From a virus (taxonomy: Duplodnaviria > Caudoviricetes), in IMG/VR virus record IMGVR_UViG_3300001838_000086, positions 1 to 58,154 of that record: a DNA stretch of 58,154 bases. One strand, given 5' to 3'. The number at the start of each line of letters is the position of its first letter. Position 1 is the stretch's first letter. The notes beneath the pieces were generated by a model, which had not been told where the DNA came from, ran no database searches, and saw nothing but the letters and a program-made list of their open reading frames with translations. A program made the translations under genes and the position numbers. Positions 1-58,154 of this stretch are shown here, piece after piece.

Positions 1-279
1 TGAACTGGTTGTATGTCCAAGGAATGTTAGGTTTGTTGTATTATATGATGATATAGTGAATGAATCATCATTAAATGATTCTGACGATGTGGTTGATTTT
101 AAGAATGAATCAGTTCTATTTTGTTTTGTGACTTTGGATAAAATTGAATTAGTGGTGTGTGTTTTAGAATACCAAGGTTTACCTGTTAGATATGAATCAC
201 TTGTATGAATTACGTTTGTAAAAGCTGTAGTAAATGATTTTACTGTGAAAGAACTAGAATTAAACGAATTATCTACCAA
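1..279 (-). CDS. N-terminal part of Ser/Thr/His-rich repeat virion protein (runs off left edge)
   Basis: Not in ORF track. TTG at 279 opens 93 codons to position 1 (MVDNSFNSSSFTVKSF...HTTNSILSKVTK...HTTSS), with the same repeat motifs as the 54474-58154 protein. Confidence 0.75.
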   Translation of the reverse strand, partial: MVDNSFNSSSFTVKSFTTAFTNVIHTSDSYLTGKPWYSKTHTTNSILSKVTKQNRTDSFLKSTTSSESFNDDSFTISSYNTTNLTFLGHTTSS

Positions 280-464
280 TCAATCAACACCCCATGTGTT
301 TTAAAGAATTGATTTGCTACGTTATTTTGAATATTTCTAGAGTTTACTAATTCAGTAATGATTATTGGGTATTCTGAATATGTGATATGATTTGGCTTTT
401 CAGTTATATATGACTTGGACTTGAATGATTTAGAACTGAACGAAGCATTGTATTGCTTTTGCAT
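273..464 (-). CDS. small hypothetical protein sharing the SFxxxSF motif of the repeat protein
   Basis: 63 aa ORF packed between tail genes; SFSSKSFKSKSY motif. Confidence 0.55.
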   Translation of the reverse strand: MQKQYNASFSSKSFKSKSYITEKPNHITYSEYPIIITELVNSRNIQNNVANQFFKTHGVLIDW

Positions 465-474
465 GACTCATTTT

Positions 475-2934
475 CTAATAGTAATCAAATGTTGTGTCTA
501 CTGCTGTTTTCTTGAAAGAGTAGTGTAAGTGAGTCTTGTACATCTGAACTCCACCAGTAACATATGTCGCTTGGTATGTATCATCAAATGCCTGTGTGGA
601 AGAATCATTAATTGCAATTTGAGCACCGTTAGTAGTACCAATGATTTGTACCCAGTATACGGGGAATCTATCAGCTTCTAGAGGTGAAACAGTCTTATTT
701 TGTGGGAAGTATCTAGGAGTGTTAGCAGATTGAGCTGGTGATTGGTTGTTGATAACACTTGTAAAGTCAGATACGTTAATCGTTCTAACCGTATCAGCAT
801 CACTGAAGAATGGTGCTGGACTTCTTCCAATTCTAATCTTAAACTGAGTTTCAGTTGTTTTTGGCAAATACAAGTTAAGTAGGTGTGCGATTGGATCTCT
901 TGGAACAATTCCACCATATGTAGCGTTACCTGTTACTGGTGGGTTATAGGTTGATGATGTTGCATTAACTATTGATATATTTTCAACTACAAAGTCTACT
1001 GATGAATCATATCCTGTTGCAGTGTTATCATTTTTAATACCAAAGTAGTTCATCTGAGTGGTTTGTGTAGTTGTGGTGATAGAGAATGTGCTTTGATTTA
1101 TCAGTTGTGTATAGTATTGATCAGAGTAAACACCCCATGAAAATGATGCATCTGTATATCTCGTCATTCTACAATAATATGCTTGATTTAAGTTCATAGA
1201 ACCTACAGCAGTAGCTTGGTTACCAGTTTGACCAGATAATACTGCACCAGCACTGTTGCTATGTACATATAGACCAGTACTTGTATTGTTAGTAATAAGT
1301 GTGAACCCAGTAAATCTTTGAGATGTTGTTGCTGGAGTGTTCCAATCAGAATCAAAGACACCGATAAATGCAACTGCATAGTTAGATGATGTACCTTGTC
1401 TGTTTGAACATGTAATCTTAAATCTGGTTTCCCATTGTGTAGCGTTTAGGTTTGTAGCACCAGAAATAGATGGATTAATCCAATCAGATATTTTGGTTAC
1501 ACACGTGTCTGAAGTACCGCTTCTTCTAAGTTTACCAGATATGCTATCTGTTGTAATGTTTACTGCAAATATAGGTGTAACTTGTGATGGTATCCAGAAA
1601 TAATCAGCCTCTTCCTGTGATTGATATTTCTTAAAGTCTTCTACCACAAATGGTTGATAGTTTCCTACAATGATTTGTGGTGGTTCTGCATATTCAGCTC
1701 TTGTCTCAGATAAAAAGTATGAAGTACCGTTAACAGTTCCGTCTACTGCTCTAGATGGTGGTGCTGATGTTGGTGAGTTTGTTTGAGCCCAGATTCTAAA
1801 GTCATCTAATTCATATGATCTTGTACCAGTTGCAGTAGCAGATAATGTATTGCATACTTTTAAATATTGAGCTGATACGTTAGCAGCTCCATCATCTCTG
1901 ACAAACTGCTGTGTTTGATAACCAACTAGTTTTGAGTATTGTTGATCTTTACCATAGTTGTAAATGTATATGTTTGAAGAAGATCTATAAATTTCAAAGT
2001 AATACCATTCGTTCAAAACCATGTTCCAGTTGGTATTATTTACTTGACCACCCTGACCAACCGTTCCTATAGTTGAAGATGATGCTCTTGCAGTGTGCAT
2101 TGTAAATTGTTGTTTACCTGCGACTGTACCAACATCTTGTTTAATTTGCATACCCCAGAAGTTCTGTGTAGTGTTTTGGTTAGTTGCTGTATCTGAAACA
2201 CCAATGAATATTGCACCACCATCACCAGTTGGGCTGTTGGAAGTCATTCTGACTCTGAATCTTACACGCCAAGTTGTAGAGTTGAAAAAGTTTGCAGTTA
2301 AGTTTCTTACAAATCCACGACTTGTTGTACCGTCTGCTATACAAGTTAGTTTCAGAACACCGTTTGCAACACCATCACCAGCCAATGTTGAAGCACCTGT
2401 AACTGCTGTCCACTGATTAGTAGAGAAATCATCAGTTGCATCATAGGCTGTCATATATCCTAAGTGTGGTGAATAACCAGCATTCCATCTAGTATAAGAG
2501 GCTATTGGGTTTGTATCGTTAGCACTGTTTCTGTTTCTATAGAAAATATCATTGGTTGGTACTGTTGTAGTATAGGAATATCTTGGTACATCATAATATT
2601 GAATAGCACTTGATACGAATTTTGTACCGTTTGCTCTAAGATAGAGAGAATCTGTAACAGTTCCATCGTTCATTACGAATTGGTCGTTGTTTGCTACTGT
2701 TGAAGGAATACTTACTGTAACAGCACCAGAAGAAGCATTGTTAATTGTTGCAACGTTAGTGTTACCAGAGTTTGCAACTGTTAATTTACCCTGTCTAAAT
2801 TTAACTACACTGTTAAAATCAACTGTATCTACATTACTATATCCACTGAATAATTGAGAAATCTTATCAACATCGTCTCCACCAAAGTGGTCTGCATCTC
2901 CAGCATCTGCGTTAACTACTTGCTTCCAGACCAT
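475..2934 (-). CDS. tail fibre / receptor-binding protein with lectin-like beta-sandwich domains
   Basis: 819 aa, T/S/N/G-rich; two internally similar segments (WRVRFRV..IFIGVSD / WETRFKI..AFIGVFD); lies at distal end of tail module. Confidence 0.6.
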   Translation of the reverse strand: MVWKQVVNADAGDADHFGGDDVDKISQLFSGYSNVDTVDFNSVVKFRQGKLTVANSGNTNVATINNASSGAVTVSIPSTVANNDQFVMNDGTVTDSLYLRANGTKFVSSAIQYYDVPRYSYTTTVPTNDIFYRNRNSANDTNPIASYTRWNAGYSPHLGYMTAYDATDDFSTNQWTAVTGASTLAGDGVANGVLKLTCIADGTTSRGFVRNLTANFFNSTTWRVRFRVRMTSNSPTGDGGAIFIGVSDTATNQNTTQNFWGMQIKQDVGTVAGKQQFTMHTARASSSTIGTVGQGGQVNNTNWNMVLNEWYYFEIYRSSSNIYIYNYGKDQQYSKLVGYQTQQFVRDDGAANVSAQYLKVCNTLSATATGTRSYELDDFRIWAQTNSPTSAPPSRAVDGTVNGTSYFLSETRAEYAEPPQIIVGNYQPFVVEDFKKYQSQEEADYFWIPSQVTPIFAVNITTDSISGKLRRSGTSDTCVTKISDWINPSISGATNLNATQWETRFKITCSNRQGTSSNYAVAFIGVFDSDWNTPATTSQRFTGFTLITNNTSTGLYVHSNSAGAVLSGQTGNQATAVGSMNLNQAYYCRMTRYTDASFSWGVYSDQYYTQLINQSTFSITTTTQTTQMNYFGIKNDNTATGYDSSVDFVVENISIVNATSSTYNPPVTGNATYGGIVPRDPIAHLLNLYLPKTTETQFKIRIGRSPAPFFSDADTVRTINVSDFTSVINNQSPAQSANTPRYFPQNKTVSPLEADRFPVYWVQIIGTTNGAQIAINDSSTQAFDDTYQATYVTGGVQMYKTHLHYSFKKTAVDTTFDYY

Positions 2935-2938
2935 CTAA

Positions 2939-3292
2939 CTACACCTCATACTCCCTGAGCTTCGGGGCATACATCCAAGAATCATTTTCATTCCACTTTC
3001 CACCTTGAACTACTGTACCATCTTGGCTTATATAGTTTATGCTCTGAAATCCATCTCTGTGCCATCCAAGCAGATAAACCACGAAATCTTCGTAACCCAT
3101 AGTTTTCTGAACACGTTTGCGGTATATTAATTTGTCGCCATCTTCTAATTTCATAAGTAGAAATGGTTGATCATCCTTCAAAACTTCCATAAATTCAATA
3201 TTTTTTCTATCTAAATGATCATAAGAGAGTGTTTCACTCAATGTAACCTTGCTTCCGTTCTTATAAATTGCAGAAAAAGTAAAGTTTGGCAT
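2939..3292 (-). CDS. hypothetical protein (tail module)
   Basis: 117 aa ORF in operon context. Confidence 0.6.
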   Translation of the reverse strand: MPNFTFSAIYKNGSKVTLSETLSYDHLDRKNIEFMEVLKDDQPFLLMKLEDGDKLIYRKRVQKTMGYEDFVVYLLGWHRDGFQSINYISQDGTVVQGGKWNENDSWMYAPKLREYEV

Positions 3293-3311
3293 TGTATTGC
3301 ACCAATTTTAT

Positions 3312-3854
3312 TTAAGTTTCGTCATATTTCCATGTAAAAGTCTCTTGACCTGTAGTACCAGCACTTGCTGTATCTGCAACTTCTACTTGGTAAACAACAA
3401 AGTTTCCAAAGTCACCAGTGCTAGGGTTCGATACTGAACCTGTTACTGCTAGTGGTGAAGCAGATGTGTAAGTAAATGCATCTGCTGGTGAACCTGTTAG
3501 ACCACCATGGTTTCCTGTTGTCAGTTGTGTACCGTTACCAACAGTTCCAGTTGCTTGTACATATGAGGTTGCTTGACCGACTTTACATGTGACGCCTGTA
3601 CCAAAGCTATTTGTGCCATCAGTATACCATCTCAAGTTATCAATAGTTCCAGAAGGAGTTGCATCACAACTCAATCGGGTTGATACCCAATAAGAATAGT
3701 GTGTTTCTCCTGTGACTATAGTAACTGGATTTGCTGTATCTGATGTTGAATGTGCATCAGTAGCATTGGCTCTGGTATTTATACCAGTAATGTCGCTTTT
3801 CGTAGGACTTCCAGAAGATCCTGTCCATCTACGAATTGTAACTGTAGCTACCAT
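3312..3854 (-). CDS. virion structural protein (minor tail/fibre)
   Basis: 180 aa T/G/S-rich beta protein; TATA-like TTTAAATA about 22 nt upstream of ATG. Confidence 0.6.
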   Translation of the reverse strand: MVATVTIRRWTGSSGSPTKSDITGINTRANATDAHSTSDTANPVTIVTGETHYSYWVSTRLSCDATPSGTIDNLRWYTDGTNSFGTGVTCKVGQATSYVQATGTVGNGTQLTTGNHGGLTGSPADAFTYTSASPLAVTGSVSNPSTGDFGNFVVYQVEVADTASAGTTGQETFTWKYDET

Positions 3855-3885
3855 ATATAATTTGAAGTTTCCGTATATTTAAAGA

Positions 3886-6800
3886 TTATGTGCTCTGAAT
3901 ACCTCTTACAGTTTCAGTTGTAATCTTTTCCAAGTCAAATGAATCATATACAAAATCACCTAATTCCATAGTAGTGAGACTTTCTGGGTATTGATATTCT
4001 ATACGTTTTATCATTAGTTCTTCTGGTACTGGAAATCCACCACTTTCAGATCCTATATTTTTGGAGTAATAGTAAGCCTTTATTTTATTATTCTCTATAA
4101 GCTCATTAACTAAACCTCTAGTTTTTATAGTAATTCTTCTTGGTATTGTAGAGTAAGCGTTTCTCAAAATGAATTTTTTATTAAATCTAGTGAGATCAGC
4201 ACCTATTTCTAGGTAAGGTATAGATATAGCTCTAGCCTGTAATCCATGTGTAACTATTGATAATGTATCTGTCTCTGTTTGTTTTATGCTATCAGCGGGA
4301 ATTGTTCCACTATAAGAATCAGGAGTCAATCTTATATAATTATATTTCACAGTCCAATAACCTGAGAATGCTCTCTTAAGTCTGAACACGTATTTAGGTG
4401 GGTTTCCATTGGGATTAACTGTTACCACATCGTAATCTGGAACAGGTGGATCAGTTGTTGTAATTATTGTCGGTAAACTAATTGGTGATGTTTTGTCTGG
4501 TTTTTTATCTAATGATACAAATCCAGATTGTTTTTGCTGTAGTGTGAACGTTGTTAAAACCCCACTTGCCGCGGTTGTATATTTATTAATATTACCAGTA
4601 TATCCAGCCATGACAAAAATACTAGTACCATTATCATATGAAACATCTATAGGTCTTTTCTCTGTTTCTACATCAAAATTAGTGCTAACAGTTTCCTGTA
4701 ATGTGATTGTACTTGAATCATTAGCTGCTGTATTAGTATATCTTCTAATATTAGGTGTAAGACCACCAGTACTATTAGTATATAAATTATTATTACCTAT
4801 AACATAAAATGCTGTAGCACCAGAGTTAAGTTTAAAACCACATAACCCAGATGGTAAAGTGGAAAGAGACGATTGAGCACTATCATAATTTAAAGTATAC
4901 TGCATACTCCAAGCTGGAGATGCAGTGAATCTGAATAGTTTAGTATTTGCATCGTTAACAACACTGCATAAAACAAACCATTTACTTCCATCATCAGTAT
5001 CAAAACTCTGTGGTACGAAATCACTATATCCTGTAGGACTTAAGCTAGCTTCCCAATTTCCTATACCCCCTGCATTAAGACCAGTACTAACATCCCACGC
5101 AGTTGCAAGTTGGAATTCAAGTATTGCTTTTCTAGCCTGATCCAAAACGAATAATTTTCCACCCGTATTAGTTATAGTGGTAACTGAACCAGCTACAGGA
5201 GTTGTACCACCTACGACATTTATTGTAAATGTTGTAGATGTTTTTGCTGTAACTTTTGCACTTATAGGTTTACCACCATAAAGAGATCCAGTTCCATTGA
5301 TAGCACTTATAACATCACCTACGGTTAAATTAGTGGTTGATGCAACTGTTACAGTAGTAGCCCAAGGATTAGCTGAAGTTCCAGAACCAGTAACAACTCC
5401 AACAGTTCCAGTAGCACTACTATAAGTCGCTGTAGGTGATCCAAATCCAGCTCCACCCATTTTAATACTTACTGGTCTAGTTACTGATGAGTTAAAAGCT
5501 AGTAAATCCATACTACCTATAAGTGTTACATTCGTTAAATCATATGCAGCCCCTAATTGATAACCAGTTACAGTGTATCTTTCACTATCTAATATGAAAA
5601 TTCTAGACCCCATAGGGTTTCCACCAAAACAGAAAGCTGGTCTAGCATATACATCTGGTAAAGACACTTCTAATTCAGTAGGAACAACATATGTATTCAC
5701 ACCAACAGTGTTTCCACCATAATAATCTAAAACTGCTGATGGTATAGCATTATCATCATAACTATAACTATCGTTAGGATTGACATAATCGGGATCTGTG
5801 GTTGTCGCTGATTTCGTTGCTTTTAATTCTTGGCTAGTGGGATAGGTAGTTCTAGCATACCAGAATGTATCACTCGATGGTATAGTTGCTTTAAATTCAG
5901 TAGGATTACCAATAGATGTTATATAGTTTACAAGCATTGTTTTATCATCACCACCAGTGTTAAGATTAAATCCACTATCAGTTGATATAATCCTTCTCAA
6001 TGTTGGAACTTTAGAATTTTTAACAAATGTTATTATTCCTGTAGGCATGAATGTGAATGTAACATCATCTAATACTGATATAACATTGAATAAATCTAAT
6101 AGTGTACCGTTTGCTATAAATCTACCTTTTAACCTATAAAAGTTCTCAGCGTTTGCAGATAAAGACGGAACAGTCCTATCATCTAAATCATATTGTTGTA
6201 AAATTCCACTACTCGTAGTTCCAGTAAGTATCATAAAACGTTTTATCTGAGTACCAAAATTTAATGTATTAACTTTATCTAATAAATCCGTTAAAATTAT
6301 ATTGGTTCTTTGAGCAGCTTTATAGATATTCTTATTTCTCTTAGTATTAACTTCTGTTAATATTGCATCATTAACTTTTGTATTTAGTATTATCTCTGCT
6401 AAACTATTACAATATACAGTATCAGTTGTATTACCAGAATCAATCTTCCACACCCTACCATAGAATTTCAATGTTGTTATGGGTAAAGCTACCCTATAAT
6501 GTTCAGATAATTCATCACTGTCAAATGCTCTATTATAAACTCTCATTTGATATAGATATTCCTTTATGGTACTGGTATCACCTATAGTTACATTACCACT
6601 ATAAGTCAAATCTGCTGTTATACCAGATTGAGTTATAACAGATACATTATCAAGATATAATGTCAATGTCCCACTCTGTCTAACTAATGCCAAAGTTAGT
6701 AGTCTATCCTGTAATTGTGCTGTAGTATATTCACCAGATAGATACGTTGTTGTCACACCAGATACATATACATTTACTCCTAGCTTCCAATTATTATTTG

Positions 6801-7395
6801 TTAAATGTCTGATGAATAGTTTTATACCATGCTCAGAAAATGGAAAGTTATTATATCTATACCATAAATTTCTATCAAATTGTGTATTAGTAGTTCCCCA
6901 ATTATTCATATCTGTTAATGCAATACTCTGTGTGATTGTAAAGTCAGATGCAAAACTCATTACTGGTTGACCAATATCATTATTTATATTATTGAAAACA
7001 ATTCGAACACTGTTTAGATAACAACATAGTCTATTGCTTATTCTACCTTCTAAATTATTGGTTTTAAAAGTAACGTTTGATGAAAAAGTACTTAGATAAT
7101 CATTTGTAGCGTTATGATCAAATCCAGATTCATCTCTACAACTAGATGTAAAATTCCATAAACCCACAAGTTCAGTAGTATCTAGATCATCTTGTAAGTA
7201 TCCTACATAGTCACCATTTTTTATACTAACACCTGACGATGTAAATTTTATTACTGCGTTATCTGACATTCTAGAACCCTCTCTACGTATTATAGCAGTT
7301 AATGGTTTAGCAAATCTCCTTGCTTCTAGTATAGGTGTGGCATCAGATGAACTAGCTGGATGGTATCTTTTGATAAAACATGTTATATTAGGCAT
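3886..7395 (-). CDS. tail tip/baseplate hub protein with LamG-like and beta-propeller-like insertions
   Basis: 1169 aa; LamG-like signature (LVGLWNF...LALVRQSGTLTLYLDN...MRVYNRAF); propeller-like GSRIFILD/GGKLFVLD/GSKWFVL; hub-like C-terminus; two genes after tape measure. Confidence 0.65.
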   Translation of the reverse strand: MPNITCFIKRYHPASSSDATPILEARRFAKPLTAIIRREGSRMSDNAVIKFTSSGVSIKNGDYVGYLQDDLDTTELVGLWNFTSSCRDESGFDHNATNDYLSTFSSNVTFKTNNLEGRISNRLCCYLNSVRIVFNNINNDIGQPVMSFASDFTITQSIALTDMNNWGTTNTQFDRNLWYRYNNFPFSEHGIKLFIRHLTNNNWKLGVNVYVSGVTTTYLSGEYTTAQLQDRLLTLALVRQSGTLTLYLDNVSVITQSGITADLTYSGNVTIGDTSTIKEYLYQMRVYNRAFDSDELSEHYRVALPITTLKFYGRVWKIDSGNTTDTVYCNSLAEIILNTKVNDAILTEVNTKRNKNIYKAAQRTNIILTDLLDKVNTLNFGTQIKRFMILTGTTSSGILQQYDLDDRTVPSLSANAENFYRLKGRFIANGTLLDLFNVISVLDDVTFTFMPTGIITFVKNSKVPTLRRIISTDSGFNLNTGGDDKTMLVNYITSIGNPTEFKATIPSSDTFWYARTTYPTSQELKATKSATTTDPDYVNPNDSYSYDDNAIPSAVLDYYGGNTVGVNTYVVPTELEVSLPDVYARPAFCFGGNPMGSRIFILDSERYTVTGYQLGAAYDLTNVTLIGSMDLLAFNSSVTRPVSIKMGGAGFGSPTATYSSATGTVGVVTGSGTSANPWATTVTVASTTNLTVGDVISAINGTGSLYGGKPISAKVTAKTSTTFTINVVGGTTPVAGSVTTITNTGGKLFVLDQARKAILEFQLATAWDVSTGLNAGGIGNWEASLSPTGYSDFVPQSFDTDDGSKWFVLCSVVNDANTKLFRFTASPAWSMQYTLNYDSAQSSLSTLPSGLCGFKLNSGATAFYVIGNNNLYTNSTGGLTPNIRRYTNTAANDSSTITLQETVSTNFDVETEKRPIDVSYDNGTSIFVMAGYTGNINKYTTAASGVLTTFTLQQKQSGFVSLDKKPDKTSPISLPTIITTTDPPVPDYDVVTVNPNGNPPKYVFRLKRAFSGYWTVKYNYIRLTPDSYSGTIPADSIKQTETDTLSIVTHGLQARAISIPYLEIGADLTRFNKKFILRNAYSTIPRRITIKTRGLVNELIENNKIKAYYYSKNIGSESGGFPVPEELMIKRIEYQYPESLTTMELGDFVYDSFDLEKITTETVRGIQST

Positions 7396-7396
7396 A

Positions 7397-8263
7397 TTAA
7401 GTCACTGATACAGCTGTTGAAAATTCTTCAGACCATTTACCTACGGCACTTTTATCATCGTATAATCTTATCCTCATACGAGTGTAAGAACCAGCAGTTA
7501 AACCTGTAAACACGGTATTATATGTATATACTCCTATTGGTCTAGCAAAAGAAACTTTTTTCCGAACCCAGTCATATTCATCTCTTACACCATCAAACTC
7601 CACTGCAGCTATTGTAGGTCTATCATTAGCAGAGTATAGACTAGACTCTGTTGAGTTTATAGTTATTTGACCAACTCCACCAGTCAGTGAGTTTATTTTT
7701 GATGCCTCTGGTGCGTGACCATATATAGTAACTACTTGTTTACCCTCTATGAAATCTAATGTCGTGGATATATTAACTGGATTACTTGCATCAATGGTAA
7801 AACTTACTGATTGCCACGTTCCTTGTGTTGTCAATAATTTTGCCGTACTATCTATTGTATCAATAGTAGCCCAAGTATAACTAGTAGATCCACCTACACT
7901 ATCATCTAGTATATAGATAAAGAAGTTTGTATCACTTATACCCTTTGGCTGTAAGATTTTAATTTGATTCATTTGTTCAAATGGAGTTTTACTTTTTATT
8001 TGAGTAGGTGATGGATCTATCGCCCATTTATTATTAACTCTTTTTATATTAGTACCAACCATATTTTCTTTTTCCTCTATTAGCATCCAACTTAAACCAA
8101 GATTCATACTATTACCTTCTAATTTTACAAGCATATTTTCTGTTGAATCTTCTTCTGGTAATGGCATTGGGCTGACTGGTGAATTATATCTAAAGCTTAC
8201 ATTACTAAAATTACCAACCTTAATAAAGGTTGTATTACTTCTTAATATTATTGTGTATGTCAT
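7397..8263 (-). CDS. putative distal tail protein
   Basis: Immediately follows tape measure gene; FN3/Ig-like C-terminus; call is positional. Confidence 0.5.
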   Translation of the reverse strand: MTYTIILRSNTTFIKVGNFSNVSFRYNSPVSPMPLPEEDSTENMLVKLEGNSMNLGLSWMLIEEKENMVGTNIKRVNNKWAIDPSPTQIKSKTPFEQMNQIKILQPKGISDTNFFIYILDDSVGGSTSYTWATIDTIDSTAKLLTTQGTWQSVSFTIDASNPVNISTTLDFIEGKQVVTIYGHAPEASKINSLTGGVGQITINSTESSLYSANDRPTIAAVEFDGVRDEYDWVRKKVSFARPIGVYTYNTVFTGLTAGSYTRMRIRLYDDKSAVGKWSEEFSTAVSVT

Positions 8264-10848
8264 ACTCTACCTCTCTTTGTATTAACTTCTTGCATTACGG
8301 ATAATATAACACTTCTTAGTCTATTAATGTCATTAACATCTCCACTCATATTACTTATATTTATATTCACGGTTATAGGTGCACCACTCATAGAGCCACT
8401 ACCTACAGGTGTGATAGATTCAGCACCTCTCTCACCAAATGAATACTTTTTACCACTTCTTCCTATACCTAGAATAGGCTCAGTAATCATACCACCAGCC
8501 CAATGTGGCTCAACATTATCAGCTGATGTTATTGACCCATCACCTATACCACGTATCATATCCACAGCACCTTGGACTTGTTTTAATGTTGATTCTTTAC
8601 CCCATCCTAAGAAGTCAAGTATTGTTTCTGTAGTACCTATATCTCCACCAGCCTCTTTTACTTTATCTAATAATAGACCTCGCAACTGTTGATATTGTTC
8701 TGGTGCTAATGCCTGAGTAGCACTACCAGCGGCATCTAATCCAGCCAACGCCCATCCTATAATAGGTATTGATTTAACTGCTGTCTTTGCAGCTGTTTTA
8801 CCTACTATCTTAGCTGCGTTCTTTTCAAAGAAGCCTAAAACTTTACTCTCCATACTAGCCCATTTATTCTGGAATTTTGCTATCTGTTTTAATACTGGTA
8901 GTTTCCAAATACCCTCCGTAAACTTGACAGCACCTTCCCAAAACTTACCTAATGACAACGCATTATCTACAGCTTTTTCAACTTTTACTGCATCTTTAAC
9001 ACCAGTTACAGTTTTTTCAGCTTCACTTATTTTACCAGTTAATTTACCTATACCATCAGATATTGCATTAGTGAAAGACTTCCATGCAGATATAAAGCTA
9101 TCTGCAATCTCTCCTAATTTCAAACCTTTAAATGCATCACTCATACTATCGACAATCTTACCAAATTTAGTTGTGATCTCTGCAAACTTTGTATTGATAG
9201 TTTCTAATACCTTAGAGAATTTTTCACTTGCAATATTTGTCACTGTTTTAATATCAAACGCATCAAACCATTTCTTAAAGTCTCCTATTACACCACCAAA
9301 CGTACCTTTGATTTTTACAAAGTTAACTCTGATCTCTTTTAAAACTGTATTAAATTTATTTGTAATGAGAGTACCTACATCTTTTAATTTGAATGCATCA
9401 AGCGTTTCTCCAAATCCGTCTTTTAGGTCTTTAAATACAGTGCCAACTTTTGAAAATCCAGTTGTTACCGATTCTAGGAAACCACTCCATTTGGCACTAA
9501 GAAGCTTTTTTATCTCTTCTAATTTAGTTCCATCAGTAATATCTCCTACTAGTTTCTTAAGATCATCTAATATACCAGTACCTTTTGCACCTTCACCAGC
9601 TTTACCAGCCGCACCTGCTATATCTGCTGGTGCACCTCCCATCTTCATTCCCTTGAGAACATCTTCACTTTTACCAAAGCCTGAAATCATTCCACCTATC
9701 ATCTTTTTACCAATTTTTAATCCTACGAATGCAGCTACTAATGCTAATACACCCATAGCTATTATTGCCAACCATCCATTATCTCCAACTAACCATACTA
9801 ATGCTTCTCCTATCTTAGTACCCCAATCTCTGAAGAATGGATACATTGTTCTATAGAACGGTATGATGAACATTCTCATTAACATAATTACTATAGGTCT
9901 TAATAGGAATCCAAAGAAATCACCAATAGGTCTTAATAACATGTTAATTCCATAATCTAATAACTGTGATATTTGTTGAAATACAGGTGAGGCACTTAGA
10001 GCTTTCTTAACTATCATTATTAAGATACCAGCACTACCAGCACCTATTAGTAATCCACCAGCATGTTTAGTTGCAAACTCACCCATTTTCTCAAGTGCAC
10101 TCTCTCCCTTTGCACCTAAAGCTTTAGCTGTTAATGATCTGTCCGTTTTTTCTGTTAGATCTTTTATCTGGGCTATAAGGCTTTGGATTTGTTGGGTTAA
10201 TGTATCTTTTTCCTGTTGAGTAGTAGCTTGGCTTAACTCAAATTGTTTAGTCTGTACTTCTCCACGCATACTTTTTATAAGTTGTCTATTTTTGAATAAA
10301 CCAGTAAGACCAGAGCCAACAGCACCCATCGCTGTACCTACTGCTAAACCTTTAGTTAGCGATCTTGTAAAAAAGTTTAATTTATCAGTAGAACCCCTTA
10401 ATGCGTTTCTCATCATAATGTGTTGTCTTACATGTGAATCGTGTAATTGTTCTAATACAATCTTACTTCTCATGTTGTCTGCTCTAGCCTTGGCTTTCTC
10501 TATACGTTCCTGAGTATTCCATAGTCTAGCTTGTTTTCTATCGTTTAATAACTGTGCGGTATTGAACCTTCTTGCATTATGTTCATCATCTTGTAATCTC
10601 TTTCTCTGTGTATGTAATATATTATCACGAATGAATTGTTGTGCTTCCTTTCGTTTTTGTTCTAGTATCTGTTTTTCCACCTTCATATAATCGGTGGTTA
10701 TTTTGATTAGTTTCAACCATTGAGATTTTGTTAATTTATCCAAAGTCCCATTCATTGTTTGGAATGCCTTCTCTAACTCTTTAGTAACTCTAACTAATTG
10801 ATCAATATCGGTCTCATTAGCTGGATTCTTACCAAAATTCTGGGACAT
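8260..10848 (-). CDS. tail tape measure protein
   Basis: 862 aa helical/coiled-coil protein with hydrophobic segments and periodic aromatic residues; follows tail tube and chaperone genes. Confidence 0.85.
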   Translation of the reverse strand: MSQNFGKNPANETDIDQLVRVTKELEKAFQTMNGTLDKLTKSQWLKLIKITTDYMKVEKQILEQKRKEAQQFIRDNILHTQRKRLQDDEHNARRFNTAQLLNDRKQARLWNTQERIEKAKARADNMRSKIVLEQLHDSHVRQHIMMRNALRGSTDKLNFFTRSLTKGLAVGTAMGAVGSGLTGLFKNRQLIKSMRGEVQTKQFELSQATTQQEKDTLTQQIQSLIAQIKDLTEKTDRSLTAKALGAKGESALEKMGEFATKHAGGLLIGAGSAGILIMIVKKALSASPVFQQISQLLDYGINMLLRPIGDFFGFLLRPIVIMLMRMFIIPFYRTMYPFFRDWGTKIGEALVWLVGDNGWLAIIAMGVLALVAAFVGLKIGKKMIGGMISGFGKSEDVLKGMKMGGAPADIAGAAGKAGEGAKGTGILDDLKKLVGDITDGTKLEEIKKLLSAKWSGFLESVTTGFSKVGTVFKDLKDGFGETLDAFKLKDVGTLITNKFNTVLKEIRVNFVKIKGTFGGVIGDFKKWFDAFDIKTVTNIASEKFSKVLETINTKFAEITTKFGKIVDSMSDAFKGLKLGEIADSFISAWKSFTNAISDGIGKLTGKISEAEKTVTGVKDAVKVEKAVDNALSLGKFWEGAVKFTEGIWKLPVLKQIAKFQNKWASMESKVLGFFEKNAAKIVGKTAAKTAVKSIPIIGWALAGLDAAGSATQALAPEQYQQLRGLLLDKVKEAGGDIGTTETILDFLGWGKESTLKQVQGAVDMIRGIGDGSITSADNVEPHWAGGMITEPILGIGRSGKKYSFGERGAESITPVGSGSMSGAPITVNINISNMSGDVNDINRLRSVILSVMQEVNTKRGRV

Positions 10849-10873
10849 AAACTTATATATTTCCTATTTCCTT

Positions 10874-11080
10874 TTAAGTTTTCTGTTTCATCTTCCGATC
10901 CATCTCTTTCTGATGGGCATTATGTTGTTCTATAAGAGAAAAGAGGTATGGTACTTGTTGCTTATCTACTTGTTCTTTGTCCCAGCCAAACTCGGCTGCG
11001 AAGAAGTAATAGAGCTCATCAGATCTCGATCTTCTCCCACTATTGTTGTTACCCATGCTTCCAAGAACTGACTTAAAGGG
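10874..11080 (-). CDS. frameshift extension of tail chaperone (gpT-like)
   Basis: -1 frame open from slippery C CCT TTA (11080-11074) to stop at 10874; FAAEFGW motif resembles gpT/E' segments. Confidence 0.7.
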   Translation of the reverse strand, partial: PFKSVLGSMGNNNSGRRSRSDELYYFFAAEFGWDKEQVDKQQVPYLFSLIEQHNAHQKEMDRKMKQKT

Positions 11081-11355
11081 AAGTCAACCATTAAACCTTT
11101 GAGTACTTGCTCAACTACTGAGTTCTTGAGATTTCTGAGAACGCTTATATCGTTAACCTTAAATGGTGCACTTCTGAGTGTTTTCAAAAATATCATTGTT
11201 CTATATTGTGGGATTTTTACTTTGATGTTATTCATATCTGTCATGTCTACACATGAGGTCATGATGGATTCTATCTCACCAAAAGTTAAATCACTTTCAT
11301 ATTCAACAACTTCTCTTTTACCTTCCCAATCTATTTCAAAAGATTTCAGAACCAT
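10966..11355 (-). CDS. tail assembly chaperone (gpG-like)
   Basis: Between tail tube and tape measure genes; overlapped by an open -1 frame. Confidence 0.75.
   Translation of the reverse strand: MVLKSFEIDWEGKREVVEYESDLTFGEIESIMTSCVDMTDMNNIKVKIPQYRTMIFLKTLRSAPFKVNDISVLRNLKNSVVEQVLKGLMVDFPLSQFLEAWVTTIVGEDRDLMSSITSSQPSLAGTKNK
11074..11080 (-). other. -1 programmed ribosomal frameshift slippery heptamer C CCU UUA
   Basis: X XXY YYZ pattern in the correct phase; the -1 frame has a TGA just upstream and is open downstream. Confidence 0.7.
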
Positions 11356-11387
11356 GTAATAATACTATTACAGGGATTTAATAAACC

Positions 11388-12443
11388 TTACGTAGTATCT
11401 ACAGTAACTTTGGCTGTCTTTGCTTTATAGTTAAGTTCTTGATATACTGGTTCTACTGGTTCGATTCCTGTGATAGCAAAATCAGTGAAACTAACACCAG
11501 CTAATTCTATTTTTATTGATTTACTTCCATTAGTAAATGTTAATTCTAGTTCAGCAGTTCCTTCTGCTTTAGTAGATATGTTAGGCTCTCTAACTGAATT
11601 AGCACCCTTTCCTATTTGGGCTAACATTCTTTCATAGAGTTTCCAATCACTCCAAGCCACTTTAAATCTACCAGTAATATCGAGCATTCTTCTATATGAT
11701 GATGTTGCTTGGTTTGATGCTAATCCATATAATAATTCATTGTTAACTGTAAATGTTAAATCAGTGTCTTGAACTAATGTTATCTCAGTTGGATATGTAA
11801 AACCTACTGGAGTACCATCGGTTTGATCACCAGTTGTCAGTTTTAATTTTGCATGTGCAAATGTGTATGGATTTCCACATGTTATCGTTGGTGCTGAGAA
11901 TGATTTACTTGGTGCATTTTCAATACCAAATGCAAAGTCTGTTGATACATTAACTACATCATTAACTGCTGTAGATAATGATAAACTATTTAGCACACAT
12001 CCTTGTAGAGTTCTAACTTTATAATCAGTATGACCTGATACATATGAATCTTCACCAGTCTCAAATCCTACATCTATAGTCATACTCTCTGATATTTTTG
12101 GTGTGCTACCCTGTGTTAATCCACCATAAACACTTGGAGAACCAGCTGGTGCACCAAATATAGCCCTAAAAATATCACCTGAAGTTTCTGATCCACTTGT
12201 AACACTATCTGCTAAAACATAATTTACTGATATAGATCCACTCTGCTGTCCATATGCATATGCAGCTGTCTCAACTTGACCTAGTTTACCAAGATCTATT
12301 CTATTATTAGTTAATGATAAAGTACCAATAGATGTTTTTAATCCAAAAGCTCGGTTAATAGTTCCAGCGATTTCCCCAAAATTAGAGGTTTCCCAACCAT
12401 ACAGAATATAACCATGTGCACCAGTTCTGATGACTCTTGCCAT
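11388..12443 (-). CDS. major tail tube protein
   Basis: 351 aa; GWET near N-terminus, beta-rich, DITGRF; position after neck genes; own TATA upstream. Confidence 0.75.
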   Translation of the reverse strand: MARVIRTGAHGYILYGWETSNFGEIAGTINRAFGLKTSIGTLSLTNNRIDLGKLGQVETAAYAYGQQSGSISVNYVLADSVTSGSETSGDIFRAIFGAPAGSPSVYGGLTQGSTPKISESMTIDVGFETGEDSYVSGHTDYKVRTLQGCVLNSLSLSTAVNDVVNVSTDFAFGIENAPSKSFSAPTITCGNPYTFAHAKLKLTTGDQTDGTPVGFTYPTEITLVQDTDLTFTVNNELLYGLASNQATSSYRRMLDITGRFKVAWSDWKLYERMLAQIGKGANSVREPNISTKAEGTAELELTFTNGSKSIKIELAGVSFTDFAITGIEPVEPVYQELNYKAKTAKVTVDTT

Positions 12444-12474
12444 GTCTCTATTCGACTATCTTAGTATATAAATT

Positions 12475-12888
12475 TTAAGGATTAATAACCCTAAAGTCTA
12501 TAGTAATAATATGATTGAACATATTCCTCATTCTCTCGTTTCTAGATACAGAGTTTAACACCCTCAAATCTACGTATTCATCATAACCTCTTATATTCTC
12601 TTTTATTATTCTCATCAATTCTTTAATTATATCTGAATGTCTTTGAATATCCTGATACGTTCTTATGTCTAAATCTATAGTTATTTCATGTAAATGATCA
12701 CTACCATATAATCCATAATATGTTATACTTTCCTCTCTAGGAGTGATTATTATCTGATCTCGTCTATCATCTATAAGACCCGTTGTTCTTTTTCTCCAAA
12801 CAGCACTAACTTCTGGGGCTGGTGGTGCTGTCCAATTATCGTCTATAAGACTCTTAATCTTATCCAACATATCATAAGTTATTGTCAT
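12475..12888 (-). CDS. tail terminator/completion protein
   Basis: 137 aa, ITIDLDIRT strand pattern; directly upstream of tail tube. Confidence 0.55.
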   Translation of the reverse strand: MTITYDMLDKIKSLIDDNWTAPPAPEVSAVWRKRTTGLIDDRRDQIIITPREESITYYGLYGSDHLHEITIDLDIRTYQDIQRHSDIIKELMRIIKENIRGYDEYVDLRVLNSVSRNERMRNMFNHIITIDFRVINP

Positions 12889-13565
12889 TATGTTACACCT
12901 GATGAATACTGGTAATCTCCGCCATATTTAAAATTAACCCATGTATCGCCTTTACCATAACTACCTTCTGGGGGTCTCATATTCTTTGTTACCTCATTCC
13001 ATTCACCATCAGTCATATTTGATGGTCTTCTTCCTACATACCATATTTTACGAGATATTTTATATGCTATTTGATCAACTACCTTTTCTTCTAATTTGGT
13101 AACATCTGGGAAGCTTGTGCGACTCTCATAGTCATCACCGTAAACTTCTCGCATATATTCTTCTTGGGACATATTAGAAATTTTAACATCTCTAACCCAT
13201 ACTTTTATGGCTTCTATATTAGGTCTACATGAGGCTGGATATATTGCGTTTGAATAATATTCTGGTAATTCCTCATACTCGGTTTTAACTGACATTGGTT
13301 CTATATTATCTTTTAATAGATGATCTGGTGGTTCATCATAGATCTGTTCTTGTAGTCTCTGTCTTAATGCGTTTACTATTTGTTTACTATCATCCATGTC
13401 TTGTGGTAAAATAAATGGTCTATCAGATTTCATAGCAACCTTTAATTTGTACTGACCATTCTCTTCTACTATGTTAGTATTGATCGCCTGTCTATTAGTT
13501 TCTTTTTGTATTTCTAAACTATTCATAAAAGTCCAGAATTGCTCAATACTGAGTTTCTTAGGCAT
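12888..13565 (-). CDS. putative neck/tail completion protein
   Basis: Position; RPNIEAIKVWV...IAYKISRKI resembles phage neck proteins. Confidence 0.45.
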   Translation of the reverse strand: MPKKLSIEQFWTFMNSLEIQKETNRQAINTNIVEENGQYKLKVAMKSDRPFILPQDMDDSKQIVNALRQRLQEQIYDEPPDHLLKDNIEPMSVKTEYEELPEYYSNAIYPASCRPNIEAIKVWVRDVKISNMSQEEYMREVYGDDYESRTSFPDVTKLEEKVVDQIAYKISRKIWYVGRRPSNMTDGEWNEVTKNMRPPEGSYGKGDTWVNFKYGGDYQYSSGVT

Positions 13566-13567
13566 GA

Positions 13568-14206
13568 CTACGGTATGACAAATACTTCTCGTCTGTTTTC
13601 AATACAAGTTTCTATGTCTTCCTTCCAATCTCTTTTTACAGCATTCAGATCTACCATACCACCTGTAGGTACTTCATCCATTCTAAACATTGTATTCATT
13701 AGTTCTAAACATACCATTTTAATTATAGCATCTTTTACATCTGGTGGTATAATACCATCACCAGCTTCACTATCACCACCATATCTATATGTAATTCTTA
13801 ATCTAAATTCTCTAAGTGTTGAGAATAAGTAACCTCTGAAAAACAATTTACCCATCTCAGATTGTATACTATATGTAGAACTACCCTGTGCAGTAATATC
13901 TTCATAGTTACCACCCATACCAGACCACATCTCTACTTTATCACCTTCGGCTGAGTTTATAGGTAAAACCATTCTGTGTTTTAAATTAATAGGAGTACCC
14001 CAACCATAAACATAATTCAATGGTAAATCATAAACTTCATTTTTAGATTGTTTAATACCCCATGTATGACCTACTCTTCTTTCAAATTCTGCTTCTTTTC
14101 TTATGATTATTTTTTCTATCTGAGTTTTATTTGGGCTTGTTGTAGCAGTAATAGGAACTCTTAGATAATCACTAATATCCTCTATTGTGCAGTAAGTCGT
14201 TGTCAT
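13568..14206 (-). CDS. head-tail adaptor/connector protein
   Basis: YCTIEDISDYL N-terminus and ITYRYG...IPPDVKDAI motif. Confidence 0.75.
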   Translation of the reverse strand: MTTTYCTIEDISDYLRVPITATTSPNKTQIEKIIIRKEAEFERRVGHTWGIKQSKNEVYDLPLNYVYGWGTPINLKHRMVLPINSAEGDKVEMWSGMGGNYEDITAQGSSTYSIQSEMGKLFFRGYLFSTLREFRLRITYRYGGDSEAGDGIIPPDVKDAIIKMVCLELMNTMFRMDEVPTGGMVDLNAVKRDWKEDIETCIENRREVFVIP

Positions 14207-14240
14207 TAGTCTTATAAAGATTACGAAGTATTTAAATTTG

Positions 14241-14513
14241 CTATTTGTAAACTACGAGTGCTCTAACTGTTGCACTAGCACATGATACATAAATACCATT
14301 CTCAAACCTTCTATTCAGTTGAATATAACTTATAGGATGCTCTGAATGTATTGTAAATTCTATTGGTGCAGTTCCAGTAGTACCGTTTCTAAATACTAGT
14401 GTTGAATTATTATCATGAATCATTACATGAACTGCAACTACTACACCGTGATTGCCTTTTACTAAAGTATTAGCACCGTCTATATTCTTAATATTATGGT
14501 TATCTTCGACCAT
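14241..14513 (-). CDS. small virion protein
   Basis: 90 aa beta-rich, FENGIYV motif; own TATA upstream. Confidence 0.5.
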   Translation of the reverse strand: MVEDNHNIKNIDGANTLVKGNHGVVVAVHVMIHDNNSTLVFRNGTTGTAPIEFTIHSEHPISYIQLNRRFENGIYVSCASATVRALVVYK

Positions 14514-14575
14514 GAGTAATGTGTTAAATTGAAATATATAAACTTTAAGATAAAAAAGAAGGCTTTTTACGGACT

Positions 14576-14932
14576 CTAGTAGCCGAAAACTAGAAATTCA
14601 AATGTGGCATTCGCAATAGATGTCGTGTTTGCCATTTCCTCGAATCCACCAGCGGTTGTATTCAATGCTTCATACAACTTGATTTTCTCACTACTTTTGT
14701 CATATTTGACAATATAGTTAAGGCTTGAGGTTTCGGGAATCACTGCTACTAGGGTTGAAATTCTACCTTGCTTCAAATCGGCACTAACACCATTTGTTGC
14801 ATAAGTATCGCTTCCCCCAGCAGTGCATTTGATCTTGTAACATCTTAGTTTAGATGTTAAAGCAGACTGTAGTGACAATGTTTTGCCAACATTAGCTGCT
14901 GTCCAATCACTTACTGATGTGGTGATAGCCAT
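14576..14932 (-). CDS. putative capsid decoration/head protein
   Basis: 118 aa; DTYATNG...KIKLY...FLVFGY pattern; close to MCP. Confidence 0.55.
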   Translation of the reverse strand: MAITTSVSDWTAANVGKTLSLQSALTSKLRCYKIKCTAGGSDTYATNGVSADLKQGRISTLVAVIPETSSLNYIVKYDKSSEKIKLYEALNTTAGGFEEMANTTSIANATFEFLVFGY

Positions 14933-14993
14933 AGTAAACTTAATTAATGAGGGATATATAAAGTTGTGGATGGACTTTAAACTTAAAGTAGAT

Positions 14994-15113
14994 ATGAAAT
15001 TATGTCCAAAGTGTTATTTACCAGCATATGCAGCGGTTACAACCGAAAGCCCACGAGTTCATTATTACTGTCAAAATATGTTCTGTAGTATGTTAGGTAA
15101 AAGTATAGAATAA
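14994..15113 (+). CDS. Zn-ribbon microprotein convergent with amoC
   Basis: MKLCPKC...YYCQNMFC; start codon uncertain. Confidence 0.4.
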   Translation: MKLCPKCYLPAYAAVTTESPRVHYYCQNMFCSMLGKSIE

Positions 15114-15121
15114 AAAAGAGT

Positions 15122-15685
15122 TTATGGGATTGCTCTAGAATAGAGTTTACCTTCTAATGCCATCTTATACATTTCTGCAACGTATGGGTTTTCACTTGGA
15201 GTTTCTGCACCAAGTTCAACCAGTCTAGCATACACTCTGACTACATAAGCCAAAGCACCCATGAAGGCAACTACAACTCCCATATTGAACATCCAATGGT
15301 TAGGCACTGCAAATATCTCTTCTACAAACCAAAAGTGCCACATTTCGTTAACACCAATGGTAAACATGGTTGCAAGATAACCTAGTATAGTCATCTTTAA
15401 TCCAGTGTTCATAGAGTTTCCTACACCTCTCAATATTGGTACTTTACGATCATAAATCGCAACACTACCCCAACCTAGAGGTAATGCTATGAAATGACTG
15501 TATAACCACCAATGAGCTGGTGTAAACGCAGAGTCCCTAATAGATGTTTGATGAAGTGAACCATCAACAAAGTTATCAACCTCTACAGAAGCAGCGGTTG
15601 ATCCCATCGCAATTACAATCAACCAAATTTTCTTCAGTCGTTGTATTTCCACTTCTTTTGGAATTAAGGCTGGAATCTGTGCCAT
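15122..15685 (-). CDS. amoC: ammonia monooxygenase subunit C (archaeal), auxiliary metabolic gene
   Basis: 187 aa MAQIPALIPKEVEIQRLKKIWL...EGKLYSRAIP, closely matching archaeal AmoC; D-x3-H-x12-H metal motif intact. Start taken as ATG 15685 rather than track start 15775. Confidence 0.97.
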   Translation of the reverse strand: MAQIPALIPKEVEIQRLKKIWLIVIAMGSTAASVEVDNFVDGSLHQTSIRDSAFTPAHWWLYSHFIALPLGWGSVAIYDRKVPILRGVGNSMNTGLKMTILGYLATMFTIGVNEMWHFWFVEEIFAVPNHWMFNMGVVVAFMGALAYVVRVYARLVELGAETPSENPYVAEMYKMALEGKLYSRAIP

Positions 15686-15737
15686 ATATACCATTAGTAT
15701 ATTAATTATATAAGTTTTAATTGTGACTAATGAGTAT

Positions 15738-16070
15738 TTAAGGATGTGGTGATGTTGAACATATTGGTTGAACATTCAGTCTTCGTTTTTTCTGATAGTA
15801 TTCTCTTTGATATTGTTTTATCTTATCCTTGTTTTCCTGATAGCGTTTTCTTTGAGATTCGTTTATTCTGTCCTTGTTTTCACGATTGTATTTTCTTTGA
15901 TACCTTCTTTGATATTCTTGTAACTTTTCTCTCATTTTATGATTGTTATAATATCTAAATAGGTGTCCACAGTTAGAACTACAAAACTTTTTTTTCTTAT
16001 AGTCGTTACATACATCACTTATTTCACTTTTACAATATAAACATCTTTTGATTGTTCTTTTCGATGACAT
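15738..16070 (-). CDS. Zn-finger / basic helical-repeat protein (resembles HNH N-terminus, no nuclease domain)
   Basis: CLYC...KKFCSSNC followed by YQR(E/K)Y repeats; ATG 16070 downstream of a TTATATA box. Confidence 0.6.
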   Translation of the reverse strand: MSSKRTIKRCLYCKSEISDVCNDYKKKKFCSSNCGHLFRYYNNHKMREKLQEYQRRYQRKYNRENKDRINESQRKRYQENKDKIKQYQREYYQKKRRLNVQPICSTSPHP

Positions 16071-16131
16071 GACTATATTTGGCAACAGCCATATATAAGT
16101 GTTTAAAAAAAGGAAAATAAGGGAATGTAAT

Positions 16132-17352
16132 TTAGAGTTTAATGTCTCTAATCTTACCTTGTGATCTGAAGTGACGACAGACTGTTTCTCCCATAGTTCT
16201 AAACAATCCTTTCTCAACAAATGCATTGTTGACGAATGGATATGCTGGAGTACGTCTTGTTGCTTCGTAATACTCGGTTGGGATTGCGACTTGAATTCCT
16301 ATTCTTGGGTATCCATAACCTTCTGCATCGCTTGTGTCGAGTGCAAATAGTCTACCAATTTCTGATGAATCAGAAGCATTGGATGGTGCATCCTTTGTTG
16401 GGATGAACGGAATACCATAGATAGAGTCAACATGAATTCCAACTCCAGTACCCTTAAAGGTCTGGATACCGTTTACATCTACTTGTACAAGTGCTTCACC
16501 GTAAGGATTTGCAATTCTTACAGAAGGCATATACAAGCCCTGAATTTCAGAGTATACTTCGTGTGAACCAAGGAATACGTTTGGATCTTTACCAGATGCT
16601 TTTCTGATCTTTCGTAGGAAAGTTCTCAGTGTATCATCAGTTAGAACTCCGTTTGTACCGATTGTTCCTGAAGCAGATTCTACGGTTGAGTCGAAGTCTG
16701 TACCTACATCCCTGTCAATTTTGTTCCAAGGATCATACCAGTTATTATATGAGCCGCCTAAGACGTCTTCTTCTGCATCTGCTGAAATAATTCTGTCCAA
16801 TGACTCAAAGTCAAGTGATCCAGAATAATCTGCTGCTGCGGAAGCTGCTTGTGATTCAACGTCAGCTAATAGCATTTTGTTCAGATTCTCTTTGTGCTGT
16901 ACAGCCATGAATAGTCTAAGTGAACCTAGACCACCCCAAATATCGTCTTTGCTGTGAGTTGCCATCCACTCCATAACTTCTGATGCAGAGAAAGCCAGTT
17001 GTGCTGTCTTTGGTCTAACATCTAGTTCTTGTAGTGTTGGTTTTACAGTTGCCGCGATAAGTCCACCTTCAGTTGTACCGCCCAATCCAGTATTATTGGA
17101 TGAGCCAGCATCAGCTAAGGCTGGGGCTCTTGCTGTAATTACACGCCAACCTGATTTATCCCAAGGATACTTTGGCAGAATGCCGAAAGCGTTTGCCTCA
17201 AGATTCAACTGAGCCCATGCATAAGCACCGAAAATGGCGTTAAAAGTGCCACTGGTTGCTGTAGTGATTGGTGCATCAGCTTTTCTAATCAGGTTTCGAT
17301 TGAATCCATAATAAAGTGCTTCTAGCTCGTCAATGGTTCTAATTTGCACCAT
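16132..17352 (-). CDS. major capsid protein (HK97 fold)
   Basis: 406 aa from ATG 17352; follows protease and scaffold; ends GKIRDIKL; YGIPFIPTKD motif. Confidence 0.88.
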   Translation of the reverse strand: MVQIRTIDELEALYYGFNRNLIRKADAPITTATSGTFNAIFGAYAWAQLNLEANAFGILPKYPWDKSGWRVITARAPALADAGSSNNTGLGGTTEGGLIAATVKPTLQELDVRPKTAQLAFSASEVMEWMATHSKDDIWGGLGSLRLFMAVQHKENLNKMLLADVESQAASAAADYSGSLDFESLDRIISADAEEDVLGGSYNNWYDPWNKIDRDVGTDFDSTVESASGTIGTNGVLTDDTLRTFLRKIRKASGKDPNVFLGSHEVYSEIQGLYMPSVRIANPYGEALVQVDVNGIQTFKGTGVGIHVDSIYGIPFIPTKDAPSNASDSSEIGRLFALDTSDAEGYGYPRIGIQVAIPTEYYEATRRTPAYPFVNNAFVEKGLFRTMGETVCRHFRSQGKIRDIKL

Positions 17353-17354
17353 TT

Positions 17355-17924
17355 TTACCAAGCCTCACTCTCTGGTGTGTAGTACTTGTTCGTATAGAGA
17401 ATATTTCTTGCAACTAGGCTCAAGTCACCAGTCTCTCTTGCATCTTTCAAAACTAGATTGTAGTCTTGTGAAAATGACTTGTTGATTGTCTCAACAGGAG
17501 CTGTTGGTCTTGGAGTCTGTGTTGAAGTTTCAGCCTTTACTTGCATTGAAAGACCATTCTTATCTTTGCCATGTTCTGCACCATCAGCATCGAGTGCCGC
17601 TTGGACAGAGTTAGCATTGTATTCGTCTGGTGTTTTCACATCTGCACCTACATCTTCTCCACTTGTTCCTGATGGCTTCAGTGGGAAATCTGTTGGTTTC
17701 TCTAGAGCCTTCAATCGTTCCTCAACACTTTTAAGTGTCTCGGTAACTCCTTTTTGAGATTCTGCTAGTGATTGAATTACTTCAGTCACAGCCTCAAAGT
17801 TGGATTTGATTGCTTCTCTAAAAGATTTTTTGGCTTCTTTCTCTTCCGATTTGTCTTCGTCTTCTTCGTCTTTCTCTTCCTCTTCGGAAGGAGAGACTTT
17901 TTTCTCGGATTCTTTATCTACCAT
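17355..17924 (-). CDS. capsid scaffolding protein
   Basis: Acidic, coiled-coil 189 aa between protease and MCP. Confidence 0.65.
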   Translation of the reverse strand: MVDKESEKKVSPSEEEEKDEEDEDKSEEKEAKKSFREAIKSNFEAVTEVIQSLAESQKGVTETLKSVEERLKALEKPTDFPLKPSGTSGEDVGADVKTPDEYNANSVQAALDADGAEHGKDKNGLSMQVKAETSTQTPRPTAPVETINKSFSQDYNLVLKDARETGDLSLVARNILYTNKYYTPESEAW

Positions 17925-19012
17925 GTCGTTGTTAAATCTTTAATAAGTTGGTTTATATAGATTGCGGTAGATTTATATAATTGTGCAGATTTCTTTCTTC
18001 TCTTATCTTGTTTTGCTTGAGATTCTACCTCTTTCTTGGTGACCTGTTGGGAGTCAGCTTGTTGAACTACTGGATCAGCACCTAGACCCCTATCTCCACT
18101 TTGTATAGATTGAGGATCTAATGATTTTTCTCTTTTAACAAATGCACCAACTATATTCTCCGCACTCTGTTGAGATTTACCTTCTCTTTTTAATGCCTCA
18201 ACCTTACCTCGGAAAGTACGAAGCTTTCCTAGATTTACTTTAATAACCATTTCATCACCATCTACCTCTACCATAGCTTTTTTGGTGTCTTCCTCATCTT
18301 CTTTTTCTTGTTCTTCAACTACTTTTTCATGTATTTTTTCCTCTTCTTCACTTGGTTTTTCACCTTTTAATTCGTGTTCACGTTCTATGACTTCTTTTGC
18401 TTCTTCACCATCACTTTTCATTACCAGACAGCCAAAGTTATTACATCTGATTAACATTTTACCTTCTGAATGAATCTCTGTTTTATCAGCCATAGCCTTT
18501 GCTATAGGATTAAAATCAGTTATCAATGCCAAAGGCACTGCTGGATCTTTACAAACTGCAACCTCATAATGTTCGAGATCTCTCAGTTGATATGCAATAC
18601 TACCGTCTTTCATTCTGAATGGTGTTCTATTGCTTTTTGTAGCTCCACCGAATGACAGACCTTTGTATTCTCCAGATTTTATTCTACTCCAGATTTCATT
18701 GTCTAACTCATAATTACTATGAATCTTTCCAATGATTTTTATGGCTGGATATTCTTGTCCATCAACTGCTTTGTAGATGGTTTTTTGGTAATTGATACCT
18801 TTACCAATAACTCGGTTACTATGAGTATCCGTGATTGGTGCACCCCTGTCCATCCAAATTGGCAGTACCTTGATGAGCTCGTCAACTATTGTAACCTCAC
18901 CCTGTTTATCTTTTACCTCAACGGTTAGATAACCCTCGAAGAATCTTTCATTACCTGATATAGGTTGTAAAGACTTCGTTACCAGAGTGTTGAAAAACAG
19001 CTCGTTAGCCAT
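17918..19012 (-). CDS. prohead maturation protease
   Basis: FEGYL..VKDKQGE..H..VIGK..IKSGEYKGLSFGG..EVAVCKDPA: HK97-type protease motifs. Confidence 0.88.
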   Translation of the reverse strand: MANELFFNTLVTKSLQPISGNERFFEGYLTVEVKDKQGEVTIVDELIKVLPIWMDRGAPITDTHSNRVIGKGINYQKTIYKAVDGQEYPAIKIIGKIHSNYELDNEIWSRIKSGEYKGLSFGGATKSNRTPFRMKDGSIAYQLRDLEHYEVAVCKDPAVPLALITDFNPIAKAMADKTEIHSEGKMLIRCNNFGCLVMKSDGEEAKEVIEREHELKGEKPSEEEEKIHEKVVEEQEKEDEEDTKKAMVEVDGDEMVIKVNLGKLRTFRGKVEALKREGKSQQSAENIVGAFVKREKSLDPQSIQSGDRGLGADPVVQQADSQQVTKKEVESQAKQDKRRKKSAQLYKSTAIYINQLIKDLTTTW

Positions 19013-19077
19013 GTATATAAATCTATCTAACGTGTATTTAAAGATTAGTAGTAATAAAAAAGGAAGTGTAGTTTGGA

Positions 19078-19353
19078 TTATTTATCCAAAACTGCGTGTG
19101 CCTTATCAATTCCATAACCCAATAGGGCGTTGGAAACGAATAGACCCACTAAACCAACATTATCTGTTACGCTTTGCAGACCTACAATGTTAACCATGCC
19201 GAAGGCAAAGAACACTGAAGATATGAGTGCAGATGCTAGTTTTCTTGGAGAATAACTTTCACCATTCGAGGATTTATAACCTTGAATGGTACTGGCTATT
19301 GCACCAATACTTGCTGCCGCGAGGGCAACAATCGCTAATGTTTCGCTTGACAT
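19078..19353 (-). CDS. small multi-TM membrane protein (holin-like)
   Basis: 91 aa with three hydrophobic segments. Confidence 0.5.
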   Translation of the reverse strand: MSSETLAIVALAAASIGAIASTIQGYKSSNGESYSPRKLASALISSVFFAFGMVNIVGLQSVTDNVGLVGLFVSNALLGYGIDKAHAVLDK

Positions 19354-19382
19354 TGTAATTTAACCGTATAACCCTTCCTTAT

Positions 19383-19637
19383 TTAATCTTTACTGAGCAG
19401 TTCACGCACGAGTTCATCTAATTCGGTTGCACTGTTAGGATGATCACGTTTTACTTGATTATCTATGGTTTTTGCTAAAACAATAATGGTTTTTTGTAGC
19501 ATTTCTACTTTTTTACATAGATCGTCATGAACTTTTTGCATTTTTCGTATATATGCTACACAACCAGCACCTATTGCAACCACTACAGGTGGTAGTATTC
19601 TTGCTACAAGTTCTTCGATAAAAACAGCATCTACCAT
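19383..19637 (-). CDS. single-TM coiled-coil membrane protein
   Basis: N-terminal TM segment followed by coiled coil. Confidence 0.5.
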   Translation of the reverse strand: MVDAVFIEELVARILPPVVVAIGAGCVAYIRKMQKVHDDLCKKVEMLQKTIIVLAKTIDNQVKRDHPNSATELDELVRELLSKD

Positions 19638-19674
19638 AACGTTAATATAATATCCTTACTTAAAAATTATCGCC

Positions 19675-20121
19675 TTGGCGACTTCTTTCTATATATATCA
19701 AACATTTAAAGAATATAGTAAGATTAATAAGGATTATATTTATGATCCACTTCATCATACAAAACTAATAGATATTTACATAGTTCCAAAACTTAAAGTC
19801 ATTTTAGTAACACAGACAAATGAAGATAAAGAACGAATCAATATGAATAAAACAATAGTTCATGCTAGAAACGGTACTTTACCAGAAGAATTAAAAGAAT
19901 TAACTAAATTAATACAACATAATGATACAGTATTCGATGTTAAAAAAGGTAAATTATTATTTAGACCTAGATTTCTTAGAAGTCCACTTTATGAAACTAA
20001 AGTAGACAGATTCTACGGTGATCTGAAGAAAGGAAAGTATAAAATAAACTATAATCATAGATTTTATGATTTTATTAGAGATAGAGTTAATCTCGTGCTC
20101 TCTGAGCCCAACCCTGCTTGA
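19675..20121 (+). CDS. hypothetical protein
   Basis: 148 aa ORF opposite to flanking genes; TTAATATA box upstream. Confidence 0.6.
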   Translation: MATSFYIYQTFKEYSKINKDYIYDPLHHTKLIDIYIVPKLKVILVTQTNEDKERINMNKTIVHARNGTLPEELKELTKLIQHNDTVFDVKKGKLLFRPRFLRSPLYETKVDRFYGDLKKGKYKINYNHRFYDFIRDRVNLVLSEPNPA

Positions 20122-20536
20122 ATTTTTCCTGAAAGTCTTTACCATATTTCTTTCTTAAATGCTTCCAGAATGGATCATTACCCATCATACCACCACTAGT
20201 GTTGTATTTTTTAGTTACATCTGCGATTTTTCTATGACATGACATACAAAATCTAGCATTTATTTCTTCAAGTGCGAATTTATGTAGACCACAAAACAGA
20301 CAAAGACCATAATGTTTGTAAGAAACCGTGGTTAACAATGCCTCTCTACCTCTTTTACCAGCACAGTCACCACATATAGTAGCGATTGTAGCCGCGGCAA
20401 CATCTTTTTTCAAACAATTCAGACAAACTGCTTCTTTATAGTGATTAACTCTTGTAAATTCGTTCTTTTGATGACGATCCCATAGTTTTTTTCCTATATC
20501 GTCACCACCAGTATTAACATTTAACTTGGTTGCCAT
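20087..20536 (-). CDS. Cys-rich Zn-finger protein
   Basis: Four CxxC pairs; start overlaps portal stop. Confidence 0.7.
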   Translation of the reverse strand: MATKLNVNTGGDDIGKKLWDRHQKNEFTRVNHYKEAVCLNCLKKDVAAATIATICGDCAGKRGREALLTTVSYKHYGLCLFCGLHKFALEEINARFCMSCHRKIADVTKKYNTSGGMMGNDPFWKHLRKKYGKDFQEKFKQGWAQRARD

Positions 20537-22497
20537 TACTCTTCTTCGTCATCTTCCCATTTTTTCACTACATCAAACTCATTTCTAACAAGTTCTCTAG
20601 CATCTCTAACTGTCATACCAGCGAATTTTCTCAACTCCTCTATGGTTTTACCCTTAGTCCAATTAAAATCTATCGCGGTTTGTAGTGTTTTTTTGACAAC
20701 CTCAAAGTTTGTTGGTGTAATTCCATCAGGAAAACTCTTTTTTGACATACTTGTGCCACTACCACTAGCAGGGAATCCACCAGCCACGCCACCAATATCA
20801 GATGGTCTACCTAATTTAGGTTCACCTTGCATGTTTTGTCTACCTTCTTTAGGTGAAGCAGTTCCTCTGCCCCTACCTAAACGAGCTTCTGCATCGGCTC
20901 TCATCATTTCTTCTGTAGACATGGCTGTATTTTTACTCACTTTAAATTCACCAGTGTGTGTTCTTGTAATTTCAAAGCCCATTTGTTGTAGTATTGCCAT
21001 ATTTTGTATTTCAACACCCTGAGTTTGTAAATCTCTCAATTTATCGTTCTCTTCTCCAGCTTTTAATTGTAAAACCCAATCATCAATGTTCAAAGTCTCT
21101 GCAACTTTGTCGAAAAATGCCTTTGTAAGTATATCCTGACCCCACTTTACTGCCCTATTGGTAATAGTAACTTGTAATCCCTCTTGTGACCAACCACCTA
21201 CCATCTCACCATAATACAGTGGTAAAACACCATAAATAGCACCAATCATCTGTCTTAATTCTTTTCTAACTTCAATAAATTCTAATTCTCTCAACGAACC
21301 AGTAAAGTCTAACCATTGAGCCATGTTTTTACCACCTTTATCAGATTCTACCATAAGTGGGTGAATCATGTAGGGGTCTTCAGCGGCTCGTTGTTCTAAT
21401 TCGTTCCAAGACTTTCTAAATGTCTCATAGTTTCTACTTGCAATAACTAGCATACCTCTTGGTGGTCTCATTTTATCGAAATACTTTCTAACGTATTCAT
21501 CCATATGAGATAAAGTCATAGCTTTACTCCATATAGCATAAATTGGAGAAAATCCATAAACTAGAGATGGTTTGTATTTACCAGCCTTCCAAATTACTTC
21601 ACCTTCACCATAAATAACGCTTTTTGGCTGTGGTGTACCGATAGAATAGACAGAATTAACTTCAATAATAGCCTTTAGAGCCTCTACTGGTTGAGAATGA
21701 ATTCCATCAGTGGTAACTTCACATAATGGTTTGTTTAATCTCTTTCTACGATGTTCAAAATGAGGACATACGAATATTGGCTCATGTTTATCATTATATC
21801 CTAGTCTACCATCACTATCACATATTACTGCTACTTGTGGTGGGTCTAGTCTAAGCAATTCTTTGATTTCCGTACCATTTGGATTGATCTTACCAGTTGC
21901 ATCACTAATACTATAACTCTTTAATAACAATAGATATGCGTTATCAGCTATTTCCAAGTCTCTTTCTAATTGTCTAGATAAATCCTCTAATGTCTGACCG
22001 TTACCGTTTACAGATTTTTTCATTAGGTTCTCTAATTTCAATCTGTGTTCTGGAACTGGTCTTCTTAATTTATCACTACCACAAGTATCACACTGCATAG
22101 CAGATTGATCAATATTAGCCTTTGATTTTGGTATTGCATTACCAGCATTATCCTGATTTTGCTCAAATGGTTGATCATCTGGTCTTTCACTTACAAGTGG
22201 GGCATATTGGAATTCTTTACCACAATTCTCACACTTGTACTTCCAACGTTCTACTACTTCAAAACCGTTTTTGAACATTTCACGATTTAAAGTCTCAATA
22301 GGTATTCTCAATGCATCAATGTTATCGGCTAACTCATAAAGCATCATAAGAGGGAATGGGAAAATAGGTAATTTAGCACCACTATCTGTAGACATATAGG
22401 GCGTGGTTATACTAGGTCGTATAGTACCTTCAGTCTGAGATTTATTAATGTTTATAAGAGATTTGGCTACATTACTAAAATAATCTCTAACACCCAT
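20536..22497 (-). CDS. portal protein
   Basis: 653 aa; DLEIADNAY, YGFSPI, YFDKMRPPRGML, IGAIYGVLP portal motifs; CxxC insertions. Confidence 0.9.
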   Translation of the reverse strand: MGVRDYFSNVAKSLININKSQTEGTIRPSITTPYMSTDSGAKLPIFPFPLMMLYELADNIDALRIPIETLNREMFKNGFEVVERWKYKCENCGKEFQYAPLVSERPDDQPFEQNQDNAGNAIPKSKANIDQSAMQCDTCGSDKLRRPVPEHRLKLENLMKKSVNGNGQTLEDLSRQLERDLEIADNAYLLLLKSYSISDATGKINPNGTEIKELLRLDPPQVAVICDSDGRLGYNDKHEPIFVCPHFEHRRKRLNKPLCEVTTDGIHSQPVEALKAIIEVNSVYSIGTPQPKSVIYGEGEVIWKAGKYKPSLVYGFSPIYAIWSKAMTLSHMDEYVRKYFDKMRPPRGMLVIASRNYETFRKSWNELEQRAAEDPYMIHPLMVESDKGGKNMAQWLDFTGSLRELEFIEVRKELRQMIGAIYGVLPLYYGEMVGGWSQEGLQVTITNRAVKWGQDILTKAFFDKVAETLNIDDWVLQLKAGEENDKLRDLQTQGVEIQNMAILQQMGFEITRTHTGEFKVSKNTAMSTEEMMRADAEARLGRGRGTASPKEGRQNMQGEPKLGRPSDIGGVAGGFPASGSGTSMSKKSFPDGITPTNFEVVKKTLQTAIDFNWTKGKTIEELRKFAGMTVRDARELVRNEFDVVKKWEDDEEE

Positions 22498-22553
22498 ATA
22501 TAATTCAACGTATGGTGATTAATAAACTTTGTTAAAAAAGTGTTAAAATCTTG

Positions 22554-22709
22554 TTACCTATGTATAGGGCAAGATGGGTGTCTAGAGCCATCACAGTAGC
22601 ACTCTTCTTTTTTAGCTTTATGAATCTCACAAGAGCCTGAAGAACAAGTACATTTTGGTTTGCTCTTTACCTGAAATTCCTTCTTAGGGAATTCGTCTTC
22701 AAATGACAT
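22554..22709 (-). CDS. Cys/His-rich microprotein
   Basis: 51 aa from ATG 22709; duplicated CxC..SCxIH. Confidence 0.55.
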   Translation of the reverse strand: MSFEDEFPKKEFQVKSKPKCTCSSGSCEIHKAKKEECYCDGSRHPSCPIHR

Positions 22710-22750
22710 ATAATCAAGAATATATTTAAAGCATATAAAGATTTGGTAAT

Positions 22751-22816
22751 TGCCTAGTAGTGTGAGTTTGCATACCCTGAGAATTGGGTGGAGTGGAGTA
22801 ACTAACCACCTAGGCA
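22751..22816 (+). ncRNA. candidate small cloverleaf-like structured RNA
   Basis: TGCCTAG/CTAGGCA closing stem enclosing three hairpins; intergenic and GC-rich; strand uncertain. Confidence 0.35.
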
Positions 22817-22846
22817 CGATTTATATAGAAGTAGCACTATTGTATA

Positions 22847-23032
22847 ATGATGAATTGTTGCAAAGACGTTTGTTTACGAACAAAAATCAAGTCAAAAGGC
22901 TACGCAAAAGACATTAAAAGATGTACTATTTGTGAGGTCTTCTTCAGAACAGAAGGTAACAGATGCCCATGTTGTAATGCAAAACTCAGAATAAACAGTC
23001 GCTGGTATAGAAAAGTGGCTCATTATTACTGA
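22847..23032 (+). CDS. Zn-finger microprotein
   Basis: CxxxC..CxxC..RCPCC; similar to 36670-36852; TTTATATA upstream. Confidence 0.65.
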   Translation: MMNCCKDVCLRTKIKSKGYAKDIKRCTICEVFFRTEGNRCPCCNAKLRINSRWYRKVAHYY

Positions 23033-23064
23033 ATGTATTTAAATGGGTTTAAATACTATTTTTT

Positions 23065-23232
23065 ATGGTCGAATTAGAAGCAGAGGACTATCTAAACATA
23101 CTTAGATGGTTTGAATCTAGGTTTTCCAATACACTCCCAGAAAACATACCTATTAAACACAAAAGAACGTTTTGGAAACTTACGTTTCTAGCCGAAGACA
23201 AGACAAAACAGGATAAATTAGAGCAAAACTAA
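23065..23232 (+). CDS. hypothetical microprotein (55 aa)
   Basis: Not in track; MVELEAEDYLNILRWF...; TTTAAAT boxes upstream. Confidence 0.55.
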   Translation: MVELEAEDYLNILRWFESRFSNTLPENIPIKHKRTFWKLTFLAEDKTKQDKLEQN

Positions 23233-23258
23233 ATATAACCCCACCACTATACTATATT

Positions 23259-23357
23259 GACTGTCAGGGATTACCTCTTGTGTCATAAAGGTAGCCCTCT
23301 TAAGTCCGTTCTCACAGGTCGTGAGTGGGTTGAAGACGTAACATTCAGCCCTTTTTT
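23259..23357 (+). ncRNA. candidate three-hairpin small RNA ending in U-tract
   Basis: Stems AGGG..TACCT/AGGTA..CCCT, CTCAC/GTGAG and GGGTTGAA/TTCAGCCC followed by T6; TATA-like box at ~23230. Confidence 0.35.
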
Positions 23358-23407
23358 CAAAATAATTTGCGAAGCAAAATTTTTCTTGGTAACATTTATA
23401 TGTGTCT

Positions 23408-23424
23408 ATCAGGTTCTACCTGAT
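23408..23424. repeat. palindrome ATCAGGT-N3-ACCTGAT, copy 1
   Basis: Between the TATA box and ATG of the MTase gene. Confidence 0.8.
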
Positions 23425-24004
23425 GATGGTCGATTCGTGGGGTGCGAGGCATTTTGGCGGCTACGCTGGCGTTAAACATACTGCAAAACACATCGTAGCA
23501 CAAGTTCCGAATATGAGCAAGTATAATACGTGGGTTGAGCCTTTTAGTGGACTTGGAAGAACTGCCGAACATATTGTCAGGCAAAACCTGACACTTATAT
23601 TGAATGACAAATCCGAATATGCGAATAATTACTGTAAAGAGCATTTTCCAAATGCCATAGTTGAAAATATGGACTTTATGGAAACTATAAACAAGTATGA
23701 TAGTCCTACGACATTCTTTTTGATTGATCCACCTTGGCGTTATCATGCTTATTCTTTGAATAATTTGGCTTTTTGTGATAGAAAGGTTGTTGTTTATTAT
23801 AGGGAATTATTGGAAAGAATCAAGACCCTACAGGGTGACTGGTTTCTACTTTCTGATGCCGCTGAGAGAGAGAATTATCACACTTTGACTAAAAGTGGAT
23901 GGGGTACTAGGGTTGTAATGAGTGAAAAGAAGGTATTGTTTGGGTTATATGCCAAGACTTTGATTTGTTCTAATCTGTTTATCAGGTCTCAACCTGATAT
24001 CTAA
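23423..24004 (+). CDS. DNA adenine methyltransferase (Dam/D12-like)
   Basis: YAGVK, WVEPFSGLG (motif I), ILND, FLIDPPW (motif IV). Confidence 0.85.
   Translation: MMVDSWGARHFGGYAGVKHTAKHIVAQVPNMSKYNTWVEPFSGLGRTAEHIVRQNLTLILNDKSEYANNYCKEHFPNAIVENMDFMETINKYDSPTTFFLIDPPWRYHAYSLNNLAFCDRKVVVYYRELLERIKTLQGDWFLLSDAAERENYHTLTKSGWGTRVVMSEKKVLFGLYAKTLICSNLFIRSQPDI
23981..23998. repeat. palindrome ATCAGGT-N4-ACCTGAT, copy 2
   Basis: At 3' end of the MTase gene. Confidence 0.8.
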
Positions 24005-24016
24005 ACAAATATATAG

Positions 24017-24211
24017 GTGTATAGATATAATAATACCATGGTTAAGACATGGCAAGTTGGAGTAATTACATTCCTGATTTGCAGTTTAATTTTTTCGCCA
24101 ATCGGCATAATTATAGCGATAGTTATGTATAAGCGTTCTCAACGCCCGCAAAAACCCGATGCAGAAAAACTGCGAAAGGAATATAAAGTACTATGGGATG
24201 ATATGGTGTGA
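24017..24211 (+). CDS. small membrane protein
   Basis: Hydrophobic segment; likely true start MVKTW at 24038. Confidence 0.6.
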   Translation: MYRYNNTMVKTWQVGVITFLICSLIFSPIGIIIAIVMYKRSQRPQKPDAEKLRKEYKVLWDDMV

Positions 24212-24405
24212 TGAGTATCTTTTCAAAAAGAAATCTTGAAAACACTATTTGCATGGCTTGTGGTTTGCCTTTTATAAAACACACCAAAGATCGTGCTACG
24301 AAATTTTCCGCCAAGGCATTGATGAAATGTATGATGAGAGTACAGGCTTCATATGCTCTGGATATGGATAAATTAAAAATGGAGAAAAAAAATGAGAGTG
24401 GGTGA
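24208..24405 (+). CDS. hypothetical Zn-binding microprotein
   Basis: CMAC..H..C; overlaps neighbouring ORFs. Confidence 0.55.
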   Translation: MMSIFSKRNLENTICMACGLPFIKHTKDRATKFSAKALMKCMMRVQASYALDMDKLKMEKKNESG

Positions 24406-24583
24406 TCCAGATTATGAGATTATGGCTCTCATGTTTGTTTATTGTCCCTGCCGCAAGTGTACTGAGAAATATGATCGGATTCTTTTACCTATTGAGGAAC
24501 TATGGGAATCTAACAAGTATTTGAAAACTGTGAGGGATAATCCTGATCATTTTCTAGCCGATTTGAAATTTATCAGGTCTTGA
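24392..24583 (+). CDS. hypothetical microprotein
   Basis: CPCRKC motif; overlaps upstream ORF. Confidence 0.5.
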   Translation: MRVGDPDYEIMALMFVYCPCRKCTEKYDRILLPIEELWESNKYLKTVRDNPDHFLADLKFIRS

Positions 24584-24589
24584 CCTGAT
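24572..24589. repeat. palindrome ATCAGGT-N4-ACCTGAT, copy 3
   Basis: Overlaps stop of ORF 24392-24583. Confidence 0.8.
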
Positions 24590-24744
24590 TTGTATCGGAT
24601 TTGTATCCGTAAAACCCCCATTTTTTGACTTTTTTCTATGTCTACTTGGAACGCCAATCTTACGTTCTAAACGCTGTGGAAATGTTCTATTTATATGTTA
24701 TTAGTATAAAAAGGGGGGATAGGATTTAGGTATTATATACCGTT

Positions 24745-24942
24745 TTAAATCCTAATGTAGAGTGAGGTCACGGCTTGTTTCGAGCCTAAGTGTTTATTCA
24801 AGACAGAAGCCTTGATACACTTTTGGTCGTGACCGCTCTTAGATACTTCAGTTTCTATGAAGTGAAGCACTTCAATGAGAGCATTCGCAAAGTTCTCGAA
24901 TGCTTCATCTCGTGCACTTTCATAGTCGAGTGCAGAAGTCAT
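24745..24942 (-). CDS. putative immediate-early protein
   Basis: Preceded on the minus strand by the AATCAAACCG + TATA motif (~24965-24987). Confidence 0.65.
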   Translation of the reverse strand: MTSALDYESARDEAFENFANALIEVLHFIETEVSKSGHDQKCIKASVLNKHLGSKQAVTSLYIRI

Positions 24943-25067
24943 AATATATCAAATACAGTAATAGTATATAACATCATCGGTTTGATTAGGATATGATAGA
25001 TTATTGCAAAGTCCTCACACCAGACCCGCCTTGAATAAGGGTTATTAAAGGTTATACTCATGCCTGT

Positions 25068-25095
25068 GATAATCAAACCTATGAGGTTATATAGT
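25068..25095 (+). promoter_or_regulatory. early promoter motif GATAATCAAACC-N-TATA (also at ~25538, ~25873, ~26737 on + and ~24987 on -)
   Basis: Five copies, each followed by a TATA-like box and a start codon or RNA 5' end roughly 20-30 nt later. Confidence 0.7.
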
Positions 25096-25115
25096 ATGAT
25101 AACACTAGGTATAAC

Positions 25116-25460
25116 ATGACTTCCACAAGAAGCGATATAGTATTTGATAACACAACATCAAAGGCTATCTCGGCACTAACTGAGATTCAAAACTATCTCG
25201 AATACGAGTTAGATTTGATTCAGGCATCACTAGAAGGATTGAATTCCTTTAACATTGATACTGAATCCGTCTTGGATAAAGTATCAACATTAGTGCATGA
25301 CTTAAGCGATTTGAATGGTCGTCAAAACACTGAGTTTACTCATGCTTTGGCAGTCGCTTTCAAGAATGTCTTGCACTTGGAAAACTTCTGGGAAGATGAA
25401 TCGAATTGGGAAGGTCTGTCTGCTAAGCAATATCTTGGCAGTCAAGACCTTTATTCCTAA
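25116..25460 (+). CDS. acidic helical early protein
   Basis: 114 aa; own promoter and downstream T-tract. Confidence 0.7.
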   Translation: MTSTRSDIVFDNTTSKAISALTEIQNYLEYELDLIQASLEGLNSFNIDTESVLDKVSTLVHDLSDLNGRQNTEFTHALAVAFKNVLHLENFWEDESNWEGLSAKQYLGSQDLYS

Positions 25461-25575
25461 ACTCTTTTTTTTATTATACTAACCATAACCTTTATCTACC
25501 CTTGTTTTGTACGCCGCCTTATATACTATGCCTATATGATAATCAAACCGACAGTATTATATGCTATGATGGATA

Positions 25576-25776
25576 TTGAGAAGTATGAATGAGCCAACTA
25601 CAAGATACAAGGAAACTTGTGGGCATATCTTTGTTTGCCCCAAGTGTGACACTCCTCTAATTGAGGATAAGAGGGCAAGAATGGAAACTAACACAAAGTA
25701 TGTCAAGTTCTATAATTGCCCCCATGATCATTCGTTTATCGAAACTTGGTCAAGGACAAACTTTGAGGAGTTTTAA
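25576..25776 (+). CDS. Zn-ribbon early protein
   Basis: CPKC...CPHDH; own promoter and T-tract. Confidence 0.65.
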   Translation: MRSMNEPTTRYKETCGHIFVCPKCDTPLIEDKRARMETNTKYVKFYNCPHDHSFIETWSRTNFEEF

Positions 25777-25918
25777 CCCTCTCTTTTTATTGTGCTATCA
25801 TAACCTTTAACTACCCTCATTATAGAGCAACCTTTATATACCCTTAGTTGTACGCGGGCGATTAGGCATATGGATAATCAAACCGATAGTGTTAAATAGT
25901 ATTATGGGTATTAGTAAT

Positions 25919-26253
25919 TAGTCAAGTAGTTCTGCTACTTGATTAGGGTAAAGTGGGTTTCTGATATTTCCCACTGTTTTCAGGCTTTAGAGAGTTGAAG
26001 CACCCGATAACTCTCAACTTAAAGTAATGGAGCTCTAGGTGGGTGGAATGACACCAAGGGCGGGCACACGAAAGAGGCAAGGAATGATTTCTGACAGAAA
26101 AGGGCTTCTTATCAGTGTGATAAGAACTGTTGTATGGTATGCAACAGAGCCCGCTACAAAGATAAGAGCTACAGCCAAAAGGCACAAGAACGAGGCGTTT
26201 ACAGCGTAGGCTATGGCTTACGGAAGTATAGGCACGCCTACCATTACTTTTTT
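25919..26253 (+). ncRNA. candidate ~330-nt highly structured non-coding RNA
   Basis: Early promoter upstream, T6 tract downstream, no credible ORF, many nested stems including AAAGTAATGG (26021-30) / CCATTACTTT (26241-50). Confidence 0.65.
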
Positions 26254-26265
26254 ACTATTCGCCCT

Positions 26266-26567
26266 AACCTTTATATACCGTTATTATTGACATACTCCAA
26301 CAACAACCTTTATATACCCTTATTCCAGACCAGAACCTTTATATACCCTCAGTTCGAACATAACCTTTATATACCGTCACTTTAGAGTTGTACACGCGAT
26401 TCGTGGTGGGGTGGCGATACCTTTATATACCGTTAAAAAAAAATAAAAACCTTTATATACCCTTGTATGAGCCATAACCTTTATATACCCTTGCTATGCC
26501 CATGTAGGCTATATATAGGTTTCGGTCTATTGTATAAAAAAAATACGATAGAAACCTTAATATACCG
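26266..26567 (+). repeat. array of AACCTTTATATACC(C/G) direct repeats (BRE-TATA-like / iteron-like)
   Basis: Copies at 26266, 26305, 26334, 26362, 26418, 26448, 26476, 26553; inverted variant ~26508-26522; further variants at 25487, 25802, 25829, 26709. Confidence 0.9.
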
Positions 26568-26780
26568 TTGGCGGTGCTGTATAGTATAGTATTCTAGGAA
26601 TCAATCAGATCTATTATATGACAATATTATTGTGAGTATAGTTATTGGTGTGTATTATAGTGGTTATAGTGATTATGTATGATACTGACTACGGGTTAGC
26701 GGGTGCGAAACCTTTATAAGCCCTTGTTTTTGCCGAAATCAAACCGAAGGCTTTAATAACTTTGACCGCGCAAAATCGCC

Positions 26781-28073
26781 ATGCCCCAAAGCATAACCGA
26801 CCAAACGGCAAACACAGAGAGCACCATTGTTTTGAATGAGGGTGAACGTATCCTTAATGGTGTCAATGGTTTGCAAGATGTATATTATAGGTCTCCAGAC
26901 CTATATCTAACAATGGAACGAACCGAAGAAGGTTTACTTCTATTCCTTAGAAGTGAATTCCTTGCTAGATATATATTGGAACATGGAACAAATCCAACAT
27001 TCTATGGTAGTAGATACCAACTCACTAGAAATAGTGTAGGTATGAGTGAAGATAATGGGTTTGTTAGATATATCCCAGCTCGTATATATAACAATAGAGT
27101 TCGTGGATATATAACTATACCATTCCACAATGTCTTATATGATATGAGTGATGGTATGGTAATAAACCAACAAGAAAGAGAAAGAAATGCTAGAAATTTC
27201 TCTAGGGGTGTACAAGTATTGTATACTCAACCAATACCTGAGACCTCTTTCAGAACAATTCGTATTGATATTCTGAGAGGATATGAGGAATTTATTAGAG
27301 ACATACAACGTGAATACATGTCTACTCATAGTGGATATAACTATCCATTAGTTAATCTCTCTATGAAATCAATACCACGAAAAAAGAATGGCACATTTAT
27401 AAAAGATGGTGTCATCTACAAAAAGATAACAGCTGTTAATACAGTAGCAGTTGAGTTCGAGGGATTCTGGTTTGATGGACATGTCCCAGATGGTGTGTAT
27501 AGTGATTGTAGTGTATCAAATGGACTACGACCTAGATGCCAATGTGAAGATAGAGATGCATGTCCCTCATGTAATGGTGTAATAGGTGAAGCAACTAGTG
27601 GCATATGCACACCTGATACCATAGATGAATGGATGGGATTGAATCACCCAGATAAAGTTGATGCATCATGTGGTATGCATGTACATGTAGGATTCAACAA
27701 TGACCTGTTAGCATACAGTAAACTCATGACACCTACATTCCATAGATACTTCCTCAAACGATTCAATGATTGGGGTAAGCGTATGAATATCAATGAGGGA
27801 TCTAGGTTCTGGGTAAGAATGCAGGGGCAGAATAGATTTGCTATGGATAAATTCCGTGCAACAAAACAATACCTCATGACACACAAAAGCGTAGAGAGAT
27901 ATACATTCCTCAACTTCTGTTGGGGTCTGCATGGAACATTAGAGAATCGTATGCTACCTATGTTCAATGAGTCACGAATAGCTGTGAGTGCAGTACATGA
28001 GTTCATTGATATAGTGAATTCATATCTAGCAGAGAACATAGATGAAGCATACTCTTACGAGGTGGTAGCGTAA
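26781..28073 (+). CDS. putative amidoligase (COOH-NH2 ligase, Amidoligase_2-like)
   Basis: VAVEFEG, D.S, CGMHVHVG, RYTFLNF, GTLENR motifs. Confidence 0.8.
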   Translation: MPQSITDQTANTESTIVLNEGERILNGVNGLQDVYYRSPDLYLTMERTEEGLLLFLRSEFLARYILEHGTNPTFYGSRYQLTRNSVGMSEDNGFVRYIPARIYNNRVRGYITIPFHNVLYDMSDGMVINQQERERNARNFSRGVQVLYTQPIPETSFRTIRIDILRGYEEFIRDIQREYMSTHSGYNYPLVNLSMKSIPRKKNGTFIKDGVIYKKITAVNTVAVEFEGFWFDGHVPDGVYSDCSVSNGLRPRCQCEDRDACPSCNGVIGEATSGICTPDTIDEWMGLNHPDKVDASCGMHVHVGFNNDLLAYSKLMTPTFHRYFLKRFNDWGKRMNINEGSRFWVRMQGQNRFAMDKFRATKQYLMTHKSVERYTFLNFCWGLHGTLENRMLPMFNESRIAVSAVHEFIDIVNSYLAENIDEAYSYEVVA

Positions 28074-28075
28074 AC

Positions 28076-28903
28076 ATGTGCGTTATCATTCTCTGTGAGA
28101 GAGAGTTTCCTAGTGTAGATACCTTGAAGAGTGCCGAAGCTATGAATGGTCATGGTGGTGGTATTGCTTGGGTAGATAAAACAGGCAAGGTTATGTATCA
28201 TAAAGCTCTAGGGGCTGATGAGATACAACATATAATAGAAACAGAAGCACAACTACCAGCCATAGTTCACTTCCGTATCGCTAGTATTGGTCATGTGAGT
28301 GATGAGTTATGTCACCCATTCCCAATCACAGATGATAGTGAGGTGTCTCTTAGTGGTGAGTGTGATAGTGTTCTATTCCACAACGGAACGTGGGGTGAAT
28401 GGGACACTCATCTATTGAGTGCAATCACTAGTGGTAAATTACCCATGCCAAAAGATACCAAGCATATGTCAGATAGTAGATGTATGGCATTACTAGCTAA
28501 CACATATGGTAAGAACATTCTTAACCTGATAGCTGGTAAGTCAAATAAAATTGCAGTGCTATCTATCAATGGCATAGAGAAGTTTGGTGAAGGCTGGGTC
28601 ACACACAAATCTAATACATGTAGCAACGACTACTTCGTAAAGAGAGAGACTGTGTTTACCTATGACCCAATGAGTAAGGCATACTCATATACAATAGCCA
28701 ACAACGACAACACACAACACCATAACAAGAAGAAGAAAAAGAAAGGTAAGAACAAAACCTTTCAAGATTATTCTTGGAAAGATTGGGAGTATTCCCTTAA
28801 CAATGGTAAAGACAATGACGTTGATAAAGACATGGCTATTAGTAATGCATATGATGAGTATTGTTCCATGTATGATAAGATGTATGAAGGTGGTCAACAA
28901 TGA
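28076..28903 (+). CDS. class II (Ntn) glutamine amidotransferase
   Basis: N-terminal MC nucleophile, NGHGGG, HFRIASIG, CHPF, FHNGT, SDS. Confidence 0.88.
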   Translation: MCVIILCEREFPSVDTLKSAEAMNGHGGGIAWVDKTGKVMYHKALGADEIQHIIETEAQLPAIVHFRIASIGHVSDELCHPFPITDDSEVSLSGECDSVLFHNGTWGEWDTHLLSAITSGKLPMPKDTKHMSDSRCMALLANTYGKNILNLIAGKSNKIAVLSINGIEKFGEGWVTHKSNTCSNDYFVKRETVFTYDPMSKAYSYTIANNDNTQHHNKKKKKKGKNKTFQDYSWKDWEYSLNNGKDNDVDKDMAISNAYDEYCSMYDKMYEGGQQ

Positions 28904-29178
28904 ATAGCACACAAATGATAGTTAACGCATTGATAGAGGCTGATAGTAAACTCTATTCATATCAATGTCCATACCTAGCACTAGCAGATGTGCTAGGTTA
29001 TATAACGCCTCAATGTATCCATGCTTTACCATCAAGATTTGGTCGCATATCTACCAAGCGTATGCTATTAAATTATGGGGTAGGTATAGCTAAGGCTAGT
29101 ATGATATGGAAGATGTTAGAGCATGGATACACATTAAAAGAAATAGCAGAAAAAATTAGGAGTGATGAATATGATTAA
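28900..29178 (+). CDS. hypothetical protein (HhH-like GVGIAKA)
   Basis: ATGA-coupled ORF. Confidence 0.55.
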   Translation: MNSTQMIVNALIEADSKLYSYQCPYLALADVLGYITPQCIHALPSRFGRISTKRMLLNYGVGIAKASMIWKMLEHGYTLKEIAEKIRSDEYD

Positions 29179-29365
29179 GAGAATAGAACCAACACTATAT
29201 CAGGCAGACAGTAAGTCTGACCCTGATCATAGTCATATCATATATCTAGATACCACTACTAATGAATGGATATGTGATTGTATCGGATATAAATACAGAC
29301 AGAGTTGTAGACATATCAAAGAGATACTATTAGATATAGGAGAAAAGAAAAATGAAACAAGTTAA
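29171..29365 (+). CDS. SWIM Zn-finger protein
   Basis: W.CDC.G..YRQSCRHI (CxC-xn-CxH). Confidence 0.8.
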   Translation: MIKRIEPTLYQADSKSDPDHSHIIYLDTTTNEWICDCIGYKYRQSCRHIKEILLDIGEKKNETS

Positions 29366-29501
29366 ATGTTCTCTATGCACTCAATCATTTATCATTGATA
29401 GTGATTTGGTAGATAGAATGAAAAGACATGAGCAATTCCATAGAGAGTATGGTGTAAAGAATCTAGTGCATGGTAATGTACAATGGAGTGTGATTGAATG
29501 A
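29352..29501 (+). CDS. C2H2-type Zn-finger microprotein
   Basis: Not in track; CSLC...HEQFH, 49 aa, fills the gap and is ATGA-coupled to next ORF. Confidence 0.6.
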   Translation: MKQVKCSLCTQSFIIDSDLVDRMKRHEQFHREYGVKNLVHGNVQWSVIE

Positions 29502-29683
29502 ATCTAACAGTCAATAGATTACGAACCTTTGATGAAGAGTTTGAATTGATAGATAAGAATCAAACCAAATGGAAAGTATATGAGATATGGGAAAAGATGA
29601 ATGAGTTCATGAATGATACTGATAGAAACAAATGGTTAAAAAAGACATTCAGCAACACACTAATTATATTGGGGGGTAGATAA
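29498..29683 (+). CDS. hypothetical protein
   Basis: Coupled ORF. Confidence 0.55.
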   Translation: MNLTVNRLRTFDEEFELIDKNQTKWKVYEIWEKMNEFMNDTDRNKWLKKTFSNTLIILGGR

Positions 29684-29687
29684 GAAC

Positions 29688-30197
29688 ATGAATATATTTG
29701 TGCTAGATAATAATCCCATATATTGTGCTAGGTATCATTGTGATAAGCATGTAGTTAAGATGATATTAGAATCTGCTCAGATGATATGCACAACACATAC
29801 AACAAATAAAAATAAAAATCTAAACTATACCATACCATACAAAGCAACACATATGAATCACCCATGCACTAAATGGGTAAGAGATTCATTAGGTAATTAC
29901 TTGTGGCTAATGGAATTAACTAAAGCATTGAATGATGAGTATAGATATAGATATAATAAAGATGTAGATCATAAGTCATGGTCTGCTATCAAAGATCTAC
30001 CGCTACCTAATATAAATAATATAGGTAGAACGTCTTGGGCTAGAGCTATGCCTATTGAATGTAAGATAGATAACACAGGTCAACGTGATACAGATGTGAT
30101 TGAATCATATAGAAACTATTACTCTACACATAAGAAAGATATACTATTCTATACTAAGAGAGATCAACCATCATGGTTATCACTAGGGGCGTATTAA
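29688..30197 (+). CDS. pyrimidine-dimer DNA glycosylase / endonuclease V-like protein
   Basis: MNIFVLD..HCDKHVVKMILESAQM..HMNHPCTKWVR..YRNYY signature. Confidence 0.8.
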   Translation: MNIFVLDNNPIYCARYHCDKHVVKMILESAQMICTTHTTNKNKNLNYTIPYKATHMNHPCTKWVRDSLGNYLWLMELTKALNDEYRYRYNKDVDHKSWSAIKDLPLPNINNIGRTSWARAMPIECKIDNTGQRDTDVIESYRNYYSTHKKDILFYTKRDQPSWLSLGAY

Positions 30198-30260
30198 ACT
30201 TGTACACGGAATCGCAGAAAAAAAACAGTCTTTCATTAGAAAGGAATAGGGGGTGATAGA

Positions 30261-30605
30261 ATGGGAAAATATGTAAACAGACCAGAGAACATGAATGTCA
30301 TAGTAGCTGAAATGGCAGATATAGGAATACTAACCTATAATGAAACCAGAGATGGCTATTATATATCTAAAAAAACATCTAGTATAATGACTGATATGGC
30401 ACATGACCACTATCCATTAAAAATCGCAGACCTAGTTGATATACTAGTAGAATTTAATGTGAGAGATGAATCAGCCGTAATAGATTACGCACATGTGCTA
30501 TATCAAAGCATAAAAAAGTTTGAGAGAAAAAATGATATGCCGAATGGAATAATGGAGTCAATCAAAACTACAAAGAAGAGTCATACTGACGAGGCTTTAA
30601 AATAG
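30261..30605 (+). CDS. hypothetical protein (3' end overlaps hammerhead 1)
   Basis: 114 aa; GGGGTGA SD-like site upstream. Confidence 0.65.
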   Translation: MGKYVNRPENMNVIVAEMADIGILTYNETRDGYYISKKTSSIMTDMAHDHYPLKIADLVDILVEFNVRDESAVIDYAHVLYQSIKKFERKNDMPNGIMESIKTTKKSHTDEALK

Positions 30606-30633
30606 CCGAAACCAATTTTTATTGGTCTATGAC
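30580..30633 (+). ncRNA. type I hammerhead ribozyme 1 (predicted cleavage after C30627)
   Basis: Stem I GTCATA/TATGAC; core CTGACGA; stem II GGCT/AGCC; GAAA; stem III CCAAT/ATTGG; GUC cleavage triplet. Confidence 0.9.
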
Positions 30634-30778
30634 ACAATACAAAAGAATTGATAGGTTCAACCTCAAAGTCATGATTAATGATGATGAGGTTGCACATATG
30701 TTATCAGATGATGCTTTTGCAAAAATCTCTGATATTATATGGGAAGATTTGAATCTTTATGATGGAGTGAGACAATAG
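30629..30778 (+). CDS. acidic microprotein (49 aa) starting 1 nt after the ribozyme cut
   Basis: Not in track; MTQYKRIDRFNLK...DGVRQ*; fills the gap to the next ORF. Confidence 0.65.
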   Translation: MTQYKRIDRFNLKVMINDDEVAHMLSDDAFAKISDIIWEDLNLYDGVRQ

Positions 30779-30780
30779 AT

Positions 30781-31053
30781 ATGACATATGAAGATGACTC
30801 CTATGGTATAGAAGAACAGGACAGAGAATTAATGATGAGATGCTCTGCTTATATGCCACAATGGGTAAAAAACATAGGTGAATATCTAGGTGAAAAGGCA
30901 AAGTGTTATGGAAGACCAATAAGAGAAGACGATTTATCAACAGAACACTTATACATGGATTGGGAAAACGGAAATCATGAATCAAGTAGATGTATAAGAT
31001 GTGGGTTGAGTGAAGACATAGATATGTCTAAACACTATGGAGATGATTGGTAG
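30781..31053 (+). CDS. hypothetical acidic protein
   Basis: TAGATATG junction; H..CIRC. Confidence 0.6.
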   Translation: MTYEDDSYGIEEQDRELMMRCSAYMPQWVKNIGEYLGEKAKCYGRPIREDDLSTEHLYMDWENGNHESSRCIRCGLSEDIDMSKHYGDDW

Positions 31054-31055
31054 AT

Positions 31056-31328
31056 ATGAAGAAAGAAATAAGTATGACGACATTAGGCAAGTGGGCAAAA
31101 GACGGTGAAGAAGTTCACTTCATAGACACTCCAAATGGTAAACTAGTGGTATTCAATCCACATAGATTCGTATGGAATGCATATGGTAGAGAGTCAGTTG
31201 ATAGGGATAATATACTATCAGATGAACAATGGTGTGACTTCATATCAGAGAGTAGTATATATTTAGAACTACCTGATGATGCATTTCAAGATCAGCTTGA
31301 AGAATACTTGAAGGAACAGGAAGAATAG
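31056..31328 (+). CDS. hypothetical acidic protein
   Basis: TAGATATG junction places ATG at 31056. Confidence 0.6.
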   Translation: MKKEISMTTLGKWAKDGEEVHFIDTPNGKLVVFNPHRFVWNAYGRESVDRDNILSDEQWCDFISESSIYLELPDDAFQDQLEEYLKEQEE

Positions 31329-31330
31329 AT

Positions 31331-31618
31331 ATGACAAAGAAAGTATTTTGGAAAGGAAAACTAAAGTGTCCTAATTGTAGGCAATACTCTGTAATAAGGG
31401 GTAAGTTTGGGGCTCATTGCACAAATAGATGTGGTATCAATGAGTGTGACAAATGTCTTTTGATAGACCATTCAGAAGAACTGATATGGATCACATCAGA
31501 TGACTTTGAACCACGAAGAAATGAACATGTCCCAGAAAAAGCATATGAGACATATGATGCACTATGTGAGGACTGCTATCTATCAATCCTAGTAGAACCA
31601 GAGGTGATATATCCATGA
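31331..31618 (+). CDS. Zn-finger protein
   Basis: Four Cys pairs. Confidence 0.65.
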   Translation: MTKKVFWKGKLKCPNCRQYSVIRGKFGAHCTNRCGINECDKCLLIDHSEELIWITSDDFEPRRNEHVPEKAYETYDALCEDCYLSILVEPEVIYP

Positions 31619-31803
31619 TAGAATTACTAAAAGGTGAAGGTGAAGTCCCATTACTATGTCCTATATGTGAAGCAGATATAAATCAGACTGATGAAACATG
31701 GGAAGGTGGATATATGATAAGAGAGTTCACTTGTCATGGTGATGGTCATCATAGATTCACAGAACTATGGAAGCCTGTTAATTGGCAACAGGAGGAACAA
31801 TAG
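31615..31803 (+). CDS. Zn-ribbon microprotein (paralogue of 32281-32445)
   Basis: CPICEADI...R.F.CHG...H.F.E. Confidence 0.65.
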   Translation: MIELLKGEGEVPLLCPICEADINQTDETWEGGYMIREFTCHGDGHHRFTELWKPVNWQQEEQ

Positions 31804-31805
31804 AT

Positions 31806-32111
31806 ATGGGATATATTGTAATAGGATTGGGATCAATAACCTACAGCGGAAAAAAGACTAACGAAAACCTAGCATATAGATACATAAAGAAAGTCTTTGA
31901 AGGATCTAAAAACGAATACTTCAATATCAAACATGATAAGTGTTCTCATACATTTGAAATGTCTGGAAATAAAGGAATAGATTATGAAGACATGGATAAG
32001 ATACAAGATTTCCTACATTCACTAAGAGTGAAGTATGAAATAGTTGTCAATGAGTTTGTTGAATCTGGTGACTATGGATTCTATGTTAACTCGGAGGATG
32101 GATATATATGA
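31806..32111 (+). CDS. hypothetical protein
   Basis: TAGATATG junction preceded by GGAGG. Confidence 0.6.
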   Translation: MGYIVIGLGSITYSGKKTNENLAYRYIKKVFEGSKNEYFNIKHDKCSHTFEMSGNKGIDYEDMDKIQDFLHSLRVKYEIVVNEFVESGDYGFYVNSEDGYI

Positions 32112-32278
32112 CAAAGAAACTAAAGTTCATAGTCACATTTGCACCAATAGAAATTGAAGCCAGCTGTGGTGCTTTTGCCATAGAAGAAGCAATAGATACA
32201 TATAAGGAAATGATAGAAACTAAAAACTCTTTTTATTGGAGTGATATAAAATTCGAAAGAATTGAGGAGGAAGAATAG
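32108..32278 (+). CDS. hypothetical microprotein (56 aa)
   Basis: Not in track; MTKKLKFIVTF...; ATGA overlap and GGAGG upstream. Confidence 0.6.
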   Translation: MTKKLKFIVTFAPIEIEASCGAFAIEEAIDTYKEMIETKNSFYWSDIKFERIEEEE

Positions 32279-32280
32279 AT

Positions 32281-32445
32281 ATGACATCAGTGTTAAAATG
32301 TCCTATATGTGAGGCAGACATAGACTGTGAAGATGTTGCAGATGGAATAAACATAGTGAGGATATTCTTTTGTCATGGAAAACCACAACATCAATTTGAT
32401 GAAATAGATATGTATATGTGTTGGGATGAGGAACAAGAGATATGA
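32281..32445 (+). CDS. Zn-ribbon microprotein (54 aa)
   Basis: Not in track; LKCPICEADIDC...RIFFCHGKPQHQFDE. Confidence 0.65.
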   Translation: MTSVLKCPICEADIDCEDVADGINIVRIFFCHGKPQHQFDEIDMYMCWDEEQEI

Positions 32446-32771
32446 AGATAGATATATGCACTAAGTGTGGTATAGAGTTTTGGCTAGGTGACAGCCAAGA
32501 TGGTAAATGCCCCAGCTGTTTCCAACAAGAAGTTAGAAAGAGTGAGGAAACGGAACGAGCCACAAAATACAGATATGATTGTGGTATATGTGGTGGCATT
32601 TATTGGATACCAGAAAGAGAAGATGAATGCCCAAAATGTAAAGACAGTGAATATGAAGAACAAGAAATCACAGAGTATAAATATGAATGTGGCGACTGTG
32701 GTTGTTATTATTGGGTTCTAGACAGAGACGAATTTGAATGTCCAAACTGCAAAGATAAAGAGTCATACTGA
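32442..32771 (+). CDS. triple Zn-ribbon repeat protein
   Basis: Three CxxCG..(F/Y)W....CPxC units; stop TGA lies in the hammerhead 2 core. Confidence 0.75.
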   Translation: MKIDICTKCGIEFWLGDSQDGKCPSCFQQEVRKSEETERATKYRYDCGICGGIYWIPEREDECPKCKDSEYEEQEITEYKYECGDCGCYYWVLDRDEFECPNCKDKESY

Positions 32772-32816
32772 CGAGCCTTTATATTAGGCGAAACCAAATT
32801 TATTTTGGTCTATGAC
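32762..32816 (+). ncRNA. type I hammerhead ribozyme 2 (predicted cleavage after C32810)
   Basis: Stem I GTCATA/TATGAC; CTGACGA; stem II GCCT/AGGC; GAAA; stem III CCAAA/TTTGG; GUC; compensatory changes relative to copy 1. Confidence 0.9.
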
Positions 32817-33045
32817 ACAAAAACAATATGAAGTCGAATTTACCAGAGAGAATGTATCAACATTAACTTTGGTAGTCGAAGCAAAAACAGAAGAGGAAGC
32901 AATTAAAATTGCTAGAAACGAATCATTATCTGATTTATTTAAAGATAATAATTCCTCTCCTCAAAACAAAAGTATAGTAGAATATGATGTTAGCACAGGT
33001 GGGTATCAAATATACTTCAACGGTGCTAATGAGGTGGGACAATAG
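32812..33045 (+). CDS. small protein starting 1 nt after the ribozyme cut
   Basis: MTQKQYEVEF..VEAKTEEEAIKIA, a common phage small-protein pattern. Confidence 0.7.
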   Translation: MTQKQYEVEFTRENVSTLTLVVEAKTEEEAIKIARNESLSDLFKDNNSSPQNKSIVEYDVSTGGYQIYFNGANEVGQ

Positions 33046-33047
33046 AT

Positions 33048-33158
33048 ATGATAAGTAGATGTTTCAAATGCAAAGATAAGTTTGAGCATAGGTTTGTCAA
33101 CACTCATGTATGCCCAGAATGTGAATGGCAGAAAGCCATGAGAGGTAGAAGACTATGA
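33048..33158 (+). CDS. Zn-ribbon microprotein (36 aa)
   Basis: Not in track; CFKC...CPEC; TAGATATG junction. Confidence 0.55.
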   Translation: MISRCFKCKDKFEHRFVNTHVCPECEWQKAMRGRRL

Positions 33159-33526
33159 TGTTGAGTTGTGACTATGTGCCAAAAGAAGATGCCATTGAGT
33201 ATTGTATAGAGAATCACGAGGAAGCTATGATAGATGCTGTAAGAGAACACTATCGTAAAGAAATAATAAGCGACCTAGTGACATACAATAGAGATGAAGT
33301 TGTCAAGGCACTAAATCAAACCAAAACGCTTAAGTATAGGATATGGTATAAGAAAACATTGAAGCAGACAGGAATGCCTATCTGCGTACAAGATGTAGCC
33401 ACAGGTCTTATAACCTTTACTAACGAATTTAAGTTAGAGGGTTGTGAAATAAGAATCGCCTTTGAGAATTCTCATGGTGCTTCTAAAGCTTGTGGGGCAA
33501 CGACTATATTAGAGGTGTATGTATAA
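33155..33526 (+). CDS. hypothetical protein
   Basis: Coupled ORF. Confidence 0.6.
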   Translation: MMLSCDYVPKEDAIEYCIENHEEAMIDAVREHYRKEIISDLVTYNRDEVVKALNQTKTLKYRIWYKKTLKQTGMPICVQDVATGLITFTNEFKLEGCEIRIAFENSHGASKACGATTILEVYV

Positions 33527-34437
33527 TGAAATCGAAAATGAAAGAGACACGAATAGAAATCCCAACACAGACTATAAACTTCGAGCAGTACGACCCAAGA
33601 AACCTTGTTAATTGGGGTGAGTATATAGAAGTTGGTGATGAGATGAAACTTCTAGAGATGAACATCAAAGAAGCTTCAATCCCATATATTATAGAAGGTG
33701 ATAAAGGGACAGGCAAAACCCTAATGGTGCATACAATATGTAGGAAAAACGGATATGCTCTATTAGAATACAGTTGTTCTAATGGAACAAACAAAGGTGA
33801 CTTGATAGGTAGAGTTCAGATAAATGAGAATGGCTCATTCTTTGAACTAGGTATACTACCACTAGCCTATGAGATAGCAAATCACTTTGGCTTCTGTGTT
33901 CTATATCTTGATGAACTAAATGCAACAGAGCATGAGGTCATGAAGTTAATGAACAGACCAACAGATAAGAGGCGTTCTGTATTTGCCAATGGAAAACTAT
34001 ACAAGCTCAATGAGGGTTGTAAGTTAGCCATAGTGGGAACTATGAATCCACTAACATATGCAGGGGTTAATTCTCTAACAGAGGATTTGAGAAGTAGATT
34101 CATAGGTGATATAATCACATACCCAACATCAAAGCAACTACAAACAATCATATCTTGGGAAGGCATACCAGAGGAATCTGTGAAGAATCCTTTGCTACAA
34201 TTAGCACAAGAGACAAATGCATTGAGAGTCAAGGGTGATATAGATTATGTCTTATCGCCTAGAGATATTGACCAATTCTGTGAGCACTATCGAATACTCT
34301 CTAAGAGTAAAAAGTTTGAAGAGCCACAGGTATTGAAGTATGCATTGAAACAAGTTGTCCTTGTTAAGTATGCAGAGCTAGAAGAAAGAGAACTAGTCAA
34401 ATCTAGAATAGTAGATATATTCGGAGTTGAAATCTAG
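33526..34437 (+). CDS. MoxR/CbbQ/NirQ-family AAA+ ATPase
   Basis: Walker A GDKGTGKT, DLIG, Walker B LYLDELN, GTMNP, LRSRF, SPR. Confidence 0.9.
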   Translation: MKSKMKETRIEIPTQTINFEQYDPRNLVNWGEYIEVGDEMKLLEMNIKEASIPYIIEGDKGTGKTLMVHTICRKNGYALLEYSCSNGTNKGDLIGRVQINENGSFFELGILPLAYEIANHFGFCVLYLDELNATEHEVMKLMNRPTDKRRSVFANGKLYKLNEGCKLAIVGTMNPLTYAGVNSLTEDLRSRFIGDIITYPTSKQLQTIISWEGIPEESVKNPLLQLAQETNALRVKGDIDYVLSPRDIDQFCEHYRILSKSKKFEEPQVLKYALKQVVLVKYAELEERELVKSRIVDIFGVEI

Positions 34438-36159
34438 ATGGCACGAGATAGAGAAATACTCTCAGATAAAGAAATGATGAGAAGTGTTCTAGATATTGTA
34501 GAGTATCTAAAGGATTGTAAGGTCGGTATAACATTCTTTAGTGGTGAAAACTATGTAAAGAATACTATCGAAACCCCCAACATTTTTACTATTAATATAG
34601 CTACGCCAGCAATACCAAACATTGACAAGTATACAGCGTTAGCTCATGAGTGTGGACACATATTAGGTGAGACACCTATGAGTGCATGTAAGAAGTTATT
34701 AAATAGATGGGTAAAAGAATTCAAATATAATGATGGGACAACGCCATTAGTTAAGAGACTATACTCTTATTATTTCTCATGTTTTAATGTGATAGAAGAC
34801 CAGAGAATAGAATACTATGTAGCTAATTATCTATGGCGAAATTACATAAAGAAGTTTAACACGACAAGACGAAAGCTTGGTGAAGATATGCAACATGCAG
34901 ATAGTCCTATTGAATGGTTATTAGCAGAGAGATTCATAAGACCTGAACTAGTTCCTAATGAACATAAGGAAATAATTTCAAGTGTTATAAAGAATGTGCA
35001 AGGCACTAGTAAGTGGGGGGCATTAAAGATGATGGTCATTCTAAAGCCCATACTAGATGAATGGTTTAAGAGAAACTATGAACTCATAAATGAAACGCCT
35101 ATAATCCCAGAGACATTCGGTAATGAGAGAACAGCTGAACACATTAGACAAGACATACAAAATGCTGGTAGACAACATGATGATAGTGAGATGGAACTAA
35201 CTGATGACTTTGGTGAAGACATAAAAGAGATGATGGCTAGTGGTAGTAGTATTGAAGAGATACTTTCAGATGATAAGCAACAACAGGCATATGAGATAGA
35301 AGAACTACAAGAAAGAATGTCACAGATAATCAAACCACAGTTAAGAAGAGAGTTCAAATATGTGGATAGAAAAGCAGTAAAGACTGAGATAAGATACAAT
35401 CATGATTTAGCTCTTGGTCTTAACAAACTATTCAGAAAAGTTAGTGAGAAGTGGAAAGATGACATTGATTATACAGGAGAGGAAGTTAGTGTTGAAACAT
35501 ACATTGAGAACTTGGTGCAGGGTAAAGATAGAACTAAGTCAATGGTCTCAAAGAAATTAGATAAGGGTCTATCAATACTATTATCAATAGATGCTAGTGG
35601 GTCAATGGACTTCTTAGATAAGATAGATAATGTGAGGGCACTAGTGAAGACTCTATACAAATCAATAGAAAATATAGATAACATAAATCTTAGTGCAGTT
35701 GTCTGGTCATCAGATAGCAACGGTATAGTTGGCATACAACACATAGATAGTATAAAAGATATAGAAAAGATAGCGACTATCGGTGGGTCAAAACTAACAC
35801 CAACTCATCTTGCATTAGAATATTCTTCAGAAAAACTAATGAAGATGAAAGGTAGAAAGAAGTTATTGATAATGATAACTGATGGTATACCAGAATATAG
35901 AAGTAATCAGTTTCTTATACCAATAGGAAACATGATTAAGATGTGTAAGAAGTCTTATGCTTATGCAAGACGAAAGACACCCAACATGGTATGCTTGTTA
36001 ATATCAGATAGGTCATCATCAAGAACTAGAAACACTTCACCATATACAATCATGAAACAAATCTTTGGCAAAAAGGTTATAAATTGTAGTAATGTCAATG
36101 ATGCAAGTGAAAGAGTTATTAAAGAGTTCAAGTTTAATGTATTGAGGGCACTACAATGA
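34438..36159 (+). CDS. VWA (MIDAS) domain protein with N-terminal HExxH, CobT/NorD-like partner
   Basis: LAHECGH, FNVIEDQRIE, DASGSM, TPT, ITDG. Confidence 0.88.
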   Translation: MARDREILSDKEMMRSVLDIVEYLKDCKVGITFFSGENYVKNTIETPNIFTINIATPAIPNIDKYTALAHECGHILGETPMSACKKLLNRWVKEFKYNDGTTPLVKRLYSYYFSCFNVIEDQRIEYYVANYLWRNYIKKFNTTRRKLGEDMQHADSPIEWLLAERFIRPELVPNEHKEIISSVIKNVQGTSKWGALKMMVILKPILDEWFKRNYELINETPIIPETFGNERTAEHIRQDIQNAGRQHDDSEMELTDDFGEDIKEMMASGSSIEEILSDDKQQQAYEIEELQERMSQIIKPQLRREFKYVDRKAVKTEIRYNHDLALGLNKLFRKVSEKWKDDIDYTGEEVSVETYIENLVQGKDRTKSMVSKKLDKGLSILLSIDASGSMDFLDKIDNVRALVKTLYKSIENIDNINLSAVVWSSDSNGIVGIQHIDSIKDIEKIATIGGSKLTPTHLALEYSSEKLMKMKGRKKLLIMITDGIPEYRSNQFLIPIGNMIKMCKKSYAYARRKTPNMVCLLISDRSSSRTRNTSPYTIMKQIFGKKVINCSNVNDASERVIKEFKFNVLRALQ

Positions 36160-36422
36160 ATGAGAAAAACAAACTAATAAAGAAGATTATGGGTATTGAG
36201 AAACAGATATTCATAAGAGCCTCACTATCAACAGAGGAAGAACTACAAAAAAGAGATACTGATAACTTGAAAAAGTATTATCGTTCTTGTGAAATAGTAA
36301 AGGAAACAAGTAAAAACATAATACCAGATCATGCTGAATGTTCTAAGTGTGGAAGGTTTCTAGCAAAGATAGAAGCACCACAGGGAATCTGTTATGATTG
36401 TGAGGGTAAGAAATGGTTCTAA
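36156..36422 (+). CDS. Zn-ribbon protein
   Basis: CSKC...CYDC. Confidence 0.6.
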   Translation: MNEKNKLIKKIMGIEKQIFIRASLSTEEELQKRDTDNLKKYYRSCEIVKETSKNIIPDHAECSKCGRFLAKIEAPQGICYDCEGKKWF

Positions 36423-36637
36423 GTGATAGGGAAAAATACCTAATACATAAATCCATACTTACTTTAATGGCTAGTCTTGGTCAACTACCAGATGGATCAT
36501 TAAAATTAATTCTACCTAAGATTATGAATATGAGATGTAGAAAATTAACACAGGCTGAAGTGACAGAATTAAATGATGATTTGTTAGAAGAGTTCATGCT
36601 CTCCACAGGATTATACAAAGACTTTAATAATATATAA
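36413..36637 (+). CDS. hypothetical protein
   Basis: Coupled ORF. Confidence 0.55.
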   Translation: MVLSDREKYLIHKSILTLMASLGQLPDGSLKLILPKIMNMRCRKLTQAEVTELNDDLLEEFMLSTGLYKDFNNI

Positions 36638-36669
36638 ACACCTAAATATCACGCCCAGAATATAAAGCT

Positions 36670-36852
36670 ATGTGTAGAGGCGTTTGTAGTACTTTTGAAA
36701 AAAAACCAGAAAAAAAATTTCATTACTGTCAGGGTTGCAGTAAAAGAATTTCTGAAGAAAATTTATTCCGAGAAAAAAAACAAGGTCGTTATAGATGTAA
36801 ATGTTGTAATGGATTGGTTAGAGTAAAGTATATCATTTATAAATTAAATTGA
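36670..36852 (+). CDS. Zn-finger microprotein
   Basis: CRGVC..CQGC..RCKCC. Confidence 0.6.
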   Translation: MCRGVCSTFEKKPEKKFHYCQGCSKRISEENLFREKKQGRYRCKCCNGLVRVKYIIYKLN

Positions 36853-37071
36853 TTCCTCAGCCCATGCCATAGCGAATATAGCTTTCTCTTCTTGGTCATC
36901 ATCTAGTTCTTCGTCTAAGTTATCTATTGCTAGATGTATCACTTCATGTTGTATAGTCTTATAAATATCTTCTATACATTCATGACCATCTAAGTAAACA
37001 ATTATTCTTTTAGTTGAAGGAAAGAACACGCCTCTGTCTTCTCCACCTACACGGAATAATATGTACGCCAT
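36844..37071 (-). CDS. mini zincin-like protein
   Basis: TIQHEVIH (HExxH) with downstream EE. Confidence 0.6.
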   Translation of the reverse strand: MAYILFRVGGEDRGVFFPSTKRIIVYLDGHECIEDIYKTIQHEVIHLAIDNLDEELDDDQEEKAIFAMAWAEESI

Positions 37072-37197
37072 AATGCACGTAGAAAGGTTTTAATAATAAA
37101 GATTTCCCTTCTATTCAGGCACAAATCTGTACACCAAAAAACGCAGAAATGAAGTTTTCAACAAAAAGTCTATATATCTTTGATGTTTACGTAAATT

Positions 37198-37443
37198 ATG
37201 TCTGATAGTACTGAAAGTTGGAGTGAATATACCCCAGATTGGACTAGAATTAAAAAATTAGCAGAAAATCTGGATAAAGCCTTAGATGATGGTATAAAAG
37301 ACGGTATGAATTTTATTGAAATTGATATTGCTTTCTATATGGTCAAAGAAAAACTACAACAAGAAAAACATAGAGTTTTAACAGAAACTTTTGAAGCAGA
37401 AAGTATAAAAGAGACACAAAAGAACAATCAGTTTTACGGATAA
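37198..37443 (+). CDS. hypothetical protein
   Basis: TATATAT box upstream of ATG. Confidence 0.6.
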   Translation: MSDSTESWSEYTPDWTRIKKLAENLDKALDDGIKDGMNFIEIDIAFYMVKEKLQQEKHRVLTETFEAESIKETQKNNQFYG

Positions 37444-37829
37444 AGACCTAGGGATTTTAACACAGTTATTACTTCGTCTTTACTCGTTTCGTTTACTTCA
37501 TCCTTCCATAATTCAGGACAATCATGATACCATAAATCAACAACAGCACAGTCATTCCATTCTAAGGTTTTTCTTTGAACCAAGTCTCTTTTTGCAGTAA
37601 TATCACCATTATGATGCTCATCTTGGACTCTAACTACTATGGTTTTTACAGGTAATTTTACAACTATATCTAAAGTCTCTTTCTCCTGTCTTTCTGTAAC
37701 AGTATCAAGCCATTCACCTTTTAATAGGTCTTTGAATTTTACCTGAGTAAGATATTCAGCAGACTCTCCATAAATAGACTTAAGAATTTGAATGGTTGCT
37801 CTCTCGCCATGACCAATAATCTCTGCCAT
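37434..37829 (-). CDS. PD-(D/E)XK / Vsr-like nuclease-fold protein
   Basis: LDIVV..IVVRVQDEHH..KRDLVQ..LE pattern. Confidence 0.55.
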   Translation of the reverse strand: MAEIIGHGERATIQILKSIYGESAEYLTQVKFKDLLKGEWLDTVTERQEKETLDIVVKLPVKTIVVRVQDEHHNGDITAKRDLVQRKTLEWNDCAVVDLWYHDCPELWKDEVNETSKDEVITVLKSLGLYP

Positions 37830-37906
37830 AGTTGTATCTACAAAACGTAGGAATATAAGTTTTTTTAATAAAAAGTTTATTAATTTCTAAACCGTAACTT
37901 TTAAAT

Positions 37907-38224
37907 ATGAAGAAGGAAATAATCGACAAACTTAAAAGGGAAATCGCATTCATGCCACAGTTTGATGGTAAATGTTATGTATGTGGTAAAAAATTTGGCA
38001 AGTATTTTCTATTCCATCATAAAAAGTATTTAAATAGTGACAAAATCTGGTCTGACTTTAAAGATTCTTGGTCATATAATCTTTATGTTTTACCTGTAAT
38101 CAAAAGCGATCCTAATAGATTTGCTCTATTATGTAAAAAACATCATCAGTCTGTTGAGATGTTGAAGAGATTCAAACCAGAAAACCTCGAAAGGTTAATT
38201 AAGCTGGTCAAAGATTCTCAGTAA
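37907..38224 (+). CDS. HNH-like protein
   Basis: CYVC..FHH...LLCKKHH. Confidence 0.6.
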   Translation: MKKEIIDKLKREIAFMPQFDGKCYVCGKKFGKYFLFHHKKYLNSDKIWSDFKDSWSYNLYVLPVIKSDPNRFALLCKKHHQSVEMLKRFKPENLERLIKLVKDSQ

Positions 38225-38255
38225 CCTTTATAATCATGGGGTGTGTATACTACCC

Positions 38256-38585
38256 ATGCCAAAATTTCCAAGTAGAATGAACATCTACATTAGTGCAGAT
38301 GTGAAAAAAATCTTTCAGGATTTTGATAAACTCAGACCTAACAACATATCGTTTAGTTTATTCTTGGCAAATGCCATGAATGAATATCTCCGAAAAAATA
38401 ATGGTGATAGAAGACGATTAGTTACTGATGAGAATACCGAGGCTAATTATCTTAATTTATTAGCACCTATGGGTGACTGGGAGAGAGAGATTCATGGATT
38501 AGATGTTGAGAATTTCAAACGAGTTCACACCAGAATAGTACAACTAGGTAACCTTATCAACATAGAGGTAAACAAGAGGTTATAA
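38256..38585 (+). CDS. ribbon-helix-helix-like regulator upstream of MCM
   Basis: RMNIYIS..helix..SFSLFLANAMNEYL; AACCTTTATA promoter at 38223. Confidence 0.55.
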   Translation: MPKFPSRMNIYISADVKKIFQDFDKLRPNNISFSLFLANAMNEYLRKNNGDRRRLVTDENTEANYLNLLAPMGDWEREIHGLDVENFKRVHTRIVQLGNLINIEVNKRL

Positions 38586-38586
38586 A

Positions 38587-40536
38587 ATGGAATACACAGA
38601 CTCGGCATATGTTGATGCAATATATGAAAAATTATGTCAGCGTAAACATGCACAGATAGTATCTGGATTAAAACCAAATAGTGTATATACATTAGATGTT
38701 GAGAGTCCTGATTTTGTTGACTTGTTTGTAATGAATACTGATGGATTTAAGGATGCAGTAAAGTCAGCAATATTCCGTATGCTAGAAGAACAATATACCA
38801 CATTCAATATACCCCAAGTATTTGGTCAGTTGGATATTAAACTGATTGGTAAAACACCAGTAGAGATGCATGATATAAATTCAAAGTTTGAGAATACAGT
38901 AATAACATTTGACTGTATAATATCTGCAACTGATTCACCGAAAACATATATTAAAAAGGCTTTGGCTACATGTCCTTTATGCTTTGGTCAGGAAGAAGTT
39001 AAGTGTAACTTTGAAAAGAAAATACCAATAGCATTATGTTCTAACCCACCATGTAAGAAAGCGAAAATGTCTGTCAGTGCTAATCAAATACAGACTGATG
39101 ACGTTCAGACTTTATTCTTTCAAGAGTCATTAGAGAAAGCAAGACATAGTTCTCCAGTTGTTCTTACAGGTAAGGTATATGGTAGTGATGTAAGTACATC
39201 TTATGTTGGTCAAAAGAAAAGAGTGACTGGTATCTTTAGGTCTATTATAAATTCTGAGACTAATGAGAATGATGTGTACATAGATGTACTATCAATAAAC
39301 AACTTGGAAGAAGAGGAAGATGTAATGCCAACAGAACAAGAAGAGAGTCAGTTTAGGACTATGGCAAAAGAGAAAACATATCTTGACAATCTGGTTAATA
39401 GTTTTGCCCCTAACATATATGGAATGAGTGACATAAAACTATCCATATTGTTACAGCTTGTTGGTGGTGTTAAGAGTACCAAACGTTCAGATATAAATAT
39501 CTTTCTAGTTGGTGACCCATCAATGGCAAAGTCTGAATTATTAAAGTATGCAAAGAAGATTACCAAGAAGTCTATCTATACATCTGGTAGAGGTACATCT
39601 GCAGCGGGTCTTACGATAGCCGTTGTAAAAATTAACGATAGATTTGTTGCACAGGCAGGGGTATTACCTTTATGTAACAATGGCTTTGCCATGATAGATG
39701 AATTTGATAAGATGAATAAGGATGATAGGAGTGCCATGCATGAGGCTATGGAACAACAGACAGCTTCAGTAGCCAAGGCTGGTATAGTATTAACTTTACC
39801 TACAAAGACTACGATATTAGCCGCGGCTAACCCGAAGTATGGGGCATATGATCCAGATAGCACACTTAGAGATAATGTAGATATACCTGTACCATTATTG
39901 TCAAGGTTCGATTTGATATGGTTGATAAGAGATACAGTTAATGTCACTGAAGACATGATGAAGGCTACTCATATCATAGATTCATTTGAGTCTACAAGTA
40001 CAGGTAAAAAAGAATGTAGTTTATCTGAAGAGTTGTTGAAGAAACTATTGAACTTGGCAAGACAGCAATCACCTAGAATAAATGATGATGTGAAAAACGA
40101 AATCATAAAAATCTATAACCAGATGAGAGCGGTATCAAGTAATGATGAACTACCAGTAGGTGTAAGACAGCTAGAGGCTTTGATTAGATTATCATATGCA
40201 TTAGCCAAGTTACGATTGAAGGACTTTGTAGAATTGGATGATGTGTTGACTGTAAAATCACTGATTGAATCTATGTATAACTCGTTCAATCTCACGATGA
40301 ATTCTGGTAATAGACAGACTATACTTACTGGTACTACCAGACAAACTAAGCAACAACTTGCAGATAAAATCTGGAGTGAATGTGAAGATGAAAATGGTAG
40401 CGTGAATATAATAGAGTTCATGAAGAAGTTAATTGAGAATGGATTTGAACCTATGGAAGCCAAGAAGATGTTTGGTAACTGGGAAAGATTCAACCAGATA
40501 CGTTTAAATAGTGATGGCACGTATAGAAAAGCGTGA
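38587..40536 (+). CDS. mcm: MCM replicative helicase
   Basis: Zn finger, GDPSMAKS, SAAGLT, IDEFDKM, HEAMEQQT, LLSRFDL, RQLEALIRL. Confidence 0.97.
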   Translation: MEYTDSAYVDAIYEKLCQRKHAQIVSGLKPNSVYTLDVESPDFVDLFVMNTDGFKDAVKSAIFRMLEEQYTTFNIPQVFGQLDIKLIGKTPVEMHDINSKFENTVITFDCIISATDSPKTYIKKALATCPLCFGQEEVKCNFEKKIPIALCSNPPCKKAKMSVSANQIQTDDVQTLFFQESLEKARHSSPVVLTGKVYGSDVSTSYVGQKKRVTGIFRSIINSETNENDVYIDVLSINNLEEEEDVMPTEQEESQFRTMAKEKTYLDNLVNSFAPNIYGMSDIKLSILLQLVGGVKSTKRSDINIFLVGDPSMAKSELLKYAKKITKKSIYTSGRGTSAAGLTIAVVKINDRFVAQAGVLPLCNNGFAMIDEFDKMNKDDRSAMHEAMEQQTASVAKAGIVLTLPTKTTILAAANPKYGAYDPDSTLRDNVDIPVPLLSRFDLIWLIRDTVNVTEDMMKATHIIDSFESTSTGKKECSLSEELLKKLLNLARQQSPRINDDVKNEIIKIYNQMRAVSSNDELPVGVRQLEALIRLSYALAKLRLKDFVELDDVLTVKSLIESMYNSFNLTMNSGNRQTILTGTTRQTKQQLADKIWSECEDENGSVNIIEFMKKLIENGFEPMEAKKMFGNWERFNQIRLNSDGTYRKA

Positions 40537-41507
40537 GTCAAGAAGAAATTAATTTAAATGTTTCACAGTTAGATGGTGTAGGCTCTGTTACAGAAAAGAA
40601 ACTCGTAGCGTTTGGAGTAAAGACCATACTTGATATTTGTGTAAGAGGTTCTGCTGAGATTGCAGAGATTACAGGTGTAGGTAGAGACAAGGCAGACCAA
40701 TGGTCATTCAATGCACAGAGAATTTTAGAGGATAATAATATAATAAGAAAGTCCGACATGGATACAGTAGAACTTATGGAATATCAAGAGAACTATCCAA
40801 CACTTGCAACTTGTTGTAAAGAAGTAGACGGACTTATGGGTGGTGGTGTAAAACCAGAGGCTACCTATGAGGTATATGGTGAGTTCGGTAGTGGTAAAAC
40901 TCAGTTCTGTAACTCACTTACAGTAGAAGCCATACGACAGGATATGAATGTGATATGGATTGATTGTGAAGATACATTTAGACCAAGTAGAATCTTTGAG
41001 ATACTTAAAGCAAGAGGATATGTAGAAGATAAAGAACAAGCAAAGTCAATGCTCTCTAGAATCAAGTATTATTACACACCTAATACAGAGTTACTCATGG
41101 GCACTGTTAATAACCTATCAGAAACTATGCTAAGTTTTAAACCTAGATTGGTTATAGTAGACGGTGCTATTGGGCAATTTAGGGAGGAGTATTTGGGTAG
41201 AGGCACGCTTGCAGACAGACAAAACCAGATAAAAAGGCTCATGACTCACCTAAAGAACATAACATATTACTTCAAATGCACGGTTATCTTTACTAACCAA
41301 GTACAATCTGATCCATCTACCATGTTTGGAGATCCAATAAAACCTATTGGGGGTAACGTTGTAGGTCATGCAAGTACTCATAGAATGTACTTTAAGAAAT
41401 CGGGTAAGAAAAGGATAGCAAGAATGATAGATAGTCCAGAATATCCACAAGCAGACGGTGAATATATCCTAGATGCCAAAGGTATCTCTGACTTGGAAGA
41501 AGAATAA
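40533..41507 (+). CDS. radA: RadA recombinase
   Basis: N-terminal HhH, GEFGSGKTQ, EDTFRP, GRGTLADRQ, TNQV, PIGGNVVGH. Confidence 0.95.
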   Translation: MSQEEINLNVSQLDGVGSVTEKKLVAFGVKTILDICVRGSAEIAEITGVGRDKADQWSFNAQRILEDNNIIRKSDMDTVELMEYQENYPTLATCCKEVDGLMGGGVKPEATYEVYGEFGSGKTQFCNSLTVEAIRQDMNVIWIDCEDTFRPSRIFEILKARGYVEDKEQAKSMLSRIKYYYTPNTELLMGTVNNLSETMLSFKPRLVIVDGAIGQFREEYLGRGTLADRQNQIKRLMTHLKNITYYFKCTVIFTNQVQSDPSTMFGDPIKPIGGNVVGHASTHRMYFKKSGKKRIARMIDSPEYPQADGEYILDAKGISDLEEE

Positions 41508-41919
41508 ATTTATAAATAAGTATTTTAAAGCACACATATAAATGAATTGTAGATCTTGTGGAAAGATTTTAGAATCTCATGAACACCTATTTTGCCATAG
41601 TCAAATCTGCCTTGCACAAAGAATGAATAAAAAATAAAAGTGTATTAGGGAGTTTTTGATGTGTGTATAGTGTGTATAGTGTGTAGTATACACATACCAA
41701 AATTCAAAAATAAAAAGAGGATTATTGTTGTAACAGAGTAGGAGTTTCTAATTCAAACCAAGTTTTAATACCTTGACTCTCTAATTTCTGTACAAGTTTA
41801 CTCGCCTTATCAATAGGCATGAGTGATTTCATAACGCTGTTATCTTTTTTCCAGCAGATATTTATGAACATAGAACTTTACTAGAACAAGTCCTATATTT
41901 AAAATTAATGTAAAAAAAA

Positions 41920-42192
41920 TTAAGGTGTATAAATGTATGAGCAACCACATTGACATTTATATCTAGATATATAATCAGCATTTGATAAGTCATATAAGAT
42001 TCTTTCAAAGACTCTACGTGTTGAGTTTGGACTAATTGCCCTATGTATTTCGTTCAAAGTCGTAGGTCTTTTATGGTCTTTGACATATCTGTATGCCTTA
42101 TATCTTAGAGTATCCTTTGGCTCTAACTTATGAATCTCCTTCAAGTCCTCGATACTATCTGCTTTGAGAAGTTTTCCACTGTATCTAGTCAT
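41920..42192 (-). CDS. winged-helix-like protein
   Basis: PTTLNEIHRAI..RILYDL..CQCGC. Confidence 0.5.
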   Translation of the reverse strand: MTRYSGKLLKADSIEDLKEIHKLEPKDTLRYKAYRYVKDHKRPTTLNEIHRAISPNSTRRVFERILYDLSNADYISRYKCQCGCSYIYTP

Positions 42193-42985
42193 GACCGAAC
42201 AAGTCTCCTTTGTATGGATCAAATGTTATTGTGATTGTGCCAACCCTCTTTGCTTCTTTAGGATTGATTTCCACATAACTATCTACGCCCTTTTCATATC
42301 CTCTTAGGAATGTTCCTGTATTACCCATGAGAACTTTCTTCTCTACAGGTACGTTATGTTTTCTGTCATAACCTGTTCTTACTATTGGTCTTACCCATGT
42401 ATCATGGTTGTGACCCATCAGTACCAAGTCACAGTCAAAGTCACCAGTGATTGCTTTCATTCTGTTGACAGCACCACCTGCTTGAATACCAGAGTATCCC
42501 CCATGCATTGATAGTATGAGGTAGTTTCTGATTTCCTTGCCTTTGTGTTCAAATGTTAAACTTGTGTATGCAAGTCTACCCATATAAGGTAGGTCTAATG
42601 GTTTACAAAAGTCTGTGATGAATCTTTTCTGGTTAATGGTTTTCCATTCATGATTTCCAGCGTGAAGTCCTAGAGTCTTATGGGCTATAGGCTTCCATGA
42701 TTCTATGAAAGTCTCTGTTTGTTCTTCGGTTGTTAACATACGTCTGTCAATCGTTTCTGGATTCCAACGTTTGTCAACACCACCATTAGCATATGCCATT
42801 ACATTGTCAATGTAATCTCCCATTCCAATGACAATATAATCATCGTGTTTTTTTAGGAACTCGATGTTCTTCATATACTTGTCTACATCGCATCCCAAGT
42901 TACCCAAATGAATATCACCTAAAGGTCTTAGGTGTATGACTGAATCTTTCTTCGGAAGTTCTATTGTTTTGCGTATGCAGAACAT
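42185..42985 (-). CDS. calcineurin-like metallophosphoesterase
   Basis: GDIHLG, GDYID, GNHE, HG, GHNH. Confidence 0.88.
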   Translation of the reverse strand: MFCIRKTIELPKKDSVIHLRPLGDIHLGNLGCDVDKYMKNIEFLKKHDDYIVIGMGDYIDNVMAYANGGVDKRWNPETIDRRMLTTEEQTETFIESWKPIAHKTLGLHAGNHEWKTINQKRFITDFCKPLDLPYMGRLAYTSLTFEHKGKEIRNYLILSMHGGYSGIQAGGAVNRMKAITGDFDCDLVLMGHNHDTWVRPIVRTGYDRKHNVPVEKKVLMGNTGTFLRGYEKGVDSYVEINPKEAKRVGTITITFDPYKGDLFGHD

Positions 42986-43024
42986 GTTTAGTCGTAGGTG
43001 CGACCATTATATTAACCTATTGTT

Positions 43025-43276
43025 TTAAACTTGACAGTTGAAACGATCTGCCTGTACATGCGTATCCAGATAATAAAAGCTAGTCATGCATGGTAGTCTA
43101 CTACCACCCCAATCTTTCACGCCCTCATAATTTTTTGTCATGGACATATTTTTTATAGGGAAATGTTCTGGTATTGTTTTATATACCAAGTCAGCTGTAT
43201 GTATCATGTTCAAAGTCCATCCAAATACGAACCCTGTAATGACCACATATATGAATAACCAATTCATCAGAAACAC
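43025..43276 (-). CDS. small membrane-anchored protein
   Basis: N-terminal hydrophobic segment. Confidence 0.5.
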   Translation of the reverse strand: MFLMNWLFIYVVITGFVFGWTLNMIHTADLVYKTIPEHFPIKNMSMTKNYEGVKDWGGSRLPCMTSFYYLDTHVQADRFNCQV

Positions 43277-43306
43277 TTAAATACACCAGTATATATTTAT
43301 TTAACA

Positions 43307-43588
43307 ATGAAATACTCAGCAAATTTCATAACTACAAAACAAGGAAACGCAGTTAAAGAAGGAACAATTCTAAAAATTAGAGTTGACGGTGCACATTTTA
43401 TTACTGGTGGCATCTACCAATGTGGTTTCCCTGTAATTACTTTCCAAACAGAAGCAGGGGATAATGACGTTGAAGTTCTACTGAAACGTAAAGATAGATC
43501 CTTTAGAGGAAAGGCAACACTGAAGGTCAGAGCTTTCGATTCCACTTGGCGAGGAGCTGGTTGGAACGATGAGTTCGAGATCATCTAA
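43307..43588 (+). CDS. hypothetical beta-rich protein
   Basis: TTAAATA promoter upstream and T-tract downstream. Confidence 0.6.
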   Translation: MKYSANFITTKQGNAVKEGTILKIRVDGAHFITGGIYQCGFPVITFQTEAGDNDVEVLLKRKDRSFRGKATLKVRAFDSTWRGAGWNDEFEII

Positions 43589-43697
43589 ACTCTTTTTTTA
43601 TTATGCAAACTATACCTCATTTCTTTAGAAGATTGTTTACTAGATTAACTGAAAGGCAAGGCAATCATGGATGGAAAAGAAGTAAAAGTTGCAGACG

Positions 43698-43973
43698 TTA
43701 ATCTAAAGTATCATCAGATTTGTATTCTACAGGCTTACTATAATACTCTTTTTTCTTTTTAAAATTGGCATATGTATCTGGTAAATGATGTATGCATGGG
43801 GCTAGTAAGTTATAATAATCCTTACAAAACTCACACCATATTACTGTCTCTTGCATTTGTTTCTTCATCTTGGCTATGTATCTTGGATCATCCCAATCAA
43901 ACTTACCATCAGATGACTTTGTAAAAACCTTCTTAGGTTTCCATTTACCATTTGGTAATCTTTCCCATTCCAC
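43698..43973 (-). CDS. hypothetical protein
   Basis: CEFC..CIHH. Confidence 0.5.
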   Translation of the reverse strand: MEWERLPNGKWKPKKVFTKSSDGKFDWDDPRYIAKMKKQMQETVIWCEFCKDYYNLLAPCIHHLPDTYANFKKKKEYYSKPVEYKSDDTLD

Positions 43974-44140
43974 AAATAGTATATTAAATCCTACTATTTA
44001 AAAGTAACTATGCGTGGTCTCTGTCATAAATGTTTTAAATCCAATGTTGAATTAAAACCAACACGAGGTAAGATCTACTGTGTTGATTGTTTAGTTTACC
44101 AACAATAACCTTTATATTTTAGATTAACTATCAATAACTA

Positions 44141-44482
44141 ATGAACGTTTCCGAAGTACTCGATACTGGAAAAACGTATGAGAAATCTGTACCACTTAAG
44201 GCTGGAGACAAACTAACTGTCCAGAACTTTAAGGTAAGATACGTTGAGGGATTGGGTTCGGATATTGCAGAGATTAAGACTACTCAGGGGATGAGACATT
44301 CCTTTGGTAAGACTATAATCGGTCAAGCAAAATCTGAATACTGGAATGACGTAGTGGAAAAATGTGTCCAGAAGGATGCATCAGATGGATTAGACGTTTG
44401 GGTAGTTGAGAGAGAAGCCGAAAAGACTGGCAGAAAAATGCTAGCTCTCAGTATGTTTGCACCCAAGCAAACTACTTCCTAA
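44141..44482 (+). CDS. hypothetical protein (possible OB-fold)
   Basis: AACCTTTATA promoter at 44107; T-tract after stop. Confidence 0.6.
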   Translation: MNVSEVLDTGKTYEKSVPLKAGDKLTVQNFKVRYVEGLGSDIAEIKTTQGMRHSFGKTIIGQAKSEYWNDVVEKCVQKDASDGLDVWVVEREAEKTGRKMLALSMFAPKQTTS

Positions 44483-44593
44483 TTTTTTTATGAAGTGCGA
44501 TAGGTGTGACTTTGAGATGAAGAATCTTAATGCGTGTCATTTGATATGTCCTAATTGTGGTGCTCATATGGATTGTTCTGATAAGGGTAGTAC

Positions 44594-44950
44594 GTGGTAA
44601 ACATGATTGAAGATTGTCCTGATTTTAAAACTGCTTTACAAAAAGTTGGTGCATATGACTTACAACCAAAGAGCTTTCAAGATGCTGTTAAGATAGTAAC
44701 TGATGCCATGGCTCTGTTAATTATTTCAAAGAATCATAAGTATGGTAAGAAGAACATAAATGACTTGGGACAGCTAGGTATATTCTGTAGAGTTTATGAT
44801 AAAACCAGTAGACTCCGTGAGCACTTTGTAAATAAAGTAGATCTGGGATCTGAAGGAACTTTTGATACTTTCGCTGACTTGGCTGGATATGGACTTGTTG
44901 ATATACTGCATGAGATGGGTTGGTATAATCTAGACTTGGATAAATCATAA
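44594..44950 (+). CDS. DUF1599 / nucleotide-modification-associated domain protein
   Basis: KNHKYG..GIFCRVYDKTSRL..DTFADLAGYG. Confidence 0.75.
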   Translation: MVNMIEDCPDFKTALQKVGAYDLQPKSFQDAVKIVTDAMALLIISKNHKYGKKNINDLGQLGIFCRVYDKTSRLREHFVNKVDLGSEGTFDTFADLAGYGLVDILHEMGWYNLDLDKS

Positions 44951-45079
44951 GATTTATATACTAGTTAATTTTGATTTTATTGTGGAAAATATACATTGTT
45001 TAATGTGTGGAGAAGAAGTTCGTACTACTGAACATACATCATATGTTTACTGTGAGTCGTGTAAAATAAAAAAGAGGGA

Positions 45080-45484
45080 TTACTCTCTGTCTCTTGTGAC
45101 TATAACACCAGCAAGATTAACTAACTGATTAAGTATTGTTTGCCTAATCATACCGAATCTATCTGCGTTAACATCTTCTTGTGGATAAACTTCCTTAGTC
45201 AGTTCATGTGCCTGTCTAAAGTATTGTCGCCACAAGTCTGCTATCATGGATGTATCATTTGAGATTTTAACTTCTGGTACATTGGTAATGATTATGCTTC
45301 TTGGATCAGTGGGATTAAATGCCTTTCTTCTAGGAGTATCCTTAACCCCACCTTGTTCTATGAAGCATGTCTCATTAGCACATATTGCTTTAGGGAATTT
45401 TTGATAGAAAATATCATCTCCTACTTTCCATGATTCTCCACAATTACAAGTACCATTAAATTTGGCTTTGAGTTGTATACCCAT
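45080..45484 (-). CDS. hypothetical Zn-binding protein
   Basis: AKFNGTCNCG..GD.I motif. Confidence 0.6.
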   Translation of the reverse strand: MGIQLKAKFNGTCNCGESWKVGDDIFYQKFPKAICANETCFIEQGGVKDTPRRKAFNPTDPRSIIITNVPEVKISNDTSMIADLWRQYFRQAHELTKEVYPQEDVNADRFGMIRQTILNQLVNLAGVIVTRDRE

Positions 45485-45566
45485 ATTTTACATACATATA
45501 TTTGTTATATAAACGTATCTATTATAATGGAAGAACATTTATATATAAGTAATTTGAAATGTATTT

Positions 45567-45809
45567 ATGGCAAGGCGTAAAATTGGTAACTCACATACAA
45601 CTATCAGTATTAGTTGGGCTGATAAGGAAGAGTTTAGAAAATTAGCCAAACTAGTTAAGAAGACTAGAAACGGTGATATGTATGAAAGTGATTCCGTAAT
45701 CTTCAAAAGAGTATTAGATCACTATAAAGCAACTAGTAATGATACTGGTTCTACTGCACACCCAACTTACCCTGTTAAGGTTTCTCCAGCACATGACCAG
45801 CAAGGTTAA
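45567..45809 (+). CDS. RHH-like DNA-binding protein
   Basis: HTTISIS..helix..ESDSVIFKRVL. Confidence 0.55.
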   Translation: MARRKIGNSHTTISISWADKEEFRKLAKLVKKTRNGDMYESDSVIFKRVLDHYKATSNDTGSTAHPTYPVKVSPAHDQQG

Positions 45810-46125
45810 ACTCTCTGGGTATCCATCTTATTTTTATTTTATTAGTCATCATTGATTGACATTTTTCCCATAGTGGTAGAAGTGATTCAGTAGTAACTCT
45901 CCATTTACCATTCATCTGTTTTACTACAAGCATAGAATCTGAACATATTTCTACATCAGCACACTTGTACTTGTCACGAATATAACCAAGTGCATACATT
46001 AGGGCTAGGTATTCAAGTTCATTATTGGTTGGCTTACCACCCCTATATTTTACAGCGACATGAGTGCCATCAACCATGCATATATTGGAGTGTCTTGTAC
46101 CACCATCTATATAAATCTTAACCAC
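45775..46125 (-). CDS. ribonuclease HI-like protein
   Basis: IDGG, TNNELEY, SDSMLVVKQMNGKWRV, WIPREFN. Confidence 0.88.
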   Translation of the reverse strand: MVKIYIDGGTRHSNICMVDGTHVAVKYRGGKPTNNELEYLALMYALGYIRDKYKCADVEICSDSMLVVKQMNGKWRVTTESLLPLWEKCQSMMTNKIKIRWIPREFNLAGHVLEKP

Positions 46126-46311
46126 AACTTTCGGATAACGTAGAACTATTTATGCTTTTTTGCATAATCCTTTCTACAAGTCTGTGAACAATAGATCTTT
46201 TGCCTTCCTTTATAACGCCAAGGTAACTGAGCACCACATTCTATACAATAGAAAGTATCATCCTTTCGCATACAGATAAGTTAATATAGTGATTATATAA
46301 GGGTTATGTGT

Positions 46312-47481
46312 TTATGCGTGGTATCTGTTATCGAATTTACCATCTGCTGTGGTATATTTTTTAGGATTTGGAAACTTTTCTTTGTCTTTCTTTGGTTTAT
46401 TTGTTGTTTCTGATGGGTCATATGTTCTAGATATTACTTCATCATGATCACTTTGATCTATCTCAGCGGGGTTATCTTCTTGTTTCCTACCAAATCTTGC
46501 ATAAAATTGTCTCATAAAGTCATCACCAGCTTCTTCACCCATCATATCTGCAGTCCCTTTCCTTTCATGTTTTGTTTCATTTATACTAGGGGCATTTCTA
46601 CTTGCACGATTGTCAGTAGTAGTAGTTACTACATGACCCTGATGAGCAGGTGTGACATTGGTTTTTGGCTTTTTTCTGTTACGAGTTAAATCTGATCTAT
46701 CACCTAACGCTTTGAGTGATTCTGCTATAGATTTTAATTCGTATGTTGTAGATTTTAATCCTTCAATTAAAGCTTTTTTTTTATCAGATTTTAACTCATG
46801 TGTGATTGCTTTTAACTTTGCAGTTATTGAGTCATCTCCACTGATGATTAGATTATTGTAATACATTTCATCATATGATTTGGTACTAACCTTTCTACCA
46901 GCACCTGCTCTTTTACCACCTCTGGTGCTCGTTCTTCTATCCATGAATTTACCAAGTGATTCTTTATCTTCCTTTCGTCTTTTGTTTTGTGCTATTCTAT
47001 CTTCCTTTTGTTTCTTTTCATGTTCTTCTTTTGGTATAGCACTAACAACACTTTTACCATCTTCACCCTCAGTTATTTTTGGTATGTGACCTTGATGATG
47101 GACTTTATTATAAACTTCTTCTGATACTTCTCTTGGTTTTGCACCAGAACCTAATACTTCAGATCCCATAAAGTATTTAGTATCTGGAGTTTTTGATGCT
47201 CTAACTTTACCTTCTTGTTCTTTTCTTAATTTGTCAGCACTTTCTTTCTTACCAGCCTCTTGAGCAGCGGTTACTTTTTTGTCATCATATTTTGGTTTAG
47301 GGTATTTTGTAGCCGCGGCATCTGCACCTAATACATCTGGGCGATCTCTGAATAAATCTTCTGGTGTACTTTCACTTGGTCTTCCAGTTTTAGATTTTAA
47401 TGTTTCAAGTAGTTTATCTGATTCTGCTTTGCTTAGGTATCTTATTCCGAACTTTGATCTCGTATCAAATTGATCGTTCAT
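46312..47481 (-). CDS. charged low-complexity protein (possible internal head protein)
   Basis: 389 aa K/E/D-rich; downstream of terminase. Confidence 0.6.
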   Translation of the reverse strand: MNDQFDTRSKFGIRYLSKAESDKLLETLKSKTGRPSESTPEDLFRDRPDVLGADAAATKYPKPKYDDKKVTAAQEAGKKESADKLRKEQEGKVRASKTPDTKYFMGSEVLGSGAKPREVSEEVYNKVHHQGHIPKITEGEDGKSVVSAIPKEEHEKKQKEDRIAQNKRRKEDKESLGKFMDRRTSTRGGKRAGAGRKVSTKSYDEMYYNNLIISGDDSITAKLKAITHELKSDKKKALIEGLKSTTYELKSIAESLKALGDRSDLTRNRKKPKTNVTPAHQGHVVTTTTDNRASRNAPSINETKHERKGTADMMGEEAGDDFMRQFYARFGRKQEDNPAEIDQSDHDEVISRTYDPSETTNKPKKDKEKFPNPKKYTTADGKFDNRYHA

Positions 47482-48494
47482 TCCTCTTCCTCCTTCTTTT
47501 CACCACTTGAGTTTGTAGCATTGTATACGCCAGTTGTACCAGTTGATACTGAAGAATCCTTTTTCTTGTTATGACCTTCCATAGTAGTCTCTGGTTTTTG
47601 TTTCTCATGTTTAAATTGTTCTTTAAAATCATTGTGAGTTGCACCTTCATAATCTTCACTAGCATCAATATCCATCTGTGTAGAGACACCTGCGAATGGT
47701 CTACCACCTGCATTACCATAAGCACCTTGTTCAACACCAGATTTCTCTAAACCTTTGAATCTAGAATCAAATTTATCTCTCTCATCTTTAGTGTTGAATT
47801 GTTTTCTTGGGTTGTGAGCACTGACATATTTTGTATTTGTTGTATCTGTTGTATCTTTCTTTTCTGGTTTTTGATTTACATTATAACCATCAAAGTTTCT
47901 TACACTTCCGTAGTTTTGACCAATTTGTTTTATCTTATTTATTTCTAATAACCCTAATGCTTTATTCATCTTCTCTATAGACTTTTCTACTTCATCACAA
48001 GAGTGTGCTTTCTTTGTTGGTTTTGAGATTTCTGGTTCTTCCATAATCATCTTTGGTTTCTCTCTAGGTAGATCTTTTCTATATCCACCACCTTTCTCTA
48101 CCTGTCCTTCTACCACTGGTTCTTCCATCTTTGGTTTCTTAATCGGTAGTTCTTTTCTAAATCCAGAACCTTTAAGTGCATCTTTTAATTCTTGTGGTAA
48201 TTGTTCCCAAGTCTTTGATAGGAATCGTGGTGAATATGCTCTGACATTTACTAGAGCTTCACCTTTTTCTTCCATAGTCATTTCATTCCATGACTTGTTT
48301 TTCATAATAATATCTTTAACAAAGAATGTATCATCAATTCTTATAGTTCTAACCATGTTATCTTTAGCAACATTTATAAAAGAACCACTCATGGCTGTAA
48401 CCACGCCACTCATAGGTGTGCCATTGACATAGTAATTTATAGTATCTCCTACTTTAGTATTCTGTAGTTTGTTTAATTCGCTACCATTAATCAT
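47478..48494 (-). CDS. charged low-complexity protein with internal duplication
   Basis: GSGFRKELPIKKPKMEEP / GGGYRKDLPREKPKMIMEEP. Confidence 0.6.
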   Translation of the reverse strand: MINGSELNKLQNTKVGDTINYYVNGTPMSGVVTAMSGSFINVAKDNMVRTIRIDDTFFVKDIIMKNKSWNEMTMEEKGEALVNVRAYSPRFLSKTWEQLPQELKDALKGSGFRKELPIKKPKMEEPVVEGQVEKGGGYRKDLPREKPKMIMEEPEISKPTKKAHSCDEVEKSIEKMNKALGLLEINKIKQIGQNYGSVRNFDGYNVNQKPEKKDTTDTTNTKYVSAHNPRKQFNTKDERDKFDSRFKGLEKSGVEQGAYGNAGGRPFAGVSTQMDIDASEDYEGATHNDFKEQFKHEKQKPETTMEGHNKKKDSSVSTGTTGVYNATNSSGEKKEEEE

Positions 48495-49164
48495 GTTTGT
48501 CTACCTTACCTTGTTTTGATGGTTTTCCTATATAAATTTGTTCATCATCTATTATATCGTCATTAGTATTTTGGGCAGTATTTTCATGTTGATTGGCTTT
48601 TGATGGATCACCCATACTGACTTTCTCCACATTAGCACTGTTTTTAATCTGTCTCATTTTAGCACCTTCTAATAGTTTTCTCATACTAGATGGCATTTTT
48701 GCATCAGCGATCTCAGATACAGTTTTATCCTTACTACCATAAGTAATCTTCTTATCAGAACTAGTTTTTTTACCACCCTTAACATTTCTTAAAGTATCAG
48801 AAACAGCATCTACTGCCCGTGCTAATTCATCATCTTTAACTTGTGATGATCCTATGGCATCTACATTCTTTTTACCAGATTCTACATTAAAAGCACGAGC
48901 TAGATTCTCTGGTGTCAAAGTTCCATCATGCCATACCTTTCCTTTTAATAATTTATGCCATAGTGGTAATTGTCTATTATCTAACCAAGTTTCCCATAAC
49001 GCCTTTTCTACTGGTTTCTTTGTTACTTCTTCTAATTTATCATCAGTTAAAGTCTCTAAACTCTGTTCTTTCGATTCTGCTTTCTCACTGTCTGGGTCAT
49101 TTAAATACCTATTCCATAACACTAATTTCTTAAGATTATCTTTTATCTCATCCTGTGTAGGCAT
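48487..49164 (-). CDS. hypothetical charged protein
   Basis: TTTAAATA promoter upstream. Confidence 0.6.
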   Translation of the reverse strand: MPTQDEIKDNLKKLVLWNRYLNDPDSEKAESKEQSLETLTDDKLEEVTKKPVEKALWETWLDNRQLPLWHKLLKGKVWHDGTLTPENLARAFNVESGKKNVDAIGSSQVKDDELARAVDAVSDTLRNVKGGKKTSSDKKITYGSKDKTVSEIADAKMPSSMRKLLEGAKMRQIKNSANVEKVSMGDPSKANQHENTAQNTNDDIIDDEQIYIGKPSKQGKVDKHD

Positions 49165-49194
49165 ATATAAGGTATATAACCAATGTATTTAAAT

Positions 49195-50577
49195 TTAACC
49201 AAACAATGCCTTTTGGAGTTTCTTAGACATATCCATTACATGCCAACTATCTCCACCAGCCACAGCCTTACAGGCTAATACAAGACTATCTGGGTAATCA
49301 TCATGTTCATCAGACCTAATCTTCATGATACCCGTTTCAGTATATTCTCTTCTTAGATATGATAATTGATATATTAACTTGTTAATCTGTTTAATCTTTA
49401 TTCTATGATTCTCAAACAACATTCTCAAATCACCATACATCTTGGCTTTTTCTTGTAGTGTAAACATAACACCCCTTACTGGAGATCCTTGTGATCTTGC
49501 CAAGTCAACTAGACCACCGCCCAATCCAGTCTCATCAACAAATACTGTCTCTATCTTATACTTGTCAATAAACTCTTTTACTCTACCAGCCACTTGTACT
49601 ACATTAGATTGTGATTCATTTTCAATTTCTTCAACGGATACTACATCATTGTCATCAACTGATACTATGGTATATACTGTTTCATCTCTACCAGTTCTAG
49701 CAACATCAACACCCATGAAGTATCTAACCCTACCTTTAGGAGTATAATCCCCTATCGCTTCCATCAATATAGAGTTAGGGAATAACGCATCACCAATATC
49801 TAGGAATTCACCATCTACTTCTTGTATGTATTCTTCTCTGGTTAATCTTTTAATCTCTTCTAAGAATGATGGATCTTTTTGAATGAGTGGGTTATCAGTA
49901 GACTTGACATGAAACTGTGTCCATAAGCCATCTGGGTTGGCTGGTTTGGAATTCATACATGCTTCATAGAAATAACCAGCCTTTGAGAAAGGTGTAGATG
50001 TTAACCATACTCTAGCTTGTGTAGCCATACCAGAAGGTAGGAATGCTTTTAATATGTCAGTCTTGATGAAAGAACACTCGTCTGCAATAATAACATGTGG
50101 TGAATAACCTCTAAGTCCTATACCAGTTTCACCAGTAGCCCTAGTGATAATCTTAGATACTCCATTACCATCTAGAAATGAAATCCATAATGCAGTTTGT
50201 GTGTTACGTATAACATATCCTTTTAGAAAGTCATTATCCATTATCAGTGATCTTATCTTGTCAAACATAATCGTAGCCTGATTTTGTGTAGGTGCAGCTA
50301 TAACTATAGTGCATTCATTCTTAACAGTTTCTAATAATACAGGGGCAAAGAAGGCAAAATGTATAGCTTTGATAGCAGTTGATACTGTTTTACCTACCTG
50401 TCTTCCTGATCTATATACTATGAATCTATCTTTACAATCTAGATATTTTCTATTGTAATCAAATACCTTGTGATCTAGAAATACCTCTGCAAACTTAGTA
50501 GGTGATTGAGCACAATCAGTTACAGTCTTGACGAAATCAAGGCGTTCCTGTATTTGCTCATTCGAGGTTCGAGGCAT
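49195..50577 (-). CDS. terL: terminase large subunit
   Basis: SGRQVGKT, APTQNQA, LRG, IIADE, TSTP, GVDVARTGRD, DETGLG, HDDYPDS. Confidence 0.95.
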   Translation of the reverse strand: MPRTSNEQIQERLDFVKTVTDCAQSPTKFAEVFLDHKVFDYNRKYLDCKDRFIVYRSGRQVGKTVSTAIKAIHFAFFAPVLLETVKNECTIVIAAPTQNQATIMFDKIRSLIMDNDFLKGYVIRNTQTALWISFLDGNGVSKIITRATGETGIGLRGYSPHVIIADECSFIKTDILKAFLPSGMATQARVWLTSTPFSKAGYFYEACMNSKPANPDGLWTQFHVKSTDNPLIQKDPSFLEEIKRLTREEYIQEVDGEFLDIGDALFPNSILMEAIGDYTPKGRVRYFMGVDVARTGRDETVYTIVSVDDNDVVSVEEIENESQSNVVQVAGRVKEFIDKYKIETVFVDETGLGGGLVDLARSQGSPVRGVMFTLQEKAKMYGDLRMLFENHRIKIKQINKLIYQLSYLRREYTETGIMKIRSDEHDDYPDSLVLACKAVAGGDSWHVMDMSKKLQKALFG

Positions 50578-51097
50578 CTGACACCGTTTTCTGTGCTTTT
50601 ATCTGTCTAAATATACTAGATATATCACCAGTCTTACCAAACTCTGTCTTCTCGGTAACTACTATTTTACTATTTAAATCATTGATTGCTTTTATCACAT
50701 TCAGTAGAGTATTAATTTCAGATTTAGTATTTCTATCTGGTACATTACCATCAAACTTAGCCTGAGTCAATGCCATCAATACGTTCTCCATGGATAGTTT
50801 GGCTATTAGATCTAGCATGTCTTTAACATCTTCTGGGTTTCTAGTATCAAGACTATTCAATAAACTTACAAAGTCAGTTCTGATTCCACATACTGCACCC
50901 TTTTCGTACTTTGGACATTTACCATTACCACCCTCTTCTATACTACGATAGATACATTGATCACATAATGCTGGTATGTTGGCATCTTTAAAATGCTTGG
51001 CACTATTAAAAGGTGATATTGTTTTTCTCTTGTTTTCTTCAGCAACAAAGTTACCACCTACTGATTTTATCTTGAAAATTTCTCCTTTATCATCCAT
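50558..51097 (-). CDS. putative terminase small subunit
   Basis: Helical 179 aa protein overlapping the terL start; call is positional. Confidence 0.45.
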   Translation of the reverse strand: MDDKGEIFKIKSVGGNFVAEENKRKTISPFNSAKHFKDANIPALCDQCIYRSIEEGGNGKCPKYEKGAVCGIRTDFVSLLNSLDTRNPEDVKDMLDLIAKLSMENVLMALTQAKFDGNVPDRNTKSEINTLLNVIKAINDLNSKIVVTEKTEFGKTGDISSIFRQIKAQKTVSDASNLE

Positions 51098-51117
51098 TAT
51101 ATAACAATTATTTTGTT

Positions 51118-51888
51118 CTAGTACTTAAAGTTTTCTTCGTAGATGTTGTAAGATTTACACATTGGCATAAATAATACAGCAAATGGTAGTTTTAATAGTG
51201 TGTAATACTCACTGTTAATCACATCATCGGTTTTTATCTTGATCTTTTCCATGTATTCTTTATACTTTTCGCAGTTATGTCTTACTATAGGAATCATACC
51301 TTTTCCTTTATCACCAAAGAATATAGATGATGTAGAGTTATTATTCCATACTTCCGTCTTTTTTGACATAGCCGCTGAGATCCATGCACTTGTATCTATA
51401 CTTTCAAACTTGTTTCCCCTACCAATATATTTACCTTTTGCTAATCCATGAAACTTAAGATTGGCAGGTAGTTTTCTCATTTGATCTTCGGTCTCTAGTT
51501 TACCTTTAATTTCACCGAGACATACATATGACCCAGATTGAGGTCTTAACATGGATAGATGATTAAGATAGTTACCCTGTAATACAGGTAAAGTCCAATC
51601 TATACCAGTATCTCTTTCCTTTTTATACCATTTTATAGTGTTCTCCATATCATAGAAAACATCAAACTGTGTAGCAAAATCATAGTTCTCTCTATGTTTC
51701 TTTAGTAGATCATGGTATCGTTCTGCTTCTGTACCTACTCCAGCGACCACAAATATACTATCAAACTTGTCTCTGAACTTGGTAATATTGGCATATGAAT
51801 ATCTAAATGATAGCATAACATTTCTAACCCCACATTCTGATAACGCTTCCAAATGGGCTTTGTTGTTAGCGTTAAAATAGATCTTCAT
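51118..51888 (-). CDS. TGT/DpdA-like (tRNA-guanine transglycosylase fold) protein
   Basis: MLSFRY, QFDV, LPVLQG, YVCLG, KFHGL, SIDTSAW; typical DSG motif not evident. Confidence 0.55.
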   Translation of the reverse strand: MKIYFNANNKAHLEALSECGVRNVMLSFRYSYANITKFRDKFDSIFVVAGVGTEAERYHDLLKKHRENYDFATQFDVFYDMENTIKWYKKERDTGIDWTLPVLQGNYLNHLSMLRPQSGSYVCLGEIKGKLETEDQMRKLPANLKFHGLAKGKYIGRGNKFESIDTSAWISAAMSKKTEVWNNNSTSSIFFGDKGKGMIPIVRHNCEKYKEYMEKIKIKTDDVINSEYYTLLKLPFAVLFMPMCKSYNIYEENFKY

Positions 51889-51991
51889 CCAGCACCAATT
51901 ATCTTATGGCATAGACAAGTACATTTAAATCCGTTTCTAGTTATGGGGCATTTAGTATGTTCGTGACTATAACATTCTGGTGATGCGTAAT

Positions 51992-52756
51992 CTACTCGTT
52001 CCATTTTTCTCTATTATCACCAAAACACATTGTTGCGTATGGACAAAAACCATCACATAGATAGTTCTTCACTCTTGGTGGTAAAGTCATATTTGTTAAA
52101 GAGTCTTTAATCTCTCTAGCCTTTATTATCATATCTTCTAAAGTCTCTTCTATAGGACTTAGTTTGAATGGGAGTGCTACAGGTTTATCTCTGGACTCTT
52201 TGTCTATTGAATTTGAAATATAAATTACACATCCATAGTCTGCATCTATACCATAACATTTCTTAAGTAATACCCTATACCTATTGATTTGGTCTACATG
52301 TGACTCACTTGCTTTTGCTGTAGCCTTTTGAAAATAGCCTATACTACCTGTTGTTTTCTTATCACATATCACCCATTTACCACCCATTTCTAATAAATCA
52401 TCTATACTTCCATAGATAATATCTAGGTGTCTTGGGTCATTTGGTGGTATCTTTAAGGCTTCTTCTTTTGTTAAAGCCTTATCTCTTACATAATCATATG
52501 CTAGAAACATCTCATGGTGTTCTGGTTTTGCAATCATTGAAGCAGAGTGAACTGCTTGACCAAAATACAGTGACCTCATATCTTCGGTATTCATACCAGT
52601 TTCAGGTAATGTTTTTTTATAGATTACATTTCTCATACATGGTTTGATAATATCACTAACATGAATAACACCTAACCTCTCTGTTTTCATGGCTTCAATT
52701 TGAGCTCGTCTAAACTCAAAATAAACTGCATTACTAATATCTTCTAACTTTAACAC
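51992..52756 (-). CDS. Cas4-like PD-(D/E)XK exonuclease
   Basis: N-terminal C, G..VH, GSIDD, DKKT, QINRY, C-terminal C..CPY...C. Confidence 0.8.
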   Translation of the reverse strand: MLKLEDISNAVYFEFRRAQIEAMKTERLGVIHVSDIIKPCMRNVIYKKTLPETGMNTEDMRSLYFGQAVHSASMIAKPEHHEMFLAYDYVRDKALTKEEALKIPPNDPRHLDIIYGSIDDLLEMGGKWVICDKKTTGSIGYFQKATAKASESHVDQINRYRVLLKKCYGIDADYGCVIYISNSIDKESRDKPVALPFKLSPIEETLEDMIIKAREIKDSLTNMTLPPRVKNYLCDGFCPYATMCFGDNREKWNE

Positions 52757-52791
52757 AAAAAGTAGTGGGGGATACCCACATATAAGGCTTT

Positions 52792-52986
52792 CTAATTATT
52801 TGCGAACTTTGTGCATCCACAAGTTTCATTTGGATTTGCATCAGATGGTGCTGTGCAACAGTCTCTTACATCATGTGTAACCCAAGGATGACTACATGCG
52901 TTGCATTCACCTTCACCGAATTCACCTACAAGTTCCTCTGATTTAGAATCCTTTTTTAAGAAATCGAATACTCCCAACAAATTCAC
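52792..52986 (-). CDS. Cys/His microprotein
   Basis: CNACSH...H...C...CGC. Confidence 0.5.
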   Translation of the reverse strand: MNLLGVFDFLKKDSKSEELVGEFGEGECNACSHPWVTHDVRDCCTAPSDANPNETCGCTKFANN

Positions 52987-52989
52987 CCC

Positions 52990-53343
52990 CTAATAACTTT
53001 CCTCTATGATGAAGTTGAAAGTATCACTTTGCTCTGATATTTCACCATCATCATCATAAAGCTCTACCTCGCCTTCCCATATACCAGCATTGTCTATATC
53101 GGTATCTTCAGATGTTAAAGTATATCCTATCTCACCATAAGTTCTATCTTCGTAAAAAGCATTACCGTCTATTATCAAGTCACCATTTGGTTTCCATACC
53201 TTCCATATAGCACTTGCAAACTGTGTTGTATCATTCAAGTTCTTTGTAGTGCCATCATAGTTCTTTATGTTTATATATAGTGTGGCTCTTGAACCAGATT
53301 TTATTCTGAATTCTATTGCTCTACCAGTCTGATTAACACTCAT
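52990..53343 (-). CDS. BppU-N-like Ig-fold virion protein
   Basis: GEIGYTLTSEDTD...AGIWEGEVEL pattern. Confidence 0.6.
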   Translation of the reverse strand: MSVNQTGRAIEFRIKSGSRATLYINIKNYDGTTKNLNDTTQFASAIWKVWKPNGDLIIDGNAFYEDRTYGEIGYTLTSEDTDIDNAGIWEGEVELYDDDGEISEQSDTFNFIIEESY

Positions 53344-53527
53344 GTCTTATAAAAGTTAGTATTATTTTTAAAGATAGCGTTACTTAGCTTCATCAGTAGT
53401 ACCAGCCCCATATTGTAATTGTAATTCCATTCGTTTTAGTCGATTCATTTCTGCTAATTCATTGGCAATACTAGTGAGTAATTCCATTTGGATTATAGGA
53501 ATATCTGATTTTGTATAGTCTTCTAGT

Positions 53528-54439
53528 TTATACTTGATCATTCTTATTCTTTATATACTTACATGGAGATGTTGTCTCTAGTTGAGATTCTAAGAATTCT
53601 ACATGTTCCAACTTTTTATGCTTTCTTTCATCATCTCTCAGATGTAAATGATTTATAAGAACCATTGGTTGCATCATAAATACTTTATCAGTCTTAACTT
53701 TGTGTATGGTTGGATTATAATCACATACCATGTCACAATTTTCATCATGAACGCACATACTTTTCTCAGTATAATAATGAAAATTTTTACCTAGAGGGAA
53801 TAATCTAGGTGAATGAAACTCCACATGAGAGTAATATGGATGCACTTTCATCATACCTAAACTATTCTCAGTTTCATAAAGTTCCATTAAAGATTTCTTT
53901 AACCATATCATTTTAACACCAGTAGTAAAATGGAAGAATTCATCGGCATCTTTGACTATAGCATATGATGGCACATCACCACATATTTCTTTTAATCTCT
54001 CAAGTTGGTAATTACGTTTTTCAGGTTCACTAGCCCATTTTTTATTCTCTGGATGTGTTTCATAGATTATTGTTATTCCTAAATTCTTAGTTTTTTCAAT
54101 GAATTTATCTATTATCTCTTTTGTTCTATCTGTACTACTTGCCTCACCATCAAAGTGTTCCCAAGCACCATCTAAGATATGTATAATATCCAAGTCATTT
54201 ATAAGTAAATCATTTTCCAAGCATTTTTCCAACATCTTTTCCTCATTATATATACAGTGAGCCACACATAGTTTCATCTTATCTTGTGGTATATACCATT
54301 CATCTGCAAATTTTTGCATTTCTTCTTCTAATTGTCTTTTTGAGAACTTTCTATCAGGATTACCATATATGACTTCTAAGTATACCCTTTCATTTAAATC
54401 AAAATATGGTACTTGTTTGAAACTTCCCTCTTCAGACAT
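53528..54439 (-). CDS. GT2-family glycosyltransferase
   Basis: YNEEKMLEKCL, ILDG, STDRT, DADE (DxD), PRLF. Confidence 0.8.
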   Translation of the reverse strand: MSEEGSFKQVPYFDLNERVYLEVIYGNPDRKFSKRQLEEEMQKFADEWYIPQDKMKLCVAHCIYNEEKMLEKCLENDLLINDLDIIHILDGAWEHFDGEASSTDRTKEIIDKFIEKTKNLGITIIYETHPENKKWASEPEKRNYQLERLKEICGDVPSYAIVKDADEFFHFTTGVKMIWLKKSLMELYETENSLGMMKVHPYYSHVEFHSPRLFPLGKNFHYYTEKSMCVHDENCDMVCDYNPTIHKVKTDKVFMMQPMVLINHLHLRDDERKHKKLEHVEFLESQLETTSPCKYIKNKNDQV

Positions 54440-54473
54440 GACTTTTATTCATGTAATCATAATATAAGTCTTT

Positions 54474-57400
54474 CTACCAGTCTGTTTTTACTCGTTTTTG
54501 TTTGTTAGAGGTTTTCACATCAGATCCTTTCTTTGGAGTTTTCACTACTCTCTGTGTAGGTCTGGTCTTTACTTCTATACTCTTTCTTCCACTCTTAACA
54601 TTCTTATCCTTATCTGATACCTTTACTTCCAAGTGTTTGGTCTTTATGTATACCTTTAATACAGAGTTAGTAGTATGCTCATGAGGTACATTTGGATCAA
54701 AGTCTTTTATCTTTAGATCGGTTGTGTGTGCTCTAGGCTCATCTAATCTCTTTAAGAATGAGTTTACTAAGTTGTTATGAGGTACATTTGGATCAGTATC
54801 TTTGAAGTGAGCATCTGCTTTGTGTGTCTGTACTACCTTAGCAATATCCAAGTTGACTGTTTGAGTGTATACTACCTTCGCTAGGTCAGTATCCACTGTC
54901 TGAGTGTATACTACTTTTGCTACATCTAGATTGACATTCTGAGTTTTTGTTACTTTTGCAAGATCTGATAGTGTATCATGAGTGTATATTACCTTTGCAA
55001 TATCCAAGTTGGTTGTCTGGTTATAAACTACCTTCGCTAGGTCAGTATCTACTGTTTGCTCATGAGATACGTTGGGCTCTAGATCTTTGAATAGTGTGTC
55101 TGTACTATGAGTGTATACTACTTTTGCAAGGTCTAGGTTAGTACTGTGGTCATGAGGTACATTTGGTTCAGTATCTTTGAATAATGTGTCTGTGCTGTGT
55201 ATCTTAGTTACCTTGGCTAATACCGAGTCTACTGTCTGTTCATGAGATACGTTAGGCTCTAGATCTTTAAAGAGTGTATCTGTACTATGAGTGTATACTA
55301 CCTTAGCAATATCTAGATTGGTACTGTGGTCATGTGGTGTATTTGGCTCAGTATCTTTGAATAACGTGTCTGTACTGTGTACTTTAGTTACTTTTGCAAG
55401 TACTGAACTAGTACTGTGTTCGTATGGTGTATTGGGTTCTAGATCCTTGAATAGTGTATCGGTTGTATGAGTGTATACTACCTTAGCAATATCTAGATTG
55501 GTACTGTGGTCGTGTGCTACATTGGGTTCTAGGTCTTTGAATAATGTATCAGTTGTATGTACCTTAGTTACTTTTGCTAATACTGAATCTGTTTCATGAT
55601 GCCAAATTACCTTTGCTAGATGTAAATCTACTGATTGTGTATATACTACCTTTGCTAGGTCAGAGTTTACAGTATGAGTCTTTGTAACCTTTGCTAGGTC
55701 AGAGTTTACAGTATGAGTCTTTGTAACCTTTGCTAGTGTTGAATCTACAGATTGAGTGTATACTACCTTTGCTAATACTGAATCTACTGTCTGAGTATAT
55801 ACTACCTTAGCAACGTCAGAATCAGTTGACTGTGTCTTTGTTACCTTAGCAAGTACTGAATTGGTAGTTTGAGTCTTGACAATTTCATATGCTATATGTA
55901 TGTCAGATCTATGTGTTTTTCCAGAGAATTTCTGTTTTACTGTATCTGTACTAGATTGTCTGAAATCATCTAATCTCTTGAGTTTAGTATTGGTTGTTAC
56001 ATCTCTAAACTCTCCTAGTTTCTTAACTGCTACATCAGTACTATGAACGTATGGTGCATTTGGATCAGTATCTTTTAGTAATGTATCAGTCTCATGATGC
56101 CAAATCACTATTGCGAGATGTGAATCTACTGATTGAGTGTATACAACCTTTGCAACATTGGAGTTTATTGTTTGAGTGTATACAACCTTTGCAACGTCAG
56201 AATCAGTTGATTGTACTTTAGTTACTTTTGCAAGTACTGAATTGGTGGTATGTGTTCTAGGTTCATCTAATCTCTTTAAGAATGACTCTACTGATTGTAT
56301 CTTAGTTACCTTAGCAAGTGTCGAATCTACTGTCTGCTCATGAGATACATTTGGTTCTAGGTCTTTGAATAGTGTATCAGTAGAGTGTATCTTTGTAACC
56401 TTTGCTAGTGTGGAATCCACTGTCTGAATCTTTACATTATCTAATTTCTTTAATAATGAGTTGATTAGATGTATATGAGGTGCGTTTGGATCAGTATCTT
56501 TGAATAATACATCAGTTGCATGAGTTCTAAATTCTCCTAATTTCTTAACTCCAGTGTCTACTTTGTGAGTCTTTGTAACCTTTGCAAGTACAGAACTTAC
56601 TGTTTGAGTCTTAGGTATATCTAGAGTCTTCTTTAGTGAGTTTGTAGTATGCTGTCTAACTATGTTTACTTTTCTCTTTAATGTATCAGTCTTGTGTGGT
56701 TTTGGTCTGTGTAATCTAGACTCAGTAATATGTTGTCTTGTTAATCCTAATCTTCTGAGTAGTGAATCTGTAATGTGTTGATATGCTTGAACAGTGTATG
56801 ATTTATTGGTGTAAGATGTTGATGTGTATGAGAAGTCGGACTGTGCAAATGGTTTATATAACCTAGTGTTTGTTGTATGTTTCTTAATTCTTACAATATA
56901 GGTGTTAGTCTTGTTTGTAAGAGTTGTAAATCCTTTAACTCTAGTATTTGTGAAGTGTTTTGTAACTGGTTGGTCTACTGTGTAACTGATTGGAGTGTAT
57001 GATGATGGTGTGTATGAATCAGCTCTTACGGATTTTTGTCTCTGTAACCATGAGTTTACTAGATGTAATTTAACACTAGGTATCTTTGTAACTGTCTGTG
57101 TTGTATGTGTCTTACTAATAATTCTCTTGAAGAATGACTGTGTTCCATGTCCTACAATCTTCAATAATTCTGTGGTGTAAGAAGTCTTAGTGTATGAATC
57201 TCGTCTATATGAGTTAACACCAACTCTTCCTAGTGATTGTAATACTGAACTTGTAGTATGTGATCTTAGTCTAGCTCTGTGAGTAGAGGTTGCATGTGTA
57301 ATAGTTGTTCTTAGGCTCTTTAAGTATGAGTTTACTAGGTGTTTTGTAACTGGTTGGTCTACTGTGTAACTTGTCGGTGTGTATGATAGGCTCTCATATG

Positions 57401-58154
57401 AATTAGATAATACAGTTTTTACCTTAATTCTGAATGTATTTGTAGAGTGTATTGCTTGTTTAGGTACTCGTAATGCACTGTTTACAGTATGAACTCTTGT
57501 GGGTATTGCCTTTAAGAATGAATCTATATAGTGTGTCTTCCTTACAACTTCTACTGCTACGAATGATTTTGTAGTGTATGATTGTGCTGTGAATGAATCC
57601 TCTGGTTCTGTTATTACTGTTTGTGTCTGATGTAATTTTGCTACTGAAGATTTACGATATGTAGATGTTGTGTGAGTTGTTATTGGTTTGCTTAGAACTG
57701 AGTTAGTAGTGTGAGTTGGAATGTCTTCTACAGTGTAAGATTGTATAGTGTATGAGTATTCTGTAAATGAGTTTGAACGTATTCCTAATACACGTTGTAA
57801 TCTAGACTCGGTTGTATGTGTCTTTAATCTTGCTTTGTTGACACTTGTAGTATGTGATCTGACTACGCCCATCTTTGCCAAGTATGTATTTGTATAGTGT
57901 CTTGTAGTTGGTTGGTCTATGGTGTAAGAATCTACAATATATGATGTAGGTGTGAATGAATTAGATAGTGTGGTGGCAGTCTTTAGTTTCCATGTGCTTG
58001 TAGTATGTTGTTTAGTTAGTCTATTTACTAGGAATGATGTTGTTAGTTGTGATTTTACTATCACTCTCTTTAATACAGACTCGGCTACATGTGTTGCTAC
58101 TTTGATTATATCAGTTGTGAATGAGTCTTTATCATAGGAATCTCTGGTGTATGA
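54474..58154 (-). CDS. giant Thr/His/Lys-rich repeat protein, putative virion fibre (5' end truncated by window edge)
   Basis: Frame is open to 58154 (at least 1226 aa); 13-aa units like HTTNSVLAKVTKT and ~19-aa units like HSTDTLFKDLEPN. Confidence 0.85.
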   Translation of the reverse strand, partial: SYTRDSYDKDSFTTDIIKVATHVAESVLKRVIVKSQLTTSFLVNRLTKQHTTSTWKLKTATTLSNSFTPTSYIVDSYTIDQPTTRHYTNTYLAKMGVVRSHTTSVNKARLKTHTTESRLQRVLGIRSNSFTEYSYTIQSYTVEDIPTHTTNSVLSKPITTHTTSTYRKSSVAKLHQTQTVITEPEDSFTAQSYTTKSFVAVEVVRKTHYIDSFLKAIPTRVHTVNSALRVPKQAIHSTNTFRIKVKTVLSNSYESLSYTPTSYTVDQPVTKHLVNSYLKSLRTTITHATSTHRARLRSHTTSSVLQSLGRVGVNSYRRDSYTKTSYTTELLKIVGHGTQSFFKRIISKTHTTQTVTKIPSVKLHLVNSWLQRQKSVRADSYTPSSYTPISYTVDQPVTKHFTNTRVKGFTTLTNKTNTYIVRIKKHTTNTRLYKPFAQSDFSYTSTSYTNKSYTVQAYQHITDSLLRRLGLTRQHITESRLHRPKPHKTDTLKRKVNIVRQHTTNSLKKTLDIPKTQTVSSVLAKVTKTHKVDTGVKKLGEFRTHATDVLFKDTDPNAPHIHLINSLLKKLDNVKIQTVDSTLAKVTKIHSTDTLFKDLEPNVSHEQTVDSTLAKVTKIQSVESFLKRLDEPRTHTTNSVLAKVTKVQSTDSDVAKVVYTQTINSNVAKVVYTQSVDSHLAIVIWHHETDTLLKDTDPNAPYVHSTDVAVKKLGEFRDVTTNTKLKRLDDFRQSSTDTVKQKFSGKTHRSDIHIAYEIVKTQTTNSVLAKVTKTQSTDSDVAKVVYTQTVDSVLAKVVYTQSVDSTLAKVTKTHTVNSDLAKVTKTHTVNSDLAKVVYTQSVDLHLAKVIWHHETDSVLAKVTKVHTTDTLFKDLEPNVAHDHSTNLDIAKVVYTHTTDTLFKDLEPNTPYEHSTSSVLAKVTKVHSTDTLFKDTEPNTPHDHSTNLDIAKVVYTHSTDTLFKDLEPNVSHEQTVDSVLAKVTKIHSTDTLFKDTEPNVPHDHSTNLDLAKVVYTHSTDTLFKDLEPNVSHEQTVDTDLAKVVYNQTTNLDIAKVIYTHDTLSDLAKVTKTQNVNLDVAKVVYTQTVDTDLAKVVYTQTVNLDIAKVVQTHKADAHFKDTDPNVPHNNLVNSFLKRLDEPRAHTTDLKIKDFDPNVPHEHTTNSVLKVYIKTKHLEVKVSDKDKNVKSGRKSIEVKTRPTQRVVKTPKKGSDVKTSNKQKRVKTDW
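55648..55736. repeat. perfect 39-bp tandem duplication (13-aa unit)
   Basis: ACCTTTGCTAGGTCAGAGTTTACAGTATGAGTCTTTGTA twice plus a partial third copy. Confidence 0.9.

Follow-up and report, generated by a model that had tools for sequence, protein, structure and literature searches.

Adenovirus VA RNA I and the EBERs of Epstein-Barr virus are viral decoy RNAs, which act in trans on host proteins. Y RNAs and YrlA, the partners of Ro60/Rsr, occur in some phages. 6S RNA is an abundant regulatory RNA with a terminal helix and titrates a core machine of its host. The phi29-type packaging motor uses an RNA ring instead of the classical terminase pair. Ammonia-oxidising archaea are drivers of nitrification in marine and fresh waters. 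What is known of their tailed viruses comes almost entirely from metagenomes, and these viruses have been examined gene by gene for proteins such as amoC. The titles and abstracts of the literature found mention no structured or non-coding RNA of thaumarchaeal viruses.

Here we analyse a tailed-virus record of 58,154 bp, the whole of which is called the window. The region 25920–26253 of its + strand very probably encodes a member of a real, autonomous family of structured non-coding RNAs. The RNA resembles VA RNA I and the EBERs in being encoded by a virus, in its length of at most a few hundred nucleotides, in the terminal stem formed by its 5' and 3' ends, and in its oligo-U end. As in these RNAs, a conserved module, which binds protein in their case, lies beside variable parts. 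VA RNA I and the EBERs are, however, eukaryotic Pol III transcripts and have no sequence or structure homology to this RNA; the analogy would be one of design only.

Similar to Y RNA and YrlA, the RNA has a closing helix made of both termini, a modular build and a U-rich 3' end. Unlike in Y RNA, the closing stems are the most variable parts here, and the conserved module is a side hairpin. There is no match to Rfam. The TROVE domain (PF05731) is found in none of five records searched, which are three viruses and two Nitrosopumilaceae genomes, while the Deinococcus and Bacteroides controls match. With neither a TROVE protein in these five records nor a conserved binding site in the closing stem, a Y RNA-Ro60 ribonucleoprotein was rejected. 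6S RNA is likewise closed by a terminal helix, but the RNA described here has no Rfam match and no long central bubble, and contains a junction with side hairpins instead. The RNA family is new, while viral structured non-coding RNAs as a broad idea are already known. What is new is the family itself, its host domain and its cassette-like mobility.

The virus and its promoters

The window looks complete, with an estimated completeness of 93%. Its genes include those for portal, tail-tube and large terminase (TerL, with Terminase_6N and Terminase_6C domains), MCM helicase (E 1e-78), RadA/Rad51 recombinase, an RNase H-like protein and amoC. The RVT_3 match at 45775–46125 corresponds to the RNase H-like domain. 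The AmoC protein is 83–97% identical to those of Nitrosopumilaceae genomes. Based on these sequences, the host is an ammonia-oxidising archaeon of the Nitrosopumilaceae. The amoC gene is at 15122–15775 (−), within the structural-gene block. It is also seen in two relatives, G001 and G187, and was not detected in G034, G011, G014, G020 or G030.

TerL has more than 400 close homologue clusters, 72–90% identical, on contigs of 55–66 kb. Among GenBank phages, its best match is Halogranum tailed virus 1 with 31% identity, and blastn of GenBank phages gives no match. The virus group is large and known only from metagenomes. A pair of genes at 33490–36159, encoding a MoxR-like AAA_5 ATPase and a VWA-domain protein, is conserved in all eight related genomes compared. 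A cassette at 26781–29365 contains a 430-aa Cys/His-rich protein, a weak GATase_6-like protein, a 92-aa ORF and a small CxC...CxH ORF. It may resemble phage amidoligase/amidotransferase cassettes, and its 430-aa protein amidoligases, a likeness to which Pfam and PHROGs give no support; neither database returned anything useful for the neighbour proteins. The 430-aa protein has only four relatives in 5.8 billion sequences. A metagenome scan with it recovered only G001, whose protein is 36% identical.

In archaeal promoters, the TATA box lies about 25–30 nt before the start of transcription. These rules were applied to the window because the AmoC identity, together with MCM and RadA, points to an ammonia-oxidising archaeon as the host. 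The promoter copies in the control region 24965–26759 and the predicted transcript are as follows.

25876–25898 (+): promoter of the RNA; AATCAAACC (25876–25884), 7-nt spacer, TATA-like TTAAATA (25892–25898)
24965–24987 (−): promoter copy, ORF start at 24942 (−)
25071–25093: promoter copy, ORF start at 25116
25541–25563: promoter copy, ORF start at 25585
26737–26759: promoter copy, ORF start at 26781
25920–26253 (+): whole predicted transcript, 334 nt; start by promoter spacing, end by the T6 tract and an RNA-library contig

The pattern AATCAAACC-N7-TTWWWTA has six matches in the window, against 1.18 expected, and none of 100 shuffles reaches six. Five of them are the copies listed above. The sixth is at 33314, inside an ORF. 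At the four ORF-linked copies, the A of the ATG is 28 nt (25585 and 26781) or 29 nt (25116, and 24942 on the minus strand) past the first T of the heptamer. This spacing implies the geometry of leaderless archaeal mRNAs. Since the offset is taken from these four copies, the start at the fifth would be A25920, 28 nt after the TATA-like box. A first-pass annotation, made from the letters alone, had placed the start at 25919, one base away, and had described the element as a copy of an early promoter. The element is present; the word "early" is read from the promoter type.

Fold, homologues and covariation

The first-pass annotation described a GC-richer stretch with no credible ORF and a T6 end, and listed nine stems. 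It also suggested several checks: an Rfam search, a folding z-score against shuffles, homologues tested for covariation, and metatranscriptome read ends near 25920 and 26250. The G+C content of 25920–26253 is indeed 44.6%, versus 35.1% in the window and 36–37% in the flanks, and the T6 tract lies at 26248–26253. The + strand folds with a minimum free energy (MFE) of −110.6 kcal/mol and a z-score of −4.47, and none of 100 shuffles folds as well. The reverse strand of the region gives z −2.64.

Seven of the nine stems are seen in the MFE or centroid fold. These are the 5' hairpin, AGTGGG/CCCACT, AGCTCT/AGAGCT, GCGGGC/GCCCGC, AAAGTAATGG/CCATTACTTT, CTGTTGTA/TGCAACAG and, in the centroid fold only, GAGAGTT/AACTCTC. 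For TTCTTATCA/TGATAAGAA, the MFE fold prefers a competing pairing. GTAGGC/GCCTAC was paired wrongly: the partner of GUAGGC is GCUUAC, and covariation supports the hairpin that the two form. The two long-range stems, called P1 and P3 below, are both confirmed by compensatory changes; the other stems lie in lineage-specific sequence, which has no comparators.

Close homologues, in loci L002, L003 and L131, are 97% identical to the window over 25829–26780, and their RNA differs at only 1–2 of 335 nt. All three carry A26031G, which turns an A-U pair into G-U and keeps the pairing. BLAST of the RNA against the distant relative G001 aligns 55 nt of the 3' part (E 3e-8), and a two-block pattern from this match led to six viral contigs. 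A model of the 3' domain, R1, was run on 31 related records drawn from 50 loci, which are 49 of 59 terminase loci plus L127; L155 and L159 (known RNA carriers), L162 and seven loci at 29% identity were left out of this set. It returned two matches, G034 and a new, more divergent one, G007. A sharper pattern scan of viral sequences found only the seven records already known. The homologues collected amount to eight viral records of five sequence types: the window type, G001, G187, G034 and G007. R1 scores 62–98 bits across the members and 90.4 bits for the window.

Four complete related genomes (G011, G014, G020 and G030), whose TerL is 64–73% identical, contain no R1 match at E <= 1. They also give no match to a structural descriptor, which recovers the window, G001, G187 and G007, misses G034 and has four chance matches in 45 shuffled genomes. 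Because these four complete relatives lack the RNA, it is dispensable for the virus group. In host lineages, R1 gives one chance match of 20.6 bits in five Nitrosopumilaceae genomes, and none in 151 genomes of the family and 151 of the class (307 host-lineage genomes altogether). The exact pattern has no match in a species-genome collection. Looser DNA-pattern scans gave chance matches only, as checked by blastn or by eye.

No known RNA class was recognised. Rfam 15 has no match in the whole window at the gathering score, none within 25919–26253 even at E <= 10, and none at the homologues in L126, L213 and L212 at E <= 5. ARAGORN finds no tRNA or tmRNA gene in the window. The reverse transcriptase domain PF00078 is found in none of five RNA-positive virus records, while the controls match. 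A retron or another RNA associated with reverse transcriptase was rejected, there being no such enzyme in these records.

All five types, each folded alone by MFE, share one plan. In the window its parts are as follows.

25920–26020 (+): 5' extension; three hairpins at 25920–25945, 25952–25975 and 25990–26015 (MFE and centroid)
26021–26030 (+): P1, 5' strand; 10 bp with 26241–26250, of which 6 have double compensatory changes in five lineages
26031–26036 (+): P3, 5' strand; pairs with 26165–26170, stacked on P1 with no unpaired base; double changes at 3 of 7 aligned pairs
26042–26055 (+): P2 hairpin; 4-bp stem, 6-nt loop GAAUGA, G-C closing pair
26056–26164 (+): variable central arms, for example the hairpin 26127–26147; A-rich linker before P3; unalignable among homologues
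26165–26170 (+): P3, 3' strand; followed by the conserved ACA (26171–26173), which is ACAG or ACAU in all five types
26188–26240 (+): conserved 3' domain; GAACG, helix AGGCGU/ACGCCU (26193–26198/26234–26239), 3-bp helix, 8-bp hairpin, bulge, unpaired A
26203–26223 (+): 8-bp hairpin of the 3' domain, with the loop UAU (26211–26213) in the window
26241–26250 (+): P1, 3' strand; runs into the T6 terminator tract at 26248–26253

In the family as a whole, the terminal helix consists of P1 (6–10 bp) and P3 (5–7 bp), continuous on the 5' strand and followed by a joiner of 4–6 nt. Next is P2, a small hairpin with the 6-nt loop RAWWGA closed by G-C. Its stems are GGUG/CACC, CUCG/CGAG, UGUG/CACA and AGAG/CUCU, and the loop is kept in all five types. 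Variable arms of 41–132 nt follow and end in an A-rich linker, and then come the 3' strand of P3 and ACA. Downstream of ACA are a short linker ending in (G/U)AACG, the 3' hairpin domain, one unpaired A and the 3' strand of P1. The tail is U-rich except in G034, where it is UACAAC. The window shows every feature of the family: P1 and P3, the RAWWGA loop of P2, ACA, the R1 domain and the U-rich end. The 100-nt 5' extension is seen only in the window lineage and is absent from G001, G187 and G007. The length of about 330 nt given in the first-pass annotation holds for the whole predicted transcript, and the conserved part is the 233-nt core 26021–26253. Its fold has z −5.5 in the window and from −2.5 to −6.4 across the five types.

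In the 3' domain, 98.8% of cells in the alignment are paired, and double changes occur at 5 of 17 pairs. Covariation scores 0.259 there and 0.101 in shuffles, none of 500 of which reaches the observed score, and slid controls are near zero. P1, P3 and P2 were tabulated from the own fold of each type, because MAFFT mis-aligned the 5' half. For the alignment, positions were counted from the junction or the loop, and one hairpin of G034 was set into the family register by hand. All 92 of 92 cells are paired, a figure partly built in by taking helices from each type's own fold. Double changes are seen at 12 of 21 pairs, while the shuffle mean is 6.2 and none of 1000 shuffles reaches 12. Altogether 17 of 38 base pairs have compensatory double changes, distributed over the 3' domain, P1, P3 and P2; the statistics are thin, since only five sequence types are independent. 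In P1 and P3 taken together, 9 of 17 aligned positions vary by double changes, and in P1 only the two G-C pairs at the junction are invariant. Read from the opposite strand, several of the conserved G-U pairs would become C-A, which indicates that the + strand is the functional one.

The outer six-pair helix of the 3' domain never varies in the five lineages. The 5-nt bulge UAGGC of the domain retains AGGC in four of five types, and the fifth has CAAGCC. Because this one helix is invariant while all others covary, recognition by sequence is suggested, most simply by a protein.

The conservation is not that of a protein gene. Three + strand ORFs of 56, 83 and 25 aa lie over the region, and the first two could be read as a small coding gene. 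They are not kept among the homologues, where the region is absent or unalignable. By tblastx, similarity is limited to some 60 nt in the 3' domain; it is equally visible in each of the six frames, and there is no frame-specific signal. The indels in the loop of the conserved hairpin are 1 nt, not multiples of three. The statement that the stretch has no credible ORF agrees with these facts, and a small protein-coding gene is almost certainly not the explanation.

Transcripts and genome positions

Among the runs listed, 20 contain sequences of 25600–26800; they represent 11 studies and may include the source itself. Six of these runs, from two studies, are RNA libraries. Contigs over the RNA locus are present in all four RNA-library runs examined, from both studies; such contigs reveal neither the strand, nor the level, nor the true ends of a transcript, and DNA may be present in RNA libraries. 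The strong point is run X15, where a 314-nt contig spans 25963–26253 and continues with T and 22 A, which are absent from the genome. This non-templated tail marks the 3' end of the RNA exactly at the end of the T6 tract, 26253, and the end anticipated near 26250 is thereby seen. The mean contig depth in X15 is 2.7 upstream versus 54 on the RNA, a ratio unusable for ranking genes. In X16, from the second study, the contig is 25959–26318 and runs beyond the terminator. Relative to the window, it carries C26091G and, after 26095, an inserted AT; the change falls in an unpaired segment of the variable arms. A natural variant of the RNA therefore exists. The X13 contig (25748–26210) spans the promoter from the upstream gene, and that of X5 (25611–26761) passes through the U-tract into the iteron array described below. 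These contigs imply a degree of read-through, out of the upstream gene and beyond the U-tract, or some processing. The uncovered stretches 24900–25186, 25474–25610 and 26762–26822 coincide with promoters and carry no evidential weight. At 25465–25473, an RNA-library contig covering the 25116 ORF stops at 25473, past a run of T8, with a loose end that folds back; this points to another transcript whose 3' end lies at an oligo-T tract.

At the 5' end, the expected start near 25920 is not what the contigs show. Two of them, from two studies, begin at 25959 and 25963, in the loop of the second 5' hairpin. These starts may reflect 3'-biased library coverage or processing. If they mark a cleavage site, the RNA could be a ribozyme or self-processing RNA, and the invariant nucleotides in junctions and bulges could be understood in the same way, or as parts of a structural RNA of the virion or of packaging like phi29 pRNA. 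Similar to phi29 pRNA, the RNA is phage-encoded, has paired termini and a three-way junction, and follows an early-type promoter. The putative cleavage site, however, lies in the extension that other lineages lack. Rfam contains no matching ribozyme or pRNA, even at E <= 10. Unlike phi29, the virus encodes a classical large terminase with Terminase_6N/6C, and the four complete relatives are without the RNA. A ribozyme or packaging RNA is thus given little probability.

The contigs 25748–26210 and 25611–26761 bridge the RNA and the gene upstream, a small zinc-ribbon ORF at 25585–25776. The region could accordingly be a structured 3' UTR, or a processing or stability element, of this gene. In the window, G007 and G034, the RNA is preceded on its own strand by a small Cys-rich ORF. 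Against such a cis element, a complete promoter of the mRNA type lies between the ORF and the RNA. The same promoter spacing would place the start 0–1 nt before P1 in G187 and G007, and 6 nt before it in G001 (by eye). The three upstream ORFs are not detectably related, the ORF of the window has no tblastn match in the relatives, and G001 and G187 have a different gene upstream. These facts leave the cis element only a slight chance. A riboswitch or cis leader was rejected as well: the downstream neighbours differ at all three genome positions of the RNA, and they have their own promoter or are convergent.

These positions were compared by tblastn over eight whole records. In the five lineages, the RNA gene is found at three different places with no common neighbour. 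In the window it lies between the zinc-ribbon ORF and the iteron array. In G001 and G187 it is placed after a denV-like gene, with transcription directed away from the A-rich tract. In G007 and G034 it is located between homologues of window genes near 36.2–37.1 kb, and no iteron array is adjacent. Promoter, RNA and U-tract make up the unit at each position, and together they move from one genome position to another. Because it occupies three positions, the RNA is taken as autonomous and probably trans-acting, and not as an origin primer or a leader.

The 3' domains of G001 and G034 differ at only 2 of 56 nt. In TerL, the window is 89% identical to G001 and only 72% to G034. The similarity of the 3' domains means either a very strong constraint on sequence and pairing, or an exchange of the cassette between viruses.

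An array of eight iterons starts 14 nt beyond the end of the RNA gene in the window, and is followed by an AT-rich tract at 26575–26690.

26267–26570: iteron array; ACCTTTATATACC, eight copies with a spacing of 28–77 nt

The array together with the AT-rich tract is a candidate origin or regulator-binding array. ACCTTTATATACC has 11 matches in the window at one mismatch or fewer, against 0.42 expected. Single iterons are seen at 25488, 25830 and 26700, and an inverted copy near 25034–25055; each control-region promoter has a single copy about 43 nt upstream of it. The iteron core TTTATATA itself resembles an archaeal TATA box. The same iteron occurs in L007, and a related one in G001. Between an iteron and the promoter of the RNA is another motif, GTTGTACGCGRGYGATTAGGC (25849–25870), which is also present in the distant relative G001 (L006, 2645–2670). 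Variants of TTGTACRCG recur beside iterons in G001, G187 and G034. A protein probably binds at the GTTGTACGCGRGYGATTAGGC motif, within the early control region.

The adjacency raises the question whether the RNA serves an origin at 26267–26690, as a primer, by forming an R-loop or as an activator of transcription. Two RNA-library contigs, 25959–26318 and 25611–26761, enter the array, and the virus has genes for MCM and for an RNase H-like protein. In the window, the promoter and structured RNA beside iterons and an AT-rich tract are reminiscent of origin transcripts such as ColE1 RNA II, the T4 ori R-loop RNAs and lambda oop. Unlike in these origin transcripts, one contig of the RNA stops before the array, at the U-tract and with an A-tail, and both termini are locked in P1. 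The first-pass annotation placed the RNA directly before the repeat array; this is correct for the window lineage, and in the other four (G001, G187, G007 and G034) the adjacency is not found. Besides, the single iterons upstream of ordinary promoters indicate that the iteron is not specific to an origin. An origin-linked RNA is therefore very unlikely.

A possible protein-binding role

The first proposal from the letters, a non-coding RNA of the virus that is multi-branched, has its own promoter and ends in a U-tract, now has the support of the fold, the homologues, the covariation and the RNA-library contigs. Among the functions then listed (decoy, scaffold, ribozyme, replication primer), decoy or scaffold is favoured, and the primer is the least likely, its proximity to the array being limited to one lineage. 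Because the gene is mobile, action in trans is favoured over that of a cis leader, a UTR or an origin primer. We consider it an evenly balanced proposition that 25920–26253 is an autonomous gene for a trans-acting, protein-binding non-coding RNA of Nitrosopumilaceae tailed viruses. The specific mechanism of a stable protein-binding decoy or scaffold falls slightly short of that balance.

In the favoured reading, the RNA would act in trans as a protein decoy or as the scaffold of a ribonucleoprotein. The clamp of P1 and P3, which pairs both termini over 15–17 bp, would provide stability and protection from exonucleases. The 3' hairpin domain might be a sequence-specific handle for a conserved protein of the host or the virus, and the central arms would be free to vary by lineage.

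Another trans-acting role is that of an antisense regulator, whose loops or variable arms pair with mRNAs and alter their translation or decay. The autonomy of the gene would suit it, and the variation of the central arms among lineages is what targeting modules could show. Complementary targets in the viruses' own genomes do not exceed chance (the best are 11–13 nt, E >= 0.05), and the complements of two invariant 13-mers occur in five host genomes at the level of the reversed-pattern control. Moreover, the most conserved part is a closed helix and not a single strand. An antisense role is considered unlikely.

The decoy reading can be extended, with more doubt. The RNA could be the first takeover RNA of an archaeal virus, whose 3' hairpin mimics the natural RNA or DNA ligand of a conserved Nitrosopumilaceae protein and titrates this protein early in infection; this is a tentative idea, and less probable than the protein-binding role itself. 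The titrated protein might be a factor of transcription, translation or RNA decay. DNA motifs upstream of the promoters, which the hairpin might mimic, show no consistent pattern. If true, the RNA would be an archaeal counterpart of decoys of the VA, EBER or 6S type, in a self-contained cassette exchanged among distantly related viruses of an abundant ocean microbe. The near-invariant hairpin of 55 nt offers a defined handle for finding the partner, and a route into the reprogramming of the host by the virus. Only one ORF of the window, of 92 aa at 28900–29178, tracks the presence of the RNA across three RNA-positive and four RNA-negative genomes, possibly by chance.

Follow-up and report, generated by a model that had tools for sequence, protein, structure and literature searches.

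Phage T7 carries a cluster of strong host-type promoters (A1-A3) near its first-expressed region, and in T4-type phages a promoter-plus-terminator motif (PeSL) flanks small variable ORFs. Both are bacterial sigma-70 systems with directional promoters, and we know of no description of 28-30 bp close packing or of inverted copies in either. Sal-box arrays (T1-T10) are repeated Pol I terminator sites. In the Pol I roadblock terminators described in the available part of PMC3045592, a Reb1/TTF-I site is accompanied by an upstream T-rich release element. For archaea, the sequence just downstream of oligo-dT terminators has been described to alter termination and polymerase recycling (Spitalny and Thomm 2008, PMC2253867, available part). 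Among archaeal viruses, the closest concept in the literature is that of conserved early regulatory sequences, in which a strong BRE/TATA core with a flanking operator precedes small early or anti-defence genes (PMC11065993, available part); tandem, gene-free or terminator-linked copies are not described in that part of the source, where the word ‘tandem’ occurs 0 times. A limited literature search by title and abstract found no description of TATA-box arrays or TBP roadblocks in archaeal viruses, and almost nothing is known of the organisation of transcription in viruses of mesophilic archaea.

In the virus described here, boxes that match the core-promoter consensus lie 12-17 nt behind oligo-T runs, and an array of them precedes the main operon. 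The array is tentatively read as an amplified terminator-plus-box boundary (a barrier and/or a restart point) made of putative TBP/TFB landing sites, a reading to which we give a little less than an even chance. As in the sequences of PMC11065993 (available part), a near-identical strong core precedes many small single genes, the region is variable and the flanks are conserved beyond BRE/TATA; the same core with shared flanks was found upstream of several small genes of this one virus. Unlike in that part of the source, the box is separate from the TATA of the gene, follows the preceding terminator at the distance given above, tolerates inversion and forms gene-free tandem arrays. As at Reb1/TTF-I sites (PMC3045592, available part), a T-rich tract lies at a short fixed distance upstream of a predicted protein site, and copies are found between units, ahead of the next promoter; in contrast to those sites, the box resembles a general promoter element rather than the site of a dedicated terminator protein, and its polarity seems relaxed. 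[quoted passage not shown]

The window, that is, the whole stretch of DNA that was analysed, is the entire 58,154 bp of a linear IMG/VR record with a CheckV completeness of 93%, and its source is a tailed archaeal virus. In addition to the genes listed in Table 1, an AAA_5 ATPase with a VWA partner, a Dam-like methylase and a DenV-like glycosylase are encoded. No primase was detected among the window ORFs scanned, no tRNAs were found in the window and no Rfam family reached the gathering score in it. Coding runs leftward to 22.8 kb and then rightward to 41.5 kb. RadA shares 66-74% identity with many environmental proteins, and the best cellular matches of MCM are 30-45% identical (58% over one 50-residue piece) and come from across DPANN, Thermococcus and Asgard MAGs. 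RadA and a CobS-like ATPase are typical genes of Marthavirus, which infects ammonia-oxidising archaea (PMC7678222, available part); a Nitrosopumilus host is plausible from gene content only, namely RadA and the CobS-like AAA_5 ATPase.

The first two genes of the long rightward operon (26781-28903, plus strand) resemble the phage pair of amidoligase and Ntn/class-II glutamine amidotransferase. For the 430-aa ORF at 26781, 25 of 30 Atlas matches fall in clusters with PF12224 in 14-42% of their members, and Pfam analysis of this ORF returned nothing even at E = 10; from the Atlas lead only, it looks like a putative amidoligase. The second gene has the N-terminus MCVIIL and a weak match to GATase_6. 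Among public phage records, neither a protein match to the 430-aa ORF nor a match to the DNA of 25400-26800 was found.

Just upstream of this operon, in a gene-free stretch, lies the array, which a sequence-only reading had described as phased BRE/TATA-like boxes in that position. A mismatch scan recovered all eight direct boxes of that description (starts in Table 1) with the start-to-start gaps it had given (39, 29, 28, 56, 30, 28 and 77), and the inverted variant (26507/26508-26521), the extra box at 26709 and the A-tracts in the spacers (A9TA5 at 26435-26449, A8 at 26536-26543) are likewise present. The absence of genes also held: only mechanical ORFs of 32-83 aa overlap the array, and in a tblastn comparison with a diverged relative the sole match in the array stretch was to the 83-aa ORF (26134-26385), over 26-27 residues overlying boxes. 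The list was incomplete, as direct boxes at 25487, 25802 and 25829 and one minus-strand box occur as well. In all, 14 boxes lie within 25039-26723 and adjoin five small transcription units; eight of the nine array boxes are oriented toward the operon. A search for AACCTTTATATACC at two or fewer mismatches gave 13 matches in the window against 0.88 expected, all confined to 25487-26722, and none of 100 shuffles reached 13. The repeat unit extends to 17 nt (ACCTTTATATACC[C/G]T[T/C]), its spacers are unique and 11-25 nt long, and as RNA the array shows no excess structure (z = -0.16).

The array is not an assembly artefact, as its boxes were recovered unchanged in three near-identical contigs from independent assemblies. 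These contigs have 15, 16 and 11 mismatches in the hub, none of them in the 180, 180 and 116 box positions covered; with about 1.5 expected in the boxes of each contig, the sparing of the boxes is not significant.

CRISPR-like arrays have repeats of at least about 24 nt with unique spacers of similar length. With a repeat of 15-17 nt, spacers of 11-25 nt and no Rfam match, a CRISPR-like mini-array was rejected for the present case. A packaging site was also ruled out, TerL lying 23 kb away.

Table 1. Coordinates of boxes, oligo-T runs, promoters and selected genes in the window
Feature	Position	Strand	Remarks
Portal	20536-22497	minus	
Second-class promoter	24978-24990	minus	
Single box AACCTTTAATAACCC	25039-25053	minus	Upstream of the predicted minus-strand leaderless promoter of ATG 24942
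Second-class promoters	25068-25090, 25538-25560, 25873-25895, 26737-26759	plus	
Oligo-T (T8)	25465-25472	plus	Terminator of the 25116-25460 cassette
Single box AACCTTTATCTACCC	25487-25501	plus	14 nt after T8
Oligo-T (T5)	25784-25788	plus	After Zn-ribbon ORF 25585-25776
Two boxes, 25802 and 25829	25802-25843	plus	27 bp apart; 13 nt after T5; followed by GTTGTACGCGGG at 25847-25858
Oligo-T (T6)	26248-26253	plus	End of structured RNA candidate
Array cluster 1, boxes 26266, 26305, 26334 and 26362	26266-26376	plus	First box 12 nt after T6; followed by GTTGTACACGCG
Array cluster 2, boxes 26418 (TACC...), 26448 and 26476	26418-26490	plus	A9TA5 abuts second box
Inverted box AACCTATATATAGCC (26521 to 26507) and A8	26507-26543	minus	Reads T8-N14-box on minus strand; faces box 26476
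Eighth direct box AACCTTAATATACCG (AACCTTAATATACC at 26553)	26553-26567	plus	
Last box AACCTTTATAAGCCC (AACCTTTATAAGCC at 26709)	26709-26731	plus	Followed by T5 (26727-26731)
Promoter of the operon, AATCAAACCGA	26737-26783	plus	TATA TTTAATAA at 26752-26759; predicted leaderless ATG 26781 of the 430-aa ORF
MCM	38587-40536		
RadA	40533-41507		
TerL	49195-50577	minus	

The box consists of a BRE-like AACC, the TATA TTTATATA and a conserved CCC(T) tail, and its left 12 nt are the promoter consensus of the virus itself, in which leaderless ATGs follow the start of TTTATATA by 29-30 nt. In 20 first-ATG ORFs of the window, a TATA-type octamer (mostly TTTAWATA) starts 27-30 nt before the ATG, and the mRNAs are therefore predicted to be leaderless; positions -4 to -1 before these octamers are A, A, C and C in 11, 15, 7 and 8 of the 20, respectively. 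The boxes match this promoter consensus of at least 20 leaderless genes, in agreement with the BRE/TATA-like character claimed for them, and the single copies of the AACCTTTATA core that had been noted elsewhere are present: the one at 38223 precedes the ATG at 38256 by 33 nt, and the one at 44107 precedes the ATG at 44141 by 34 nt. These two single promoters are without the TACC[C/G]T tail of the box, and the CCC(C/T) flank, the best conserved flank of the box, is seen in only about two of the 20 ordinary promoters. No ATG is found 33-34 nt downstream of the array boxes.

Each gene in the 24.9-26.8 kb hub possesses its own second TATA at -29, preceded by AATCAAACC (TATA-ATG pairs 26752-26781, 25555-25585 and 25087-25116); on the minus strand, TTATATAC lies 29 nt before the ATG at 24942. 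The box at 26709 was considered as the operon promoter and ruled out, as the TATA at 26752 lies 29 nt before the ATG at 26781. The hub promoters form a second promoter class, in which AATCAAACC(G/T)A lies 3-5 nt before a TATA located 29-30 nt upstream of a putative leaderless ATG. This class was also seen in relatives, as AATCAAAT and TCTTCAAAT in the related contigs L077 and L078 and as GGTTAGTAA in the complete relative G005; in the latter the hub gene promoters have drifted in the same way as its box, toward AAGNC-TTAATAA.

Coupling between boxes and oligo-T runs was counted over 144 boxes from 18 sequences (two or fewer mismatches), with a run of at least five T ending 9-19 nt upstream in the orientation of the box scored as positive. 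Such a run precedes 64 of the 144 boxes, with a mode at 12-16 nt; among random sites the figure was 240 of 3600, and among ordinary gene promoters it was 5 of 66. Of the remaining boxes, 46 have a preceding box no more than 62 nt away, which leaves 34 with neither a T-run nor a box before them. The typical gap from oligo-T to box is 12-17 nt; within the window, gaps of 14, 13 and 12 nt follow T8, T5 and T6, respectively, and A8 is located 14 nt to the right of the inverted box. At T8 a real RNA 3' end is seen: in two RNA runs of one study, contigs stop at 25473/25474, with a 24-A tail in one run and a fold-back in the other.

Judged from sequence, this module is found at nearly every border of the small putative early-gene cassettes in the virus clade, and the array is its predicted amplified copy. 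The order is an oligo-T run, 12-17 nt, a box in one to four copies 26-30 bp apart, and then the next gene's own TATA and leaderless ATG. As consensus core-promoter elements, the boxes should be high-affinity sites for host TBP/TFB, and we infer that these factors bind there and act as a barrier or in restart. A factor-loaded box would stand directly in front of an RNA polymerase that has reached the T-run with its active site; the 12-17 nt gap probably approximates the distance from the active site to the leading edge of the polymerase, so that a loaded box would hold the enzyme on the T-run. Loaded boxes may help to stop or recapture polymerases leaking out of a cassette, while those in forward orientation could also start or restart transcripts. 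The eight-box array between T6 and the TATA at 26752 would then form a reinforced border between the variable early cassettes and the amidoligase-to-MCM/RadA operon.

A more general form of this idea is that the clade builds boundaries from the initiation machinery, a TBP/TFB-bound box, set half a polymerase footprint (12-17 nt) after each oligo-T run, halting polymerase on the weak U:A hybrid and thereby serving, like Reb1/TTF-I at rDNA, as a roadblock-assisted terminator and insulator that would work in either orientation and could be amplified to shield the operon; this we regard as conceivable, if doubtful. The lifetime of TBP/TFB complexes may be too brief for them to stop a polymerase during elongation, and the tight spacing of T-run and box could come from inheritance as one unit rather than from mechanical coupling. 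The grammar offers a directly testable model of archaeal transcription-unit insulation, with general factors as possible boundary elements, and a practical signature for variable early, possibly anti-defence, cassettes in this metagenomic virus group.

Conservation of the array in related viruses, including its spacing, had been named as a check on the array, and both were observed. The box recurs in viruses with portal proteins 68-87% identical to that of the window and in 16 metagenome contigs. Phasing is evident across six viruses: among the 36 distances between neighbouring boxes that do not exceed 100 bp, 19 measure 26-30 bp. Boxes in relatives occur singly, in clusters of three to four and as facing pairs, and the 4+3+1 arrangement of the window is the largest cluster seen. 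They extend across 1.7 kb in the window, and in L163, L164 (both with boxes and a portal of 68-69% identity) and G005 across 3-4 kb; the portal of L078 is 81% identical. At two or fewer mismatches, the stretches examined contain 14 boxes in the window, 14 in L077, 14 in L078, 13 in L163 and 11 in G005, and in every genome the count is far above shuffled controls (for example, 15 against 0.3 and 14 against 0.63). G005 has a variant box (ACGCTTAWTAACCCC) in 11 copies, of which 6 of the 11 listed lie 13-16 nt after a run of six to eight T. Among more distant GATase relatives (L079-L153), k-mer and seed scans found a similar TATA-box cluster in none of 74 loci; L093 has a tandem repeat of 19 nt that is unrelated, and the repeat in L135 is GC-rich.

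A fixed orientation toward the served gene, as expected of a core promoter, is not seen in these relatives. All 15 boxes on the L078 contig are inverted relative to the genes, with their location unchanged (11 of them 13-19 nt after a T-run), and orientations on the L077 contig are mixed. Facing box pairs are present in eight sequences, and in 11 of the 13 pairs listed the second box has an outer T-run. These orientations bear on the alternative that the boxes are plain tandem strong early promoters, every one firing rightward and the array multiplying the initiation events that feed the main operon. Analogues are found in phage T7, with its A1-A3 promoters, and in Halobacterium, where rRNA promoters are in tandem. 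The arrangement in the window fits such promoters too, since the array boxes, all but one, point to the operon; moreover, the box is a consensus promoter whose identical core drives the leaderless genes at 38256 and 44141, an RNA contig (X6, 26405-28500) runs from within the array into the operon, and in G005 the first boxes are some 500 nt away from the terminal repeat, where early promoters are typically located. However, the boxes of L078 are directed away from the genes that lie downstream, and transcription from facing pairs would collide. With a spacing of 28-30 bp, transcripts from one box would begin on the TATA of the following one, so that neighbours cannot all load polymerase at once, a mutual exclusion that fits a binding platform better than additive promoters. 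The genes also have their own TATA at -29, and T5 (26727-26731) separates the array from the operon start. Tandem promoters are considered unlikely; were they the whole explanation, the array would be a tidy but ordinary case of promoter multiplication.

The number and dispersal of the boxes bear on the sequence-only proposal of a TBP/TFB sponge, in which the boxes would titrate host initiation factors, shutting host promoters and enriching the factors near viral ones. The sites are of consensus strength, are packed at about the size of a TBP/TFB footprint and yield no product; the related genomes have approximately 11-15 boxes each in the stretches examined, dispersed or clustered, and the role would be independent of orientation. 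Yet a dozen sites per genome could absorb few factor molecules except at high copy number, the virus itself depends on these factors, and the 12-17 nt coupling to terminators is left unexplained; a sponge is considered improbable.

Relative B, represented by two syntenic contigs with proteins 36-90% identical to those of the window, has three boxes (30 and 27 bp apart), an A-tract box, an inverted box, a last box and a AATCAACCGA promoter, in that order. The amidoligase-like protein is the least conserved between the two viruses (36% by tblastn, 40% by alignment). The spacers between the boxes cannot be aligned with those of the window, and the cassettes at 25116-26253 are absent. Such differences in cassette content between relatives with the same module borders would also be expected if the array were a set of recombination scars, that is, geneless leftovers of mobile regulatory cassettes whose terminator-promoter modules served as short homologies, as PeSL motifs do in T4-type phages. 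The virus encodes RadA, and contigs often break inside the arrays (L017, G001/G002, G006). The array spacers, however, are unique and only 11-25 nt long, not cassette remnants, and box sequence and spacing are under selection across relatives of 68% identity, where scars alone would decay; this origin of the array is exceedingly improbable.

The breaks were observed at the end of L017, the end of G002, the start of G001 and the first bases of G006 (the L163 contig), and hint at copy-number or strain variation there. In G005 (L190/L191), which has a 119-bp direct terminal repeat, the physical genome end lies between the portal-side small genes and the box cassettes, and the hub therefore adjoins the genome terminus in this virus.

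The conserved tail of the box raises the question of a dedicated reader. The array could be an operator for a box-binding protein, viral or a host TFB/TBP paralogue, that reads the TATA core together with the CCC(C/T) tail and cooperatively silences or activates the cassette promoters. F55 acts in this way at the early promoters of SSV1, as does Aca8 at the early-gene motifs of rudiviruses. Over the variants AACC...CCC, AATC...CCCC and ACGC...CCCC, no flank is as well conserved as the CCC tail, and its rarity in ordinary promoters means that a dedicated protein could read the box, which counts against the boundary reading; orientation is tolerated. Two small ORFs with counterparts in box-bearing contigs are candidates for such a protein, 23065-23232 (matching 7 of 22 related sequences at 40-63% identity) and 24211-24405 (7 of 22, 30-59%). 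A viral wHTH protein is known to bind conserved early regulatory sequences (PMC11065993, available part). On the other hand, identity over 12 nt to the general promoter consensus is unlikely to be a coincidence, no DNA-binding family was detected in the hub ORFs, and neither the 65-aa divergent ORF nor the 114-aa ORF was matched by tblastn in any of the 22 related sequences. The viral RHH proteins invoked in the sequence-only reading were not found among the window ORFs scanned. A dedicated box-binding protein is considered distinctly unlikely.

A replication origin had also been suggested, with the boxes as iterons for loading of the viral MCM. In this scenario the A-tracts would form the unwinding element, and initiation might be transcription-primed, as at the primary origin of T7. 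In favour are the repeats in both orientations, the tracts A9TA5 and A8, the G-runs, the viral genes for MCM, RadA and an RNase H-like protein, and the position of the array within a flat minimum of cumulative GC skew at 22-27 kb. This minimum falls where the coding strand changes, near 22.8 kb, and is explained by transcription; the skew analysis that had been proposed does not speak for an origin. The boxes are dispersed over the cassette borders of this virus and its relatives rather than concentrated at one locus beside an AT-rich element, although A-tracts are present, and as iterons they would be identical to the promoter consensus. Neither an adjacent initiator gene nor a transcription-independent skew inflection was found; the neighbours are amidoligase-like and GATase-like, and MCM is 12 kb away. 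An origin at the array is therefore very improbable.

Transcription of the hub was followed in assembled contigs of RNA libraries from one study, from which 5' ends cannot be placed. Contig depth is very uneven in the hub, at 1576-15145 over 25166-25474 compared with 2-3 over 23500-23830, and the libraries therefore hold real viral RNA. The array is bridged by contigs in X5 (25611-26761) and in X6, the latter reaching into the operon. Runs X13 and X14 have no listed cover over 26211-26962 and 26157-27179, respectively, to which no weight is given for expression.

The most abundant hub RNA by far is that of 25164-25474 (plus strand), with its 3' end at T8. Adapter-flush 5' ends at 25164-25166 were seen in three runs, 29 nt after TATAGTAT at 25136 and inside the 114-aa ORF (ATG 25116); this RNA may derive from an internal promoter or be a processed RNA. 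A structured RNA candidate (25919-26253, plus strand) lies downstream of a AATCAAACCGA-TGTTAAAT promoter and ends in T6. It has a 12-bp hairpin at its start and an MFE of -110.6 kcal/mol (z = -4.47), with none of 100 shuffles folding as well, and is covered by RNA contigs of all four runs; it has no Rfam match and is absent from relative B. At 26599-26731 (plus strand), AATCAATCAGATC-TATTATAT, which is conserved in L077, is followed by no ORF; from it, an RNA of about 90 nt would run from near 26641 to T5 (26727-26731), across a conserved GTGRTTATAGTG repeat block.

Several further elements were noted. The element GTTGTACGCG(A/G)G follows the last box of a cluster at 25847-25858 and 26386-26397 (AGTTGTACACG at 26386-26396), with a variant at 25505-25516. 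It is also found in relative B, L077 and L078, with TTACGTCTAGTTA as its equivalent in L163, and may be an operator or the initially melted region. The two-box pattern also matched L011, with a 22-nt period, and L013, in a simple repeat of 10 nt; both were rejected, their contexts being unrelated. On L011, a 244-kb contig, 6866-6944 holds four copies of a 22-nt unit (GTGTACCTTTATATACCCTCAT) with the same core; other phased arrays with this core are L174 225-368 (four boxes, 47-48-nt period) and L187 2658-2696 (three boxes, 19-nt period). In L164 (flipped), two copies of the palindrome CTAGAAC-N5-GTTCTAG (9748-9775 and 10512-10535) lie between divergent small-gene promoters, and this palindrome is likely the operator of a local regulator.

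What the first reader, a model, noticed from the sequence alone, without database searches (positions are those of the whole stretch)
30580..32816. Two hammerhead ribozymes in an archaeal virus, each cutting 1 nt before a start codon
Seen: 30580-30633 and 32762-32816 both carry the full hammerhead core (CUGANGA, GAAA, GUC) with three paired stems in type I topology. Their stems differ by compensatory changes: stem II GGCT/AGCC vs GCCT/AGGC and stem III CCAAT/ATTGG vs CCAAA/TTTGG. In both, the 3' strand of stem I (UAUGAC) contains the AUG of the next ORF (30629, 32812), and the upstream ORF stops inside the ribozyme. Established: hammerheads cleave after the NUH triplet, leaving 5'-OH and 2',3'-cyclic phosphate, and many archaea translate leaderless mRNAs. 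Inference: the ~10 kb early polycistron (26781-36637, where I saw no clear internal TATA promoter) is self-processed into effectively leaderless 5'-UAUG mRNAs, and the AUG is sequestered in stem I until cleavage. That would be a ribozyme-gated translation/stability system. Caveat: I see no obvious loop-loop tertiary contact, so in vivo cleavage rate is uncertain.
Basis: partly seen in the sequence, partly recalled or inferred. Interest (0 to 1): 0.95.

Follow-up and report, generated by a model that had tools for sequence, protein, structure and literature searches.

The report
Start-codon hammerhead ribozymes, thaumarchaeal virus
Two genuine self-cutting hammerhead RNAs sit inside a long gene block of a virus of ammonia-oxidising archaea, each cutting one base before the next gene's start codon, and environmental RNA assemblies break at just those spots; this is an unusual layout of a known phage ribozyme type, not a new kind of system.

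Summary
30580-30633 and 32762-32816 (+) are complete type I hammerheads. My structural scanner finds only these two in the window, against 0.01 expected per simulated window.

They belong to a viral hammerhead family with an exactly 6-bp, covarying stem I. The family also occurs in cultured Pelagibacter and Flavobacterium phages. It lies at the edge of Rfam RF00163.

In other family members the start codon lies a median 25 nt after the cut, usually behind a Shine-Dalgarno motif. Here the AUG is positions 1.2-1.4 of stem I. This virus otherwise spaces its TATA-like boxes for leaderless mRNAs.

Contigs from four metatranscriptomes of one study end at 32810 (two runs) and at 30626/30628 (two runs). 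No listed contig bridges either cut. This is indirect support for cleavage in nature.

Translation of the cut 5'-HO-U-AUG RNA, and any gating by stem I, remain inference. UAUGAC stems that are not start codons are common elsewhere.

Clustered phage hammerheads and a halovirus hammerhead near a start codon were described in 2011 (PMC3088659). This scan has noted similar cases in other archaeal viruses. Verdict: new variant of a known kind.

The parts
30580..30633 (+). Hammerhead ribozyme HH1, type I. Predicted cut between C17 (30627) and U1.1 (30628).
   Evidence: Sequence; fold; scanner against simulations; family covariance model 58.7 bits, though this element was in the training set; RNA contigs end at 30626 (X5) and 30628 (X6).
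32762..32816 (+). Hammerhead ribozyme HH2, type I. Predicted cut between C17 (32810) and U1.1 (32811).
   Evidence: Sequence; fold; scanner; covariance model 53.8 bits; RNA contigs end at 32810 in X5 and X6; an identical copy is in relative L111/L214.
30261..30605 (+). Upstream ORF (114 aa). Its TAG stop lies in loop II / stem II of HH1. It is preceded by the SD-like motif GGGGGTGA.
30629..30778 (+). ORF of 49 aa starting at the stem-I AUG of HH1. An alternative in-frame AUG lies at 30671.
   Evidence: The ortholog in L112 keeps both AUGs.
32442..32771 (+). Upstream ORF (109 aa, weak zinc-ribbon-like Pfam hits). Its TGA stop is the UGA of the CUGA core of HH2.
32812..33045 (+). ORF of 77 aa starting at the stem-I AUG of HH2. 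There is no other in-frame start, and an in-frame stop lies at 32785-87.
   Evidence: The diverged allele in L111 is homologous from 3-7 codons after the AUG and has the same length. The body 32821-33030 is a swapped cassette.
26751..26781 (+). TATA-like box (CTTTAATAA) about 30 nt before the ATG of the first gene of the block. Probable promoter of a leaderless polycistronic transcript.
   Evidence: inference from spacing.
26781..36637 (+). Co-directional block of 23 tightly packed genes that the two ribozymes divide into three segments (26781-30627, 30628-32810, 32811-36637).
   Evidence: RNA contig pieces 26823-30628, 30655-32361 / 31144-32810, and 32829/32833 onwards.

Best explanation
Two active type I hammerhead ribozymes process the long sense transcript of the 26781-36637 gene block of a tailed virus of ammonia-oxidising archaea.

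Proposed steps:
1. Each ribozyme folds once the polymerase has passed and the ribosome finishing the upstream ORF has left. That ORF's stop codon lies inside the ribozyme.
2. It cuts after C17, at 30627|30628 and at 32810|32811.
3. Type I topology leaves the whole ribozyme body on the upstream fragment: two hairpins and a 2',3'-cyclic phosphate at its 3' end. Only the six-base 3' strand of stem I stays on the downstream fragment.
4. The downstream RNA therefore begins 5'-HO-U-AUG. This is effectively a leaderless mRNA, the kind this virus makes directly at its promoters.
5. The next gene (49 aa, 77 aa), which has no SD motif and no overlap coupling, can then be initiated by the leaderless pathway.

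Shown here: motif, family membership, register, gene layout, and RNA contig ends at the cuts.

Inferred: in vivo cleavage chemistry, translation of the cut RNA, and any gating by stem I.

My odds: that these are active processing sites, about 0.85. That the cut serves leaderless initiation of the next gene, about 0.5-0.6.
For: 1. Motif and chance: complete core and three helices at both sites; 2 hits against 0.01 expected.

2. Family. A pattern specifying only the core and the 3' strand of stem I found 46 viral loci. Of 33 distinct sites, 31 have a perfect 6/6 stem I partner, a 4-bp stem II and a stem III of at least 5 bp. The other 2 are a different hammerhead matched out of register. The same pattern in 596 Gb of cellular genomes gave 8 matches, and 0 of 8 have the stems, which serves as a chance control. 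Stem I covaries at 5 of 6 pairs and stem II at 2 of 3. The covariation score is 0.375, against 0.087 in shuffles and at most 0.033 when partners are slid. Rfam RF00163 scores two phage members above its gathering threshold. A member sits unannotated in Pelagibacter phage HTVC019P.

3. Register is unusual. In 62 family members outside this virus's clade the start lies a median 25 nt after the cut: 54 of 62 at 10-39 nt, at most 3 of 62 at +1, and an SD-like motif in 42 of 62. Here both are at +1 with no SD.

4. The host uses leaderless starts: TATA-like boxes lie 30-31 nt before the ATG at 7 genes and before the first gene of the block.

5. Only the 2 ribozyme-preceded genes, of 22 internal genes, lack both coupling and an SD-like motif.

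6. The start is pinned for the HH2 gene.

7. RNA. Four metatranscriptome runs of one study were laid as contigs. Pieces end at 32810 in X5 and X6, and at 30626 (X5) and 30628 (X6). The next pieces begin 18-36 nt after the HH2 cut and 27-203 nt after the HH1 cut. No listed piece bridges either cut. Other breaks in the block are mostly 30-nt graph overlaps rather than gaps. The repeats shared by the two ribozymes are shorter than k = 31.

8. A TACK archaeal small subunit forms initiation complexes on a hammerhead-made 5'-OH leaderless mRNA. In that work the 5' triphosphate is described as mimicking a -1 base, and here a real -1 U is left (PMC11698992, passages read).
Against: - Rfam's curated thresholds are not reached by either element.
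- The RNA evidence is contigs, not raw reads. It comes from one study, loose letters follow two of the ends, and 30 further records were not shown. The tool itself rates such stops as at most a weak hint.
- In the same paper, 5'-OH leaderless mRNAs gave weaker initiation complexes than phosphorylated ones.
- UAUGAC is a recurrent stem I variant that is not a start codon elsewhere. In a large marine group the stem-I AUG frame stops after 10 codons and the gene starts 33 nt after the cut. In L011b and L129 an SD plus ATG lies downstream.
- The two window copies are probably duplicates, so their shared register is one event, not two.
- Seven more distant relatives (L114, L215-L220) have no hammerhead in the regions covered, so the arrangement is not conserved beyond the immediate clade.
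- HH2's perfect identity in relative L214 is part of a 100%-identical flank and says nothing about selection.
- In 117-nt context the minimum-energy fold of HH2 does not retain stem I.
- For the HH1 gene a second in-frame AUG (30671) could be the start.
Confidence: 0.55

Rival explanations
1. Processing only. The hammerheads cut the polycistronic RNA into three segments with separate stabilities, as proposed for clustered phage hammerheads. The AUG inside stem I is a by-product of genome compaction and of a common stem I variant. The downstream genes are then poorly or differently initiated, for example by re-initiation on uncut RNA.
For: Clustered hammerheads flanking genes are a family-wide habit. 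Several contigs have 4-8 copies per ~10 kb. Upstream stops lie inside the ribozyme in 27 of 55 cases. UAUGAC without start function is common. 5'-OH weakens archaeal leaderless initiation complexes. Per-contig RNA depth differs between the three segments (which the tool says is not to be used for ranking).
Against: The gene after HH2 has no other start codon, no SD motif and a 40-nt gap, so on uncut RNA its AUG sits in a helix. The +1 register is rare in the family, at most 3 of 62, yet both copies have it in a host that uses leaderless starts.
Confidence: 0.25
2. Promoter inside the ribozyme. At the DNA level, loop II of each element is a TATA box that starts a near-leaderless primary transcript 0-5 nt before the same AUG. 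The ribozyme only severs read-through from upstream, so the module acts as promoter plus insulator.
For: CTTTAAAATA (30595) and CTTTATATTA (32777) match the virus's CTTTAWAW boxes and lie 34 and 35 nt before the AUGs. They are the only such matches on the sense strand inside the block. Both loops are 2 nt longer and more TATA-like than the family's UYAAU loop. Contig depth rises again after HH2 (not rankable).
Against: The spacing is 4 nt longer than the fixed 30-31 nt at the 7 genes with clear boxes. Most of the loop sequence is inherited from the bacteriophage family consensus GCUUNAAUAGC, where no TATA box is used. A promoter does not explain RNA 3' ends at C17.
Confidence: 0.1
3. Excision and circularisation. 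The two ribozymes share an identical stem I. They would release a 2,183-nt RNA (30628-32810) whose ends re-form a hammerhead and are ligated, by the ribozyme or by RtcB, into a circular multi-gene RNA (retrozyme-like).
For: Identical stem I and 3' flank (GUCAUA ... UAUGACACAA) in both copies. The ends would carry 5'-OH and 2',3'-cyclic phosphate by established hammerhead chemistry. This idea was raised in note e1-6258700.
Against: No back-joint 32810->30628 appears in any of the 4 RNA runs. The letters that follow 32810 in X5 and X6 contigs differ from position 32811 on, whereas a circle junction would match for 10 more letters. Contigs cannot prove absence. Stem I identity is explained by the family-wide conserved stem I. 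Perreault et al. looked for circular or spliced products of clustered phage hammerheads and found none (PMC3088659).
Confidence: 0.03
4. Inactive relics. The motifs are hammerhead-derived sequences that no longer cleave at physiological Mg2+ because the archaeal copies have altered loops and lack a working tertiary contact.
For: Loop II is 7 nt rather than the family's 5, and loop III is U-rich rather than a stable tetraloop. Scores are below Rfam thresholds. Stem I is weak in context.
Against: Every core position and all three helices are intact in both copies and in the variant copy of L112 (CUGAUGA, still consensus). RNA contigs end within 1 nt of both predicted cuts in two runs each.
Confidence: 0.05

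Closest known systems
Clustered hammerhead ribozymes flanking genes in phage and prophage polycistronic transcripts (Perreault et al. 2011, PMC3088659; abstract and passages read)
   Same: Several hammerheads in one orientation lie between genes of a co-directional viral gene block. The proposed role is cutting long transcripts into gene- or operon-length mRNAs. Upstream stop codons often lie in or next to the ribozyme.
   Different: The host is a thaumarchaeal virus. The start codon is part of stem I, so the cut leaves a 1-nt leader rather than a 10-40-nt leader with an SD motif.
HHphage, the hammerhead variant of haloarchaeal viruses HF1/HF2 (same paper, discussion passage)
   Same: A hammerhead in an archaeal tailed virus, in the early region, just upstream of a start codon of a polycistronic transcript. 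A mapped 5' end lies within 3 nt of the cut.
   Different: That one lies 13 nt before the start codon. The paper describes it as a structural variant, and its authors suggest it could be salt-tuned. It sits at the head of the transcript. Here the core is fully canonical, the sites are internal, and the register is +1.
Rfam Hammerhead_1 (RF00163, type I) and the same sub-family in cultured phages such as Pelagibacter phage HTVC019P (2948-3008, unannotated)
   Same: Type I topology, canonical core, exactly 6-bp stem I, and a stem II / loop II (GGCUUUAAUAGCC) almost identical to HH1's GGCUUUAAAAUAGCC.
   Different: The window copies do not reach any Rfam gathering score. Loop II is 2 nt longer, loop III is U-rich, and pair 2.2-1.2 is flipped from A-U to U-A, which creates the AUG.
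RAGATH-1 hammerhead (RF03152)
   Same: It is the best-scoring Rfam model for both sites.
   Different: Scores are 24.9 and 23.5 against a gathering score of 56.3. In the alignment that model has an extra 5' hairpin and a minimal stem II. Here stem II is a normal 4-bp helix and the 5' hairpin is not matched in HH2.
   Same: An RNA cut next to the AUG converts an internal or leadered cistron into a 5'-OH leaderless mRNA.
   Different: Here the cutter would be a cis ribozyme encoded by a virus and built around the start codon itself. Natural use of this kind was not among the titles and abstracts of the 10 papers listed (of 11 found) for 'hammerhead' plus 'leaderless mRNA' (listing only).
Retrozymes and viroid-like circular RNAs with hammerheads
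   Same: Two same-sense hammerheads with an identical stem I bracket a unit-length RNA.
   Different: The unit is a 2.2-kb stretch of a dsDNA virus operon with about 11 small ORFs. No circular junction was seen.

Membership tests
Hammerhead ribozyme (clan CL00010) | Conserved catalytic core: C3 U4 G5 A6 N7 G8 A9, G12 A13 A14, A15.1-U16.1, H17 | tested here: met
   Both sites carry CUGACGA, GAAA and GUC with A15.1-U16.1 and C17. The variant copy in L112 has CUGAUGA, which is also consensus.
Hammerhead ribozyme (clan CL00010) | Three helices around the core, supported by covariation | tested here: met
   6/4/6 bp in both. There are compensatory differences between the two copies. In the family, 7 of 11 scored pairs change on both sides, and the covariation score is 0.375 against 0.087 in shuffles. 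In the unbiased check, 31 of 33 sites are fully paired.
Hammerhead type I (Rfam RF00163) | Stem I open, stems II and III capped by loops | tested here: met
Hammerhead type I (Rfam RF00163) | Score at or above the curated gathering threshold | tested here: not met
   There are 0 matches at gathering in the window. Only Hammerhead_3 at 17.7 and 15.9 bits survives clan competition at E<=10. Two sibling phage members reach 36.2 and 35.7 against 34.
Hammerhead ribozyme (clan CL00010) | Tertiary contact between stem I and loop II needed for fast cleavage at physiological Mg2+ | tested here: inconclusive
   The family has an invariant 6-bp stem I, a conserved loop II (UYAAU) and an A after stem I in at least 90% of members. 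The window copies have 7-nt loops. No contact was modelled.
Hammerhead ribozyme (clan CL00010) | Site-specific self-cleavage after H17 | tested here: inconclusive
   RNA contigs of 4 runs do not bridge the sites and end at 32810 (2 runs) and 30626/30628 (2 runs). This is indirect evidence from one study, from contigs only.
Clustered phage hammerheads (Perreault et al. 2011) | Two or more same-strand hammerheads between genes of one co-directional viral gene block | tested here: met
   Two copies lie 2,183 nt apart on the coding strand of a 23-gene block.
RAGATH-1 hammerhead (RF03152) | Gathering score and the model's extra 5' hairpin with a minimal stem II | tested here: not met
   Scores are 24.9 and 23.5 bits against 56.3. 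Stem II is a normal 4-bp helix.
Retrozyme-like or viroid-like circular RNA | Circular junction joining the two cleavage ends | tested here: inconclusive
   No 32810->30628 joint appears in 4 RNA runs. Contigs cannot show absence.
Leaderless mRNA (archaeal) | 5' end of the translated RNA at or within a few nt of the start codon | not testable with these tools
   The predicted 5' end is 1 nt before the AUG. RNA contigs begin only 18-36 nt (HH2) and 27 or more nt (HH1) downstream, so the end itself was not seen.

The most novel reading that the evidence does not exclude
Archaeal viruses have adapted a bacteriophage-type hammerhead into a start-codon module. The AUG is built into stem I, so self-cleavage is the step that licenses translation of an internal cistron.

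The cut releases a 5'-HO-U-AUG mRNA whose real -1 base substitutes for the 5' triphosphate that normally stabilises leaderless initiation on TACK ribosomes.

The same 55 nt may also carry, at the DNA level, a TATA-like box in loop II and a U-tract in loop III. One module would then set transcript start, transcript end, RNA processing and translation start.
Probability: 0.3. Interest if true: 0.8.

Novelty: new variant of a known kind. Interest (0 to 1): 0.6.

Why it matters
It would be a natural case in which a ribozyme, not a promoter, creates a leaderless mRNA. That would link two fields usually treated apart: small self-cleaving ribozymes, whose biological roles are mostly unknown, and leaderless initiation in archaea.

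It also gives a concrete role to the many hammerheads scattered through phage operons, namely setting the 5' end of the next cistron. It shows the same ribozyme family in pelagiphages, Flavobacterium phages and a virus of marine or freshwater ammonia oxidisers.

Practically, Rfam thresholds miss these elements, so virus annotations and metatranscriptome analyses of nitrifier viruses overlook them. The family model built here, or a structural scanner, finds them cleanly.

Tried and rejected
**Weak model hits.** Hits of the family model at window 24942-24992(-) (19.8 bits) and 31676-31724(+) (16.9 bits) were read and are not hammerheads.

**The 14-mer search.** The search GTCATACTGACGAG in viral contigs gave 110 loci, mostly chance. 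Only 5 of the 110 loci held structural hammerheads.

**Single-protein searches for relatives.** These gave few loci: 1, 1, 3 and 8.

**Homology search with the 77-aa protein.** It found only the protein itself, on 43 contigs, so no new N-termini could be compared.

**Independent +1 AUG examples.** L191/L067 is a tailed phage of unknown host. L191, L196, L170, L192, L180 and L169 (and L185, L211, L182 of the marine UAUGAC group) share no genes with the window by tblastx at E<1e-5. They neither support nor refute an 'archaeal rule'.

**Genome scan.** The scan of cellular genomes gave only chance matches; 0 of 8 are structured.

**HH2's identity in L214.** I first read HH2's 100% identity next to a diverged ORF as selection on the ribozyme. 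One search shows the whole left flank 32683-32820 is identical, so I withdrew that argument.

**Terminator in loop III.** Sense-strand T5+ runs are depleted in the block (3 against 9.6 +/- 3.1 expected). Only 1 of the 3 is in HH1, and HH2 has no T5. This is weak.

**The RNA joint 32810->33512.** It occurs in one X6 contig with a 30-letter side. Nothing ribozyme-like lies at 33512 (0 Rfam hits at E<=5; fold z = +0.87). It may be a template-switch chimera at an RNA 3' end, or a ligation product. It is left unexplained.

**Loose letters after 30628.** The 9 loose letters in X6 match two unrelated places in the window, about the chance number.

**RNA depth.** Differences between the three segments are per-contig figures, and the tool warns against ranking by them. 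I do not use them as evidence.

**Bacterial-type scan.** The sigma-70 promoter and terminator scan is not applicable to an archaeal host.

**Supplements.** Supplementary alignments of Perreault et al. 2011 (Dataset S1) could show whether this exact sub-family was already listed.

Full report
**What is there.**

The window is a near-complete viral record: 58,154 bases, with CheckV completeness 93% as reported. It encodes:
- portal, major head protein and large terminase;
- tail tube, MCM helicase and RadA/Rad51;
- AmoC (PF04896, E = 6.5e-13).

G+C is about 0.35. It is a tailed virus of ammonia-oxidising archaea.

On the + strand, 23 tightly packed genes run from 26781 to 36637.

**The two elements.**

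30580-30633 and 32762-32816 read as follows:
- GUCAUA-CUGACGA-(GGCU/AGCC or GCCU/AGGC hairpin)-GAA-(ACCAAU/AUUGGU or ACCAAA/UUUGGU hairpin)-C-UAUGAC.

This is a complete type I hammerhead. C17 is at 30627 and 32810.

Each isolated element folds into the hammerhead as its minimum-energy structure (-12.9 kcal/mol, z about -2.85).

With 30-nt flanks, HH1 keeps the fold. HH2's minimum-energy structure loses stem I (z = -0.13).

A structure-aware scanner finds exactly these two sites in the window. The expected number is 0.01 per Markov-simulated window, and 2 of 200 simulations had any hit.

Rfam reports nothing at gathering thresholds. At E<=10 the best matches are:
- RAGATH-1 hammerhead, 24.9 and 23.5 bits (gathering 56.3);
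- Hammerhead_3, 17.7 and 15.9 bits (gathering 48.5).

**They belong to a viral hammerhead family.**

I searched IMG/VR with a pattern that fixes only the core and the 3' strand of stem I: CTGAYGAG...CGAAAC...GTHTWTGAC. It gave 46 loci.

Of 33 distinct sites, 31 have a perfect six-base partner for stem I, a 4-bp stem II and a stem III of at least 5 bp. The other 2 are a different hammerhead hit out of register.

The same pattern in 596 Gb of cellular genomes gave 8 matches, and none has the stems. About 28 matches are expected by chance (my estimate). This is a clean negative control. It also shows that the family with this stem I is confined to viral contigs.

Scanning the 47 loci without constraining stem I gave 93 hits and 59 distinct hammerheads. 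Several contigs carry 4-8 copies.

Stem I is always exactly 6 bp and covaries between co-resident copies: GUCAAA, AUCAAA, AUCUAA, GUGUAA, GCAUAA, GUUAAA and others.

In a 51-sequence alignment, 5 of 6 stem I pairs and 2 of 3 scored stem II pairs change on both sides. The covariation score is 0.375, against 0.087 in shuffles and at most 0.033 with slid partners. Pairing itself was required when I selected those rows, so only the pair types count as evidence.

Loop II is conserved (about UYAAU between GCU/AGC-type stems), and an A follows stem I in at least 90% of rows.

Rfam's type I model scores two phage members just above threshold: 36.2 and 35.7 bits against 34.

The family occurs in cultured phages of Pelagibacter and Flavobacterium. 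I confirmed an unannotated copy at 2948-3008 of Pelagibacter phage HTVC019P. Its stem II / loop II is nearly identical to HH1's.

**What is unusual here.**

I measured 62 family members outside this virus's clade:
- The next gene's start lies a median 25 nt after the cut.
- 54 of 62 starts lie at 10-39 nt, and at most 3 of 62 at +1.
- An SD-like motif lies in between in 42 of 62.
- The upstream ORF stops inside the ribozyme in 27 of 55, and 17 of these use the UGA of CUGA.

The AUG at +1 is not.

In the window, pair 2.2-1.2 is flipped from the family's A-U to U-A. This makes U-AUG-AC.

For the gene after HH2 the stem-I AUG must be the start:
- The frame is closed by a TAG at 32785-87.
- There is no other in-frame ATG, GTG or TTG before the conserved part.
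- A relative (L111/L214) carries a diverged allele of the same length: MTQYKTNKTYEVKV... against MTQKQYEVEF... The two are homologous from 3-7 codons after the AUG, with a 12-nt in-frame length difference.

For the gene after HH1 a second in-frame AUG (30671) is possible.

**Why a leaderless reading is reasonable.**

This virus's TATA-like boxes (CTTTAWAW) lie a fixed 30-31 nt before the ATG at 7 genes. One lies about 30 nt before the first gene of the block. With the established archaeal TATA-to-start distance, that places transcript starts at the AUG.

The 22 internal genes of the block divide as follows:
- 18 overlap or abut the previous gene (4 nt or less).
- 2 have real gaps with GGTG-type SD motifs (30261 and 33155).
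- Only the 2 ribozyme-preceded genes have gaps (23 and 40 nt) with neither.

Type I is the one topology that leaves almost nothing on the downstream product.

A cryo-EM and toeprinting study of Saccharolobus (passages read) reports three relevant points:
- A hammerhead-made 5'-OH leaderless mRNA forms initiation complexes.
- The 5' triphosphate stabilises such complexes by mimicking a -1 base.
- 5'-OH versions are weaker.

Here a real -1 U remains. That it compensates is my inference.

**RNA evidence.**

Four metatranscriptome runs of one study hold 76-90% of the sampled words of 30300-33100. Four DNA runs hold 99-100%.

I laid the RNA runs as contigs on 26000-37500 (the only laying allowed). 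The results:
- Pieces end at 32810 in X5 and X6, which is exactly C17 of HH2.
- Pieces end at 30626 (X5) and 30628 (X6). C17 of HH1 is 30627.
- In X7 and X8 the last pieces end 32-171 nt (HH1) and 67-430 nt (HH2) short of the cuts.
- The next pieces start at 30655, 30655, 30775 and 30831 after HH1.
- The next pieces start at 32829, 32833, 32833 and 32847 after HH2.
- No listed piece bridges either cut.
- Other breaks in the block are mostly 30-letter graph overlaps, not gaps.
- The sequence shared by the two ribozymes is shorter than the assembler's word. The strain-variable cassette begins only at 32821. So neither repeats nor strain branches explain stops at 32810.

Limits of this evidence:
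- These are contigs, not reads.
- They come from one study.
- Two ends carry loose letters.
- 30 records were not displayed.
- The tool itself calls such stops at most a weak hint.

I take it as the first indirect evidence of cleavage in nature, not as proof.

**Results against, and limits.**

- UAUGAC stems are common without being starts. Among 52 distinct hammerheads from a metagenome scan biased to UAUGAC, a large marine group has the gene start 33 nt after the cut, and its stem-I frame stops after 10 codons.
- The two window copies probably arose by duplication.
- The arrangement is confined to the window's virus and two close relatives (L111/L113/L214 and L112/L144).
- L114, which covers the syntenic region, has no family member. 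Six viruses with MCM at 43-73% identity (L215-L220) have none. None of these seven has any Rfam ribozyme at gathering.
- HH2's 100% identity in L214 is part of an identical flank (32683-32820), so it is no evidence of selection.
- Loop II of both elements resembles the virus's TATA box at 34-35 nt from the AUG, so an internal promoter cannot be excluded.

**Comparison with what is known.**

Perreault et al. 2011 (PMC3088659; abstract and passages read) described:
- clustered hammerheads flanking genes in prophage polycistrons, with in vitro cleavage;
- a search for circular or spliced products that found none;
- a hammerhead variant in haloviruses HF1/HF2, 13 nt before the first start codon of an early operon, with a mapped 5' end within 3 nt of the cut.

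A search for 'hammerhead ribozyme' plus 'archaeal virus' found 8 papers and listed 6; none of the listed titles or abstracts is on this subject.

A search for 'hammerhead' plus 'leaderless mRNA' found 11 papers and listed 10; none of the listed titles or abstracts reports a natural ribozyme-made leaderless mRNA (listing only).

A search for 'leaderless', 'Nitrosopumilus' and 'transcription start' gave one review (listing only).

This scan has already noted hammerheads beside start codons in other archaeal viruses (e1-6172299, e1-6335532, e1-5771803). Those are unchecked notes that I did not test.

**Verdict.**

- The elements are new members of a viral type I hammerhead family.
- Their fusion to the start codon in a leaderless-type host is a new variant of a known kind, with indirect RNA support for cleavage.
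- The translation step is open.

Noticed in passing
window 32810 -> 33512: One RNA contig (run X6, depth 32) joins the HH2 cleavage end 32810 directly to 33512. That position is the G of a GAGGTG SD-like motif 8 nt before the ATG (33526) of the AAA ATPase gene, and the joint skips 701 nt. No ribozyme-like hit or structure lies at 33512. It could be a template-switch chimera at an RNA 3' end or a ligation product.
   Followed up: partly
window 32821-33030 and 30781-31038 (against L214, L112): Close relatives are 95-100% identical except for single small ORFs that are swapped for diverged alleles (33-63% identity). The swapped ORFs are bounded by the ribozyme's 3' flank or by the stereotyped ...TAGATATG stop-start junctions. 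This looks like cassette-wise exchange in the micro-ORF array.
   Followed up: partly
window, 7 genes (boxes at 38226, 44110 on +; 53373, 22740, 19043, 14963, 3884 on -) and 26751: CTTTAWAW TATA-like boxes sit a fixed 30-31 nt before ATGs, implying leaderless primary transcripts throughout this virus.
   Followed up: partly
window 26781-36637: Sense-strand T5+ runs are depleted: 3 observed against 9.6 +/- 3.1 expected, compared with 30 A5+ runs. The three are at 30616-20 (loop III of HH1), 32230-34 and 34583-87. This is consistent with avoidance of archaeal oligo-T terminators inside the operon.
   Followed up: partly
window 26304: In all four RNA runs a contig departs from the window just before 26304, with the same 30 loose letters. 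This lies inside the array of repeated AACCTTTATATACC boxes (26269-26479), so it is probably a strain variant of that repeat array.
   Followed up: no
window 15122-15775 (-): An AmoC homologue (PF04896, E = 6.5e-13) lies inside the structural gene module. It marks the host as an ammonia oxidiser.
   Followed up: yes
L229 (NC_020483.1, Pelagibacter phage HTVC019P) 2948-3008: An unannotated type I hammerhead of the same family lies in the early region between gp09 and gp10. Blastn also points to five other Pelagibacter phage isolates (six records) and 14 Flavobacterium 'elemo' phage records.
   Followed up: partly
L119 2359-2452, L127 7026-7119, L146 3495-3585 and similar: Some phage members carry a 40-nt insertion in stem III with an internal tandem motif (ATGAG(A/T)CCGCAAA twice). 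It is always followed by UAACUGCUAGGAG and a start codon. It was not examined.
   Followed up: no
window 33046-33154: A 109-nt gap without an ORF lies between the 77-aa gene and the next gene (33155, SD-like GAGGT). It has no Rfam hit at E<=5.
   Followed up: partly
window 30249-30257, 33512-33517 and other internal genes: GGTG-type SD-like motifs (GGGGGTGA, GAGGTG, AGGTG) precede several internal cistrons. The virus therefore seems to combine SD-led, coupled and leaderless initiation.
   Followed up: partly

Follow-up and report, generated by a model that had tools for sequence, protein, structure and literature searches.

Two hammerhead ribozymes at cistron junctions of a tailed virus of ammonia-oxidising archaea and their proposed role in making leaderless-type mRNAs

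An accessory island with two hammerhead ribozymes

The window, the whole 58,154-nt stretch of DNA that we analysed, is a whole tailed virus of ammonia-oxidising archaea (AOA). A Pfam-type domain search identified amoC (AmoC, PF04896, E 6.5e-13), the archaeal replication genes MCM and RadA/Rad51, and structural and packaging genes for a terminase, a tail tube and a portal (the portal sub-threshold). The best match of the terminase is a haloarchaeal tailed virus. Structural and packaging genes, archaeal replication genes and amoC, the marks of a marine AOA tailed virus with amoC, are all present, and we take the virus to belong to the marine thaumarchaeal (AOA) tailed viruses with amoC. That the host is an ammonia-oxidising archaeon is deduced from amoC, MCM and RadA. 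When positions 29600-33600 were compared with named phages by blastn, three short, chance-like matches covering 2-3% of the query were returned. RadA peptide patterns matched 65 stretches in genome contigs, with no relatives among them.

Both hammerheads and the small ORFs that flank them lie in an accessory island between a Pyr_excise gene (29688-30197) and a cobS-like gene (33526-34437; Table 1). Between the two cleavage sites lie nine ORFs, several of them Cys-rich and zinc-ribbon-like. Searches of Pfam, PHROGs and PADLOC assigned none of the nine to a known family; there were two sub-threshold Pfam matches, and ORF 32442-32771 had one PHROG match of unknown function (E 6e-4). Repeat D6 links ORFs 31615-31803 and 32281-32445 as paralogues. 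Cistron junctions carry a 17-nt motif, present in six copies (30767, 31317, 31792, 32267, 32428 and 33034). The ORFs upstream of the two cleavage sites run into the ribozymes. The last nine codons and the stop codon of ORF 30261-30605 overlap HH1, with the stop in loop II / stem II. The last codons of ORF 32442-32771 extend over stem I and the core of HH2, read in another frame than the overlap at HH1, and the UGA stop of this ORF is the UGA of the CUGA core.

Table 1. Coordinates of the features at the hammerhead locus (positions in the window)
Feature	Position	Strand	Description
Strain-specific accessory island	30200..33525	+	both hammerheads and all flanking small ORFs
ORF upstream of HH1	30261..30605	+	114 aa; Shine-Dalgarno GGGGGUGAU
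Hammerhead 1 (HH1), type I	30579..30634	+	self-cleavage site after C30627
Predicted RNA released by double cleavage	30628..32810	+	2,183 nt, nine tightly packed small ORFs
ORFs 1-5 of the released RNA	30629-30778, 30781-31053, 31056-31328, 31331-31618, 31615-31803	+	from the ORF list
ORFs 6-9 of the released RNA	31806-32111, 32108-32278, 32281-32445, 32442-32771	+	from the ORF list
First ORF after HH1	30629..30778	+	49 aa; AUG is bases 2-4 of the 3' cleavage product
17-nt cistron-junction motif GAGGAAnAATAGATATG	within 30767..33050	+	Shine-Dalgarno + stop + start; repeat family D1
Last ORF of the block	32442..32771	+	109 aa; several CxxC pairs
Hammerhead 2 (HH2), type I	32761..32817	+	self-cleavage site after C32810
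First ORF after HH2	32812..33045	+	77 aa; AUG is bases 2-4 of the 3' cleavage product

The two copies have the core of a type-I hammerhead (CUGACGA ... GAAA ... the A15.1-U16.1 closing pair and C17), and both form three helices with stem I open and stems II and III capped, the type-I arrangement. MFE and centroid folds are three-way junctions (MFE -14.4 kcal/mol for each; z-scores of -3.5 for HH1 and -3.3 for HH2). The copies agree fully in stem I (GUCAUA/UAUGAC) and in the four bases that follow it (ACAA), and two pairs have changed in a compensatory way, G-C versus C-G in stem II and U-A versus A-U in stem III. About 80 nt are common to both, flanks beyond the ribozyme included, with no identical stretch longer than 18 nt. 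A strict hammerhead pattern matched the window twice, versus 0.00 matches expected from 100 shuffles and none with a backwards control; two hammerheads by chance are excluded. By pattern and covariance-model search, the genome holds exactly two.

We built a covariance model, R1, on 43 other viral and metagenomic type-I hammerheads. HH1 scored 65.5 bits (E 7e-16) and HH2 62.9 bits (E 4e-15), and the next match in the window scored 14.1 bits. The 43 sequences were fetched by patterns derived from the HH1/HH2 core, so a common core is built into the set; neither the flanking A/G..C/A nor the loop II consensus depends on the retrieval. Hammerheads need a tertiary contact between stem I and loop II to cleave fast at low Mg2+. 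Conserved A residues flank stem I in this class, and loop II is CTTTAATAG; the loops of HH1 and HH2 are A/U-rich (CTTTAAAATA and CTTTATATTA, respectively). Positions of helix II are paired in 99.4% and those of helix III in 95.3% of cases among the 43, with a covariation score of 0.90 versus 0.18 in shuffles. Neither copy reached an Rfam gathering threshold (RF03152: 24.9 bits for HH1 and 23.5 for HH2 versus 56.3; RF00008: 17.7 and 15.9 versus 48.5). HH1 of a near-identical relative, G001, differs only at N7 (C to U) and at one loop II base, and HH2 is identical in a second relative, G002. HH1 and HH2 are thus confirmed as genuine hammerhead ribozymes.

We compared the island with its counterparts in related genomes. 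HH1 and HH2 are not conserved: outside the window they occur only in the near-identical G001 and G002. In L142, whose MCM is 73% identical, the island locus is 0.9 kb long and has neither a hammerhead nor any homologue of the block ORFs; the same holds for L004 and L005. The ribozymes are also absent from L143-L147, G003 and G004, and no hammerhead was found in any of the three published Nitrosopumilaceae spindle-shaped virus genomes scanned. Absent from tailed and spindle-shaped relatives, hammerheads are dispensable for these virus groups, which counts against the punctuation reading proposed below. The near-identical relatives swap single ORFs, with borders at the 17-nt junctions or in the 3' flank of HH2: G001 swaps 30790-31042, and G002 swaps 32820-33032, its divergence beginning exactly where the shared HH2 flank ends (32820). 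The first-pass annotation had proposed comparing relatives for gain, loss or shuffling of the block at the ribozyme boundaries. The relatives either are without the entire ~3.3-kb island (about 30200-33500) or exchange single ORFs at the 17-nt motif, and the block 30628-32810 is not a unit bounded by ribozymes.

RNA ends at the cleavage sites and the fate of the released RNA

We examined contigs from four metatranscriptome runs of one study (X1-X4), whose libraries may contain DNA. Neither junction, 30627/30628 or 32810/32811, is spanned by a contig in any of the four runs. Contigs of X1 and X3 stop at the predicted sites, at 30626 (X1) and 30628 (X3) for HH1 and at 32810 in both for HH2. In X2 and X4, upstream contigs end before the sites, at 30595 and 30456 (HH1) and at 32743 and 32650 (HH2). 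Contigs resume at 30655-30831 after HH1 and at 32829-32847 after HH2. The DNA records (the window, G001 and G002) are continuous across both sites; together with the missing bridges and the contig ends, this indicates that both ribozymes very probably self-cleave. The contig-level evidence, which is indirect, places cleavage 3' of position 17 and is consistent with cleavage in situ; cutting after RNA extraction, in Mg-containing buffers, could also produce such ends. Stretches shared by the two copies (at most 18 nt) are shorter than the 30-letter contig overlaps, which argues against repeat-induced contig breaks. Contigs also break far from the ribozymes, e.g. at 30183-30250 and 32156-32485, and we did not take gaps within 29800-33800 in X1-X4 as absence of RNA.

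In all four runs contig depth changes abruptly at both sites, and in three of them it rises after both. In X1 it goes from 14 to 93 across HH1 and from 10 to 430 across HH2, each contig having a single depth value, which reflects level poorly. Differences in abundance between the segments presumably stem from processing.

The contigs cover 30655-32810 of the released piece, and its first 27-200 nt are without a contig in all four runs, which fits a linear RNA. In X1, 32445-32810 is closed on itself as a 366-nt cycle, and 32810 continues directly into 33512 in X3. Other RNA is thus attached to the 3' end at C32810, so either a ligatable end or an artefact acting on that end exists. No ribozyme that would generate 5' ends at 32445 or 33512 was recognised, as a core motif by eye or with R1 across the window. 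Rfam at E up to 10 over 30400-33000 gave none for the end at 32445 (33512 lies outside this range).

The released piece had been interpreted in the first-pass annotation as a retrozyme-like RNA able to circularise. The groundwork of this proposal holds. Core, fold and alignment of the copies bear out two same-strand hammerheads with identical stem I; the coordinates and the ORF list agree with the release of 2,183 nt with nine small ORFs; and the contig ends and missing bridges lend double cleavage indirect support. With stem I and ACAA identical, joining the ends of the piece would indeed rebuild a hammerhead. It was also right that 5'-OH and 2',3'-cyclic phosphate ends are RtcB substrates (PMC8051266) and that the window has no reverse transcriptase: a Pfam scan of 80 ORFs found no such domain, the sole related match being an RNase H-like domain (45775-46125, minus strand). 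The circle and the kinship with retrozymes fared worse. The joint 32810|30628 is absent from the contigs of the four runs, which can miss rare forms, and the ribozymes are type I, not III, with a repeat of ~80 nt and a coding 2.2-kb RNA in an archaeal DNA virus.

We therefore regard it as quite unlikely that host RtcB or the reverse reaction of the ribozyme closes the 2,183-nt RNA into a circular mRNA or a vehicle for cassette exchange. Stem I of HH2 would pair with the 5' end left by the HH1 cut, and the identical stem I and four further bases would allow the ends to dock. RtcB joins ends of such chemistry (PMC8051266, PMC12135372), retrozymes close by the same route (PMC5680766), and the C32810 end is found joined elsewhere in X1 and X3. 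However, contigs leaving 32810 go to these other places, the docked ends would be held by only 6 bp, and the uncovered first nucleotides are what a linear 5' end would give. The virus encodes no RNA ligase according to domain searches of the window ORFs, nor a reverse transcriptase, and the block is not gained or lost at the ribozyme boundaries in relatives. The splice joint 30627|32811 was likewise found in no contig of the four runs. Circular and spliced products of tandem phage hammerheads had already been proposed and sought, and none was detected (Perreault 2011, PMC3088659).

Start codons beside the cleavage sites

We analysed the translation signals around the hammerheads. Among the 23 genes of the plus-strand unit 28076-36637, 18 are preceded by a Shine-Dalgarno of 4 nt or more (GGAGG/GAGGTG); both ORFs that follow a hammerhead are among the five without one. 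ORF 30629-30778, which is conserved in G001, has its AUG within the 3' strand of stem I, with no Shine-Dalgarno and no promoter before it. ORF 32812-33045 also lacks a Shine-Dalgarno. Its G002 allele is only 34% identical (E 7e-9, alignment from residue 2), begins at the stem-I AUG and has no alternative in-frame start before the conserved part. A diverged allele that keeps this AUG and is similar from residue 2 argues that the stem-I AUG is the start of ORF 32812.

How the virus begins its transcripts is apparent from its promoters. The spacing between a TATA-like 8-mer and an ATG-led ORF is 21-22 nt in 18 of 37 pairs, and the best promoters lie 19-23 nt from the ATG in 16 of 18 cases. The first cistrons of the virus are leaderless, and most internal cistrons carry a Shine-Dalgarno. 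A scan for sigma-70 promoters and intrinsic terminators returned 19 promoter-like sites versus 24.1 expected and is uninformative for an archaeal virus.

Internal promoters could also cause the depth jumps at the cut sites. A promoter might even reside in the ribozyme: loop II (CTTTAAAATA or CTTTATATTA), which lies 25-26 nt ahead of the AUG, could serve as an archaeal TATA box. In that case the downstream RNAs would arise from transcription initiated there, leaving the ribozyme only to trim read-through. The HH1 loop scores 7.1 bits on the virus's own promoter matrix (rank 107 of 116,268 positions), and the depth increase after both sites in three of four runs fits such starts. But genuine promoters reach 11-16 bits and the HH2 loop stays below 2.8, the spacing exceeds the 21-22-nt norm by 3-4 nt, and the CTTTAATAG consensus also occurs in bacterial-phage hammerheads of the class, which makes it part of the ribozyme. 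On these grounds a TATA box in loop II was largely rejected and seems very improbable.

Taken together, these results suggest that HH1 and HH2 probably act as ribozyme punctuation of a polycistronic transcript, yielding leaderless-type mRNAs. The hammerheads sit at two cistron junctions of a rightward polycistronic unit, and in the folded transcript each would cut itself after C17, giving three RNAs: an upstream part ending in HH1 with a 2',3'-cyclic phosphate, the nine-ORF piece with HH2 at its 3' end, and a downstream part running from 32811 into the cobS-like and VWA genes. Before cleavage the start codon would be paired in stem I, with no Shine-Dalgarno to serve it. Each cut would yield 5'-HO-U-AUG, with the start codon of the next ORF one base from the end. 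Given this U-AUG end and the leaderless first genes of the virus, a cistron that was internal and untranslatable would become, through the cut, a first cistron of the leaderless type. We infer that ORFs 30629 and 32812 depend on cleavage for their translation or are translated better after it; cleavage would also let the three segments accumulate independently. The new 5' ends are predicted to be unpaired (the 5' 17 nt in the HH1 product). Translation of the upstream ORFs runs through the ribozymes and could hinder their folding. In Saccharolobus solfataricus, a leaderless mRNA with a 5'-OH forms a weaker initiation complex than one with a 5'-triphosphate, which is said to mimic the -1 base (PMC11698992). 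Unlike such mimicry, the HH1 and HH2 products would carry a real -1 U.

A second virus lineage shows the same placement. The first 6 kb of contig L075 are colinear with the Nitrosopumilaceae spindle-shaped virus BK067789.1 (60-90% amino-acid identity), and L078, L106 and L121 are its relatives. These four contigs hold 16 hammerheads, 15 of which have an ATG at +1 to +3 after the cut; the 16th has a GTG at +1 and a compensating change in stem I. The ORFs behind them are 49-113 aa long among the 14 listed. The L075 array had no blastn match to named phages. In the other multi-hammerhead contigs examined, an ATG is placed likewise in one of 16 cases. The general rule that the stem-I ATG of all viral type-I hammerheads is a start codon was rejected, the placement being near chance in bacterial-phage contigs. 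Some bacterial-phage hammerheads have an ATG in stem I although the real start lies further downstream: in L083 a Pfam match begins at residue 13, behind AAGGA, and the stem-I ATG is probably not the start.

It is quite possible, and we put it forward tentatively, that Nitrosopumilaceae viruses use start-codon-placed hammerheads as operon punctuation making leaderless mRNAs, two unrelated lineages (a tailed amoC virus and a relative of spindle-shaped viruses) having converged on it. The 3' strand of stem I would hold the start codon, cleavage would unmask the AUG 0-2 nt from the new 5' end, and an internal cistron would gain the initiation mode of the host's first cistrons. A bolder addition is that host RtcB might act in vivo on the cyclic-phosphate end at C32810 and so account for both the 366-nt cycle and the 32810|33512 joint.

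Could the AUG beside the cut be incidental? Cleavage might affect stability only and uncouple the decay of the three segments: 3' ends formed by a hammerhead and a cyclic phosphate, and 5'-OH ends, would alter exonuclease susceptibility and set the stoichiometry of early proteins. Such a role has been proposed for bacterial hammerheads and twisters (PMC6765202; Perreault 2011, PMC3088659), and the depth changes are sharp at both sites in every run, although depth per contig measures level poorly. It would leave unexplained why neither ORF behind a hammerhead has a Shine-Dalgarno although 18 of the 23 unit genes do, why in HH1 and HH2 alike the AUG is 1 nt away from the cut, and why 15 of 16 hammerheads of an unrelated lineage from the same host family share the placement. 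We consider it unlikely.

Nor does a selfish origin account well for these features. Duplication or recombination may have placed an ~80-nt hammerhead unit at two junctions within a hypervariable island; its RNA activity would bring the virus no benefit, and its short conserved sequence would persist as a DNA recombination site that shuffles ORF cassettes. The shared ~80 nt include flanks, the upstream ORFs enter the copies in different frames, G002 diverges from the end of the shared flank, single ORFs are swapped at short conserved junctions, and the ribozymes are restricted to one strain cluster. Yet the changes between the copies and in G001 are only neutral or compensated, which suggests selection on the fold; the island boundaries lie away from the ribozymes; and start-codon placement is systematic in the second lineage. 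A mere passenger is thus improbable, and ribozyme punctuation remains the reading that we prefer.

Relation to known systems and significance

One parallel to the proposed punctuation comes from organelles. In mitochondrial tRNA punctuation, a polycistronic precursor is cut by protein or RNP enzymes, RNase P and RNase Z, to give leaderless mRNAs. There as here, structured RNAs lie between cistrons and the mRNAs begin, or would begin, at or near the start codon; here the RNA would cut itself.

Among viruses, processing of polycistronic phage RNA by multiple prophage hammerheads has been proposed (Perreault 2011, PLoS Comput Biol, PMC3088659). HH1 and HH2 have this arrangement, with two hammerheads on the coding strand flanking a block within one unit. 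As in those prophages, they lie on the same strand of a viral polycistronic unit and flank a short, variable block of small genes. Here, in contrast, the host is archaeal, the cut falls 1 nt before a start codon without a Shine-Dalgarno, and environmental RNA has ends at the cut sites. The haloarchaeal viruses HF1 and HF2 carry a hammerhead 13 nt before a start codon, with a 5' end mapped within 3 nt of the cut (PMC3088659). This HHphage, too, belongs to an early polycistronic unit of a tailed archaeal virus and directly precedes an ORF, but it is single and has core insertions tuned to high salt, versus two canonical cores here and a distance of 1 nt.

Retrozymes also have a direct-orientation hammerhead pair, and their released RNA ends can rebuild a hammerhead and be ligated (PMC5680766). 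Theirs are type III ribozymes in long, LTR-like direct repeats of eukaryotic genomes, giving a circular, non-coding RNA of 600-1000 nt that is copied by a retrotransposon reverse transcriptase (PMC5680766). At our locus the ribozymes are type I in a repeat of ~80 nt of a tailed archaeal virus without reverse transcriptase, and the 2,183-nt RNA is coding, with no circle joint in contigs that can miss rare forms. In chrysoviruses and fusariviruses, type-I hammerheads of the 5'-UTR are needed for cap-independent translation (Lopez-Galiano 2026, NAR, PMC13725137). These, too, lie upstream of an ORF and tie cleavage to initiation without the usual 5' signals, as we propose here; they belong to eukaryotic RNA viruses and sit well upstream in the UTR, whereas the archaeal DNA virus would have a 1-nt leader.

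Processing by multiple prophage hammerheads is already known, and the start-codon placement and the host group appear to be new. Before HH1 and HH2, no hammerhead seems to have been described from a virus of ammonia-oxidising archaea: our literature search found none in print, and supplementary alignments (Perreault Dataset S1) might hold some from marine archaeal viruses. The purpose of phage and prophage hammerheads has been open since 2011 and is still described as undefined in review (PMC6765202). HH1 and HH2 offer a concrete, testable answer for one host group, with cleavage directly at a start codon that lacks a ribosome-binding site, in a virus with leaderless first cistrons. If the link to translation is true, it would parallel the ribozyme-dependent translation of eukaryotic RNA viruses and would provide a compact tool to express internal cistrons in archaea.

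The two hammerheads and the virus that carries them

A tailed virus of marine ammonia-oxidising archaea is indicated by the gene set of the window, by its AmoC homologue and by its terminase, which among named phages best matches that of a haloarchaeal tailed virus. The record is a whole IMG/VR virus of 58,154 bp with an estimated completeness of 93% (CheckV). The amoC gene, as an auxiliary metabolic gene, likewise points to an ammonia-oxidising archaeal host.

Features of the window
Feature	Position	Strand	Basis or remark
Large terminase, tail tube, MCM helicase, RadA/Rad51 recombinase	window		Pfam
Portal	window		Pfam match below cut-off
AAA_5 (cobS-like) and VWA gene pair	window		Pfam
Pyrimidine-dimer glycosylase	window		Pfam
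AmoC (ammonia monooxygenase subunit C) homologue	15122-15775	-	E 6.5e-13; among structural genes
RNase H-like ORF	45775-46125	-	Pfam RVT_3 ('reverse transcriptase-like')
Hammerhead HH1	30579-30634	+	
Hammerhead HH2	32761-32817	+	
Paralogous small zinc-ribbon ORFs (CPICEADI ... CHG ... H)	31615-31803, 32281-32445	+	in the excised block
ORF with repeated CxxC pairs	32442-32771	+	in the excised block
17-nt cistron-junction motif GAGGAAnAATAGATATG (Shine-Dalgarno, stop, start)	30767, 31317, 31792, 32267, 32428, 33034	+	6 copies
13-mer array ACCTTTATATACC	25488-26722	+	8 exact copies plus variants
Example promoters, TTTA[AT]ATA box	3854, 12443, 14513, 19012, 45484	-	genome-wide scan

The first-pass annotation had claimed two hammerhead ribozymes on one strand, and both are real: the core, the three-way fold, and the shuffle and covariance-model scores all agree. 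The two share the layout GUCAUA-CUGACGA-(stem II)-GAAA-(stem III)-C, cut, UAUGAC and fold, at -14.4 kcal/mol with z -3.5 and -3.3, into a three-way junction whose stem I is open, which makes them type I. The strict core pattern matched the genome twice, versus no match in 100 shuffles or in a backwards control. Neither copy was called at the Rfam gathering score; at relaxed thresholds they reached 24.9 and 23.5 bits with the RAGATH-1 hammerhead model (gathering, 56.3) and 17.7 and 15.9 bits with Hammerhead_3 (gathering, 48.5). A covariance model trained on 43 further type-I hammerheads, drawn from viral and metagenome contigs, scored them at 65.5 and 62.9 bits, while the next-best site in the window reached 14.1 bits. 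The 43 were retrieved by patterns that fix the core, with stem I pairing as a further script filter; helices II and III, which were unselected, are paired at 99.4% and 95.3% and show abundant compensatory change. One compensatory pair in stem II and another in stem III set HH1 and HH2 apart; in a near-identical relative, HH1 has changed only at N7 and a single loop position.

The class to which the 43 belong combines a fixed 6-bp stem I with conserved A residues on its flanks (AG-NNNNN ... NNNNN-CA); its loop II, CTTTAATAG, is conserved as well. Because both window copies score far below the Rfam thresholds, these stem I flanks and loop II may form a tertiary contact that the Rfam models miss.

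Probable cleavage in environmental RNA and the predicted excised segment

Assembled contigs from four metatranscriptome runs of one study (X1-X4), in which 75-89% of sampled words of 30400-33100 were present, were mapped onto 29800-33800. The cut sites lie after C30627 and C32810, and no contig spanned either site in any of the four runs. Contigs of X1 and X3 ended at 30626, 30628, 32810 and 32810; the upstream contigs of X2 and X4 ended earlier (30595 and 30456; 32743 and 32650). The X3 contig that ends at 30628 continues with nine unmatched letters. The next contigs began at 30655, 30655, 30775 and 30831 (3' of HH1) and at 32829, 32833, 32833 and 32847 (3' of HH2). DNA is continuous across the cuts, at both sites in the window and, in two near-identical relatives, at HH1 (G001) and at HH2 (G002). 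The longest identical stretch common to HH1 and HH2 (18 nt) is shorter than the contig overlaps seen (30 letters), which argues against breaks induced by the repeat.

Contig depth, a single figure per contig, changed abruptly at each cut site in every run. The X1 values were 602 before 30183, 14 at 30243-30626, 93 at 30775-32474, 10 at 32445-32810 and 430 after 32847. Contig breaks also occur away from the ribozymes, the libraries may include DNA, and hammerheads can cut after extraction. The contigs provide good, though indirect, support for activity of both ribozymes on natural transcripts, and excision of 30628-32810 is likely.

Given the cut positions, the released RNA is 2,183 nt long and carries nine ORFs. 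Checked against the sequence, the first-pass description of this RNA and of an identical stem I was accurate; the identity of HH1 and HH2 extends four bases beyond that stem. The zinc-ribbon and CxxC ORFs have no above-cut-off family in Pfam, PHROGs or PADLOC.

The segment had also been proposed to circularise in the manner of a retrozyme. The joint 32810|30628 appeared in the contigs of none of the four runs, and contigs drop rare forms; the 'splice' joint 30627|32811 was not reported in these contigs either. In every run contig cover was missing from the 5'-most 27-200 nt of the excised segment, which is consistent with a linear 5' end. A circular 2,183-nt RNA is unsupported, and a minor circular species is compatible with the contigs. 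Where Perreault et al. (2011, PMC3088659) treat tandem phage hammerheads, circular and spliced products are raised and none is detected.

Two heterologous joints have exactly C32810 as donor. An X1 contig runs over 32445-32810 and then over 32445-32474 again, a 366-nt cycle at depth 9.9, and an X3 contig, at depth 32, runs over 31144-32810 and continues at 33512. The first acceptor is the base directly 3' of the AUG of ORF 32442; the second is the start of a GAGGUG Shine-Dalgarno sequence, 14 nt upstream of the cobS-like AUG. No ribozyme core was found in the window upstream of either. In vivo, an RtcB-type ligase acting on the cyclic-phosphate end could have made the joints; a library artefact, reverse transcriptase switching template onto that 3' end, would explain them equally well, and contigs do not separate the two.

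The retrozyme label was rejected because the element differs in ribozyme type, repeat length, coding content and host. Retrozymes, as described in PMC5680766, have type III ribozymes in long repeats, depend on a retrotransposon reverse transcriptase, and make non-coding RNAs of 600-1000 nt in eukaryotic genomes. The window, in contrast, is from an archaeal DNA virus, and has type I ribozymes, a shared repeat of ∼80 nt and a densely coding RNA of 2.2 kb. The annotation had seen no reverse transcriptase, and a Pfam scan of 80 ORFs bears this out: it found neither a reverse transcriptase nor an RNA ligase domain. The RNase H-like ORF has the RNase H fold alone, without a polymerase domain.

Island, relatives and ORF exchange

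Cassette exchange was the other role suggested for the block. Exchange does occur, as single-ORF swaps, but the ribozymes are not the boundaries of the block among the relatives compared. In the relative L142 (MCM 73% identity), the gap from the glycosylase to the cobS-like gene is 0.9 kb (versus 3.3 kb in the window), and neither a hammerhead nor a homologue of any ORF of the block is present. Hammerheads were also absent from the more distant relatives L004, L005, L143-L147, G003 and G004 (the last two as whole contigs). Thus, both ribozymes are internal to a strain-specific island and do not mark its edges. A ribozyme-bounded cassette was rejected because some relatives lack this wider island and others swap single ORFs at short conserved junctions.

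G001 and G002 are 98-100% identical to the window; each keeps one ribozyme and has single ORFs swapped. G001 has an unrelated 77-aa Cys-rich ORF in exchange for 30790-31042, and in G002 ORF 32812-33045 is represented by a diverged allele that differs over 32820-33032. The swaps start or end at GAGGAAnAATAGATATG junctions, and in one of them the conserved flank 3' of HH2 is the starting point. The exchange seems to proceed by DNA recombination at junctions that are short and conserved.

Start codons at the cut

In both copies the cut lies 1 base before an AUG (30629, 32812) within the 3' strand of stem I. On alignment evidence, the stem-I AUG is the true start of ORF 32812, because the diverged G002 allele (34% identity, E 7e-9) keeps it, with similarity from residue 2; this allele offers no alternative in-frame start 5' of the conserved region.

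How do the genes of this virus start? A TTTA[AT]ATA box lies 21-22 nt upstream of the first-gene ATG in 18 of 37 TATA-to-ORF pairs, and 16 promoters among the best 18 lie 19-23 nt from the ATG, a spacing that indicates leaderless transcripts. The ACCTTTATATACC array, at a gene-orientation switch (20 matches genome-wide versus 2.85 expected), looks like this promoter box repeated and may therefore be a replication origin (iterons) or a transcription-factor binding array. Internal genes have a Shine-Dalgarno sequence (GGAGG or GAGGTG) instead, as do 18 of the 23 genes of the plus-strand unit 28076-36637. Both hammerhead-following ORFs are among the five without one, and those two also have no promoter. 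After cleavage, the first 17 nt of the RNAs of both downstream ORFs are predicted to be unpaired. The simplest reading is that the cut would let a cistron that is internal and masked by stem I act as a first cistron of the leaderless type. For initiation complexes of Saccharolobus, PMC11698992 reports that leaderless mRNA binds more weakly with a 5'-OH than with a 5'-triphosphate, and that the triphosphate mimics a -1 base; a -1 U is present on both cleaved ends here.

Pattern scans of viral and metagenome contigs found a second lineage. The first 6 kb of the metagenome contig L075 is colinear with the Nitrosopumilaceae spindle-shaped virus BK067789.1 (60-90% amino acid identity). L075 carries eight hammerheads in 6 kb (8323-14512), all with a start codon 0-2 nt 3' of the cut; five lie within 1.1 kb, each flanking a single ORF of 49-91 aa. 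As in the window, genes resembling cobS and cobT are found close by. Three contigs of the same lineage, L078, L106 and L121, have three, three and two hammerheads. Across the four contigs an ATG stands at +1 to +3 after the cut in 15 of 16 hammerheads, and at least 14 of these ATGs open ORFs of 49-113 aa. In the remaining hammerhead a GTG stands at +1 and stem I has a compensating C; a homologous ORF has ATG at this place. The same placement was found in 1 of 16 hammerheads from the other multi-hammerhead contigs examined. A less biased set of 48 distinct hammerheads gave 10 with the placement, seven of them from the two lineages; one bacterial-phage case probably starts further downstream. 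Published genomes of the spindle-shaped group had no hammerhead (3 of 3 scanned). The hammerheads are thus accessory in both lineages. The placement is shared by two virus groups that are unrelated but have the same host family, which argues for a host-linked function.

Multiple hammerheads flanking prophage genes are already in print, and the haloarchaeal viruses HF1 and HF2 have one 13 nt before a start codon, versus 1 nt in the window (Perreault 2011, PMC3088659). Elsewhere, hammerhead processing for differential stability or translation is suggested and called still undefined (PMC6765202), and ribozyme-dependent translation was recently shown in eukaryotic RNA viruses (PMC13725137). The literature searched yielded no description of natural ribozyme-made leaderless mRNAs or of thaumarchaeal-virus hammerheads. 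Ribozyme punctuation, giving leaderless-type mRNAs and independently accumulating RNA segments, is the best explanation and, in our judgement, a reasonably probable one.
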